63,992 nt of DNA, filler included, from Diploschistes diacapsis (GCA_023645945.1; 5 parts of 5 records of this genome joined end to end with filler, not necessarily neighbours in it), one strand, 5' to 3'; positions 1 through 63,992 are shown, counted from the first letter of the whole stretch. A program made the numbers and translations. Notes: generated from the sequence alone by a model not told the origin.

Positions 1-350
1 CTATAATTGTCTTTATTAATCTAATATTACCTTGACGTGTTTTTTCTCGTATATTACCGAAATCTCAACTCGTTAAACACTATAAACCGTGAAAAGGCTT
101 TGTTATATGTTAACAGCCACGCAAATATTCGTTGCCTAAGAACTTTAACGAAGTTAAAACATAATCAGACGTTAAGATAAAAATATAAAAGGTATTAAAA
201 AAAACTCAATTAAAAGGAAAAAGCATGTTTTAAAGAAAATGGATCTAACAAAAATTTTAATTATATAAAATTAATTGGCCTTGCTGCTTTCGTTAGATTA
301 TATTAGGTTTCGTTAGTTTTCCCGAGTTTCGTCAGAATGTTTGGCCCAGC
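1..350. repeat. AT-rich, RIP-like degenerate repeat at the window/contig edge
   Basis: Strongly AT-rich and TpA-rich with no ORF, against a background of about 50% GC. The motif TTTCGT(T/C)AG occurs three times at about 288-336. Confidence 0.5.
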
Positions 351-544
351 CAATAAGAAGAACCCTTCGGAGACTTGTCGCGATGGACTAATAATGCACT
401 GAGAGATTCCCATTAACAACCATATCTTGCTGATGCCAGTCTCAAATTACTCGAATTATAGGTAAATGAAAGCCAGAATGCATGCGAGGTATTTGTCCAT
501 CCTGCTATATCAACCTTAAGTCATAGACGTCTCATCTTGTGGCA

Positions 545-3500
545 TTAGGCCATAACCCACTCACTGCCTCTTTTGATGAACTTGTCCAGCATCATGCCTA
601 TGTCAGTCAATGCAAAGCGGCAGACAAAGAAAGCAAAAAACTCTGCCGCATGCCGAATGCAGAGCTCTAGGCCCACATGCGTTTGGGATGAGAGCCTCAA
701 GCCGGGATCTTCGACTTGCCTGGCAATTTGGTCTGCGCAATGTTAGTATGAGAGCACGCACACTTGCTGCAGATGCTTACCCAGTATTTGGACAGCGTCA
801 CAGAGTCTTCCGAGCGCCGCCATGTAGTGGGAATGCGGTCCAATCCCTAGCACCTTAGTAGGGTCTCGTTTTAGGATCTTGGGACTGCCTGCTGCTGTCA
901 TAGGTAGCGAACGCATGGTTAGCCCCTCCTTTGTGCTTTCTTTACCCTGGTTATTAACTCCCACGGATGTCAGTGCCAGACCGTGAGAGTGTTTTGACCG
1001 CAACCTTTTCCATGAAAGGTAAGATTTGCTTGAGGTTCCAAGCCTAGAGCTCAACCCATCACCAATACCTAATTCATCGGAAACAGGCGACGCCCTGAAG
1101 ATTGCAGCAGAGCCACTTACGCCGACCTCCGTACCTAACTTCTTGCCTAACTGTCCCTGGACTTGATCCAAAATGAGCTCGAAAGCTTGCACTTCCTCCA
1201 GCATAGCATCGGCGTCAAGATTGTCAACCTTTTGAAGATTCAGTAGAGCGGCTGTAAGCAAATCACAATTGGCCACTTTATCATCCACACTCTTGAGCTT
1301 TACGTTCTTCACACGCCATGCATCCCGAGGCACAAACAATCGTGTCGAAATATAACCGCCACGAGGATGAGCGATCGTTTGGTATATTGCTCTCATGAGC
1401 CAGAACGGACGGAGCAAAAAAGATTCTGGGCAAGGCTCAAGCGGAGAGGGCGCATTAGAGACGGACCTACTGGATGAGCCAGGTATAAGTGGAGAGTTAA
1501 CGTCGCTGTCGAAAAATGAAAGGCTTCCAGATAGAAAGCTACCCTTACTGAAGGCCGTCGCAGCGGGTGTTGGCAGAGCCGGCAGAGCTGGGAGAGATTC
1601 ATTTCGCTGCCCAGCAGAGGAGGTAGAAAATGCTCGTCCAAATGATATGCCTGGAGAATTGTCGGTGCCTGCTGGTGTGGCGACCTGCTGTTTCAATGAT
1701 TTCAGGCTAGATGAAGAATAATTCTTCCTCAATGCACCCATTCCTGAAACTTTTAAAGGTGGTCGAATAGGTGAGGATACTGAATACGAGATTTCATCGC
1801 CTTGCGAGTGACTTGTAACTACGTTGTTGGTAGTTGGGACAGACTCCACGGGTAGCAACTCTTGTACTCGCAGATCAACTCCTTCAATCAGATCATGACG
1901 TAACGTCGTTCGAGGATCGTAATTATCAAGGTTATCGTTGCTTCCAAGAGGTAGCGAAATAGACTGAGGGCCTCCAGCAAGCGGTTTTGTGAGGTCGTCT
2001 AGTGATCCAACCGTTTTATGTTCTTTCTTAGGTTGATGAGTACCGAGTGAGGGTCTAGCATTGGTATCTATTTTCAACTGCTTCACCTTTTGGCCAGAGA
2101 GCCGACGGGCCCGGACTCCTGGTGACTGAAGCGGTACAAAGGTCAACTTAGTGTCCGAGCTCGGGATGGATGCGCTAGGATTATTAGGGCTTGGTGGAGG
2201 CTGAGGTAAGGTCGAGGATGGAGGTGGAAGGAATGGGCCGCCTGGTCGAGCTTCCGAGGATGTTTCAAGCGGAGATGCATATTCAACCACAGTGGGAAGG
2301 TTTGTGCCAGCCGTCGTTGGTACGGATACTCCTGGACTGCCCCATGTCCTGCCCAATAAACTACTAGAGTCCGATTTGCGCGGGGGTATGGTGTGAGATG
2401 CCACGCCGTAATCAGCATTATCTAATATGTATTCTCTTGTCATCTCTTCCAGCATCCTCTCCTCTTCTTCAGCTTCATTATCCTCAACGAATAGATCCCA
2501 TGCTTGTGCTTTGGCATCGTTTTCACTTTGTTCAAGCCGACGTCGCTTTTCATGCTCTCGAGCAGTGACGATCGCAGCCTCCCTCTCGGCGTCGCGAACC
2601 CTTTGTTTGGCAAGGTCAATGTTCTTCCTGACAGAAGCTAGATAGGAGCTAGATATGGCCGGAGAGGAAGGCTCGTAGCTCGGCGCCTCCTCATCTTCAG
2701 GGACAGGTTCATAGCCGTCATCGTAGGCAGCTTCGACTGCGGCATCGAGTGCGGCATCGAATTCTGCTTCAGTGGCGCCACTTCCGGTTCGAATGTGCTT
2801 TCTTCGTAGCCCAATGGAAGAGCTTCGTGAATGAACAGAAGAGCTGGAAGAACCCCCCGACTCGTCAATGGTATCAAGCCATGACGTTGATTCTGCCGTC
2901 GCCTGCCTCGAATGAGACGTGAATGATGGACTCGCCAGCGGAGCACTTCCGAGGGCCGCACCGTCTGGCTTAGTAACTTCATGGGTTAAAGGTGATAGAG
3001 GTCGGCGGGGTGAAAGAGGAGGGGGCATGTAAATCTTGTCCATTGGAGCAGAGTAGTTGGCAGAAAGTGGTGCAGCCTTCGTTCGTTGCTGCACATCGAG
3101 TTTCCACGAATTCTGATGGTCAAGTGGTCTTTCGCGCAAGCCGTATGGTCCTTGGTGGTCGTCACCAGGTATTCGAGGCAATAAGGACTGTCGACGAGGC
3201 GGCGGGAGTCGTTCGCTGTCAAGAAAATACTGATTTTCTTTAGATGGCGACGTGGAGTCGTTGACTCTGCTAATGGCCTCTCGTGGGACACTTTCGTCAT
3301 TGTCCTCGTTCGTGGTCAGGATCTGTTCATGGCTGCCCATTTCTGCATCGACTGGGACGTCAGGCAATGCCTTTTCGTTACCATAATATGTGGATAACTC
3401 GTTCGTACAAAGCTCTTTTATACGGTTTTTGTAAGTATTACGCTGGCATAATCAGTCAGCAACGAAGTCAATATGTCATGGATCAATGCTTACGATTGCA

Positions 3501-4168
3501 TCCAGTTTTCGTTTCTCCTCGTCGCCAGAGCTGCGCAACATGACCTGTTGCAGTAGATCACACGCATCGTTGTATGCTTCCATTGCACCTTTGAAGTTCT
3601 GAGCATTGTCCAGGACCACGGCTTGGTTGGCTTTGGCCAAAGCCTGAGATAGCATAGCTTTTTGCGATGGTGTCTTTTTTCGACGGGGTTTCTCTCCATG
3701 GGCTTGACTTGGTGCTGACCCTTCTTCTCTCTCTAAGGCTACGTCCCGGGCTACTCGACTGGCAGATGCCAGTTCCATCCTTCCCATTACAGGTACTGTA
3801 GGCCTTTGTGTTTCAACTAAGGCCTCGGAACCATTTACACTCTCAGTTGTTCCTTGAGGCACCCTCGCAAAGGAATTTTTAGCGCCGGGCTTGATCGAAT
3901 GTATAGAGGCCTGTGAGGAATATTGAGAAGATGATTTACCAGGACTTTCAAGGTTTCGCAGGGGAGTGGAACTATTCCACGCCCGCCCGAAATAGTCGCC
4001 ACTTTCCTGCATTGAAGCCATGGGAGGCGAGAGCTCCGCAGACGCGGGTACGATATTCACGGGATTGGGTCTCGGAGTGGAATCTGCGGCTTGCGATAAT
4101 ATCGAGAGCGTGGCGGCCGAAAGTGCGCGACCGGAGTTTGGAGCATGGAAAATATTCTGGGCAGACAT
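545..4168 (-). CDS. MIT (microtubule interacting and trafficking) domain protein, 3 exons (4168-3494, 3442-781, 732-545)
   Basis: MIT-like helix KAMLSQALAKANQAVVLDNAQNFKGAMEAYNDACDLL. GT-AG introns 3443-3493 and 733-780 have branch sites and join the ORFs in frame. The C-terminus is conserved fungal sequence (RPFWLMRAIYQTIAHPRGGY; DQIARQVEDPGL...DKFIKRGSEW). Confidence 0.8.
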
Positions 4169-4890
4169 GTTTATCCCTTTTGTCGTTTCATAAGGGTGTT
4201 ATGGGTCGGCTTTCCTTGCACCGTCTTTGAGATTGACTTTGAATCAATGTAGCCGCAGTGCCTGTTCCCTCCGAGCAATATCCAAAGAGAAGTGGTAGAG
4301 AGCTGTCTCATCGATAGTGTATCATCCAAAGGGACCTGGTGAATGCTATTGACTGTGAACGACGATCAGAGTTGGTTTCTCCCTCCTCTATCCCGGCAAT
4401 GCTCTCTGGCCTGTCGCTACCGATAGAGGTTTGTTGGTGTGTTATTCAGTAGCCAATGTCGTCCTGCTCGAGTCTGCCATTAGTCTTTCAAGACCAGTAG
4501 ATGGTTGGGAAACCCCATGAACCATGGAGAATCCGTAAAGCTGCAACAATCGCACGCTTTATGATACAGTATAACGTTAACCGTTTACAAGACAACCTCC
4601 ATCTCTTCGCTCATGAGTTGCCTAAGATCTCGTCGGTATCAGCTGCTCAAGGAGGCAAGATGCAAAGCAGAGTTTGCGGCTGACAATAGATGGTTTAATC
4701 CAAAGCTTTGGCGCTTAAAACCCCACGCGTGGCCTCATTCACCGATTTTCAGTCTCGTGCCGATAAACCAAGCAAGGCTCCGACGTAGCTGCGATGATTT
4801 AACGAAAGGGTTTAATTTGCAGTAGCTTAACAGATCGTGGAAACCATCCCGTATACTAATATCTCGATAGAAACAGGACTCGTGCGTGTC

Positions 4891-5265
4891 TTCAATTAGA
4901 GCACACACCACCCCTCCCCACCCTGTCCCACGTATAGTGTGCCTGCCAAGCCTTTTAGCTCATATCTAGTTCCCATAGTAATTAGTATGCATTACATATA
5001 CGAGCTACAGCTGACAAGGTATCTAGATATTGACGATCTAGAAAAGCGACGCGTCAAATTCTAAAAATAAAGCTCTAACATGTAGGAGAAAAGTCAATTT
5101 CAAAGTTGCATAATGAGAGATGTTATCACGTGACATCAACTTGTGGGAAAAACATACTGATCTGTATGGGATGGAACCTAGCTTAGCGCGTAAGCAGATT
5201 AATTGTCAGCCCTACGAGATTTGTATGGACAGGGTGGGGAGCAGGTGGTGCTCCTGAATCATCCC
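4891..5265. mobile_element. Candidate MITE-like element with imperfect terminal inverted repeats
   Basis: A perfect 15-bp inverted repeat (CTCCCCACCCTGTCC at 4914-4928, GGACAGGGTGGGGAG at 5227-5241) sits inside a roughly 35-bp imperfect IR. The left ~110 bp recurs in reverse orientation on another contig at about 40309-40425. Confidence 0.5.
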
Positions 5266-5495
5266 CGATACATATACTTGAGAAGCCTCTTGCTTCAAGT
5301 TCAGGCATGAAAAGCTTATTTGAGGCATGAATAGTCTAGAAAAGGCAGTTGGTTATGTCACTCTATGTTACGTACAGCATACTTGTCCACATTCCCCCCT
5401 CAGCTGTCCCATCACCTCCTTTCCGCAGAAAGATCATTTTTTATACTCGACAACCCTAAGCCCCCGGGCCGAGTTCAGTTGCAACTCGGCGGGAG

Positions 5496-8400
5496 CTATG
5501 GCCCGGATATTAGTTCGGCTAACTTTCCACCCACCTTCAGCCCGTGTCTTCCTTCAAAGATTTCTACCTCCACCGTGTCAAGTGCAACATAATGGATGAT
5601 TTGAACTTTCTGTGCTTGACCGAAACGCATTGCCCGTCCGATTGCCTGCACGTAGGCAGCTTTCGACGCTTCTTCGTTTCCCGCCAGTACTGGTGTAGCG
5701 AACATGACAATATGGACGTTGGTGAGGTTGTGGCCTGCGGCTGCAGGACTCAAAGGATCCACAATCAGAACCCTAATCCCTCCTTTTTCCGTACAAGGAA
5801 CCGTACGGAAGACTGTCATGACACTCGTGTGCCTGTCAGGATCCTTGACATATCTGCAGCTAATTCCCGCTTCCTCAACAGCGAATTGTAGTGCTTCTGC
5901 CATTTTTTTGAACTGGCAAAACAGAAGGACTTGCTCGTTCTTCTCCAGTTTCCTGATCCTTTCTACAATACTACCGGTTTTCGGCGAGTCTGTTCTATGC
6001 ACAACATTCCCAATCTTTGGTCCGATAACGTAGTTTGTTGCGATTGTCGCTGCGTTGCAGAAAGCTGAGCATCTATCCTCTTTACGCTGCACGGCAAGGC
6101 AATCTGAGCACGAAACATGGCCGCATTGTTGGTTGATGGCCAATTTCGCGGTCTCCGTGATTGTATGCTGGCAATGGAGACCAAGTCTCGGATCGGAAGC
6201 TTCCGGAAAGACGCCTGAGGTCATGGCCATTGTGATGGTCGTTTGAAGTGCTTTAAGGAAGCGCACCGCCCTGATGGCCCCAATGAGAGACTTGGTGAGT
6301 CTGAGGATGGACTGCAGAACTTCTTTAACCATCTCACTCTCGTCCGCCAAAGCTGAATGTTGGTCGAAGTTCCTTATATGCTCGCCGCTGTCTGTCAAGC
6401 TGTGAATGCGTCCTGCGCCCCTGTTACCGCTGGTACGATCACTCAATGCGCAAATAGCCTGCAGAGCAGCATCATCATGCGCGCGCCGGGTTTCTTTAAT
6501 CATCTCGCTTCCGTTCAACAAAGCGGAATGTTGGATGAAATCCCTTATATGCTCGCCGGTATCTGTCAACCTTCCATTTCGTACTGCATCCTTGTTACCG
6601 ATGGTACGATCATTAAATGCGCAAATAGCCTGCAACGCAGCACGATCACGCGCGCGCCGGATTTCTGTTGCCTGGTACTGGTCCTGCATTGAACCGATCG
6701 CAAGTGACAACACCGTGCATTGTGGAGCATCTGTGAGAATGCGCTTCTTCAAGCCTTGGAAAACCTCGAGCGCACACAAGTCACCGCAATATTTGTCGGC
6801 ATCGGGTCGGAAAATGGCATCGCAACGTTTGTATACAGAGTGCCATGTTGATTGCAGAATCTTAGCTTTTGTAGCAGGGCTACTTGAAGCAATGAGACTA
6901 GCGTTCCAGACTCGATAGTCATTGGCTTTTCGAAGCTTCTGCAGCATTGTCTCTGTCAGAGAAGCACAATCAGCTTCCCTATCCTGGATCACGGATGCTA
7001 AACTTGGTGTTGGTGCATTGCAAGAACTTCCGGGCGTTGTCACAAGCCTGGTGGATCTCTGATGAGAGAATGCTGCCTCGATCAATATCTGATGATGAGA
7101 TTCAGCTTTCGTAAGTGCGCTTGTAAGTCGCCTATTGCGATCATGATCGGTTCGTCCGTCCGCAATCACCCTCGAACGCTCTGTGGTCACAAGCCTTAAT
7201 TGCGATTGTAGCTCAGTATAAAGAGCCATGTGTAGGCTCGACATGACCACTGGTTCGGCGTTGATCGAGCTAGCAATAGTGAATCCCAATGCGGTATTCT
7301 TCCGCGCATAGGTATTCAAAAAATTCTGAGCAGCGATATGCCGATGCTGATGCCACGCGGGACTGTGCATCGCATTTGCGGCCTCAAATTCCTCAACACG
7401 GGTCCTGCTCTTCTTCATCTCTTTCGCGTTGCGCTTGTCGGTGTACTGTTCGGAACTATCCAAGGAACCTAAATACACACCGATTACGGATGCAAGTCGT
7501 TGAACATCCGCGAAATCCCGAATCTTTGGCGTTCCAGACAAAAGCCAGGTCGAGAGAGATGCAATGCACCTAATGCTCAAGGTGTCATAATCACCGAGGT
7601 AGGATTGTTCATCGATAATTTTTCGATGGAAGCGGAAAAGGCCAAGCGTAGGGAATTTAACGTCTAGAAAATCCTTTATATCATCTAAATCATCGAAACC
7701 ACCTAGCCTTCCGATGCTCTGATCCCTAAAGTCCAGTGATGGTTTGCCTTCACGATCTTGCTTCCCTTTGCGCTTCCGGTTGGCGACAAATTGCCGTCCT
7801 GTCAGGCGCTTTGAAGGCTCCACATAGTAGAGGGCGGAATCATCGTTGAAGTTTGCGATCTGATTTCGCAGTCTGTCGGAATACCCTTGAAACGAGCTTG
7901 TGGTTTTCATGTGTTCAACATTTAAAGCAGTCCTTTTCGTTGCTTCACCACACCACGTACTATATTCACGTAGGCTCTTAAAAGATGGCGGCGGTGGCAG
8001 ACCTGCCATGATAGCACACCGGTTTTTATATTTCGGCGTTCTATCGTGACGCAGGAAACTTGAAGAGACCAGTACAATGTCAGCTTGAAGAATCGCACGG
8101 ACATTTTGCTGCATGAGCTGTTGTGGTCTCGATACTTTCACAATCATACAGTCCGGCCAAAACTTCTTGATTTCACCCTCCCACTGGTTCAGAAGCAGGG
8201 ATGGTACGATAATCAGCGTGGCTTTAGCAGGAATCAGCGAGGTTGGGACTTTGAGATCGTTTTGGGCTTCTTCGAGCGTGTCACGGATCAACGCCAACAT
8301 AGTGATGGTTTTTCCGTAGCCGACATCGTCTGCAGCGATACCACCGCGTACGAAGCAGTCGCGAAGCGCTCGTGCTTCGAGCCTCCAGTCCAGATGTTTG

Positions 8401-11400
8401 GAAGTCGATTCTTCTACTATGACTTCTTGGAATGCAAACGAGTTCTCACAGTCCCTCGCCCGCATCCACTGCAAGGAACGCTCCTGTTCAGGCCTGAGTC
8501 GATAATTCGTTCCGGGAAAGCTGAAGGATCGGCGGCCATCCGATTCGTTGCTCCCAATGGTGAACACTGGAAACTTTTGGTATGCAGAGGTAGAACAACC
8601 CGTCAACAATCTCCAAGAAACTCTAATATGTCCTTTGTATATGTCGACCGGCGAGGTGAGAAGCCTTGTAGTTGCACGATGAACTAAAGCTTGTGCGTTC
8701 ACTGCAATGGCAATCTCTTTCATTCCATCAGCGCTAATAGGCGATAACTCTATAGCGAAGGGCACCGGCCGATCTCTTATCTGGGATTCGTATGAAGAGG
8801 CTTGCCTTGGATCCTCAAACGGTGCGAGGCGGTTAGGACCCTTCCCTCTCTTCGGAGGAATGGTTCTCCACTTGATCTGAGGCCTACTAGGCGCGCAAGT
8901 GGAACAACCCTCCGGCGGTGCAGACAATTTCATCAACATCCACTTCGCCGCATCTTTCAGCACTGGGTCCAACAACTTCATTAGCCACGTAAGATTCATG
9001 GCCATTCCGATTTGGTTTCTTTCGGTAATGCTGCAGGCGTGATGGGAACGACGGCCGTCAGGGTTGGGACCATCCCACGGGATTTGTTTTCTAAAGATAA
9101 TGTTGAGAGCACTTTGGCAGCTGTCCTGCGGTTCTGTCCAGAAACAAGTTTTACTCACACCTCGCAACGGAAGTTCGGCAGTAGTATACATTGTGGATGC
9201 TTGGAGGCGACCTTCGCAAGGATGCCAATGTCCCAGTACAATAACGTCGACTGGTTGCTCTTTTAAATTGCTGGGCCGCCACTGGCTTGGTGCCAGTTCT
9301 GGTGCTCCCTTATACTGTTTGCAATGCATAGGCTTCTCCCCATGTTTGATCTGTGCGCTCTTCAAAACCCTTTGCGTAGAACCTTCCTTCGTCCTTTTGC
9401 TTCCACCTCTCTTGATATCTAGTGCCTTATCAGTTAGTGCGCAACGCACAATCTGCGCAAGCTCGCCTCTATATTCCCCCGAGCTTAACCTGATATGGTC
9501 ATTGGCGATCACAAAAACATCGGATTCTGGGGGGCCGGTTCTTGCAGGATCCAGGAACAGGAATACGGCTTGCCTACCATTGTCGGTGCGACTGTGCATC
9601 TCTTTTTTGTGGAGAGAACCGTTTGCAGTTCCACAAAATGGCAAAGCCTTGTAGGTTCCTTCTAGCAATGAAACCATATCGTTCTTTGATCGACCTCGGA
9701 AGCGAAGATTGATCTTGCTCCAGACACGCTCATTCTTGTATTTCCGATGTGCGAGACCTAATCGTGACCTCCATGATGGCATAAGGTAGCCGACACCGGT
9801 GATCAAAGCTGGCAGTCGAATTCGTCGCGGAACGCGTACTTCCCATTGTCCATCTAGAAGAGCACCCAATGCGCCAGTTCGCACTGTACATCTTCCGACT
9901 GGATGACAGAGCCATGAACACAGCTCGGAATTAGTGGTGCGATTTCGATCAAATTTGATAAATAATAGCCACTCCACGCTGTTGGGCCGGAATATAAGCT
10001 GTAGAACTTGACCAGAGGACTCGTAGGTGATAATCCAGTAGCTAGCGTGATTGATGTCCTTGAAATAAAGAACTTGCCCCAATGCTTCTTTCACTATTGT
10101 AACAAAAGAATCGTAGGTCGTCCTGTCTGCATCCGCCTCGCGCCGCACAGCTTGCTCAAACGAGCCAGGAGACAGGCTCAGCATCAAATTGGGGGGAAGC
10201 GCGTTACCGATCATGCTCTTAAACTCAATGGGGTTATCGCGCTGTGCGTCCGAGGAGTATAGAGGAAGAAAATGTCTTGGGTTGCCGGAGCAACCTGAAC
10301 ACATCTGGACCAGGCATTCGATGCACACCAATAGAGGAGGCAGTTCTTTTGGGCTGCCACGTTCACACCAGCATACGGATTTACTACTGTTCGCCAGCTC
10401 GACCAGTTTTGGCATTGAATATTGGCAGTCCGATTTGGCACTGAGTCTGGTAGTTCTCATCTCAAGTTCCCGGACCTGTCGCGCCTGCTCATTTTCATCC
10501 CTATCATTTAGCTCAACGCCTCTACTGCCAGAGAACTCGGTTCCAGCAACTATCAAAGCCGCAATAAGAGCCGCCGCGATGACTGTGGTCGACATTGCAT
10601 TGCCCGCCAAATCTTTCAGCTGTTTATGTGTTTCGCCAGCCAATACAATCCGATTGACCGGTAGGCCTTGCAGGGCCAGTGCCTCTAGACCATGGAGAGG
10701 TCCACCACGAGTGCTGAGAAAAGGGAGGCCGTTCGGCGTAAGGCAGCCAATTACTCCTAATCTGCTTGATTCGAGATGACGATCAATGTTCTGGGAAACA
10801 TTGGGGATATGCACCTTGTACTCGAAGTCATCGCCTTTCATAGCATGGGTGAGCATAGTCATGTCCAAGCAGTCCTTGACCCGGTCGCTCTGATCATGAA
10901 TCCATTCTCGGTTGGCGTATATGGGGGGTTCAAGTTTTGCGCGCGCCCATCCCGTATAGGGAACTGCTTTACCGAGGGCGAGTCTTTTCCTTTCACTAAT
11001 GTGCCGAACCTCGCATACTTCCCAGTTCGTTGGCTTCTTGATCTGAAAAGAAGACTCGTCGTCTATACTCAGCATCTGCATAGCCCGTTGCAAGGCTGGG
11101 TGGTCAGGATCTAGAAGGAAGTCCTCAACTGAACAACGGAGGGGCATTTTGAGCTTCTCCATCAAACCTGCCCAACCTTCAACCTTGGCTTGTGCCACGG
11201 ATTTGATAAGTTTGCCAGTAGACTTGAATAGCTCTCGGTCTATGCAAATCAAGTAGCCACGCTGACGAGTCTGCGGAAGGAGGTAATTCTTCGTGTCCGC
11301 TTTATAGTGACGGCTTGCGTAGCCGATGAAGTCAAAATATTTTCTGATTCTTTCCCAGGGCGCGCCCACGATGTTTTCCAGGATAATCGTCTTGGGGCGG

Positions 11401-11988
11401 AATCTCTTCGCATACTCGTGAATGGCTGCGAATGTGACTGAGGACTCTCCTGCGTCACTGCTTTCCTCTCCATTCCTTTTCTTCTCAAGAATGTTTTGGA
11501 GCGTCTTCTTATGCGTATTCAGGTTAGAGAAATCCACGCAAGCAAAACCTGCAACCAGGATGTCTATCTTGCCATTGGCTGGCAATTCTGCCTTAGCCCC
11601 GTAAACAGTGGTTCTATGTAGCTGTTAGTATTGGAGTTTGTCCAGGGATGTTCTAGACAAAGAAATATGAGGTAGTGGAAACGAACCCTGAGCCCTGGCT
11701 CAACTCGGTAATATCCCTAAATATTATTTCAGGGTGGAAGTTTCTCTCTATAAAGGCCTGTTTGAAAGGCACTATCTCGGCCGAAAATAGATGCTCGATT
11801 ACCAGGTTCATGCCCTTGTCCGCCAGTTCCTCCTTGATCATCTCCAGAGCGAATATGGGAGCCTCTGTGCCAGAACACATTGTAGCAATTGATACCCTTC
11901 TGGTTCGCAGGAGATTATCAAAGACATTTGAAAGCCCAAGACCCATGGCACACGAGACGAACTCTGCGAATATGCTGGGAAGAGCCAT
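5496..11988 (-). CDS. DNMT5: DNMT5-type C5 cytosine DNA methyltransferase fused to a SNF2 ATPase/helicase and a degenerate RING finger (~2139 aa, 2 exons)
   Basis: MTase motifs: ATMCSGTEAP (I), AGFACVDFS (IV), LENI (VI), PQTRQRGY (VIII), LAGNAMS (X). SNF2 motifs: ADDVGYGKT, IIDEQ, LSGTP, QAIGRAMRFGQ. RING remnant CGHVSCSDC. Intron 11614-11686 (GTTCGT...CTAAC...TAG) joins the ORFs in frame. The start codon is uncertain. Confidence 0.9.
6321..6665 (-). repeat. 171-bp (57-aa) tandem duplication within the DNMT5 CDS
   Basis: EIRRARDRAALQAICAFNDRTIGNKD...EMIK and ETRRAHDDAALQAICALSDRTSGNRG...EMVK. DNA anchors are exactly 171 nt apart (6321/6492 and 6481/6652). Confidence 0.92.
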
Positions 11989-12927
11989 ACTTTTGCATCG
12001 ACTTGTCTGATTGTGGTGGTGGGCGGCAGGAAGATGTAAGGGCGAGGAACAGGGATATCTATATAGGCAAAACCGGCATATTCCCCCGCTTAGCTGAGCG
12101 GGGCCAACGCAACGATGAGGGTGACAGCTAGGCAACGCTTGTGGCCACTGATGTTATAACACCGTTAGTATAACAGCACATAGTGGTCCGCCAAGATACA
12201 AGTAAGCACCGAAAGGATCCGATCCTCCTCGTGTACATGATGTTTGCGAAGGTAGGCTACTGTTCATAAGTAACCATCTCTATAGCTAATCAAAATATGC
12301 AAGCAACACAGCAACGGAGACGACAAAGGTGCCTACCCATAAAGACTAAGGTTAGGCAAGGCTAGGCGCATCGATGTTTTCATTGACAATCCTTTAGTCA
12401 TATGAAGATAGCCCAAAAGGACTATCCAGGGCCCATTTCATGACTTGCAGCGATTGCTGTGAGAATGCTGGAAAGGATATAGACATGTCTCAATCACATT
12501 CTTCGGAATATGCACTCGAAAAGGATCGTGCATCGTCTCAAACAAGATGTAGCGGTTAAGCACGATAGTACGTAAGGACAAGGTAAAGGGGATCGCCATT
12601 CTTTCCTACTCTATCTTTGTTTCAAAGTTTTAAGAAAAACAATATGAGAAAGCATTCATTGGGGGAAGACAAGCAAGATTACATGGCTGGTGCAGGGCAA
12701 TAACATTGGAGATATATGGACCACGTGCAGAAAGCTAAAGAACTTTCCTAGCATCCTAGATACATAAATGATTCCCATTTGCCCGCCGGGTTGCGTTCGG
12801 AACTGTCGAAACATGGATCATATAGTACCTTACCAGGCATGGTTAGCGCCACGCCATTACTGGGACCAGTCTTAGCCGACTATAACCGATACCTTAGGAT
12901 GTCCATCCGTCGGAGCATACGTTGGAG

Positions 12928-13057
12928 TAACGTGTTGCCCTTGGTAACCGAACGGACCCTAGTAACCGAACATTCATAAACGCTTTTTATACGCAAAATG
13001 CCCTTCCTTTTTCATCCATTATAAGTTCTATATATATATATATATATAACGTGTGTG
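12928..13057 (+). mobile_element. Probable Tc1/mariner (Fot1/pogo-like) element end, followed by a (TA)n tract, at the contig end
   Basis: TA-ACGT start at 12928-12933 followed by the direct repeat GTAACCGAAC twice (12944-12953, 12962-12971), which is the layout of Fot1-family TIRs. AT content then rises, and a second TA-ACGTG follows the (TA)n tract. Confidence 0.4.
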
Positions 13058-13157
13058 NNNNNNNNNNNNNNNNNNNNNNNNNNNNNNNNNNNNNNNNNNN
13101 NTTAATTAATTAANNNNNNNNNNNNNNNNNNNNNNNNNNNNNNNNNNNNNNNNNNNN
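13058..13157. other. Artificial contig-joining linker
   Basis: N44-TTAATTAATTAA-N44, which has stops in all six frames. Confidence 0.98.
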
Positions 13158-13921
13158 CGCCGCAGAGCGACGCCGACGCCAACACGAGCGCGGCGCCGCG
13201 CCCGCCGCAGCAGCAGCTGCGCTACATGCAGATCTTCGAGAACAAGGGCGCGGCCATGGGCTGCTCGAACCCGCACCCGCACGGGCAGATCTGGGCGACG
13301 AGCAGCCTGCCGGAGGAGGTGGCGACGGAGCTGGCGCAGCTGGCTCGATACCGCGCCGAGCACGGCGGGCGGCGGCACATGCTGGGCGAGTACGCGGCGC
13401 TGGAGAGCGCGCGGCGGGAGCGCGTCGTGGTCGAGAACGCGGGCTTCGTGGCCGTGTGTCCGTGGTGGGCGACGTGGCCCTTCGAGGTCATGGTCGTGGC
13501 GAGGCGGCACGTGCGCGCGCTGGTGGACCTGACGGAGAAGGAGCGCGGGGAGTTCGCCGAGGTGCTGGCCGAGGTCACGCGGCGGTACGATAACCTGTTC
13601 GAGACGCAGTTCCCGTACAGCATGGGCATCCACCAGGCGCCGCTGCGGGGCAGCGAGGAGGAGGTCGAGAGCAGCTACTTCCATGTGCATTTCTATCCGC
13701 CCTTGCTGAGGAGCGCGACGGTCAGGAAGTTCTTGGTCGGGTGAGTTTTTCTTTTTCTTTTTGTGCTCGGGTGGGGTAAGAGTTTGTTGGGCTGACGGTT
13801 TGTTGTGGGCGCGTAAAGGTATGAACTGTTGGCGGAGCCGCAGCGCGATATCACCCCCGAACAGGCCGCGGCGAGGCTGAGGGGCTGTGGAGGAGAGCTG
13901 TATCGGAAAAAGCTGCAGTAG
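13158..13921 (+). CDS. GAL7: Galactose-1-phosphate uridylyltransferase, 5'-truncated
   Basis: [22 protein letters not shown] (HPH active site) and [32 protein letters not shown]. Intron 13741-13818. Confidence 0.95.
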
Positions 13922-14185
13922 GCCAGGCGCTGGTGCAATAGCCCGATGCCTTTGGGGATAGGTCTGTCTGTAAGCACAAGTGGTGAACCGATGTCATGCA
14001 ATCCCATAGCAAGCAACTTTTGTTGTATCATTGACATAGACATATTCTTGTTCTGACCCACGATGCTCTCTGTTCCCCACAGTCAAAACGACTGCGCTTG
14101 GATGAAATGGATTGCGCCACCCCACGATCCGCTCCGCTGTCCCTGCTCTATAAGGAAGAAAAGAGGGGCGGGAAAAAAGTGGTAT

Positions 14186-15670
14186 CTACGCTGCAAAGAT
14201 TCTAACGCTCAAATCGACGCTGCCCGTCGCAATCACGCACCTAATCGTTTCTTTCGCGCCGCCACCAGGATCATCCTTTTTCGCCGCCCCGTTCACCTCG
14301 CCGTTGGCCGTCGGCCCCTTTGTTGCGCTCGGCGCCCACCGCATGCAGCTAACGAAGTGGTCGTGCGCCTCGTCGATGGTCTTCACGCACTTGCACTCCT
14401 GCGTCAGGTCCCAGCAGCGTATCGTCTTGTCGTCGCTGGAACTGAGCAGGTATTTGCCTCCCGGATGCCAGACGAGAGCTCGGACCCAATTGTCGTGGCC
14501 AACGAGCGTCTTGATGACCGTCCCCCGCGAGTCCCAGACCTTGATGCTCTTGTCCCGGGAGCCCGTAGCTAGGAACTCGCCGGAGCTGCTGGCCGGAGGC
14601 GGCTTCCGTAGCCCTGCCAAGGCGGCCAGATGTGGATATGCGGCTGGTATTGCGAGCGCGCAGCATTCGATGACGTGCTCGTGCCCGAGAAACGTCCCTT
14701 TCACCTCACCCGTCGATGCGTCCCACATGCGCGCCGTTTGGTCGTTGCCCGCAGACAGAAGCCATCGGCCGTCAAAGCTAGGGCATACGTCCCGGACCCA
14801 GTCAACATGGCTGCGGAACGTTTTGACGCAGTATCCCGTGGACACGTCCCAAATCTTCAGGCTCTTGTCTCGCGACGCAGACACTAGAAGATTGCCTGAT
14901 GCTGGTGCGCCCGCTGCCCCGGACGGTATGAAGCGCACGGCGGAGACGGAGTGGTCGTGGCCCGGCAGCGTCCGGATGTTCTTGTACTCGTCGCTCGGAT
15001 CCCAGAGCTTGATCGTGAGGTCGGACGAGCAGGACGCAAGCAGGGTCCCGCCCCTGGGCCCGCCGTAGTCCACGTCCAGTACTGCTTTTGTATGGCCTTT
15101 GACTGTTCGCTCGAGCTCGCCCAGTTCCCAGTCCCAAATCTTAATAGTCGTGTCTTCCGAGCCAGAGGCCAGCGACGAAAATATAGGATGAAACGCGACG
15201 CAAGTAACGGGTAGTCGATGGGAGGTAAGGGAATGCCGCGCCGGCGCTCGCGGCAGCCAGGTCAGCGGGTCTTGGTTCCGTCGCGCAAGCGACGTTGGCG
15301 TGGCAGAGTCCAATTCGGCTTGCAGGGCAGTGTTGCGATTCTCGAGTTCCATAATCTTGAGAATGATAAGCATGCGGACCACGTGGGCGGAGGCCCGCGG
15401 CGCTCCAGCACGAACCTTCTTCTGCAACCTGACCACGCTGGTCCACTTCTTCTCCAAAAGGCCCTCGTATTTCCTGCTAGTGGCGTCATCGAAACCATCG
15501 CCGAGACCCAGTTCCTGTTTCAATGCCGTAGCGCTCTCTGGGTGGCTAGTAGCGCTCAGATATGCTACGATGGCTTTGTGGCTGGTTGCTTTGTTAGAGA
15601 ATCGCTTCTTTATCGGCGCATCCGGTCCTCACAGTTCTTCTGCCTGGCGGGACGTCAAGAGCGAGCTCAT
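14186..15670 (-). CDS. nudF: LIS1/Pac1 nuclear distribution WD40 protein, 3 exons
   Basis: [21 protein letters not shown] (LisH), [20 protein letters not shown] and WD40 repeats. Introns 15582-15632 and 15356-15415. Confidence 0.95.
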
Positions 15671-17119
15671 AGCGTCCGCCGGCTCTCCGTCATGTAGGGA
15701 GGGTTTCCCAATGGCCTCAACGCAGGGGCCTGTGGTAGAGCAGCCGATCACAAGTAATCAAGCTAAAGTCGCGGATATTCGTCAGGTGATCCCCTCTGTG
15801 GTGTATGGCTGACTTTAGAAAAAGTTCGCCCGAGGTCCCCTTTGTTCGGATTTAAGGTTTAGACGGTCTTTGGAAACTAGTTGCTGCCCTAACTAGCAGC
15901 ACGCGGCGGTCAACCTTTCCAAGAGCGCCCAGTGAAGCCTTGCCTTCGCGGATGTATAATTAATGTAATCACCTCCAAGGTTTTCGCTTTGGCAGAGCTT
16001 AAGCATGTGCCGAACGAAGCTTTAGGGGAGCCCTGAAGGCTGAAAGGGGCTCTCAAGGGGATATGGCATATACATACAGCCCTAAGGCAGTGGAGCTTTG
16101 CCAGTGCCAACCCAAAGTCTAGAGGCATGCCCGTTTGTTGATAACAAATACTCTTTGCAATAACTACTTCGAGGGCACTACCCCATTCACAGCTATTGTT
16201 ACCGGGTCTTCTTTTCAATTCTTGAAGTCTGTAGGCACATAGGCCCCCCCTACCCTGACCGTGCAGCCCATGACTGCTCACTTCTCACCAGCCCTTCTTG
16301 GGCCCCGTCTTGCCCGAGTCCTTAACCCCAAAACTAAGCCTAAGGAGCTGCTGTACTTCTTCAGCCGCTTCAGCTCGGCCATACTCCTTTGCAACACTTC
16401 CAGCTTTCCAGTTGCACGCATTCCCCCAGCCGCCGATTTCACCACTCTCTTCAGCAATGCGCTGAAGTTTCATATCGGTGAGAGCGCAGATGATTCTTAA
16501 AGAAGACTCTGAAGCCTTTGAAGCCTTTGAATTAAGCTATCTCTCAACGGTAAGAACGCTGACATCATCGACAAGCTTTTTTAGAGAGACCTGATGCTGG
16601 TTAGTTTATTTATTAAAGATGAGAAGAAGCCATTAATTTTATGAAATCTGGCCTATCGACGGAGGAGCTCAAATTGGGTTTCACCGGGAAGATAATACTG
16701 ATTTGACATGAGCTTTTTACTGAACACTCTCTTTTCCGGCATGAAACACGATAGGGCTAAGTTATCTTGCTCCGTGGCCATGGACATAATAGAAACGTAT
16801 CATAAAGAAAGGATCCAGCTTTCTGTTCGTCCACAAGATACTGAAGAACAAAATTGACAGTGTTATAAGCAGAGGTAAGAAGACGCTCAGAAGAATTATG
16901 TACCAGACTTAGTTGCTTGGCTTGCTGAAGAGTTCGGCCACAATTAAAAACTTATATATACCTGGGAGCTCCCGCCCCGGCTTTCTCTCATAAAAGCTTT
17001 CGATATAGACGGTCCGGGACATAATACGATCATCATCACTTGAAGTAACTTAACCTTCTTGAATGATTTTCGAATATCCTTCACGCGTCTGCTCAGCAAC
17101 TCGGATAAAAGGTACTAGA

Positions 17120-18220
17120 CAAACCAAAAAAATTCATGTGCACGCCGTCAATGGCGGCTTATAACAGGGTTAAATACCCTTTGCTTGTCTTGAGCAGATA
17201 TCTCTACTGTTCTAAAACAGTAACCCTTAAGTCTCCGGGCTTGGCCAGTTTGTGTTCGCATTGTTCAATTTCTGCCTCGATATCCTCGAGAATACTCAAC
17301 TGTATAAAGACCTGATCACGTAAAACATAACTCCAACGTAGCTTCAATTCCTTCACGCCAAGCTGCGATGCCTCGAAAAAAACCCCTGAACTCATTTTTG
17401 AAAAATATCTGTCTCGGTTTTATCTCGCTTGGCTATCGAAGCGACGCGTTTCGCATGATTTCTATTCCGCAGCACATGCCATCCTAGTCCAAATTTAACG
17501 TCCTTGTCCTGAGTAAGCTCAACGTAGAAAGGCTCATTGTCAGAACCTTCATCGAAGGTATTAGGCTTGGTAATCAGGCCTAGTTTCCTGATGCCCTCAG
17601 GATCCAGGGGCCCGAGTATGGCGAGTAACTTGCTGAAGAGCAAATCGCTTTTGCAGAGGCGACATTCAAGATGATGCTTCGTGGTTTTTTCATGTAAGGG
17701 AGGGTAAAAGACTCGACGAGCTTCGAGTCCTCTTCCGTCTGATCCTTGTTGCCGGCCAAAAAGAGACCAGGTAGATTACCCATGATGAACTGCGGCTGGG
17801 ACGGTCCCAAGAGCTTTTATGCGAAGGACGTTAGTGCTGAAGATCTTATCGTTTTTGCTCAAGCACATGGCATCTTTGGCTTTCTTAATAACCTCGCCGA
17901 TGTCCAGGTCATAATGGGTATGTTTTAAAGCCATTGAGCATCTTCTTCTCTTTTTGCCAACGGTCGAGACCAGGGAAGCTGTGGATTTCGGCACCTACGG
18001 AAGAGCTGTAGCGGAGTACAAGCTGTCGCAAATCGAGGGCATAGGTTTGTCTTTGGTAGGAAATGACATGCGAGAAATTGCTTTGAGGACCGAACTTTTG
18101 CCAGAGAACTGGTCGCTGCAGATAATGATTTAAGGCAAGTCCATGAATCTGCTGTTTCCTTGAGAACGAAGTTTGTTAATGCTGTCGGGCAGGTCCCTGC
18201 CACTACCATCTCCGTACATA
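17120..18220 (-). pseudogene. Dynamin/Mx-like GTPase pseudogene
   Basis: Collinear fragments lie in shifting frames with stops: KLRSQGNSRFMDLP*IIICSDQFSGKSSVLKAIS (G1), NLCPRFAT (G2), NLPGLFLAGNKDQ (G3 region), LGLITKPN (G4), LGWHVLRNR, EQ*RYLL. Confidence 0.85.
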
Positions 18221-18974
18221 AGCGCAGTATTTGGGTTCATCTTGATATGCTAAGAGTTGATGAATCACTGGGAAGGTGAAAGAGTTGGTAAAAGAGTCGA
18301 AATGAGGTTAGAATGAAAGACGTTATGGATAAAAGGAGTAGCGTGAAGAATGGCATGAGCAATGATTGTATGGCCATCAACCGTTGACCGCCTAATGCAA
18401 GCTTCCCGCAAACATCAATGGGCAAAGAACAGCAATAGTCTGTCCCTGTGATCTGAGATTAGTCTATGATTATGGAGAGGCTTTGCAGAAGAGTTGAAGA
18501 CTGAGGTCGCATTCAGGCCCATTGGCTTGCCTGTGGTAAGAAATGGACTATCCTAAGCTCAAAGCGTCTCACTGACCCCTTGCTTGTGTGGCACCACAGC
18601 TAACCTTTGAACCTTTGTTCTGGGATCACTTCGTAAAGAAAGACAGAAGCTTTTCTCTCGATATGCATGCGCAACCTTAGTTTGTCCAGAGTCAACTATA
18701 CCTCCTATTGATACAAGCACACACAGAATAACAATTGCGTGTTGTAACCCACTAATAGCCTTGGAGCGATTTCCATCAAATCGCCTTGCTTTCAATACTT
18801 ATAGAAGCTTCTGCGCTCGTCTTTCAATTCCAACCAACGTTTGTGAACCCTCCCCTGCCCAACCTTCAAACCCTTCGTCGGCATCCGTGCTCGGTGCAAG
18901 CCTGCGAAGGTGGAGTGTAGCGCTGATTTACTGCCCATGTCATCGTCTATGCCACTAATCCGCTCGCGCATTAG

Positions 18975-20818
18975 ATGAATCAGGCCTCAGACTTTGCTTC
19001 AACCCGCCGAAAGAACCCCACTTCGAGGAAACCGCAAGGCCTGTTGCCTAAGCAAGCTACTAAATCGTCTACAAGGATAGCTGAGCGAGCGGCTCAGAAA
19101 AGTGTTAGCCAGAATCAAACACCTGCCACTGCAGAAACAAAAACTTCGGCGCCGGGATACAAACTGAGAAATACCGCAAGTCGAATTGCGAGAAGCTCCA
19201 AGAATAAAGAGTCTCAGAAGCCGAAGGCTACCCAACGAAGATCGAGAACTGCAAGACCCAGACAGCCGGCGGAGAAGGCTGCTGGGACAGGAGGCTCTGC
19301 CACTAAGGTAAGGCATTTTCCCGCTAGTTGACTCTGTATTAACACGGCTAGGTCTCCAAGTTCGATACCTGGATCAAGGAACTAGAGCCTGGGAAACCTC
19401 CAGCTCGTCCTCCACGCAAGCCAAAGGACACGCTAAATATATCAGGTTCTTTCTCCAGAACAGGCTCCGGATGCGCCACCACACAGTCCTCTTCGACAAT
19501 GACTGCACGGTCAGTAAAGACGACTTCGAAAATGACTGCTAGCAACCTCATGAACCATGGAATCTTGGTAGAACACGACAAGACCCATCCGGATAAACTC
19601 AAGCAGGATCTCAAGACGAGGCTGGTAACAAGGATTCCGCGAGAGCCTGCTCAAACCTTGGAGCCATTGATTGAAGCCCTAAAGAAAGCCATTCCGAGCA
19701 ATTCCAATGATTTGAAAGAACGCGTCTATTCATGGCTAGATGAATTGCGATATCAGCTGGACGAATGCGCTTGCCTGACTTTCCACCCATTCACTCATCA
19801 ACGCTACTTCAAGTACCAGCTCGAGAAATGCAAGGCGAGGAACGAGCATTTCCTGCAGAGAACTGTGATGATGAGCATATTCCAACCGTATTGGCTTCCA
19901 AGAACTTTTGACTGGAACGTAGAAGGGCAATGGCAACATGACAAGGGAGCTGGGCCCTTTGCCTCCTCAAGTCAAAAAGGAGCCTTAACAAAGGCCCAGG
20001 AAAAGCTCGGCTCAATACCTCGCCCCAAACCTGATATGGCTTTTGCCTTCAGTCGTGAAACTTTCATGAGCCCAACAGAAGAGGTACGACTTCCGATGGA
20101 TCTCAGATTGGCCATGAAGCCAGACGACAGCAATCAGGTTTTCCCTTTTCTATTCATAGAAGTCAAGAAAGGCTACATTGGTATTGAAGAAGCAAAGTTG
20201 AAGAACCTTAATAACGCTGCTCGAGCCTTGTACAACATCCAACGATGGTTCAAGAAAGCCGAAGACGACGACGGTAGCCAAGACTGGAAAGCGTCTTTTC
20301 TAGACATACGGGTTTTCAGCTTCGCTTTCAACGCAGACAATCTCGTGGTGAGAATGCATCGAGCTGAGCCTGAGTCCCTGTCCCAGGACCCTCTATTCTA
20401 TTTCGAGGAATTGTTTTCTCAGAAGCCTTACACGAGAAATCAAATATGTACCCTTTTCAACAACATTCTGAACGATTATGCTGCTAACGATCTCCGCACC
20501 TCTCTAGAGGCTGTCTTCCAAGCCGTCTTCAACAGCATCGGAGCGACAAGGGACCGGAGTAGCCAAGTAAGGGAACGGGCGACCAGTGCCGGGGAGGATG
20601 ATAGTGGTAATGCTGACGAGGACGACTATTATCTTCATGATAGTGACGATGCAGACAATGACAGTAATAGCGAGGGCGGAGTCTTTTCTTCATTTCCAGG
20701 GCCTGGTGGAAGGAACAGTAGCGTGCAAACGAAGCGCAAGGCGGCCCAGCGAGCTAGCGGCGCTCCAGGAACAAAACGAGCGAAGTCGCTGCGCTCAGCT
20801 CGGAATTCCAAAGATTGA
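18975..20818 (+). CDS. Hypothetical protein with a basic low-complexity N-terminus and a PD-(D/E)XK restriction-endonuclease-like domain, 2 exons
   Basis: Intron 19308-19351 (GTAAGG...TTAAC...TAG) joins ORFs 18975 and 19499 in frame. Motif PKPDMAFAF...FPFLFIEVK...KNLNNAARAL. The tail is acidic, then basic and NLS-like. Confidence 0.6.
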
Positions 20819-21132
20819 ACGATGAAAGACATTTCAAAGGGGGTACTAAATGCAGAGATGGACACGAACCTCGACGCTCAGCAGGCAAAGAAAGGTTTTC
20901 GGCCTTGGCTTAGCAGGTCGCAATGCAATGCGGGGTAATAAGGACGCTGTGTGACAATATTTGAAAAGTTGTCCTTTATCACATTACTATTATACAGCGA
21001 CTAGCCATCCCGACGAGTCAAATATGAGGTTCCAGGTTTCTGGGCTGCTAAGGGGGGATGTCGAAGGTAGTAGCCAAACTAGCCGCTTTAGGATTAAGCC
21101 AGGTTGCCAAGCCTGGAGTGAAGAATATTTCG

Positions 21133-21165
21133 TGTCGACGGTGGGAATCGAACCCACGACCTTCT
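21133..21165 (-). other. tRNA-derived 3' fragment (T-arm plus 3' acceptor strand)
   Basis: The minus strand reads AAGGTC-GTGGG-TTCGATT-CCCAC-CGTCGACA: a perfect T-stem/loop containing a Pol III B-box. I found no convincing D-arm, anticodon arm or 5' acceptor strand. Confidence 0.55.
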
Positions 21166-24100
21166 TCGAAGAAAAGGCCTAATCTACATCATCACCAGTC
21201 CCAGGCCTCCCGGTCCTTCAATCGTGATTACGGGCCTTGATGTCTCCCTATACCCCGTCAAAGTAACTATCGGCCCGAAGGAAGGCGTAGCAAGATCTTT
21301 GGGTGCTGGAAGCTCTTCCTATCTTGACTTACTCGAAAAAAAATGGGAAAATACTTTAAGTATCCCGCTAAGGAAAGAAGAAGACGGACAAAAACTACAG
21401 GTTGCTTGATGAGGCCGAAGTCGGAATGTACAGCATCCCCCAGGCCCGCCATCCTAGAATTCTGGAAATGTTTCGGTCTTAACGCAGACGGTCTTCAGCT
21501 CCCAGTTCGCCCTACAGGGGAACGGTCGACGGGTGTTCCCGAACCATCGGCAAAGCAGAGGCTCAAATGGGGTGTTATGAGGCGGCTAGAGCCCGTTGCG
21601 TACTGTACGGCTCATTCTAAAAACATCATACACTGCGAAAACCGCTGCAAGGAATCTTCTACTGGCTCTCCGATTTTCAAAAGCTGCCTGAAAGGACCCA
21701 TCAATAACTTAACGCTGCTCGATGGCACCGCACCAAAATATATCAAATCCTATCTTCCTCGCCTCTTTAATAATAGTAACAACGAAAGATTCGCTCTTGA
21801 GGTAACAACCTTCTATAAATTTCATCACCAAACATGAACCCTATCCCAAGCTAGATAGTTTCGAAGATGACGAGGAAATTGCACGCCGTTTCAACCTTGC
21901 CGAATTTACCTCGTACAGATACTCTTCCAGCCGGGGATGTGATCCGCAAATGTTGGATACAAGCCCATCAACATGCCAATGAATGCTTGAAGAATATGAA
22001 AGCACTGCAAGAGCAGGCCGAATGAAGCTTTCCCTTATGAACTGTTCCATGGAATTGGTGTACGACTATCGATTCAACTTCTTGTAGATTCCAATGACTC
22101 CCGTGAGAATGGCACGGTACGAACAGTGATCCATAGCAAAGTCCCGATACATCCTTAATGATATATAGCTTGCATCGGGCATCCGTCGACTAACTCCAGT
22201 ATCTGCAATGGAGTCGATCGGAGAAGCACAGTCCACCTTTCGCCAATGTACTGATCAGCTGTCTCAGACGCCGTTCGTGGGCGCATTGCACTTTGGGCAA
22301 TCGCCATTACGATTGTTGCCAGACGCTTGAAAATTTTCGGGCCAAGGCTGGGTGCAGGGAGGTGTGTTGTTGATAGGCTCCCGGTCTATCGACTGATGCT
22401 TTGGGGTTTTGGGGCACTTTTGCCACTTGGCTGCTGTCACAAGGACTTCGGCACTTTTTGGTTTGCGTCCACGTGCGGTAGATGAAAGCATGCTGGATGG
22501 ACAGTGCCAAAGTGATAGTGTCAAAGCAAGCTAGAAGCAGCAGAGGATCTCTCTAAATAAACTATCTCGACGCTATTCCGGAGAAGCGCTTCAATGCTAC
22601 GAACTTGCTTTTAAAAGGATCGCGAAGAGCCTGCATTAAGTGGACGCAAATGCTTTCGACAAGCATGTGCTGGACGCTTGCTCTTCTCTCAGCCCAGTCG
22701 AGATGCATGGTTGTGCATTCCTTGAATTACGGTGCGTCTTCGCTGGGAAGGAGAGGGTCATGGGCCGCCTCCGTATTCGCTTTTGATGCTGCAGCAAACC
22801 TTCTGCATGTTTGTTGCTATTGATCGGGCAGGCTGCAGAGCCTTTACTTGGTAGCTTTCCTTCTTAGAGATATTCGGCTTGCAGCTGCCGGTTGCCATAT
22901 TCTCTAGTATGTGCGAATACTTTGTGGTTGCCTGGACGGCGGGACCCACTTGATTGGCAGACGACTTGGTCCTGCATACCTACCAAAGTGAGGATCTAGC
23001 TCGATGACGTTGGAGGCGAGGATGGCAGAGAGGCGCGGATGAGGCTCGATCGACTCGCTACTCTCCTAATACTGTGTCAGTAATCTTTGACTCGTAGCTA
23101 TGGTCAGATGAATTGTTTAGCAAGGGCTTTGGATGGCGACTTACGACGGCCGACCCTGCGAGTTTCGCGTATGCATGTGTAGGCACAAGCATGACCACCG
23201 GTTAGCCGTTCAACGACACGAATGCCTTACATTGCCTCTTCTGCGCATGAATGCCTTTCAATAGTGGCAGCTGATGAACTGACGGACCCCATGTCTTTCC
23301 ATGCATTAGTTGACAGCCTTGTGCCTTTTAGACCTCCCGATGGACAATTTCTGTCTGATGAGCTGGCAGACCATGGTGTGCTTATGTTGTTCAGCACCTC
23401 AACGTCTGTCCTCCTCCTAATTCTGAAAAGGCCTCATAGCAGCACACTGGCCATGGCGAGGGTTGCACCGAAGTGACGAAACTCACAACGAAAAAGCATA
23501 TTATGAACGCTGCAGAACGAGCAACACTCCGGAGCCTTTCATCCACCTTGGTCTCTGGCGTCTTCATAGCTCGGATGCTCTTCAGACTGACAATAAAAGG
23601 GCATAAGTCGAGGGGGAACACAGATAGTAAAATGCGCGAATGATTTTTGGGAGGGTCATGCTGAAGGACGATATCTTTTCGCAAGGTTATGCGACAGCTT
23701 GACGTCGGAAGTTCTGGGAAATGCAATAACAATGGGCACAAGCTGTCGCCCTAAGTCATTGGTTGATTTGTCTGTTAATGTGAGAGACCACGTTATGCAC
23801 AGCTTCAGGGAAGTGTTTAGGCAAGAGGAGCTATTGAAAAAACAATCCTAATACAATGGCTGAAGATTTTACATAGTATCAGAAAGGATGATGACTTGTT
23901 GGTATGGGAACCCTCAGGAAATGTGATATCATGTGACATTCTGGACCAAAACTATGAATGTAGTTTAGCTTAGCTTTAGTCAGCTGAAGTAGAGGCTTTA
24001 AAGTTTCTCGCTGCTGTGGCTTTATCGGATATTGCGTAGAAAGTTCCCTGAGCTCGGGTGTTAAGGCGGCGAGCTTGCGCCAAGACCCTTTTGTTGACTT

Positions 24101-24326
24101 CAGAACAAACACAGTTATTTGAACGTCCAGTCTAGTAGCAACGTCTTTCACGTAGTTACGATATTTTCTCGTCTAGGCAGCCTACCCAGAGTCTTGGAGG
24201 CTATAGTACGTGCCGGTTTCGAATCACACTAGGCACTTTTATTATAAGAAACCCAGCATCCACTACAATTTCCGTCTATCTATCCTCCCTTGACGAATGA
24301 GAACTTGAAAACCGACGCGTAACAAT

Positions 24327-26203
24327 ATGGCGGATCAAGAGGAAGACCCCAGCTCTTTGCCTTTACCAGACCGCTTTACACACAAGAACTGGAAAGTGCG
24401 AAAAGAAGGCTATGAAGAAGCAGCAAAGGAGTTTGAGAAGACTCCGGACGAGTCCGCACCGGTTTTTCGTCCTTTTCTGTCGGATTCTAGCTTGATGAAA
24501 GGAGCTGTGGCGGATTCAAATGTCGCAGCACAGCAGGAGGGTCTAGGCGCTTTATGTGCGTTTCTCAAATACGGTGGAAAAGAGCATGCGCAAAGAACAC
24601 GAAGTGCGACGATACCTACGATTCTAGAAAAAGGACTTCCGTCAACAAGAGCAGCGGCAAAGCAGAATGCTCTTGAGGCATTAATGTTGTACGTTGAGGT
24701 AGACAAGGCCGATGCTGTTGTCGAAGACATTATACCGATTCTGTCAAACAAACAGCCAAAAGTGATTGCAGCAGCATTATCAGCTTTGAAACAATTGTTT
24801 CACGCCTATGGCGTAAAGATTATCGACCCAAAGCCCGTTCTCAAGGCAATGCCCAAGATTTTTGGTCATGCTGACAAGAATGTCAGAGCCGAAGCTCAGA
24901 ACCTAATTGTAGAGCTATATAGGTGGCTGAAAGATGCCATCAAGTCCTTGTTCTGGGGGGATCTGAAACCTGTACAGCAGCAAGATTTGGAAAAGCTCTT
25001 CGAGCCTGTAAAAGCCGAGCCGCCGCCAAAGCAAGAAAGACTCCTCAGATCGCAACAAGCAGCAGCGGCGGTAGCACCCAGCGCAGGCGCTGATGAGGGA
25101 GCTGAGGAAGTTGGGGAAGAAGAAGCAGCTGAGGAAGAGGAAATCAGCCTTTCTGAGCCCATCGATGTGTATAGTAAGCTTCCGAAAGACTTTCACGAAA
25201 GGATAGCATCTTCCAAATGGAAAGACAGGAAAGAAGCTCTGGACGACTTCTACACAATCGCAAACATAGAGCGTATTCAAGAAGGGCCCTTCGACGATGT
25301 CATAGCCGCTCTAGCAAAATCAATGAAAGACGCGAATATAGCTGTCGTCACAGTGGCTGCGAACTGTGTCGAAGTTTTGGCCAAGGGTCTGAAAAGGAGC
25401 TTTGCGAGATATCGGGGGAAAATAATGGCTCCAATGCTTGAGCGCTGCAAAGAGAAGAAACAGTCTGTAGCAGATGCTCTCGGTGCTGCATTGGACGCGG
25501 TCTTCATGTCAACGAGTCTCGCCGAATGCTTAGAAGAAATTCTTGAGTTCTTGAAACACAAAAATCCACAAATCAAGCTTGAAACGCTTCGGTTCCTGAT
25601 AAGGTGTTTGAAGACGACGCGGGATGCCCCATCCCCTGGAGAAACCAAGGCCATAGCCGATGCAGCTACTAAAATGTTGACCGAGTCCACAGAAGTGACT
25701 CGATCCGGTGGTGCCGAAGTACTAGGTACACTGATGAAGATCATGGGAGAAAGGGCAATGAACCCGTATCTGGATGGCTTAGACGACATTCGCAAAACCA
25801 AAATCAAGGAGTACTTTGAAACCGCTGAAGTAAAAGCGAAGAACAAGCCCAAGCCCGTCGCTCCTCCACCCAAAGCCGCACCAGCAGCTGGGATGAAGAA
25901 AGCTCCAGCAAAGAAAGCACCCAGCTCAACTGTGAAGAAGCCCTTCGCACCATCCCCGGCTCCTGTCGAAGAGCCTCCACCATCAGCACCAGCGCCAGTT
26001 GCCAAAACCCTCACCCGCCCCGGCGCCGGCGGCTCCAAACTCGCCGGACCCCCTAAATCCGGCCTCGCAGCACCCGGCGTGGGCCTAAAGCCACCAGGCA
26101 AGCTCGCTCGCCCCGGTGGCCTTTCCTCGGCCCCTCCCGCCGCCTCTCCCAAACGCAACATCTCCCCACAAACTATAGACGATGATATTCCTCCTGCCCC
26201 GAC
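24327..26203 (+). CDS. STU2: XMAP215/Dis1-family TOG-domain microtubule polymerase (Stu2/Alp14), 3'-truncated
   Basis: TOG1 HKNWKVRKEGYE and TOG2 SSKWKDRKEAL, HEAT repeats, and a basic Pro/Lys-rich linker. The ORF runs into the linker. Confidence 0.93.
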
Positions 26204-26303
26204 NNNNNNNNNNNNNNNNNNNNNNNNNNNNNNNNNNNNNNNNNNNNTTAATTAATTAANNNNNNNNNNNNNNNNNNNNNNNNNNNNNNNNNNNNNNNNN
26301 NNN
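26204..26303. other. Artificial contig-joining linker
   Basis: N44-TTAATTAATTAA-N44. Confidence 0.98.
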
Positions 26304-27103
26304 CCCCCACCACTACTCTCGTACGGATTGAATCCTCCACCGCCATTGCTTCCGCCCGTATCGTAGGAATTGGGACCGCTCCCACCGCCCCCACTGCGCG
26401 ATAAGCTCATTGGGTTATCGTACACGCTATTCGGGCTTGGCGTCGTCGCAGGGCTCGCCGCCCTATTTCCTCCTAACCTCGCTCTTAATCTCTCAGACGC
26501 ACTCTGTTCTTTCCCCACACCAATAGATAGCAAGTTCGTAGCCGAGGATGCACCGTCACTGCTTCGATTCTGGTATGATCCTAGTCTCTGACTCGGCAGT
26601 GGTCTCACCATCGGCGCTGCCTGAGACTGAGACGTGGGCACCGGCACACGGTTGATAGGGGGTAGAGCGTCGGAGCTATTACTTTGATAAGCCGGGCTCT
26701 TGATCGCAGGTCTCCGCGAACGTAGCGAGAGGGGCTCCTCCTGTGCGGCTCCTGCCGAGGCTGGCCGGTCGTCAAACAGATCGCCCAGCCCGCCTCCACT
26801 GCCTGCGCCGCTGGACCCGCGGTTGCCGGCCCGTAAACTGGTGGCGGCGGAGGTTGGCGTGCTTCGACCAGTAAGGGACTGGGCGACGTATGCGGGTGCT
26901 ACTTTTGCGGGGGCATTAGGGTCGGGACCAAGCCAGGGAGGGAACGGGCGGCCCTTTTCCGTGTAGTATGCTCTGAGTACACGGGAGACGTGCGAGTTCG
27001 CGGGGTCGGTAATGGAGTTGTCAGCGTCGGGGGAGAGGGAAGTGGGAAGGAGGCGTTTGAGGGAAGTGTAGTGGGAGGTTAGGGAGGAGAGGTAGGATGT
27101 CAT
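26304..27103 (-). CDS. MSO1: Mso1 (Sec1-binding) family protein, 3'-truncated
   Basis: N-terminal motif SHVSRVLRAYYTEKGRPFPPWL, followed by low-complexity S/G/P sequence. Confidence 0.75.
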
Positions 27104-27354
27104 TGCTTTCGAAGGTGTAGAAGCTTATCAAGATAAGGTATGAGATACAAACACCCCTGGATGGCCTTTGGTAATTCAAAGCCCTGTGACACTTTGCCTG
27201 CTAGGTACGTAGTAACTTACCTAGAAGTAACTTACGATGACATAAGCGTCAAAAGAAGTTCCGGTAGTCCCATTCCCAGCCCGGCCCCTGTCAGTGACAT
27301 TCTCTAAATTGCAAAAGCTCTAGACTTTCGAATGAGTAGATACTCTCATTTGAA

Positions 27355-29873
27355 ATGGCACCTTTGGCCAGCTTTTTTTCCTTTTTAGCGTTGCTTTCCA
27401 ACGCAATTGCACTTGATCAGACTGTCCTTTTAGAAAACGCGAAGCGGTCGAATGAGTCTTTACTATGGGGCCCGTACAAACCAAATCTATACTTTGGTCT
27501 GAGGCCGCGCATACCGAAAAGCTTGTCGGCTGGCTTGCTATGGGTTAAAGTAGACGATTTCGCGTCTGTCCAGACCAGTACGTAATTTCAAGTCCTCCCA
27601 GGCTAAAAGCTTCTTACCAGGCCATAGACTTCCGCCATACATGCGAGCAAAATGAGGGCATGGAAGGTTATGGCTGGGACGAGTATGATGTTAGGCAGGG
27701 AGGTCGTCAGACCATTCACGATACGGGCAACAAAATTGATATAACTACGGAGTTTGTCAAGTTTCCTGGAGGAGCCAATGGCGGCAGTTGGGGGTTGAGG
27801 GTCAAGGGCAAACCAAGACAAGGAGCATCCGACAACCTCCTTACTTCTGTCGTCTTCTACGCATCGATGGAAGGACTCGGGTCTCTAGTTGTCGAGAATG
27901 AACCGGATCCACTTGGCTTCGGAGACGTTGTCACCTTGAAGGGTACCACACAAGAGTTAGGTGACTTCAAGATAGATGTGACTCCAGGACCAAAGTCAAA
28001 TAGACACCCGTCATCTCCTGATGCGAGGTTCGGCTCAAAACCTTTGGATCGCACAATGGTAGCAAGCATGAATGTCCCAGAAGAAGCCATTTGGCAGACA
28101 AAAGCCATCCTTTTTCAGCACATGAAGGAGGAGATCGATGCATGGATTAGCAAGAATGGAGACCAGAATAGCCCGCCTGCGTGGCAGGTATTTACAGTTG
28201 CCAACAAAGCCGGTGCGGGCAATCTCCATCTGATTCAGAAGGTATTCGAGGGACCTTTCGAGTTTGATGTCTTGTACTCGTCTGCATCGGCACCTGAACC
28301 AGTGACAAGCCAAAAGTTGTCTGATCAGATTGGGGCTGTACTTAAGTCCTTTTCGGATCGGTTTGCGAAACATCTTGCGCCAAAGGCTCCTTTTGATGGT
28401 TCGAAGTATCAGGTTTTTGCGAAGTCTATGTTATCAAATCTTGCTGGAGGCATCGGCTACTTTTACGGCGACTCTCTGGTCGACAAGTCATATGCAAGAG
28501 AGTATGAGGAAGAAAACGAAGGGTTCTGGCAGGAAACTGCGGAGGCCAGATCGAAAGCGCAGATCAAGCTAGAAGGTCCGTCCGAACTCTTCACTGCCAT
28601 CCCGTCAAGAACATTCTTCCCTCGAGGTTTCTTGTGGGACGAAGGTTTTCACCTTCTGCCAATGTCTGAATGGGACATGGATCTCACGTTGGAAATTGTG
28701 CGAAGCTGGTTCAGGCTCATGGATGAAGATGGATGGATCGGTCGTGAACAGATTCTGGGAGCAGAAGCCCGTAGCAAAGTGCCCCAGGAATTTCAGGTTC
28801 AATATCCGCACTATGCCAATCCACCTACCTTGTTCTTAGTACTAGAGTTGTTTGTGGACAAAATCCAGGCGAAGAGCGCAGAGCAAGTCGATTCCTCGGA
28901 TCCGTACGATGATGTGCGCAATTATCAACTACGTCACAAACAGCAGGCGATAGACTACCTGAAAGACATCTATCCGCTACTGAAGAAGCATTATTCCTGG
29001 TTCCGCAGGACCCAGTGGGGCGATGTCAAGTCATATGATAGGGAAGCTTTCTCGACAAAAGAGGCTTATCGGTGGCGAGGACGTACTGTCGAGCACATTC
29101 TGACCTCCGGTCTCGACGATTATCCACGAGCTCAACCCCCTCATCCGGGCGAGCTTCATCTTGACTTGATCAGCTGGATGGGTCTGATGACTCGCTCAAT
29201 GCGACGGATTGCGGAGACTTTGGGCGAAGACGAGGATGCGAAAGAATTTATGGGCCATGAAAATGGCATCTTCAGGAATCTTGACGACCTACATTGGAGC
29301 GCAAAGAACAATTCATATTGCGACGCTACGATTGATGATTACGAAGAAAACATTCACGTTTGCCACAAGGGGTACATCACTATCTTCCCGTTCATGACAG
29401 GGCTTCTATCTCCCAATAGCGCGCATCTTGGAGCCGTCTTGAGTACGATCGAGGATCCCGAAGAGCTCTGGAGTGATTATGGGATTCGGAGTTTGAGCAA
29501 AAAGAACGAGTTCTACCAGACAGGAGAGAACTATTGGAGGAGCCCTATTTGGATCAACATGAACTTTTTGATACTGAAAAATCTACATGTGAGTGATCTG
29601 CACCAGCAGCTCCAGCTATTGCTAAGCATCAAACAGGTCATTGCGAAGGCACCTGGTCCACACCAAAAGCAGGCGCGTAGAATGTACAGCAAGCTTAGAA
29701 AGAATCTAGTAAAAACGGTGTACGATGAGTGGGAAAAGACCGGTTTTGCTTGGGAGCAGTACAACCCGGAGACGGGTGTTGGACAGCGCACACAGCACTT
29801 TTTGGGGTGGACAAGTCTGGTTGTTAATATCATGGCAATGGACGAAATGGAAGAAGGACACGATGAGCTCTAG
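27355..29873 (+). CDS. CWH41: Mannosyl-oligosaccharide glucosidase I (GH63), ER-resident
   Basis: Signal peptide, SLLWGPYKPNLYFG, PSRTFFPRGFLWDEGFH, SGLDDYPR and C-terminal HDEL. Introns 27578-27627 and 29589-29636. Confidence 0.95.
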
Positions 29874-30312
29874 ATACCCTTTGTTATCAATTCTATAGAA
29901 TTTGGTGATTTTGATTTGCATTAAAACTAGATACCACTATTGTGCTCGCCATCACCTGATCGTGCGACAAAGGCCTCTCAGTCAGCCAAATCCGGGCCTG
30001 CAGGACCGAATCCGTACCATCATGCCCTGCAGCCGCGTCTGATCATTGGTGTCCTCATGCGTAGAGTCTGGTGCTGCATCTACTGGCCAACATGGCTGAC
30101 TACCTTCGTACCTATGTATAATTTACTACAAAAATTTCCATTAACACCAAGAGATCCACTTTAGATTTGTTTCAGACCTCAGCATGGAGTGGTGACGGCT
30201 ATCTTTTCTTCACTTTGAACCACTCACTTAGCAACTTCGTCAGATTCGCCGCCTGGACAACCGTGTTCTGTCAACAGGCAAGCATCGTTGCTATCTACTT
30301 TCCGTTGTCGTC

Positions 30313-31152
30313 ATGGCTGAGCGGATCCTCATGAACGAGTACAAGGCCCTCTCCAAGGAGAAATGGGTCAACATCGAGGTAAGAGACGGCTCTGCTAAGA
30401 TGATGTGGAACACAGTGCTGATCGTGCATAGCTCGATAAGGAAAACATCATGAGATGGAATGTCGCGCTCATGGTCCTCAACCCTGACTCCCTCTATCAT
30501 GGCGGATATTTCAAAGCCAGGATGACCTTTCCGAACAACTACCCTTACTCTCCGCCAAGTATGCCACTCCCCACAAACCACCCCACCATGATCCAGGCTA
30601 ACATGACCACTAGAATTCCAGTTCACCCGTTCCCTCTATCACCCAAACATTTACAAAGATGGCAAGCTTTGTATCTCGATCCTCCACCCTCCCGGCGACG
30701 ACGAGATGTCCGGCGAACTTGCAGCCGAGCGCTGGTCTCCTGCTCAGCGCGTCGAATCAGTCCTCCTCTCCATCATCTCCCTTCTCGACGACGCAGAATG
30801 CTCTTCTCCAGCCAACGTGGACGCAGGAGTCATGCTGCGGAATGAACCGTCTCAGTACAAGAAGCTCGTCGCCGCCGACGTTGAAGCCTCAAAGACAGAT
30901 ATCCCAGAAGGCTTTGTCATGCCCAAAGCAGACATTCCTGAGCGCCAGCCGGAGAAGCAAAACGATGGCGACGACTTTTGGTATGACAGCGACCAAGAGT
31001 TTGACTTTGGCGGCAGTGATACGGATGAGGAAGATATAGGAGATGAGGATGAGGAGATGACACAGGACGAAGCCGAGGATGAGGAGGATGACGAAGAGGC
31101 AGCGACAGCGGAAGACATGGAGGAGGCGGAAGAAGAAGACCATGTTCAATAG
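30313..31152 (+). CDS. CDC34: Ubiquitin-conjugating enzyme E2, Cdc34/Ubc3 type, 3 exons
   Basis: MAERILMNEYK, YHPNIYKDGKLCISILH, the acidic loop GDDEMSGE, ERWSPAQ and a long acidic tail. Introns 30379-30431 and 30559-30613. Confidence 0.88.
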
Positions 31153-32096
31153 GGAAGACCAAGAGAAACCTACGACATTCTACGAATTTTCTACTACCAC
31201 CTCATCTGCACGACCCACGCGCGTGCTGCATTATATGGGTCGCCTGGAGCAATCGACTTTGATGGCATTTGATGGCGGCAATCGGTGATTAGAGCATCCG
31301 TGAGCAATTACTATAGCAAAGGCGTCGGGAGCTACCATATCAGCACGTTGAATTTCGTATTCGGTTAAAGTCGAGAAACTATGGACCCAACAGGCGTACG
31401 TTTATTTTAGGATAGCGTTACGTTCCCCACGGCTGCTGTGATATGTGAAAGAGTTCTTAGAGGTAAACTTCAACTTTTATACAGCTTATGGCCATGGACA
31501 TGCCCTCATCGCTCCATTCGATGATGTGCCTTTCTCTCCCAATAGATGCTGGATGTGGTTCCTGGGACTGTCATTTTATATTCGAATAGCCTTATAAGAT
31601 CTGCGTGGCTGGTACCAATTGTTGTGGAGAAGTTGTTGCGTTCCTCAGACGGGGCAGTTGAGGCTATCTCCGGGCACAATCCCCAGGGAGCTACCGTTGA
31701 ACCTCCCCCTCCCCCGGAGCTGCCGATCCCCATCGGCCCGGGAGTCCCAGCCTTCTGGAAGAACCGGCAAAAACGACAAACAACAGGGAACGGGGTGTAG
31801 CTGCCAGTCAACCGGTACAACGTTGTACCTACCTACGTAATTTGAGGAACAAACAATCCGAGAGCTTCATTCAGAGCTTCTTGTACAAGATACCCTTTCT
31901 TTGCTTTCTATGAGCTCCTCTCTTCATGTTGTATTTAGCATCTCGGACTTTTCTTTCATTAATATATTCATCTCATAATCTACGTTACCGCCTACCTTTC
32001 GAAGCCAACTCTTCTCTCTACTGAAATCGCCCAATCCGGCTTGCCGCTACCATTACACCTATCCAAGAGCTTTCACGCTCGGTACATCCAAGCAGC

Positions 32097-35010
32097 ATGG
32101 CTTCGGAACCCACTGTTGAAGACCTGACCACGTTCATGGACTTTACCGCCGCTGATCGGCAACTCGCTGTGAAGTTCCTCAAGGTGAGTGGCACACAACG
32201 GACAGGGTTTGGTAGCCGCCGGCTAACGCACTATTGAGAGATACAACAATGTAGATGCTGCTACAAACGCATATTGGGAGAACGATGGACGGTTACCCAA
32301 CGAGAACTCTGTCAGTCACTTGCCGCTAAAAGCTCGCGGAAAGCTCATTCGAAGCTAGACTTGGACACAGAATGATTGGGACGAACGGCAGTTTCACGGA
32401 GACAGAATGTATGGGCCTGAAAACAATCCGACAACGTGTAAGTTTTTCTCCGGCAGGGGCTCGATCTGGGTCCAGAAAATCTCCGCGACAGCTGCTGATG
32501 GCTAGAAGCTTTTCAAGTCCATGCCCAAGACACGACAGAGTCCTTGAGGCCAGGAGTGTTCTCCAATGCGCAGTCAAGGCCTCCTTCGCGAGCTGAGAAC
32601 AAGAGTATGACCTTCAGATCCCTCCGATGCGGTGCGGATATCTGACGCAGGAAATACAGTTAATACCGGGGGGGACGAGGAAATGCAGCAGGCCATCAGC
32701 ATGTCGATGAGCCAAACGCTGGAGGGCCAAGAGACCGGCGTCACGGATGGCAAGAACTTCAAACCAGCGAAAAGATCTTATTATGATCCTAACAGTTGGA
32801 GCGTAACAATTTCCAAGCCAGTCATGCCAAACCCTGATCCCGAACACCGCAAACGACCGCAAGGCGCTCCGGCTTTCATGAAGCCCTCGCCACGCGGTCA
32901 CTATCTCCCGGCCCTTTTCACAATCTTCCAAGAAATACCAATGGCAAAGGATGCCCTGCTCGTAAGAGATGCCATATTGCAGGACTATGGGGTTGGCAAC
33001 GACTGGTGGGATGGAGAGCCCATACAGATCCATCGTGTTGTTCTATCAGGGACTGAGGACCCACCTACGCAGGATGTTCCTCTCGTGGTTGAGAGCCAAC
33101 GCATTATGGCTTTTCTTGAACTTACGGAACGCGCATACGGCAACGTTTCTGTCCTTGGAGAAATATCAGAGGCGAGCCCTGAGGAGCTTGGTAACAATGC
33201 CGTCGAAGGTGATTTCTTGGAGGCATGGGAGTCGCAGGTTTTACAAGTCCTACCGGACTACCAGCTTTCTCAGATTTTCAAGATTCGTGCAAAGTCTGTG
33301 GACACTACAGAGCCGGACCTGGAGCCAAACGACGAGTCCTTTTCCGTGATCAAACTCAATGCCTTGCTCGTTGGTCAGCCAGGAACTGCTCATATCCCTA
33401 AGGGATGCCTTTCCCTATACGATGCCATAGATTCTGCTCTTTGGGGTGCCGAGCCTGTAGAGCGTCGCACAACATTCATCGAGGCGAACCAAATCATAAC
33501 CTTTGTCATTGACCAAAACACTCCATCTCAGCTTGGTGTGACTGAGCCAGTCAATGCTGCGGCAGTTTTCTATATGGACCGCTACCTGGAGGAGAACGTT
33601 CCAAAAGCAAAGGACATGCTGCGGAAGCGGCAGAAGCTGTTAGACCACGTTAGCGACGCAGATAGCGCACAAGCGAAATTCCAGTGGGCCCCGAATGCGC
33701 GCAATACTAACCAGATTATCGATGCCAAAGATCTCCTGAACGTCGTGAAGCCTTTCTTTGCCGGCACGCAGCCAACGAGTGATGAAGACACCGCTGACGA
33801 CATCATCAATGGTGAAAATTATCATGATCTGGACTCTCATAAAGATGTTGGCAAGAGGTTGCAGGAAGTGGCCGATCGAGTCATGACCAAGTTCCAGGTT
33901 CTGGAGGAGAAGAAGGAAAAGCTTGCGAAACAAATACGCGAATTATCGAATTTCTACAAGGAGTGGTCCGACAACAAAGAGGATTCACCTACCCATAGAT
34001 ACTCGCTTCGTGGAGTGGCCACGGACCCGATGACGACTTTTGTTCTTGCAGATCCCAATAGCCCGGAAGATTTGATTGATACGTTAATAGATGACTGGCA
34101 GTGGTGGAAGATCTGTTATGATGCTGGTGAATCAGAGCCAATCTCTATAGAGGTGAGCTAGCCTGTCCCTTGAGTCTTCTGGCTAGGGTCTTACACTACC
34201 TACAGAGAAGCGACGAAGACCGCGTTCTAGCCACCGTAAAGAATCCCGAATCCAAAAAGGTCATGCTCGTCTACTCTAGCGACGAAGCCATTGTCTATGG
34301 TCGCCAACCTCTCCCCAGCCAACTCCGAGTAAACAACCCCTTTTATTCCTCTGACCCCTTCTCTGCTACCATATCCTCATGCTATACTCTGCTAACATAG
34401 CCCACAGAACTTCGTCCGAGCCGACAACCTCGCCTTCGCCGCCGAGCTCGAGTCCTCTGCTCAGCGTCCTTATATCGGCTCCTCTGCCAAGCGCAAAGTC
34501 GATGACGGTTGGGATGGGTGGGACAACAAACCGCAGCCCAGCTGGGGCGGCGGAGACTCTCCCGATAGTCTCATGGCGCAGGCCGACGATGACCAACTGG
34601 CCCCACTTGTATACGGCGGCGACGAGAATGAGCCGCCGGTGTACTCGCTGTATTCAGATGAAAAGCCGCCACCTGTGCCACCGAGGAATAGCGCTACTTA
34701 CCTACGCCCCACGCCGGCCATACCGGAACACAAGGCAAGTACGTCAAGCCATATAGAAGATGTGAAGGCAGAACGAGCGGTGAGAAGAGACGAGGATTTC
34801 AAGGATATCGATCTCCTAGGCGTGAGCGATGAAGGCGAGATGCGAGAGATGAATGCCAAGCGTCCTGCGCCGGTGTTCGGAACAGGTGGGGCTGGGGAGG
34901 AGGCGAACGGAGAATACGCCAGGAGCATCCGGATGAAAGATATGGAAGATCCGGGCAGCCTGGGTGGAGAGGGAGAGGGAGAGGGAGACAGGGATTTGAT
35001 GCAGCTCTAG
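32097..35010 (+). CDS. Ubiquitin-interacting-motif protein (UBA-like N-terminus, Rup1-like), multi-exon
   Basis: UBA-like start MASEPTVEDLTTFMDFT...AVKFLK|gtgagt, UIM DEEMQQAISMSM, PAFMKPSP..HYLPALFTI, YSLRGVAT..WQWWKI, and late exon NFVRADNLAFAAELE. The short 5' exons are only approximately resolved. Confidence 0.7.
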
Positions 35011-35909
35011 GAACGGCACAGAGCTTTGACTTGATTTGGGGGTCCCCCTTTCTTGGCTATACAGCCGGCAGTTGGTTGTTTTTGTTGTTCGCTCTTGCAT
35101 CTTCATTTAGCGGTCATGCATTCTGGAACTGGGCTAGCGAGCGTATGTTGCATTGCATGGCGCGACTAGATCGGAGGTGGGTATTGATTGCACTGCATCA
35201 CGTTTGACAAATTTGGTAGTTATGAGGTATTTTTGAGCTAGGCATCACTTCACGAGACAAGATATGGATGTGGATGCAGTACGGCACATGGCGCGTGGTG
35301 AGGCGCAGAGGATGGTCAGAGCGAGTGTACCGAGTGGAGGGTTGTGCAGACATGTATATTTAAAAATTGGTGTGATACCTTCCTCGGCATGGTCGAAAGT
35401 CTGGCTCACAACCTCGGTTTCGCGTAAAAAGGTCATCTACCGATTCATGGCCTCTTCCCATCGTCCCTATACCCTAATATTATACATAACACAGCGCCTC
35501 CACCCCTCTATTCCTCCATGCTTCAGTTGGGGGCAGCGAGGTTGTCTGTAGGCATACCCAGCGTGAGACTTTGTCTGGCAATCTATACACTCCATGGTTT
35601 CATCTCGTCTTAAACGTTTGTGTAATCATGAAGGCAGAATGTACCTTCATTTGCAAACTTGAACTTGCAGGTTTTCAGTGCCTAAAGAAAGGGATGGGTA
35701 TCCATGTCCGGCCCTCCAGCCCTCCAGCCCTTTCGCAGTGCATCATCCACATTCCACGCCATCGCTTCCTTGCCGCTAAGAAACTCACAATCTCACTGCA
35801 AAGCAATCCAAGGTAGAATCAAAGGAAACAATGAAACCCTGTACGCCTTCGCTAGAATAGATTGAATGAACCCCCCCCCCCCCAAAACAAAAAAAAGGGA
35901 CTTCCAGAG

Positions 35910-37350
35910 TTAGGAAAGAGGAAGAAGTCGCAACAGCTTGACCAGCACGTTCCCCACCAGTGCAAAAGCAGCAACGACGACGAAGATCTGCCCTACCTCC
36001 AGCCAGTGCGACAGCGCGACGGAGGTTATGAGATAGTCCTCTTCTCCCTTTCCCCTTCCTCCCACCCCTTGGCCAACTCCCGCCCTATCCACGTCCGTTA
36101 CGGTACTGGGCCCTGTTTTACCGAATGGCGGAAAGCGACCATGTCGCGCGTAGTGCTCGAGCAGGGCATCTTTTTCGCGCCAGCGGGCGAGGACCCAGTC
36201 TTCGAACGCTGAGGGGGAGGAGATCGGGATGGAGGAGATGCGGAAGCGCCGCCAGTACATATTTACTGATTTGGGGGGTCGACCTTGGATGTAGGTTGAC
36301 CGGAGGCCGAAGAAATCTTGGCCGTAGGAGCCGCGTCTTTTGGGAGGAGGGAGATTAGCCAGATTTGTGCGGTGGCTGGGGATAGATAGGGGATTTAGGG
36401 GGTGAATCTTGAGAGGGCTTTGAGGTGGTTTGAAGTAGGGGCTTGGTTTTTTGGGGGAGGTGGGATTGGCTGACTTACGGGATGCCCTCGTACGCGACGG
36501 TACAATCATACACCCAGTCGACCGTCCCCTTCAGCTCTTCGAGCACAAATTGCAATCCCGTGCTCCGGGGCATGACCTGCCACCGCATGTCGTCCACACC
36601 CTTCTTTTCCGCCCACTTTAGGCTGCCCTTCCTCGTGTTCGCCGACACGTTCGTCCCTTCCGGGAAGATTAACAGCCACATCGGATCCAGATCCTGCGAG
36701 CCTGACAGCGGACCCTTGTGCTTGGCCGACAGCTTCCGCAGACGATACCGCATGCGCTCCTGGTCCGTCGCCCACTTGCGCGACATGAAGATGAAGCCGA
36801 AGAACATCATAGCGGGCCCGATGACGGGCACATACTTGAGGGACTCCTTGAGCACGATGAAGATGTGGCCGTGCATGCGGCTTGTGTACGCGATCCACCA
36901 AAGATACAGCCAGTCCGTGTAGAGCTGGTGGTTGGCGATCATGACCATGCGCTCCGGAAAGGAGGTGACTAGAGCACCGTTGCGGTCGAGCCGCAACTGC
37001 CCGGCTACGCTGCCGTCGCCGCTGACCCACACTGGTGTCGGGCTGAACCAGGAGGTCAGCGTGGAGACGAAGATGCCGTACTGCTGCTTCGTCAGGGCGC
37101 GCCAGGCATAGTAGTAGTCCCGGTTGAAAAAGTACAGGGGCACGCCGAGGAATTGGGTCAGGTGGATGGTCAGTGTGCAGAGGGTCCACCAGAACACGAG
37201 CAAGACCAGCCGCACGCCTTGCATCCAGAGGCCGTACTTGACTCGGCCGCCAGGATGCACGGAACCAACATCGTTGGTGCTAGGCTTCGGGTGGCTGGGA
37301 GTACTCGGCTGGCTTTGGGATGCTCTTGGTCTTAGACCGGAGGACTCCAT
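35910..37350 (-). CDS. Lysophospholipid acyltransferase (PlsC/LPLAT; Cst26/LCLAT-like), 2 exons
   Basis: Motifs NHQLYTDW (NHxxxxD), FIFMSRKW and IFPEGT. Intron 36337-36478. C-terminal TM helix. Confidence 0.9.
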
Positions 37351-37918
37351 TCTTAGAACGGATGCTTGCGGAGGATCGAGGTGGAAAGAGTAATATGGTT
37401 TTGAAAGCCGAAGCTGCAGAAATACTACCGGTAAGCCATTATGCTTTGGCATGTGCCGATTTGTATGGTGGATTGCTCAGCGACAGCCTGGGTCGTGTGA
37501 TCCGCTCTGCGAAGTAAGGGCACCAGCAACTGTAGGAATAGGACTCTCCTAGAAAGTGAATAGAGGTAAGCAACAATGAGCAAGAGGAGACAAAAGTTAT
37601 TGAAGACGAATATAGCGGATGATTAGGCTACCATAAGCTATGTAGTGACAGTGTTCAGGCCATGACGCCTTTCTTCGGGCCAAAATCATGAGCTTTACAT
37701 ACTGTATCATTGCAGTCAATCAACGCCAAAGCACACGGGCGATACTAATACCTCTTCTACCAGTTTATGCACAAAAGCTCAGAGAATGCTTCAGATTGGC
37801 TTCATAACAAATCTGAGATACTCGAAGCTCTCCCAGACCTTTCGGTTTTAGTTCATAGTTGATCCGAAGCGCCCTCGGAGCTCTTGCTTCCCCGCGCAAC
37901 AAATGATCATGACGAGAT

Positions 37919-39342
37919 ATGAGGGCATTGCGCAAACCTAGGTCTTGCCGTTGTAATTACTTCTCCTCGTCGGCGTCAAGAAGAGTCGTGGTACGGCTCG
38001 AAGACTTGCCAAAGCGGACTCTCCCCTCATACCAGCGTATGGCTTCGGTAGCTGGATAGAATCTTGAAAGCGCTAATTGTCTTACAGGAAATGAAGGGAT
38101 TGACCTTCCTTCCCTCCAATGGCCTTCGCCGCCTCGCAATATCTTCCTACTGAGTAAAGACTACTCGCAGCATGCCACTGATGCGCTGATCGAGTTCGCA
38201 CAGTATGCCAGCCTAATCGTTGTCCTTTCCGACAGTGGCAGTGAGATAGATTGACTGACAAGTGATCCACGGTCGTAGGCACATCACGACCTCTTACCCC
38301 TTCCTTTCGCTCCTCACCGACCCTTCATTCATCCCAATCCTATCTGCCGCGCTCCCCCGAACCGTTCCAATAGCCCCAGCCTTCTCCGACGTCGCTTCTG
38401 CTGCTTCAACTCCTTTCGCCAAAAGCCTGCCTGCACTCGCAAACAAAACAGATCTCATCGCAACCTTTGGCGGTGATGGCACAATCCTCCGCGCCTCCTC
38501 TCTTTTCTCTGCCAGCCCCTCCGTCCCGCCCATCCTTTCCTTCGCTATGGGCACGCTAGGCTTCTTGGGAGAGTGGAAATTTCGGGACCACAAGCGCGCA
38601 TTCAGGGAGGTTTACATGTCAGGAGCCCCAGTTCCGGTGGCCGAGCATGTCACAGCGACAAAGCACAAGAACATTATCGCAACGAATTCTGGAGATGGGA
38701 ACGGCTGGGAAAGCCTGAGAGGCAAGACCCTCGGTTCCACACGCGGCTCGCGCATTCTTCTCCGCCATAGGCTTAAAGTCGGGATTTCGCATTCTCCAAG
38801 CATTCCTTCCTCTTCTTTCTCACCATCCTCAGCCTCCCCTCTCTCTCCTTCCCCAGACACATACAACCACCACGCGCTCAACGAAGTCCTCTTCCACCGC
38901 GGCCGAACTCCGCACCTTCTACACCTGCTCGTATATCTCAACCAACAGCTTCTCACTGAAGCCGTGGCCGACGGTATCCTCATTTCAACGCCCACCGGGT
39001 CCACCGCATACTCGCTTTCAGCTGGCGGAAGTATTATTCACCCATTAGTCCCGAGTCTACTGTTGACACCGATATGTCCGAGGAGCTTGAGTTTCCGGCC
39101 TCTTGTGCTGCCTTCGAACGTGGAGGTTGTGTTGAGGCTAGGCAAGCAGAACAGGGGTAAAGGGGTGGAGGTGAGCGTAGATGGGGTGCGTGTAGGAAAT
39201 GGAATTGGTGAAAATGGGAGTCTAGACGGGAAGGGCTTGGAAGTCAGGGTGACGGGGGAGCAGGTTATTGGGTCTAACGGGCAGGATGGAGGGAGGGGTG
39301 GGGTGCCATGTATCATGCGGCCTGGGGAAGAGAGGGGAGGGA
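37919..39342 (+). CDS. POS5: Mitochondrial NADH kinase, 3'-truncated
   Basis: Basic presequence MRALRKPRSC, LQWPSPPRNIF, GGDGTIL, ALNEV and DGILISTPTGSTAYSLSAGG. Two introns in the 5' part. Confidence 0.85.
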
Positions 39343-39442
39343 NNNNNNNNNNNNNNNNNNNNNNNNNNNNNNNNNNNNNNNNNNNNTTAATTAATTAANN
39401 NNNNNNNNNNNNNNNNNNNNNNNNNNNNNNNNNNNNNNNNNN
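39343..39442. other. Artificial contig-joining linker
   Basis: N44-TTAATTAATTAA-N44. Confidence 0.98.
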
Positions 39443-40280
39443 CCGCCTATATCGCCGAAAATGCCTTTCGCCCTTTAAAAAAAGACTTTTACTTATCGGA
39501 GCTCTCTTATACGCCTATCGACGTCCTTGCGTCCTAATTCTCGTTACTTATACTCGAAAAAAGAAAAGAAATTATTAGTTAAGAAATAAGAATATTATAA
39601 TATATAAATAACGAATATATACTCGCCGTCTTTTTTATATACGCGGATATCGAAAGAATAATTTTTTTAATAAACATACGTGGCTTTACGTATCTTTTAA
39701 AATTCGTTTAATTTACGTATATTAAACGTTTATTTATCGTAATATTTATAAACGAATCGTTAGAACTTACGTTTTACGACGATATAATATTCGTTAACGA
39801 AAACCTAATTCTTTACGCGCTCGCGAGTTTTAAGGAAAATAAAGAATATCTCTCCGTTAATAAAAATAATAAGATAAATTTCCGGGATAATAATAAAATA
39901 AGTTTCTATCTTCTTAAGAAGCTTAAAGGTTAATTAATCGAAAACGGGGACAAGGGATAAAAGAAGGACGGTATTGGGCGGCGTTTCGGAAGATAAGGAA
40001 ACTTACCGCGGCGACATGGATCCTTCTTAAAGCGACGACGAGGGTAAAAGGTTTTTAGAAGAAGAAGAGGAGGCGGCGAGGAAGATATAGGGGCTGGATA
40101 AGGGGTGTAGTGACTGCTTTTTAAGAGTTATATTAGGGCGTAGAAAGCTTTAAAGTCTTAATTTAATTAATTTAAATTTTTTACGGCATTTCTATATAGA
40201 AATTTAATTTTTTATATAATTATTTAGGCGGATCTAATCCGCGTTTGTTTTAAAATTAACTTTTTATAATCTATATAGAT
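39443..40280 (-). mobile_element. RIP-mutated transposon relic, probably a Mutator-like (MULE) transposase 5' end
   Basis: Very AT-rich, with CpA/TpG depleted. One minus frame reads GEIF..LKTRERVKN*VFVNEYYIVVK..RFVYKYYDK*TFNIRKL..KNYSFDIRV. After reversing C>T/G>A changes this resembles the Cys/His DNA-binding N-terminus of fungal MULE-type transposases (inference). Confidence 0.55.
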
Positions 40281-40308
40281 GTATCGGAGATGGCACGCTT
40301 GTGACGCA

Positions 40309-40425
40309 GTGTAACTCGTATATATAATGCATACTAATTACTATAGGAACTAAATATGAGCTAAACAGCTTGGCAGATACACTATATGTGACCGGGGTAG
40401 GGAGTAGGTGGTGCTCCCGAATCGC
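40309..40425 (+). repeat. Dispersed repeat, reverse-complement copy of about 4900-5010
   Basis: GTAACTCGTATATATAATGCATACTAATTACTATAGGAACTAAATATGAGCTAAACAGCTTGGCAGATACACTATATG aligns to the reverse complement of 4931-5008, with mostly G>A/C>T differences. Confidence 0.85.
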
Positions 40426-40817
40426 CCTGTTCAACTTGTTCCAACGTTATCTGATGTGGTGATTGAATCATGCGGTCTTGAGCTATTACCAGCGAAATGA
40501 AGCAGGTTGGTGACGTTTGACTGATGGCAGGAGCGCTTGTGGCCATCTACTCGCAAGTGTGCCTTCCACAAGCTCAGGTGAGGCAGTGACTGCGCACAGT
40601 GTTGGAACCTGCGTTGCGATAGGCAGTCGAGGTAAGACGCGTCGTTGTCTTCTCCCACCGAGTATTCTAGATATCTTTCTTTTCCTTGTTCCTCGCGAGG
40701 TTCATCGACATCCATTGCTCATTCTTTTGGCTCAATACTAACCCAGCAGCTTTCGCTTATTTCTATGCTTCGACACCTCCAGCAGCCTTTCTTTTGTCTT
40801 AGTTGGAGGTTCCGCCT

Positions 40818-43514
40818 ATGGCGAGCTCAGCATCGAGCTGCTCATTCCTTGCCACTGACGAAATCTATCCGCCGAGGGCTGCCTTTGATCGAGATCTGAA
40901 TACTAATCTTAAACCTGATATACCTCCACGCAAATCATCGCGCCGGTATGCTATTAGAACAACCCGGTCGGGCAACTCACTCCGTGGCGAAATCCGTACG
41001 GTACCGTCTCTTATACTGTCGAAGCGATCCAATGTATCTGAATCCAAAACTTTCCTCAAGTCGAGGAACTCACCTCCCGGTGTCAAGGCCAAACCATCGA
41101 GCTCCTCGCGTCGATCTGAGTGGAACCCACAGAAGCGACCGGCGGAACTTGATCTCTCTAAATCTGGAGATGCCCCATTCCCAAGCCCTCCACCAAGGTT
41201 TGTTTGCGGTGCGCAAACGCCTGATGTGCAAGCTTCTGAAGCGGTAGAGGCATTCCCGTTCCCGCTATCCCCAAAACCATTGGTATCCTCAGGCCTTCTT
41301 ACACCAACAAAACGCAGAGCATTAAGTGCAGGAGCTTCTCCAGAGTATCAACCGAGCACTTCAGATCGTTTCATTCCCTCCAGGAGTCGAGGAGACGATC
41401 TTACCAGGACATATAAAATAAGCAAGAGCCCGCAGGATCTGTCTCCAGAGGAGCGTTTGGTTCGCACCGACGGTGCGAATCCTGATCCGTTTACTGCTCG
41501 AAGGATTACTCCGACAGGACAACCTGCACGCAACGGCGGCCCCCGGCCTCTGCGCTCTACTACGTCCCTTCCTCCCCGTAACCCTAGCGGAGTGCAGAAT
41601 AGAGTCATCAGCGCAGGTGGTGTTTGGAACGTTGGTGGTTCGGGTCCAGTACAGCAACGCCCGGTAGCAGGTGTACCAAACGGTCGTGGTGGTCTCCTCG
41701 GAAGCGGTACTAATGCGCCAATGTTCTCGTCGACCTTTTTCAAGTCGGAAACGCCGCATGAAAGTCAGGAAAGATTCGAAGGGCGACTTGCTATCGCATT
41801 AGATCTCGACAGGACTTCCCGTGTCTTCAATTTCTCACACTCAAAAAAGGGTCCATCTCCAACGCCAAAGGCTTCTCCTCAGTGTCCGGGCACTATCTGG
41901 AAAGACGGCAAATGGCTCATTACGAAGTCTGATAAAGGTATGTCTGGCTTTCGGGCAATTTTGATCGAGGGAAGGTCGAATCTAGCTAACAAGCGTTGTG
42001 CAGGGGCAAAGAATGCAAAAAGCGAGCCAAGGGCTGTGCCATCGACACCTTTCAGATAAGTTCCGATAGCCGTCGAATATTCTTCAAAGCTGAATTGTAA
42101 AACAGTGCTCGATGCCCCGACCTTGAGAGACGACTTCTATTGCACCGTACTCGCTTATTGTCCCGTCCTCCGGGTTCTGGCCGTGGGGCTCAGTAACCGC
42201 GTGTACCTCTGGTCAGAATCCCACGGCGTCCGATACCCTCCACGAGCCGACGACGACATTAGAGACATCCACGTTACCACCATGGACTTTTCCTCCGCGC
42301 TAGGCGCATGCAGTATCCTCGCCATTGGACGAAGCAATGGAAAGCTTAATCTTTGGTCGCCCCATGAGCCGATGGATAGATTGCAGCATCCGTTCCCGAA
42401 AGCAATTGCTTGTGTTCGCTTCAAGCCAGTACCGACCCGACGGTATTCGGAGCGCCAGTGCGCCACAATCTCAACAGAAGAGCTCCTAGTGGGTAACGAG
42501 GCCGGAGATGTTTACTACTATTCCATCGAGTGGCCCAATCCCGATGCCAACGGGCAAAACTCAGCGATTATTTTTCTGCTGGCCAAGATCGACATCCATA
42601 AGCAACAAATTTGTGGCATAGCATGGTCTCCGGATGGAGAATACTTCGCTACTGGCGGTAATGATAATGCTTGCCTACTATTCTCGGTGCGGGACATCCT
42701 ACAAGACTTGCCCCATCAATCTCGAAATGCTCTGCTGATCTTACCCATGACGCCACCTACCACTCCGCCCATGAACGCTTTGGCTCCTCGCTTTGTCCCC
42801 AATGAGACATTACACTACACTCTCAATAGCAGAGCGGAGGGCAGTGGATCCTTCGACCACAATACCCCGCCCCGACAGTATTTTCGTTCTATACGATCCA
42901 GCCAAGCCCGCAACCGCCGTTCTCTCATAATCACCGGAGGACGCGAGCGACATAGATGGCCCCACTCGGCCGCCGTGAAGGCCATTGCATTCTGTCCCTG
43001 GCAACGGGGGTTAATTGCCACTGGAGGCGGCTCAAACGACCGAGCAATCCATTTCTTTCACACGTGGTCCGGCGCCTGTCTTGCTACCATCAACGTCCAG
43101 GCTCAAGTTACCTCCCTCATATGGTCGAAAACGAGGAGAGAAATTGCTGCAACCTTTGGCTATGCCCAGCCCGAACATCCGTATCGCATCGCCGTCTTCT
43201 CCTGGCCGGACTGTAAGCAAGTGGTTTCGATTCCGTGGGCGGGCGAAATGCGCGCCCTCTACGCCATTGCCTACCCTGGCGGTCCGAACGAGACGGGCAA
43301 ATGCAAGAAGGAGAGCGAGGGCGGCAGATGGTGGAGCAGGACGGCCGATGAAGGGTGCATCGTTGTCGCGGGCAGCGACGAGAGCGTAAAGTTCCATGAG
43401 ATCTGGAGTGGCAGCGGGACGGGCATGGGCAATAAGAGCGGAGGGCTTGGCTGGAGTGAAATCCTGGAGGGGCTGGAGGGCGTGGATGGCGACTGGGGAG
43501 AAGTCATACGCTAA
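40818..43514 (+). CDS. AMA1: APC/C activator of the Cdc20/Fizzy family, probably meiosis-specific Ama1 type
   Basis: C-box DRFIP, TPFR|VLDAPTLRDDFY, WD40 repeats (ATGGND; AAVKAIAFCPWQRGLIATGGGSND) and a C-terminal IR tail (EVIR). Introns 41938-42003 (GT-AG) and 42056-42103 (AT-AC). The Ama1 subfamily call is inferred from divergence and insertions. Confidence 0.8.
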
Positions 43515-44345
43515 TGATCCTTCTCTACGGGGAAGCGTACTGGGAGTGGTGAGACGGGGCAGGCTTTTTGGATCCTAGAGATAAGAAGGAGGAACGACCC
43601 CACCTACCTACAGAGTTGGGCTAAGACTGCGAGATAAATGTTTTTGTTTATGCTGTCACCAAGTGCCCCGTGATAGACACCTGTTACCAAGGGGGGGGCG
43701 TGGCGAAAAAGTATTTGTGACGCCACGAGCCGTATTCTAACCATAAGGTTTGGAGCAGTCTTTCACTTTCTTTCACTTTGGTGCTGAAGAGATGCTGTCA
43801 CTGCAGGCAACAAGAGATATGGGAAGCTAAGGGAAAACCGTTGTTTTGTCGGAAGCCAATCGAGACCACCGCGACCCCGGCCAACCTACCACGATAGCCA
43901 GGTATAACTCTAGTTCGAGTACCTCGTCTTAGTTTGATTTTCCTAGAGAGCTCATCGGGCGCCTGTGTTCATCACATTGGGGATTCCAATTGAAGGAACC
44001 AAATAAGTAGTTGACACCAAGTGTTTACGATGGGGCCTGAGGCTCTCCATGCATGTGCCAATACCCTGAAATCATTGGGCTTTCATCTGGCATGACTGCA
44101 ACGCTTCAAAGCTTTCCTTGTGAACTTCATACTGCTTGGGTGTATGAGCAGTGTCTAGGCAGGCTTGAGCTGTAGATTTGTCTCTGTTCCGAAGACCGGT
44201 AGTGTAGAGTATCCATACACCTGGCTAGGCACCAAGGCTATTTCATGTTTTATTTGAATTACTAGTAGTCCTGCTATCTGGTTTGAAGATCTTCACCAGC
44301 ACAATCCAACTGTGCTTTTTCGACTTTCGTCCTCGGCAAGTCACT

Positions 44346-44643
44346 ATGGTAAGTGCTTTCTTATTTTAAATTCGAGTTTCTAACGAACCTTGACAGCCTC
44401 ACAAGCCCTTCCAAGAATCACCGCCCCCCGTCACCGACGACATGGGTCAGCTCCGTACAGATCCTTCTCGGCTTCTCTGCAGCATCGATCGCTTCCGAAG
44501 CCATCCGCGACCAATCCGGCCTTCCGCCCGGCGAGGCATTCATGTCCAGGGGCACCCACGCCGACTTCGAGATGCACCTCATGTGCGGCAAGAAGTTCTA
44601 CCTCTACAAGCATCGGGACTTTTGCTCGCCCTGTTATTGTTAA
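44346..44643 (+). CDS. Small orphan family, copy 1 (~70 aa; exons 44346-48, 44397-44445, 44483-44643)
   Basis: ATG|GTAAGT...CTAAC...CAG|PHKPFQ. Downstream EAFMSRGTHADFE resembles EGFLIRRGDHPDWE of copy 3. Confidence 0.5.
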
Positions 44644-44886
44644 GATTAAGTCCAAGAGTCGCGTCTTGGAGCCGGATCTCAGGTTGTTGATTCTGGTAGA
44701 CTCGCTGTGTAATTCCTCGTGGTGGCGGAGTTGGTTGTGGTGAAGGTTTTTGTATGGATCTAAGTAAACGGTTTGCCGTATTCAAAGTGAGGACAAAAGC
44801 GGTGCTTTTGTTCCAAATGACTATATCTTTTGTGCTGTACGCGAGAGAAAAGGTGTTGAGTGCAGGGTACGCATAGATTTGATGAC

Positions 44887-45413
44887 ATGGTAAGTACATA
44901 GGTGACCCCTTCCAGTTCCCTGATGATCTCGCTAGGCACGATATGCTACGTCGCCCAAGTGTCGCTTGGGAAGGGATGGGGGAAATCCGAGCCGCTCCCA
45001 ATGAGTTTAATAGACCGGTTTTGGATTCTCCGATAGACAAGACCTGGAGGGACTTTGTACGGAAAGAGATTGTGGCGATACTTTGCTTCCCACCGCTGTT
45101 AGACATCGCCTCAGTCGCAAAGGAGCGGGGAGGGATTGCTATTGTTATTCATTGCTGCATGCGGCGACTCGAACAGGCGAGGGAAGTTGCGCATGTGGGC
45201 TCCTTTGAAGAAGTTTTAAATGCAGTGAGGAAACGGCGAGAGGTAATATTGGACGCGGACCAGTGGCTAAGTTATGAGACGCCTTTGCGGTCAGAGATGT
45301 ATAGTTTCCTACTGGGGTTGATATTTCTATACACTCCTACAGCATTAAATTTAACCCTCATCCTAATATCTAATTTTCTACGCCTCTTACAAACTAGGCG
45401 ATTATCTGTATAA
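44887..45413 (+). pseudogene. Small orphan family, copy 2 (ATG exon out of frame with the body ORF)
   Basis: ATG|GTAAGT at 44887. Body LRRPS...WRDFVRKEIVAI...VAKER...SFEEVLNAVRKR matches the family pattern. It could instead start at its own ATG at 44943. Confidence 0.4.
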
Positions 45414-45492
45414 GTTGTTTACTTTGTTCCAGAGACAACGAATCCGCCTTTTTTAGCTTTTCCTCGAATAACCTCGGAAAAAAGGATCTACA

Positions 45493-45963
45493 ATGGTAAG
45501 TGCTGTCCCAGACCTGTATCTCCAAGTCTCTCCAGCTCACTCAAATCCAGCCTCGGAAGCCTTTCAAGCCATATGGTCTGTCAGAACTCGGAAATCTTTC
45601 GTGCGGTGCGCTGCAACCAGGGTTCACCGATTGTTGCTTCCAAAAACGGGTGACCATCATCATCGATATCGGTGAAGTACTAGCAATCGCACCTCTCTGC
45701 TCGACGCAGGTGACGTGGTCATTGCAAAGTCCCGGTACCAGTATCTGGCTCTGATCGAAGGATTTTTGATTCGCCGCGGCGACCATCCGGACTGGGAGGA
45801 GTTCCACAGGAGCAACAAGCTGGAAGATATACTGGAGACAATTCAAGCTAGAATGCCGGGGCTACATTCAAGCTATCACGCTGCTGAAAAACGAGGTTGG
45901 ATCGCCCGTTTGTCGAGCAGGCCAGGTAGGAGCCAACCGCCGATTGTAGAAGTCCCTAGATAG
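45493..45963 (+). CDS. Small orphan family, copy 3 (~125 aa; exons 45493-95, 45551-45671, 45710-45963)
   Basis: ATG|GTAAGT...CAG|PRKPFK and VIAKSRYQYLAL...GDHP...KLEDILETIQARM. The second intron is weak. Confidence 0.55.
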
Positions 45964-46303
45964 CTCGATGGGGTCTGAAGATCGCTGAAATTGTGTTGCA
46001 CTTACTATGGAGGATCGAGGACAGAAGCAGAGTCGGTGTCGGTAGACTACCATGCAACAGGTACTATCAGGTCACAAGAAGGTCATGCTATTCTTCATAC
46101 TTAGTTCAAAGATTACGGGTAAAAACTTAGAAACCTATGAAGGTGTGTGTAAAGGCTTGTGCACACGGCTTGACCCGGCTATATTTGCGAATCCTCGTAT
46201 ATATTGATAGCCATCAATGTTTTCCATCTTTCTTTTCTCAGAGTCCAGCATTATTATGATAAACAAGGGCACATGGACGTTAGTCCATAATCTGTCCACT
46301 ATC

Positions 46304-46678
46304 ATGGCAAGTGATTAACGCTGCAGATTTTAGAACATGACGCTGGCTAATTCGAACACGGGCTCGAAAACCTCTCCAATATTTTCCATCTGTCAAGCCT
46401 CGCCGGTTTTCCCACCATCTTTACAGGATGCAGAATCAACACGCTTCCAGGACCTGAGCTTCGGGGCTTACGTGCTTTGATACTCGTTCCGACGAAATGT
46501 TGAGGAAGTTTAGTGCTCGATACCAACTCTCAGTATTCAAGGCTATGCATAGGCAAAGTCGGTGCTCACTGTATCGCTCGCTATGATTAAGGTGGAGTTT
46601 GCCAGGCTGATGCTTGCTTTGAGCTTCGGAGGGGGGTCCAATCTAGAGGAGCTGCTCGAGTGATCAAAACCTCGCTAG
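46304..46678 (+). pseudogene. Small orphan family, copy 4 (degenerate)
   Basis: ATG|GCAAGT...GCTAAT...CGG|ARKPL. After frameshifts: NIFHLSSL, CIGKVGAHCIARYD*, SNLEELLE*. Confidence 0.5.
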
Positions 46679-47105
46679 AGAGAAGAGTCAAGTTATTCAC
46701 AGTTGCTTCTCCACTAGACTAAGATACAAGATTGGGGGGAGTTATTTGGATGCATGACGAAGTGTTTAGGGAGGTTGTCGCCCAAAGATCCCTTGTTTGA
46801 GGGGCAAGGTGATGGAGTTTTGACTATTTGACAACCCAGGCTGATAGAAGAGCATGTGTTCAAAGGTACAGGAGAGTTGGGATCGATTCTGCACGGTTTG
46901 CGCTTCAACACATGCCGGAGATGGCATCTAAGAGTCAAAACATCTCTAGTGACTTCCCCTTCATGGTGTGCGACCGACTCAAATGTATACATGAAGAGCT
47001 CTATGTTTCTTTTTTCCCATCCAGTGTTTACACTTATCTGAAACAGACCACAAGTCATTTCACTTCATGCTCTGCCAGTACCTTCATCGACCCCAGTATC
47101 TGAAC

Positions 47106-47685
47106 ATGGTGGGTACTGCACATACCCTGAAGGCCCGATCATCTAATCTTCTCCTGGACTCCAAAACCACTCGACTGTTTGGATTTCCAGGCAATATTCA
47201 AATGCAAGGATACAGTACCACCGTAGGGCGTCGCCACTCCACAGTGTCTATTTAGATTTAATCAGCTGGCGGAGTATCGGGATTTTTCTCGTCTCCCAAA
47301 GACAGTGGTGGTCATTTGAGTTCGGGCAAAACTTGATAATGATGATACACTCATCATTATCAAAGAGGACGTCGAGTATATCGCTGTACATGATTCCCGT
47401 GATCGTTTCAGCGGTGATGTTCCATATATGGAGGGGAATAGGGGTCGGTCATACTTAGGAGAAATGTTGAAGAGGGTTGGCGAGAGAATGTCTCCAAGGA
47501 CAGGACATGCTCGGAGCGTGCAGAAGTTTGGAAGCTCTTACAGAGCTCGACGAGGAAAGCGGAGCAATGAACAGGGGCTTTTAAGAATACAAGGCTCTAG
47601 CAGATCAATAGGCAGAGGCACTGAGGGAGAAGACATGTCGGAGACAGCAATTTGGAGAATAATGGGCGAAGAGGTGCTGTATTAG
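47106..47685 (+). pseudogene. Small orphan family, copy 5 (broken acceptor, two in-frame stops)
   Basis: ATG|GTGGGT...CTAAT...TGG|TPKPL, with stops at 47224 and 47317. EYIAVHD..SGDVPYME..YLGEMLKRVGERM..QKFG aligns without gaps to copy 3. Confidence 0.55.
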
Positions 47686-48295
47686 CTTGACTAGATGCGA
47701 CTTGCATTATTTTGAGGCCGGGGTTCCTGCGTCCTGCTTGCATGAGATCAAATACCGATTTAAAGAGCCGATTAGATGGATGTTACTGTTCATTGGAGAC
47801 ATGGCGAGATATGAGAGCACGAGTCCCCTCCATGTGAACATGCCAATAAAAGCAAGATGTCTCAATTATGTTCCTTAAAGAAGAAGAATAGGGTATGAAA
47901 TTTCCCTCGACTACTTTCAGAACTTTGGAGACCGCACAACAGCACTTGGCTCAGGAAAGGATTCTCGGTCTTTCCGACATAAGTGAACTGACAACAAATA
48001 GGACCTCCACAGACAACATGGTTCATTATAGCATTACACAAAGTGACTGAGCGATTTATTACTTCCTTCGAAGCCCAAGTCACAGAGTGTCACCGTCTCT
48101 GAAACAAAATTTTGATAGTCTCCCACCAGGTTGGCAATCAACTCCATCTCTCTGAAGTCCTTCAAGATACCCTGACAATCACGTCAATCTGAACACTTGT
48201 GCTCCAGCATAAGCTATCTCATTAAACATCAACAATAACCCCGGATTAGCAGAAAGCGAAAGCTGGCTGCATGTCCTGAGCAGTCTATTGCGAGG

Positions 48296-48488
48296 ATGGT
48301 ATTCTGAACAAAGGAAACGAAGGTGATGGAAAAGCCAACTTGTAGTATTGCAGAAGAACAAGAAGGCTTTCAAAGAGCTCGAGATGGGAGCCATACAGGC
48401 GGATGGTGGGAAGAAGCCTCTTTCTTGCGGTGGGCAGGAGCAACTGACCATTCTGGAGCAATATACACTGTACCACCTTCAACTGTGA
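48296..48488 (+). pseudogene. Small orphan family, copy 6 (short or truncated, ~45 aa)
   Basis: ATG|GTATTC...CAG|KNKKAFKELE, nearly identical to the N-terminus of copy 8. Confidence 0.45.
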
Positions 48489-48975
48489 TGCAACGGCACC
48501 GTCGTAGTATTTCAGTGCTCTACACGGCCCCGTAACTGTTTCTTACGGGTATCGAGGTTCTTTTTTCCGATCGCTCATGGTATAGATAAGCACTAACAGA
48601 ATAGCTTTTTGTTTGCGCCAGGGAAATGGTCAAGCATGGGGTTTGTAGTACGTGCCTTGTTGCTGTGGGTTCTAGTCTTTACCAAATCAGATATGATGAC
48701 ACTTCTTATCTTTTTCTAAGGGATAATACGTTCTACTAGTACGCCACCGAGTTTAATTTGCATCAATGCTTTCAACAGAAGACCTTTCGATTGGCAGGAA
48801 ATGTTAGAGCTGCTTGAAGATCTAACATGTACACGGCGATACTTCATGGCATGAGCATGGAGATCAATATATCTGTTCAACTTTTCTTTCAATTGCCCAC
48901 AATTTATACGCAAGATCTTCCTTGGACCATTCCATTGCGGACCTGCAAGTCCTATGCTTCACTCGCTACTGGAAA

Positions 48976-49392
48976 ATGGTGAGCGCCTGGTTGCCCTATC
49001 GAGCCCTGATTACTAGTTCGGTCCAACTGACATTTTCCCAGCCGGAACGACCTTTTAATGCTTTCGAATTCTCGAGCTTTTTCGAAGATGATGCTGAAGC
49101 TATGTTCTTGGATGGACTCCAAGCCCACCATCATATGGCGACGAAGCTTGGCCTACAATCGAACCCATATTGGGATTCTATCGAGGTGCTAGCAGCCATA
49201 AAGATACCCTCACGTGGTGCTAGTATCTATGTTGTCATACATCGAACCAACTACTGGGCTTACATGGGATATCCTACTCCCTCCGGCTTTAAGCTACATA
49301 AGGTAAAGAGCAAAAACCTGACAGAAGCTATGGAGGAAATCAAGAAAGGTTACAAACGTCTAGTAATTGGATCTGATGAGCGGTTTGAATGA
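48976..49392 (+). CDS. Small orphan family, copy 7 (~117 aa, apparently intact)
   Basis: ATG|GTGAGC...CTGAC...CAG|PERPFNAFEFSSF, then IYVVIHRTNYWAY...NLTEAMEEIKKG. The ORF is uninterrupted. Confidence 0.6.
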   Translation: MVSAWLPYRALITSSVQLTFSQPERPFNAFEFSSFFEDDAEAMFLDGLQAHHHMATKLGLQSNPYWDSIEVLAAIKIPSRGASIYVVIHRTNYWAYMGYPTPSGFKLHKVKSKNLTEAMEEIKKGYKRLVIGSDERFE

Positions 49393-50265
49393 AAGAAGGA
49401 ACCGGTTAAATAGTGGTTGGGTATATCACATACTTCCGGCAAGATGGATTGTTCATAACCTTCAAGGTGCCCATAGGAGCCGGAACGGGCACGTGGGTTC
49501 GAAAGTTACCAAGCCAGACTCTATTCAACTTTGTCTTCGAATGGAGAGCTTGAACATGTGGGCAAGTTGGGGCGTTACTTACTAAATTAGATAGATGACT
49601 CAAGACATCAGACTTGTCTCGTATACTATGCACATCAAAACTGGGCTGCCCTGGAGTACATGAGTGAACGTCACTATAGGAATGCTACTAGTGTAAACAT
49701 AACGGTGCAGCCAGGGCACCCACGTCTAACTAGCCATCCCTAGGCGGTACAACTTGTTGGTTACGTCTGATAGCGAAGGCGGAGAGGCGAAGTGCAAGAC
49801 TATGCTATAGCACTTCATTGAACTCTTTCCCGGCAAATCCTTCAATGTAAACCTATTCTCCCTGCTCTTGGTGATACAGTACACTCGTCGGAGTTCATTC
49901 CAGAACCTGTCCACCCCAATCTTATCGCACTGTTCGGGTAACAGTCTCACCCCGTCTTTTAGAAAGACTTTTTTTACGATGATATGATTGATTGTGCCAG
50001 CTGAAGTTCGGTTACCATACTATCTTTACACACCATCATTGGCTGTAGAACTCCCACTTCGGAAGAAACCTGATTCGAATGACACTTCAATTGCGACACA
50101 GTGTCCTCGCACAGTATTGGTACCCCAATGGTAAGTACCCCGTACCTTTGTCAACCTGTCAAGGCGTTGTCGTCGTCAATGTCGAGTGCCCGACCGTTGT
50201 CGCCGAAAGCAGTTAGCCGCTTGAGGATTAGTCCAGGTTGACAAGCCTCTGCCATGAACCCAAAG

Positions 50266-50730
50266 ATGGTACCCATATCCTGTCCTCTAAATCAACTATC
50301 CTGACGACATCTAGCCTAACAAGAAAGCATTCCAAGAGCTCGACTGCAGCGGAATCACGATGCTCGCTGATCCAGATGGCTTTCATAAGTTTATAAAAGG
50401 CTATGTATGGCCTTCGAGATCATAACGCCGCACCTTGTCTCTAAGAATACGGAGGCTTGCTGAGGTATTGGTATGGTTCCAAGGCAGGGATAGTGCAGGT
50501 CTTGAACATGCACTGTGGTGAAATGCGCCTGAGATGAAGGCGAAATGCCAGAAGAGGAAAAGGGGGAGGTGGTCACGTGCGTGGCGCTGCGGCTGACTAA
50601 AGCTAAGCCTCTTTTGGATGAGCAAGCTGAAAGACTCGACGTTGTCAAGGCCAACCTCGCTTTACTGTATGTATGCTTGTCGATGTTGCATCTCAATTGC
50701 CATCAGATTGTTGCAGTTGAAGGGTTGTGA
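50266..50730 (+). pseudogene. Small orphan family, copy 8 (premature stops; alternative ATG|GTAAGT at 50128)
   Basis: ATG|GTACCC...CTGAC...TAG|PNKKAFQELD, with a stop after about 36 codons. The 3' extent is uncertain. Confidence 0.4.
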
Positions 50731-50937
50731 ATTCTGGCATTGGCAAGGTTGCATGCAGTTGATAGTTAGTTACATGCTACACGCATCGCAACACTGTACG
50801 TTTCACGCGGCGAAACGATGAGGATCGTGATGAGAATCCGATGAAAATACAATTTAATTGGTGTGACATAGGCGAGGCATATATGGAAACGATATTTGTT
50901 CCACTGCGAGCGATTGAGGGCGTTATAACTAGAGATC

Positions 50938-52471
50938 ATGTCTCAAGATGTCGGGGCAGATAAACGGCTAGAGCATTATATCAAAGATCCAATACGGGCA
51001 TCCTTGCGCGCGACCATTAGAGAAAAGAAAACCCATTTCAAACTCCCAACGGATAACTCACACGAGTATCTGTTCAACCTGAGTACGTTGGACGTGTGGG
51101 AAGATGGCAACTCCACTACGGCCGACCACGTGGAGTACATCCCATCGCCGCATTTACCGGACGAGATATTCAAGTCCAACACCTCGCGCAAACGTTTAAA
51201 GGTACGCCTGCTCGTCACCTATCCCCGCTTCTCCGTCTGGGATCCCAATTACGATGGCGCGAAGCAAGTGCACTACCTTCCCTTCATGCCCCACGACATG
51301 TTCGACCTGATAGAGGGCTACCACCTCCCGCACGAATGGCTTCAACTCCGCTATCTCTCCCCCGAGGTGGGCAACTACACGCGCAAGACGGACTGGGGCA
51401 AATCGACGCGCCCCCACCGCATCGGCATCGTCATCCACTTTCCGTTCTCCCTCCTTCCCGCACGGCGCTACGACTACCTGGAAGACCTCAAGGAGCACAC
51501 GCCGGACCACCACGACCGCCCGTCCTACCATCCCTTCCGCGACGATCTCTTCCTATGGAACCTCGCCATGTCCTATTCCTTCGACTCCGGGCAGACCCGA
51601 GGCCTGCTGGACGGCGTTCCGGCCCGCGCCCAGCTGGACATCCGCGCGCGCATGTCGCCCGAAACCTCGCCATGGCTGGATCACCCGTTGCACCTCCCCA
51701 AGGTGCTCCTGGACATCCACGTCGACCACATAGCCTGGGAAGTCAACCGCCTCGTCGGCGAGACCGACGACCTCGAGGACTTCTCCAAGAACAGCAAAAA
51801 CAAGGCGCTCGAGGACACCGACAGCATCATCTCCCAGCTCTCCTACATCTCCCGCAGCCTCGACTTCCTCGAGAACCTCACAAACTTTCTGCTCGAGACC
51901 CTCGATTTCTTCGCCGTCACGCTGCCCGAGGACGACGCTTCCCTCGCCGCCTCCGCCCACGCCCACGGAAGAGGCAACGGGCTGGCGCATCAAACCTTCA
52001 TCCGCAACACGCACTACCAGATGAAGGAGGACCTCACCAACACGCTGTCGCAGCTGAGGAACAACATCCAGACCTGCGACTACCTCCAGTCCCGCACGGC
52101 CGACTCCCTGAACTACATCTCGGCCCTGTACGACGACGACCAGGCCACCATCTCCGCCCGCGACGCCCGCTCGAACTCCACCATGAGCATCCTGCAGATG
52201 ATCTTCCTCCCCGCCACCGCCGTGGCTGCCATCTGCTCCATGGGCATCTTCAACTGGCAGGCGCCCGCTCCCCCCACGGGCGTCGGCGTGAGTCCGTACA
52301 TCTGGATATACTGGGTCGTCTCCGTTCTCGCCACCCTGCTCACGATATTGGTGTGGGCCTTTTGGATACGGAGGCAGGGCAGGAGGCAGAGGCCGGAAGA
52401 GGTGGAGGAGAGGGACAAGCTGACGGAGCAGAGGTACAGGGAGCGGGTGGCGAGGGAGAGGGAGTGGGTGG
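50938..52471 (+). CDS. CorA-like membrane protein (fungal family with two C-terminal TM helices), 3'-truncated
   Basis: WLDHPLHLP, coiled helices, then ARDARSNSTMSILQMIFLPATAVAAICSMGIF and IWIYWVVSVLATLLTILVW. It lacks the canonical GMN motif. Confidence 0.75.
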
Positions 52472-52571
52472 NNNNNNNNNNNNNNNNNNNNNNNNNNNNN
52501 NNNNNNNNNNNNNNNTTAATTAATTAANNNNNNNNNNNNNNNNNNNNNNNNNNNNNNNNNNNNNNNNNNNN
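52472..52571. other. Artificial contig-joining linker
   Basis: N44-TTAATTAATTAA-N44. Confidence 0.98.
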
Positions 52572-52856
52572 GGGATACTGGAGGATGAACCGGGGACGAA
52601 GAATGCGAAGCTGTACCTCGTGTTGACGGTCGGTGGGGGGCAGGTGAGTGGTGGGGATATTACGGGAATGGTGAGGGGAATGGAGAATGTGGATGTGGTG
52701 GATGCGAGGAGGAGAGTGGAGAGGAAGAGAAAGGCTGGGGAGAAGAAGGGCGGTAGGGCGTGGATATTGCAGAGGAAGGAGAAGATGGAGAGGAAAGGAA
52801 AGGTTGTTAAGAATAGCTCGAAATATACGGGCAGGAATAGGGGGCCTAAGTTCTAA
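52572..52856 (+). CDS. BUD23: 18S rRNA m7G methyltransferase Bud23/WBSCR22, C-terminal fragment
   Basis: KNAKLYLVLTVGG...WILQRKEKMERKGKVVKNSSKYTGRNRGPKF. Confidence 0.85.
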   Translation, partial: GILEDEPGTKNAKLYLVLTVGGGQVSGGDITGMVRGMENVDVVDARRRVERKRKAGEKKGGRAWILQRKEKMERKGKVVKNSSKYTGRNRGPKF

Positions 52857-53089
52857 GGTTGGGGGTCTTCTGCAAAGTTATGGTTGCTATTTGCGCTTCT
52901 AGCGAGGAGTTGGGGGGTTCTAAACTCAGGGTACTTCGTAGCTCCGTGCCGCAAAGGCGATAGACGTTTCATAAGTCTTAATGCTTTGTAACTGTATAAA
53001 TACACACTCCATACGATTCTTTCTTTTTCTTAGGACAACAGACCTACTTGTAAAGCAATATATGTACAACAAATGTCGGAGTTGCGCTC

Positions 53090-54529
53090 CTACGTGTCCA
53101 TATGGTCTAGAACCGCACGGGTGAATTCGTGTGTCGTGGCATTTCCTCCCATATCCCGTGTCCTTGTTTTTCTGAATCCACGTTAGCTTTGTGCTGACCG
53201 AACCAGAGAGTTGCCAATACCCTTGAGAAATAACGTCGTACACTGCCTTAGAGATATGATTCGCGTGCTCGTCGAGGCCGAGATGTCTAAGGAGCATCGA
53301 GCCGGAGAGGATCATTGCAGTTGGGTTGGCCTGGTCCTTGCCCTTGATATCTAGACCCACGTGACGGCATCCTGGCTCAAAGACAGCGACTTCTCGGCCC
53401 ATGTTGCAACCTGGGACAATACCCGGCCCGCCGACGAGAGCGGCTCCAATGTTAGACAAAATGCCTCCATATAAGTTGGGCATGACCATGACATCGAACT
53501 GCTGCGGCCTAGAGACAGCTTGCATTGAGGCGTTGTCGACGATCATGTCGTTCGTTTCTAGCGTGGGGTATTCCTGCGCAACGGCCTGGAATGTGTTCCT
53601 GAAGAGACCATCCGCGAGCTTCATGATATTTGCCTTATGTATACACGTGACTTTCTTGCGGTTATTGGCTAGCGCGAAGCTAAACGCAAACTTAGCTATC
53701 CGTTCGGACTTTGCCCTAGTGATGATCTTGAGAGACTCGACAACCCCGGACACGGACTGATGCTCGAGACCAGAGTATTCTCCTTCGGTGTTTTCGCGGA
53801 TAATGCACAGATCAACATTGTCGTGACGAGTTTTGTACCCTGGGATGTTCTTGATAAGGACTATAGAGGCGTAGATGTCGAGTTCCTGGCGTAAGGCGAC
53901 ATTGAAGGATTGATGTCCTGATCTCTCGATTGGCGTATGTAGGATACCTATCTGTCATTAGACACTCTTAGATAGCCTGTTGTATCCCGCCAGATCCCAG
54001 CGTACCCTTTAGACCAATCTTGTTTCTCTTTAGCGACGCAATCGATTCTCGAAACAGCTCCTCGGTGTGTTTGTCACCACTTTCCATACCCGTCACGTCC
54101 ACTTGTTCCCATTCGATTGGGACATTGTCAGCTTTGAAGATGGTTTTGACAGACTCCGCGACTTCGGCACCGATACCATCACCTATAGAGTTTAGCAATC
54201 GTTTCAATGCCGCGATGCACAGCGCCTCATACCTGGAACGAGTGTTACGGTATATTTTCCACCGAATCTCGTCGGTCTGAAGGCATCAGAGTGAACAGTC
54301 GCCATTGCTAAAGGTGAGGTTAGCCTTTTTCAGAACTATTGACTGGAGGAATCTCGGTCTCCGACTAACACCTAGTTGCCCAAGAAGAGCGTGTGCATAT
54401 CTGAGGAGCTCCAGCGCCCCGCAAGAGCGACTGTAGAACATGCGCATTAGATAATCATATCTCCGGTTTGAAGAAATCCACACTAGCAGAACATACCTGA
54501 GCTCTGCTTAAAGACTGTCGTGCGATCAT
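53090..54529 (-). CDS. IDH1: NAD-dependent isocitrate dehydrogenase subunit 1, mitochondrial, multi-exon
   Basis: GGKYTVTLVPG|DGIGAEV, IHKANIMKLADGLF, EPGCRHVGLDIKG, and last exon TRDMGGNATTHEFTRAVLD. Confidence 0.93.
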
Positions 54530-54994
54530 GTTTGCGACTGGATAGGTGAAATGTTAATGAGATTCGAATGATGAGAGGTAGAATCAAAGCTCCGAAGGAA
54601 AGCGAACTTGCGCGTTAGATTCAGCCCTATGATTGGCTGCCACAACGTCCGAGGTTCTTCCATGGGGTTACACACATGAAGTATTTACAGACTAGTTTGT
54701 AGCAAAAATACTACAGGAGGGAGCCTGAACTGCTTTGTATTGGATGTGGTAATGATTGCAAAGTGCTCCGGGAGATTATACAACTGTTAGATATTAGGCT
54801 ATGATCTTAAACAAGTAACTCAGTGCGAATAGCCTAGAGGGGTTTTCATGGTAGAGTATTATTGTCTCATTACTTTCACTTATTATTAGTATTGTAGCTA
54901 TCCCGTGGCACCTTCACATATCCTTCCCTACCGGAACCGATGGATGACGCAGAAAGGGGGAATCTTAACGTTAAAGAAACACAAACAACATAGA

Positions 54995-56053
54995 TTACAT
55001 CTCCTCATTTTCGCCCATGATCTGCTTGCGTATGAACTCAGCTATGGCATCAAAGTACCCAGGCTCAGCCACTGAGCTGTTGTGGTCGCCTTTGGGAAAC
55101 TCGCTCCAGACCTTGGTGCTAGACCGGCATATAGAATACAGATGCTTCATGTGGGCGGGACTACCGGATGTAAAGTTAGCTAGAGACACGTTTAGACGGG
55201 GAGAATGCCAAACTTACGGCACTATTTCATCCTTGATACCGCTGAGAAAGAGGATTGGCATCTCAGTGATTTGAGGCATGGTTTCCTCACTAGGCCAGAT
55301 TTGGTGACAAAGAGGGGCAAGGTATTTTGCAGGCGGGAACGCACTGAGGAAAGTTAGCTCATAATAGCCAAAGGTTTAGGACGCTCTACATACTATGGTA
55401 CCATCTTACGTATCGACAGAAACGTATTCTCCAATATCAGTCCTGCAATGTCGCCAGCGCGCTGATTCCTGGCACAAAGCTGAATAGCGACTGCACCTCC
55501 CAGGCTCTGACCGTAAACAACAATACTGGTGTTTTTGGTCTCGTTGTTATTCCTTATCCAGTCGAGACCGGTCTGGGCGTCGACGTTTAGACCCTTCTCG
55601 TCTGGCGTACCTGTCGAAAGCCCGTAGCCCCGGTATTCTAGCATCACAACGTTCAAATGGATGTGTTCTGCAAGGACCCTGGCAATGGGGAGGCGGTGAC
55701 CGATGTTACCGGCGTTGCCGTGAAACATGAGTACCGTGATGTTTCTGGCAGTACTCCTATTGGACGGCCGAACAAAGTAGCCATGGATGGTCTCGCCATC
55801 TGGTGTTGGTAGTTGTAGGGACTCGTAGTTCGTTATTTTGAATTGTTCTGGGGTTGGACTTTGACCTTCCACTCTAGATCCTGCGGGGATGTTCCGGGGG
55901 TATATGAGTTCACTAGTAAAGTTTAACTTTATCAACTTGAGGGGATGATGCTTCATACTTTTGTTTGAAGTAGAGTAAAGTACTACCGAGACCTGCGATT
56001 ACAGAGGACGCAATGATCGGGATTCGAAGCCATTGTGCAACGTTGGAAGCCAT
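54995..56053 (-). CDS. bem46: BEM46-family alpha/beta hydrolase, 4 exons
   Basis: N-terminal TM LLYFKQ|ELIYPR, FHGNAGNIG, YRGYG, the nucleophile elbow GQSLGG, ENTF, D..VP and GDHN. Confidence 0.9.
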
Positions 56054-56594
56054 TCCCAGTAGCCAGGTGTAGTTGTATATGAAGGGAGATATGGAAGGGG
56101 TTTATCGGCTACTGGATAGTCTAACTTCTAAAGAGCCACAGATGCTTCAATCGGCGTTCGTAAAGGTGGATTTGCTAGCTTCCTTGTAAAGTACGACTTA
56201 AACTTAAAAGATGGTGACTGTTCATGAGTCTAAATTCATGGTCCGTAAAGTCACCAGAGCCATTCTGAGCCTAGCGAAATACACCTGGAAGATGGCTACC
56301 GTTGAGGATCCGACCCTAGTTAACCGTGTTCGGAGATCCTTTCGGAGATAATCGTGCGGCTCAACCGGGACGATCGATGCGCTAGCAGAGTCTCGGCCCG
56401 CTGAATCATCATTCTTGGCATTCGAAGTTCGAATCAGGTATGCAGCTCATCTGGAACTCCGCGTAGTTCTCTGGTGCCTTGATACGACATCCTCACAAAC
56501 CCATCTCTACAGGCCCTCATCTGCTAGATACACACATTTGAAGCTTTCTACCTCCTTGTCAAAGTCAAGAAGATCGAACGTTGTAGTGCTCAGT

Positions 56595-57482
56595 ATGGCG
56601 TTTACAGGATACTTGAGCGAAGGTTAGGAGGTCACTGTTGAGGGCTGGACTAGCTGACAAGAGGAATAGATGGTATTCATGTAGACATGAACCACCTCAA
56701 GACTGGGGAGGTCAAGTAAGTCCGCCCTTGCAATCAAAGCTCCTGATCAATCTGACACTCTTGTTAGTCTAGGAACATCGATGTTAGCTCTCTTCTACCA
56801 GCTCTTCATACCTACCCTGACCGCCCGAACAGTATGGCTATAACTTTCAAAGACGGTGTAATATTAGGTGCCGATAGTCGAACAACCACAGGCGCATACA
56901 TTGCGAACAGAGTCACAGACAAGCTTACACAAGTCCATGATACAATATGGTGTTGCCGCTCCGGTTCGGCAGCAGACACTCAAGCAGTGGCGGATATTGT
57001 GCAATACTATCTGGGCATGTATGGAATCACCAACAACGAGCCACCAACCACGCAAATCGCCGCCTCTTTTTTCCAAGAAATGTGCTACAGCAACAAGGAT
57101 ACGCTAAGGTCGGTTCAAAAACTCATCAATCGAGAGGTTTCTGTAGCTCACGCTTCACAGTGCTGGCATAATAATAGCAGGCTATGATCACCGACATGGA
57201 GGCCAGGTATACTCTATACCGCTCGGTGGATCCTTACACAAGCAATCCTATGCTATCGGTGGCTCCGGTTCTACCTATATCTATGGATACTGCGACGCAA
57301 ATTGGAAGGAGGACATGACAGAGGAAGAAGGAATCGAGTTCGTCAAGGGGTCACTGAAAGAAGCGATCAAGTGGGACGGTAGCTCAGGAGGTGTTATCAG
57401 GATGGTCGTACTGACAGCCAAGGGAGCTGTGCGACATCTTTATTTGCCGGACAATGGTTACACGGGCCCTGGGACGAAGTAG
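56595..57482 (+). CDS. PRE3: 20S proteasome beta1 subunit, multi-exon
   Basis: [61 protein letters not shown] and [11 protein letters not shown]. Confidence 0.95.
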
Positions 57483-58472
57483 GCGGAGGGCGCTCGAGAC
57501 CGCAACGGCGACGCACGACATCAGTCTGAAGCGCTGCACAGGGCAAGTGCGGTGCAGATACGACTATATGTTCTACTGGATCGAGGTTGGTTCCCGCACT
57601 AGCCATTCTCATGCCAGGGCGATGCTTGCGCGTCACCGCGGCCAACTGGATGCGCCAACACTCTAGGAAATTGTTCTTTCACATTGGCGCTAGCGCATTG
57701 CTTTCAGCAGAAGGCCTTATTTTATAGGGCTTTGGAACTGAAGCAACAGATCTAAGGGCATATAGATGGGTCTCATTCATCCGAACTTTCCATCAATAAT
57801 CTATAAAGTCACTCAGTAGTTCTGAAGTACTCTGAACGTGTTGGGCAGCGGACGCGTAGGAGGAAATCAGGGTCTTGGCTTGACGATTGACCCGATCCAC
57901 CCCTTCTACGCGTACCACTCCGTATCCGCACGCAACTTTACTGCTCGTATCCCCTTCACCCAGAACTTTAACCTTTTCCTCATCTAGGTGGTTCAAGCTG
58001 TTAAATGCCATCCTTTTCCTGGGAGTCCTCCTATGCAATTTCTGTCAGCTCTTTTGGCTGACCTGACTTTTTAGGCTTATCACTTGCGACAGGCCTTTTC
58101 CTTCAAGATTGGCGAGGCGTTCTGGGTTTATCTAAGGCGCCGGCAGCCAAAGCCAGACCACAACATCCTACAGCCCATCCCCTGGATTCCTACATCGAAC
58201 ACTTTTTTCTATCCCTACTAATTCAGAGACACTTCGATCTTGACTCACTTCTGCCAGCAATTCATCCTATCGGAGCCTAGTAACAGTTAGAGTGTGTCCT
58301 TTGTACTCCGCCACATCCCCCTTCAGTTTTGACTGCCCTCCTGTGTCCCAGGCCCAACAGAAGCCGCGTTCTACAAAACCAGCATCTTGCACTCCAAAGT
58401 CGGTTTGCTCATCGAATCACTGACCACGGTCATCTACTCGACATCAATTTTGATGTACTTGCCAAGACAAAT

Positions 58473-59967
58473 ATGGGTTCAGTAGCTATCGAGGATGTCG
58501 GCGCAGATATCTCGAGGTACCCTTATGCAGGAATGAGTGATGATATTCACGATAGAGAAAGAGCTAGAGCCGAGAGACGTCGCAATCCGTCTAACCAACG
58601 TCACAACCAACAATCTACGAACTACCCTTATTCTTCAGTCCATCATCCCTCGGTGGCGGCACCTCAACTGAACACTCAGAATGTCTCCTCGAATTATGGA
58701 AACTCACCATCACAACAATCGCAACGGACGACCTCTTCTCGGGCACTTGAGAGTGCGCTACCTGCTGCGCGAGCGATTGTCGGTAATGCTGATGCTGTTG
58801 GTGCACACTCGAACGATTCTACTGCAGCAAGGAGCAAACGGCATGATGAAGAGGATACCTACAGTGGGTCAGATGTGAATATGACGGAGGACTCGGAGGC
58901 GCCTGTTGCATCCCCACCTTCTCCACAGTTACTGCCCACGGTTCGATCTTCGTTGCAGCTATCGCAGTCCAGTGCTGGTTCGCCAACCCGCATAAAGATC
59001 AAAAGTTTGAGTCACATTCATTCTTTTGCGAGTGAGGACGCATTGACGAGGTCTCAACACGGGGCGCGTAGCCTAGATCTGAAAAAGCCTGGGGGACCAC
59101 AGTACGAAATAAGCGAAATGCCTGTTACCGATATCATCGAGATGGTTGCGGGTTTGTTGACCAGGATCACGACCCAGAACGATAGGCAATCCCAGCATGA
59201 AAACATTAACCGTCATATTCCCGCACCGGAGGGCAAATCAGCTGTCAGCCAGCAAGCGGCCAGTGTTCTCTCTTTTCACGGAAAAAACGTACCAAGTATC
59301 ACCATCCTCAGTTATTTGAGTCGCATCCACAAATACTGCCCAACCACCTATGAAGTTTTCCTTAGTCTTTTGGTCTATTTTGACCGCATGACTTCGACAA
59401 TCAGTAAGGAGACGCTCACGAGCTTCAAGAGTGCTGCAAAGTCCGCTGAAAGGGAGATCCTATCTCCAGGTAGCACAACCTCGCTCCAAGCCGAAATGCT
59501 TGATGCACAGACCAAGACTCGCGCATCCCAGGCTTGGACACGGTCTGCTCCTTCGAATGCGCCGGGATCGGATAGTGAGGAAGACTCGGATAAGCTACCT
59601 AATCACTTTGTGATTGATAGTTTCAATATTCACAGGCTGGTAATTGCCGGAGTCGCCTGCGCTTCAAAGTTTTTCTCCGACATTTTCTATACAAATTCGC
59701 GCTATGCGAAGGTAACTACAAGATCCTGGCTAGGAAAACAACATTACTAATATGCTCCAGGTTGGCGGGTTACCAATTCATGAGTTGAACCATCTTGAGC
59801 TCCAATTCCTCCTCCTAAACGACTTCCGTCTCTCCGTGCCCGTAGAAGAGCTCGAAGCATACGGCAGCATGCTTGTTGAATTCTACGCTAGCGAAGTTGT
59901 GGCTCAACAGATGTCACAAACGGAATCGGACGATCTCTACATGCAATCATCGTCCTCGTCGACCTGA
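58473..59967 (+). CDS. Pho80-family cyclin (Pcl6/Pcl7-like)
   Basis: FHGKNVPSITILSYLSRIHKYCP and SFNIHRLVIAG..ASKFFSDIFYTNSRYAK|VGGLP..ELNHLE. Intron 59712-59760. Confidence 0.9.
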
Positions 59968-60477
59968 GACTGATGTTGCCACGATAGGACTCTTCAACAT
60001 GCATAGGCAAGTTGAGACTCATTTGCCATCGACTTGCCGAGTTTGAATTGCAGCAACGCGTTCACGAGCATGGGAAGGGACAAACACGACTTAATGACGG
60101 GAGGTGGATTGGAGCGCTAGCATTAATCAAGACTTGGGGTGCCAGAGCCTTTTCTACCTTCTCAGGATACGGAACGGTGACTGTTGCCGCTTCTAGCTAG
60201 CCTGGACGCGCACGACATACTGGGCCCCTGAGAGGGTTCTTACGACACGATAGACTATTGGTATTTACTTCTAACACCACTCTAGCAACCTTGCTAGTTA
60301 TAGCATGGTCAGCACTTCTTGCATCAAACAATTACTTCTTTGAGCAGACAGAGATATGGTAATGACCAATACACCCGCTTACAAGCTATATACAATTGCT
60401 TACAAACGAAATCCCTTGCCATGCCACATCCACCCACTCTCTCCTGTCCCTTGCCATCTCATAACTTCCCCCCACCC

Positions 60478-61434
60478 TTACATCTTCCCCCCCGTCAACT
60501 CCTCCGCAATCTTCTGCAGCCTCTCCCTCGTCATCTCGCTGTATCCATATTTCTGATCCACCGCCGTCCCCAAACTCTGCTCCTTTATGCCCAACAGCAC
60601 CTTGACACTCTCCGGGAACCCCTCCTTATCCCAAATCCCCAAGCCCGGATTATTCACATAGAACGGATCCTCGTCGAACGCCTCCGTGATTCTCCTCTCC
60701 AGTTGCTCGTTCGTGACTATGAAGTCCTTCGCATGCATGTACAGCGTGTGCACATGGTTTCGCTTCTCCGCCTCCTTCTCCGCGACCAGCGCCGCGTAGC
60801 GCGCCCGCCGCGCGGGTAAATCTGCCGCTTTCCGCGCGGCCCATAGGGCGGGTTCGGTCATGTGCGCCATGATGGTCGCGCGAGAGAGGTACTCGTCGTC
60901 CCGCTCTGGTGCTTCGGTGGCCGCTTTGTAGGCGGCCTGTTTCTTCTGGCTGGCGCGCGCGATCCGCGCGTCCGTGATGGTCTTGCGTCGTTTCAGCGTC
61001 CGTAGTCCTTCGCGCAGGTTCTGGCGGCGTAGCGCCGAGCCGGCGGCTTTGAAGTCGATGAGCGCCTGCGCATCCTTGGTTGGGGCTGGATTCTTGCGCG
61101 TTGGGAAGGGCTCCGGGGCTACTTGTGAGAGGTATTCGGGGGAGGTCTTGTCGGTGGTGGAGGTCGGCTTGAAGATCTCGCGGGGCACGGGGAGCGTGCC
61201 TTTCATCCAGCGGAGCCGGACGGCTTGTGGCTGGGGGGGTTGTGGGACGTGGATGAAGTATGGGGATTCCGGAGGGATCTCGCGGCGGATTTGGGGCGAG
61301 GATGGGACGGGTGCGGCGGACGTAGATGTTGAGGTAGAGGCGTGGCGGAGGAAAGATGGGTGGAAGTGATGGGAGCGGGGTTGGGAGAATGGGCTATGCG
61401 CAGAGCACAAAAGTCTTGGGTGGCGCGCAGACAT
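60478..61434 (-). CDS. Probable mitochondrial small-subunit ribosomal protein (mS26-like)
   Basis: Arg/Ser-rich presequence, IPPESPYFIHVP, RRQNLREGL, HTLYMHAKDFI and ELTGGKM. The family assignment is from memory. Confidence 0.55.
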   Translation of the reverse strand: MSARHPRLLCSAHSPFSQPRSHHFHPSFLRHASTSTSTSAAPVPSSPQIRREIPPESPYFIHVPQPPQPQAVRLRWMKGTLPVPREIFKPTSTTDKTSPEYLSQVAPEPFPTRKNPAPTKDAQALIDFKAAGSALRRQNLREGLRTLKRRKTITDARIARASQKKQAAYKAATEAPERDDEYLSRATIMAHMTEPALWAARKAADLPARRARYAALVAEKEAEKRNHVHTLYMHAKDFIVTNEQLERRITEAFDEDPFYVNNPGLGIWDKEGFPESVKVLLGIKEQSLGTAVDQKYGYSEMTRERLQKIAEELTGGKM

Positions 61435-61700
61435 TGCTGCTACCGTGATGGCAGGTTAGATGGATGCGGTAGAATATGGGCTTATAGAAGAGGAATCAAG
61501 GTTGAAGTTGAATCACAAGAAATTTTGGCTGAGTCATCCCGCACCTCCCAAGTTTTGGAGCTTCTGATGCCCGCAAATTCCTCCCAAATTTCGGAAAATA
61601 GGTGCAGTGAAGCACACCTAGAAGTTGCTCGTCATTAAGAAGTTTCTGCGTATACACTTACGTTTTTGCCTTCAAGGCTCACCTGATAGTTATCTTTGAA

Positions 61701-63992
61701 ATGGGCAGCGGCAAGAAAGAAGCCGCCCGCCGGGAGCGGCAGGGCAAGACATCAGACGGCATGGGCAATATAAAAGTTAAAGGGGAGAACTTTTACCGGT
61801 GAGGACAGTCATTGCTTCTTTCCGATACTCCAGATTGCCTCTAAATTTATCTAGATCTGCCAAGCGCGTCAAAGCCCTCTCCATCCATAAAGAGGTCAAG
61901 CCTCAGCGTAATGCCGCTGGCAAGATCACCCAAGCTGCTCCCTACCAGTCCCAAGATGTTCCCAAGGCACGTGTTGAGCCCAATCGAAAATGGTTCGGCA
62001 ACACGCGTGTGATATCGCAAGATGCCCTGCAGAACTTCCGTACGGCCATGGCCGAAAAAATGAAGAATCCTTATGAAATGTAGGGATTAAGAAGGCGTAC
62101 AGGGGGTCAGTGCTGATCTCCAGGCTCGCAGACTCCTCAAAAGTAATAAATTACCTCTAAGCCTCATAAGAGATGGAGAAGGGAAGAATGGGATTCAAGA
62201 ACATGCAGCGAAGATAGCGGTCGAAAGTGCGCCGTTCAGGGATACCTTCGGGCCAAGAGCGCAGAGAAAACGGGTGAAGATGACTGTTGCTAGTATGGAA
62301 GAGCTAGCTGGGGAGACGGTGAAGTTAGAGGAATTGTACCAAGACAAGCTCGAGCAGGCAAGGATATTGAATGGGACAGCAGGGGAGGAAGAGAGAGGTG
62401 GAGAGGATGTCGAAGAGGAGAGCACCCTGACGACAGCGAGAGAGCCTATTTTTTCTAAGGGGCGGAGTAAGAGGATCTTCAATGAGCTGTATGGGTGGTT
62501 GTACAAGGACTCGACAACATAAGCTGAAGCGTTCACAGGTACAAGGTTATCGACTCTTCGGATGTCGTACTAGAGGTTCTCGACGCCCGCGATCCATTAG
62601 GCACTCGCTGTAGAAGCGTTGAGAAGTACATGAGGTAAGCTCTTGGGTTTTTGGTTGGTCGTAGGTTGCTAATCTGGGATCAGAGAAGAGGCTCCCCACA
62701 AGCATCTTGTATTTGTACTCAACAAAACCGATCTAGTACCGACTAGTGTTGCTGTGAGTCTTGATTTTCCTTCCCCTTTCCATACAATACAACCTCCATT
62801 GTTCAGTCAAGGCTCCTTCCATGCACCAGTTGCACTTATTCAGTGGAGGGTCGTCTGTTACGACTTTGGTACATCAACCTCGTCCCAATTACTCTTGATC
62901 ACAATCTCGAGCCGATTGCTGTCGTCTTGGCACGTCAATCTCCTGAGGACGAGGATGTTTCGCTTGAGTAGAAGCCGCCCACCGCTGCACCGGTAGCGGA
63001 TAGATGGAATGGCTTCTTAGTAGCGTTTCGTACACTATATTCTCTGTGAACCTACTTACTCATTTCCACCACCCAATGCTCCAGGCACTTCTTCTAATTG
63101 TCTCCAGGCTTCCTGGGTGCGCTTGCTATCTCGCGAACACCCCACTCTTGCTTTTCACTCCAGCCTTACCAATTCGTAAGGCTTAAAAGCTCCCTGTCCC
63201 TAAATCGCTATGCTCACATATGGACAGATTCGGCAAGGGAACTCTGATAAGTTTGCTGCGCCAATTCTCCTCCCTTGTAAGACTCCCCACTTCCAGATTT
63301 GCGCCCCTCTTACATTCCCCAAAATATAAGTACAACAATGATTGACAGCCATTCCTAGCATTCAAACCGCCACCAAATCTCAGTCGGCTTGATAGGCTAT
63401 CCCAGCGTGGGTAAGAGCTCCCTGATTAACACTCTGAAAGGCAAGAAAGTCTGCACCGTCGCTCCCATACCTGGAGAAACCAAGGTGTGGCAATACAGTA
63501 AGAACCACCATACTCCAACAAATCCCCTAATAACAAGAGCTAATCTCCAATAGTAACCTTGATGAAGCGCATCTACCTCATCGACTGCCCAGGCATCGTG
63601 CCGCCCAGCGCGACAGACAGCGACGAAGAGCTGCTGCTGCGGGGCGTCGTGAGGGTCGAGAACGTGAAGAACCCAGAGCAGTACATCGCTGCAGTATTGA
63701 AGCGGGTCAAACGGGTCTATCTCGAACGGACCTACGGTATCAGCGGGTGGACAGCGCCCGAAGTCCTATTTTCCGCCGAGGGAGGGCAAGAAAAGAGAGA
63801 CACAAGGGCCGAAGCGACCGCCTTTCTGGAGACGCTAGCCCGCAAGGGAGGCCGGCTGTTGAAGGGCGGCGAGCCGGACCTGGACGGCGTAGCGAGGATG
63901 GTGCTCCATGACTACCTTCGGGGTCGTTTGCCGTGGTTTGTACCGCCGTCGCCGTCGCCGTCTTCGAAAGCGGAGGGTGGGGGGGATAAGGG
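61701..63992 (+). CDS. NOG2: Nucleolar GTPase Nog2, multi-exon, truncated at the window end
   Basis: [54 protein letters not shown] and DCPG. Confidence 0.95.
62800..63037 (+). ncRNA. Probable intronic H/ACA snoRNA (snR191/U19-like) in the long NOG2 intron 62754-63107
   Basis: The intron is 354 nt versus about 50 nt for the others. Candidate H box ACATCA (62871-76), stems CCTCGTCC/GGACGAGG and CGCT..AGAAGCC/GGCTTCT..AGCG, and ACA at 63032-34. The S. cerevisiae NOG2 intron hosts snR191. Ends are approximate. Confidence 0.7.

Follow-up and report, generated by a model that had tools for sequence, protein, structure and literature searches.

A 6.4-kb stretch of Diploschistes diacapsis DNA (GCA_023645945.1) without other obvious genes carries a row of about eight strongly diverged copies of a small gene, designated c1 to c8 (Table 1). 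The genes flanking this array are housekeeping genes. The window, the whole stretch of DNA that was analysed, is 63,992 nucleotides long, filler included. The start module has the order ATG, splice donor, 46–63 nt intron and a peptide of the type P-x-K/R-P/K-F/A. Donor, branch and acceptor consensus sequences predicted from the sequence are present and in frame in c1, c3, c6, c7 and c8. CTRAY branch sites lie 4–22 nt upstream of the acceptor in c1, c2 and c7 and can likewise be made out in c4, c5 and c8.

Table 1. Positions and start-module elements of the eight copies, in window coordinates.
Copy	Span	Strand	Start codon	Donor	Branch	Intron	Acceptor
c1	44346..44643	+	ATG 44346-48	GTAAGT	CTAAC	predicted, 44349-44396, 48 nt	CAG
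c2	44887..45413	+	ATG 44887	GTAAGT	CTGAT	46 nt	AG 44934-35
c3	45493..45963	+	ATG 45493-95	GTAAGT		predicted, 45496-45550, 55 nt	CAG
c4 (relic)	46304..46660	+	ATG	GCAAGT	CTAAT		lost (CGG 46359-61)
c5 (pseudogene-like)	47106..47685	+	ATG	GTGGGT	CTAAT		lost (TGG 47155-57)
c6	48296..48488	+	ATG	GTATTC (weak)		predicted, 55 nt	CAG 48351-53
c7	48976..49392	+	ATG 48976-78	GTGAGC	CTGAC	predicted, 48979-49041, 63 nt	CAG
c8	50128..50730	+	ATG 50128 or ATG 50266	GTAAGT or GTACCC	CTGAC (both starts)	184 nt or 46 nt	TAG 50312-14 (both starts)

The start modules are found where the preliminary description placed them, although its claim that an intron follows the ATG in every copy holds only in part. The complete pattern is present at five sites, whereas c4 and c5 lack the acceptor AG and retain the module as a relic only. 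The intron claimed for c2 is complete but out of frame with the ORF encoding LRRPS, and the start proposed for c8 at 50266 matches the pattern but has a poorer donor than the ATG at 50128. A composite pattern consisting of ATG, G[TC], an intron of 35–130 nt ending in AG and [PATK]x[KR]K?[PA][FL] occurs five times when both strands of the whole 64 kb window (128 kb) are searched. All five matches (44346, 45493, 48296, 48976 and 50266) are on the + strand within 6 kb. In first-order Markov simulations the number of matches averages 0.85, peaks at 3 and reaches five in 0/200. Because the composite pattern was drawn up after the copies had been seen, clustering provides the less biased evidence. 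The window contains ATGGTRWGY at 9 sites where 2.82 would be expected; 0/100 shuffles reach 9, and 6 of the 9 sites are on the + strand within 44346-50136. A pattern free of the peptide motif (ATG, GTRHGY donor, CTRAY branch, YAG) has four matches on the + strand of the window, three of them inside the array, and none on the − strand. Across 80 other fungal loci, amounting to 1.71 Mb of strand, the same pattern has 13 matches (0.76 per 100 kb). The enrichment over this control DNA is about 60-fold. The repeated start architecture is real, not random, and clustered on one strand.

The codons of the N-terminal motif differ synonymously or conservatively among the copies (CCT/CCG/CCC/CCA, AAG/AAA/CGA and TTC/TTT/CTC). 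The DNA around the start modules is unalignable apart from an 18-nt repeat shared by c1 and c3 and a 26-nt repeat shared by c6 and c8 (D2; 23/26 nt identical, 88%), both located at the start module. Such synonymous or conservative codon variation amid unalignable DNA suggests that the motif is under constraint at the protein level.

Three copies, c1, c3 and c7, look able to make proteins of 70–125 aa without a signal peptide, as predicted from their reading frames. The exon of c1 starting at 44397 encodes PHKPFQESPPPVTDDM, and the frame ASIASE...CSPCYC, which ends at a stop at 44641-43, is reached only by way of a frameshift or of an intron of 37 nt at 44446-44482; the modelled protein has 70 aa. 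In c3, exon 45551-45671 encodes PRKPFKPYGLSELGNLSCG... and exon 45710-45963, behind a putative second intron of 38 nt (45672-45709), encodes DVVIAKSRYQYLAL...KLEDILETIQARM..., giving a modelled protein of 125 aa. The second introns of c1 and c3 are shorter than the 46-nt cutoff for fungi derived in PMC1626468, and c1 and c3 may be frameshifted instead of carrying second introns. The only clean model is that of c7, whose exon 49042-49392 (PERPFNAFEF...) has 116 codons followed by TGA exactly in phase with the acceptor, encoding a protein of 117 aa. The 63-nt intron of c7 is in frame and stop-free, and so an unspliced transcript would encode the body too.

The other five copies, c2, c4, c5, c6 and c8, are eroded through lost acceptors, frameshifts, stops or truncation, a state that fits birth-and-death turnover. 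The start intron of c2 is out of frame with a 175-codon ORF (44886-45413) that has an internal Met at 44943 (MLRRPSVAW...), and c2 is probably a frameshifted copy or one with an altered start; its 156-aa ORF is known as a predicted protein from this same sequence alone (P0002). In c4, the reading ARKPLQYF... from 46362 meets a stop at 46455 and frameshifts further on, with an EMLRKF helix relic at 46494 and NLEELLE in a different frame at about 46640. The DNA repeat D1 connects 46494, 46759 and 47461. A single frame of c5 (47158-47685; TPKPLD...IIIKEDVEYIAV...YLGEMLKRVGERM...) is interrupted by exactly two stops, TAG at 47224-26 and TGA at 47317-19, and together with the lost acceptor this is consistent with pseudogene decay. 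After its acceptor, c6 encodes KNKKAFKELEMG... for 44 codons before a stop, suggesting that it is truncated or continues in further candidate exons. In c8, the acceptor is followed by 36 codons (PNKKAFQELDCSG...) and a stop at 50423-25, and a separate open frame at 50533-50730 (MPEEEKGEVVTCVALRL...LLDEQAERL...) could represent a displaced C-terminal half of c8, the link between the halves being conjectural. The earlier count of about eight paralogs of ~120 aa is thus overstated, since only about three copies have usable reading frames. The earlier proposal of a same-strand tandem family under birth and death agrees with the contrast between the apparently intact c1, c3 and c7 and the five decayed copies, but body homology is weak.

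All-versus-all shuffle comparisons of the bodies bear out the proposed relatedness for one pair only. The c6–c8 score is reached in 0/1000 shuffles and is significant, whereas c3–c5 (25/1000) is weak, c3–c7 (31/1000) is marginal, and the remaining 25 of the 28 pairwise comparisons are not significant. In phmmer searches among the 1922 ORFs of the window, c6 and c8 are reciprocal best non-self matches, and c3b and c5b are near-top reciprocal matches at rank 2–3. The ungapped alignment of c3 and c5, claimed over about 50 aa, extends over 61 columns; a profile built from these two copies retrieves no other copy among the 1922 ORFs. When a helix motif trained on c3 and c5 is scored in the other copies, P is 0.02 for c2 (GSFEEVLNAVRKRR, at a distance of 311 nt from the start codon) and 0.024 for c4, and c1, c6, c7 and c8 give no significant score. 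The best match to the motif lies 311–343 nt from the ATG in c2, c3, c5, c7 and c8. The bodies have diverged nearly past detection, and their homology is statistically weak.

Codon usage gives a weak signal in this genome. Both strands of the region together hold 119 stop-free ORFs of 40 aa or more, among which those of c7, c3 and c1 (44353-44640 in c1) rank 2nd, 3rd and 4th, and these best-preserved copies are the three top-scoring ORFs on the + strand. They score 0.10–0.21 bits/codon, compared with 0.07–0.24 for the real genes of the window. In c1 the codon log-likelihood is 0.21 bits/codon in one exon frame and 0.11 in the other, compared with -0.05 if the reading continues unspliced. Exon 3 of c3 scores 0.10 and c7 scores 0.096; the scores of the decayed copies are 0.03 (weak) for c2, 0.17 for c6, and 0.07 for the exon and 0.11 for the tail of c8. 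A minus-strand ORF at 47251-47448 scores level with the best copies.

No homologue of c7 was found among 1.84 billion representative proteins, and none of c3+c5 or of c2 outside this sequence, so conservation cannot vouch for any of these copies. Pfam searches with five exon translations gave no family at E<=1, and with 92 ORFs of at least 45 aa from both strands of the region gave a single row (E=0.041, 14.7 bits against a cutoff of 28). No HET, HeLo, NLR, toxin-like, killer or incompatibility domain was found in the 92 ORFs, and no transposase, reverse transcriptase or Ribosomal_L39 match in any exon or ORF of the array. A hydrophobic stretch resembling a signal peptide is absent from all N-termini, as read from the translations and not by a predictor, and the array products have no transmembrane or secretion features. 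These results uphold the earlier statement that no domain or signal peptide is recognisable, and a known family or transposon ORF, sought in Pfam, the PDB and repeats, gave no match, c7 having no sequence match in the PDB. A transposon was rejected on the grounds that direct repeats do not exceed 26 nt and that terminal repeats and Pfam matches are absent. A repeat degraded by RIP was rejected too, the array values of TpA/ApT (0.79) and (CpA+TpG)/(ApC+GpT) (1.24) equalling the window average (0.76 and 1.24).

The best AlphaFold2 model of c7 (pLDDT 65.8, pTM 0.59) begins with helices, which lead into an antiparallel sheet of 4 strands and then a C-terminal helix. This compact alpha/beta domain appears in one of five models, the other four being poor (pLDDT 37–52), and the c5 model is unusable (pLDDT 33.7). 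Foldseek found nothing for the c7 model at E<=0.001, and since its top row (E 0.043) is a designed 'hallucinated' protein, the modelled fold may be idealised. VIA-align gives a best Z of 7.0 and 15 chains at Z>=5, all inside the background band for models without a true match, for which the best Z is typically 7–8. The aligned small alpha/beta chains (UBC/UEV/RWD-like, bacterial immunity and capping-protein domains; Z 4.3–7.0) do not exceed that typical best Z and show sequence identities of 1–13% in the rows concerned, which gives no basis for assigning c7 to these folds. Inhibitor and immunity proteins among them (TriTu immunity, Z 6.6; PsiB, 5.7; CdiI, 4.4) are likewise within background. 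The atlas recognition value of c7, 1988, is under the level reached by most known families.

The yeast gene for ribosomal protein L39 has an ATG-only first exon, and the N-terminus of fungal L39 is M-P/A-S/A-H-K-S-F-R. The predicted start of c1, M-P-H-K-P-F-Q, resembles it over about five residues, but the array bodies are unlike L39 in length and composition. By analogy, the 5' module may have been borrowed from an L39-like gene, which is a lead only. The wtf genes of fission yeast, one of the fungal multigene families that evolve fast and include many pseudogenes, encode multi-exon membrane proteins, are dispersed near transposon LTRs and have a demonstrated poison-antidote action. Unlike them, the array products are predicted to be small and soluble-looking, and the copies are strictly tandem; protein and Pfam searches found no sequence or domain relation between the two. 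The array resembles wtf (PMC5478263, PMC9562144) in being lineage-restricted, in having intact and decayed members and in its rapid divergence. Start-codon introns form a described class, fungi included, which Nielsen & Wernersson 2006 (PMC1626468) characterize as conserved and enriched in ribosomal proteins and in short proteins that are rich in lysine and lack a signal peptide. Compared with this class, the array has a predicted phase-0 intron right after the ATG and short, fairly lysine-rich products without a signal peptide, but its copies are orphan and tandem, with 0 homologues against the conservation described for the class.

These observations lead to the hypothesis, to which we assign a probability of about 0.55, that the locus is a lineage-restricted tandem array produced by repeated duplication of one small gene with an ATG-only first coding exon. 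The conserved part would be the start, namely the ATG, a phase-0 intron of about 50–60 nt and the peptide P-x-K/R-P/K-F/A. In at least c1 and c3, the start-codon intron would have to be spliced out to bring the ATG into frame with the body, and c7 could express its body even unspliced. Once the initiator Met is removed, a free proline would stand first in the products, ahead of a basic-Pro-aromatic motif. The shared N-terminal motif might act as a handle for one cellular partner in processing, turnover or targeting, and the variable alpha/beta body might confer copy-specific properties.

The lack of significance of most body similarities and the post hoc definition of the composite pattern would fit a chance origin, with ATG-GT sites and short peptides falling together in intergenic DNA of the ordinary kind. 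This reading is effectively refuted by the simulations, by the confinement of all five matches to 6 kb of one strand out of the 128 kb searched and by the enrichment of the motif-free pattern; the c6/c8 repeat also speaks against it. The restriction of conservation to a start module of about 80 nt, with bodies that are not conserved, could also be explained if the conserved unit acted as DNA or RNA, for instance as a repeated splicing or promoter-proximal module or a set of alternative first exons, and the downstream frames were incidental. This is very improbable, since the motif variation obeys the genetic code in its third positions and conservative replacements, every module is followed at about 50 nt by an acceptor of its own and so shares no downstream exon with the others, and the best shared upstream motif, although present in 8/8 regions, is no better than chance, 17/60 random sets also reaching 8.

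It is also conceivable, if rather unlikely, that every copy, c1, c3 and c7 included, is a dead relic of an old tandem expansion and makes no protein today. Five of the eight copies are visibly broken, c1 and c3 depend on unusually short introns, no copy is backed by a homologue or annotation, and the modest codon signal is equalled by one antisense ORF. However, under neutral decay the start module (ATG, donor, branch, acceptor and hexapeptide) should disappear at the same rate as the bodies, and yet five copies keep it; the motif codons vary synonymously, c7 holds its complete frame in phase with the acceptor, and the best-preserved copies are the best-scoring ones. The tandem, orphan, fast-diverging pattern with copy turnover, together with the weak c7 fold rows to inhibitor and immunity proteins, would by analogy suit the reading offered in the preliminary description, with paralogs serving as poison/antidote, allorecognition or drive factors, which would explain their extreme divergence. 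We consider this a doubtful reading, since those fold matches are at noise level, the region ORFs lack incompatibility, killer and toxin domains, the products lack transmembrane and secretion features, and the flanks are housekeeping genes. Still more doubtful is a new class of intracellular proteins with a role in genetic conflict, in which a fixed N-terminal proline tag would be joined to a hypervariable alpha/beta body, at least c1 and c3 could be translated only once the start-codon intron is spliced out, and poison/antidote action, allorecognition or anti-parasite defence would keep creating and discarding copies.

If none of the copies is expressed, the array would be an unremarkable remnant of an earlier burst of duplication. 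Should c1, c3 and c7 prove to be expressed, the locus would show that an entire family of small genes can escape standard gene callers on account of a first coding exon of just 3 nt. The array would then offer a compact natural example of bodies diverging freely behind a conserved N-terminal tag, useful for the study of orphan-gene turnover in fungi.

The window is chromosomal DNA of an ascomycete-like fungus, with a housekeeping gene content, and the interval of interest spans 7.3 kb from the CDC20-like gene to the CorA-like gene. The genes listed were identified by Pfam scans of the long open reading frames (ORFs) of the window. The CDC20/Fizzy-type gene has a long N-terminal extension of 418 codons without a Pfam match. 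Unannotated sequence, including minus-strand ORFs, adjoins the minus-strand WD40 frame as far as about 19 kb, and this frame may be one end, the repeat-bearing one, of a larger NLR-like gene. Paired 44-base N runs lie in the filler between the record parts (13058-13157, 26204-26303, 39343-39442 and 52472-52571; spacing about 13.1 kb), and one pair breaks the CorA-like ORF at its 3' end.

Genes identified in the window and the DNA repeats that coincide with features of the array copies (c1 to c8)
Feature	Position	Strand	Basis or detail
C-5 cytosine DNA methylase, SNF2 and helicase-C, DNMT5-like architecture	5499-11624	-	2042-codon open frame, Pfam
WD40 repeats	14189-15628	-	480-codon frame, WD40 E=2.6e-57, six stretches
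DUF7924 match	19352-20815	+	488-codon ORF, E=8.7e-12
TOG-domain protein	24309	+	Pfam
Glucosidase I, family GH63	27549	+	Pfam
NAD kinase	38259	+	Pfam
CDC20/Fizzy-type WD40 protein	40803-43514 (ORFs)	+	Pfam
CorA-like protein	50929-52527	+	Pfam
Isocitrate/isopropylmalate dehydrogenase	52929	-	Pfam
Cyclin	58284	+	Pfam
DNA repeat, c1/c3			18 nt, at ATG and donor
DNA repeat, c6/c8			26 nt, over peptide
DNA repeat family, c4 and c5			18 nt, over helix motif

The preliminary description had placed in this interval about eight diverged paralogs, each with a start module, namely an ATG, a splice donor directly after it, a short intron and a related N-terminal peptide (here summarised as the P-x-K/R-P/K-F/A type), followed by the remaining coding sequence, here termed the body. 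This start architecture is present in the sequence at the positions reported. Nine sites in the window carry the donor-bearing start ATGGTRWGY, compared with an expectation of 2.82; 0 of 100 shuffles reached nine, and six of the nine sites lie on the plus strand from 44346 to 50136. A composite pattern consisting of ATG, G[TC], a 35-130 nt intron ending in AG and the peptide [PATK]x[KR]K?[PA][FL] has five matches in the 64 kb when both strands are counted, all on the plus strand (44346, 45493, 48296, 48976 and 50266), whereas first-order Markov simulations of the window average 0.85 matches, peak at 3 and reach five in 0 of 200 runs. Since this pattern was drawn up post hoc, with the copies already seen, the clustering of all five matches within 6 kb on one strand is the stronger argument. 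A motif-free pattern (ATG, GTRHGY donor, CTRAY branch, YAG acceptor) occurs four times on the plus strand of the window, three of them inside the array, and not at all on the minus strand; the control rate in 80 unrelated fungal loci is 13 in 1.71 Mb of strand (0.76 per 100 kb), which predicts about 0.05 for the array. The sole complete start-codon-intron pattern outside the array (23373, plus strand, ATG followed by GTGTGC, 64 nt) is upstream of the TOG-domain ORF, at a distance of about 0.9 kb, and its ATG may be the true start of that gene. The peptide MPRKKPLNSF at 17371 (plus strand) was rejected as a ninth copy because it has no intron and is antisense to a 127-codon minus-strand ORF. 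No common promoter motif above random sets was found upstream of the eight starts.

The individual copies differ in their state. Copy c7 (48976) gives a clean model, in which a 63-nt intron (GTGAGC, CTGAC, CAG) is followed by 116 codons to the stop; the intron length is a multiple of three and the intron is stop-free, and therefore unspliced reading from the same ATG is open too. Copy c3 (45493) has a first intron of 55 nt and requires a second of 38 nt (45672-45709), which would join PRKPFKPYGLSELG... to DVVIAKSRYQYLAL... and give 125 aa, and c1 (44346), with a first intron of 48 nt, requires either a second intron of 37 nt or a frameshift for a product of 70 aa. Since second introns of 37 and 38 nt fall below the fungal intron cutoff of 46 nt that Nielsen and Wernersson derived (PMC1626468), the c1 and c3 models are uncertain. 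The intron of c2 (44887) is complete, at 46 nt, but out of frame with its 175-codon ORF. Copies c4 (46304) and c5 (47106) keep the ATG, the donor, the CTAAT branch and the peptide (ARKPL and TPKPL), but the acceptor AG is replaced by CGG and TGG, respectively. Apart from its acceptor, c5 is one 175-codon frame interrupted by a single TAG and a single TGA; c4 contains stops and frameshifts. The frames of c6 (48296) and c8 run for 44 and 36 codons, respectively, before a stop. A better donor for c8, GTAAGT after the ATG at 50128, lies 138 nt upstream of the ATG first proposed and could share the CTGAC branch and acceptor through a 184-nt intron. On the best-supported reading, some three copies may be alive, the other five being decayed.

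The codons of the shared peptide vary at synonymous or conservative positions (CCT/CCG/CCC/CCA; AAG/AAA/CGA; TTC/TTT/CTC), the flanking DNA is not alignable between copies, and only three DNA repeats coincide with copy features. The codon changes and the unalignable DNA thus point to a constraint that would act on the translated N-terminus rather than on bare DNA. Kinship of the bodies mostly cannot be shown. In Smith-Waterman comparisons against 1000 shuffles, c6-c8 is significant (0/1000), but c3-c5 (25/1000) and c3-c7 (31/1000) are marginal and the remaining 25 of 28 pairs are not significant; piecewise comparison gives the same picture. In phmmer searches of the complete six-frame ORF set of the window (1922 ORFs), c6 and c8 are reciprocal best non-self matches (E 0.3-0.5), the pieces c3b and c5b of copies 3 and 5 rank second to third for one another (E 1.5-3.3), and the other copies recover no fellow copy. 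The ungapped c3/c5 alignment noted in the preliminary description is real, with 61 columns and 24% identity, and a c3+c5 profile recovers no further copy. When position-specific scoring of the C-terminal helix is trained solely on c3 and c5, it reaches P=0.020 in c2 (GSFEEVLNAVRKRR) and P=0.024 in c4 (TRSDEMLRKFSARY) and is not significant in c1, c6, c7 and c8. In c2, c3, c5, c7 and c8 the best helix match is nevertheless found 311-343 nt from the ATG, a spacing that argues weakly for a common layout.

A codon-usage model built from 12 long ORFs in the window, which themselves score 0.07-0.24 bits per codon, gives 0.21 and 0.11 for c1, 0.10 for exon 3 of c3, 0.17 for c6, 0.096 for c7, 0.07 for c8 and 0.03 each for c2 and c5. 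When the stop-free ORFs of 40 aa or more in the region are ranked over both strands (119 in all), those of c7, c3 and c1 come second, third and fourth. This test is suggestive, not decisive, because first place is taken by a 66-codon minus-strand ORF (47251-47448; 10.1 bits, 0.153 per codon), which is antisense to c5 and without a Pfam match. AlphaFold2 on c7 alone gives a best model with pLDDT 65.8 and pTM 0.59 (the other four, 37-52), with short helices, a four-stranded antiparallel sheet and a C-terminal helix as the predicted fold; a prediction for c5 with X at its two stops was unusable (pLDDT 33.7).

The array matches no known family. Five exon translations have no Pfam family at E<=1, and the 92 ORFs of 45 aa or longer, both strands included, give a single chance row (E=0.041). 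No transposon-like repeats were found in the array, and its RIP indices equal the window average. Neither c7 nor the c3b+c5b alignment has a PDB sequence match; for the c7 model, Foldseek gives nothing at E<=0.001, with a designed protein as the top row, and the best VIA-align Z of 7.0 is inside the tool's stated background of 7-8. Exhaustive phmmer with c7 found 0 homologues among 1.84 billion representative proteins, a word index gave 0, metagenome contigs gave 0 confirmed of 246 pattern matches, and there was no usable atlas match. The c3b+c5b alignment yielded 0 homologues among 49 candidates, and the sole match to c2 was its own ORF of 156 aa, a prediction from a contig of 5741 bp. In the 80 fungal metagenome loci (L001-L080), reached through the flanking CDC20/Fizzy-type gene (best identity 59%), none has a CorA-like, NAD-kinase or acyltransferase neighbour at the 1e-5 filter and none has an array-like start module, the 22 loose pattern rows being poor donors with unrelated peptides; tblastn of the copies against them gives nothing better than E=0.015. 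These loci are too distant to date the origin of the array.

The array probably descends from duplications of one start-codon-intron gene (probability about 0.75), and that at least some copies are live genes of a lineage-restricted tandem family evolving by birth and death is somewhat favoured. As a family of eight proteins of about 120 aa, the array is weaker than had been described, but its repeated structure is real and non-random. The role in a conflict system proposed with that description, on the pattern of small diverged paralogs, appears improbable. If the copies are expressed, translation of the body would depend on splicing in c1 and c3, the mature proteins would have an unblocked proline at their start and a basic-Pro-aromatic motif after it, and the variable alpha/beta body might carry copy-specific properties. 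A shared recognition handle formed by the N-terminal motif would complete this scheme, and it is unlikely. The motif seems to fit poorly with Pro/N-degron recognition by GID4, X-P-K N-terminal methylation and APC/C degrons (D-box/KEN).

Introns at the start codon have been described as a class, in fungi too, with enrichment in short, lysine-rich proteins that lack signal peptides (PMC1626468), and so an ATG-only exon is not new in itself. No description of such a start-codon-intron array was found in the literature searched. The unusual point is that an orphan family retains the ATG-only exon and a six-residue tag while everything else has drifted, a repeated structure that gene callers would likely miss.
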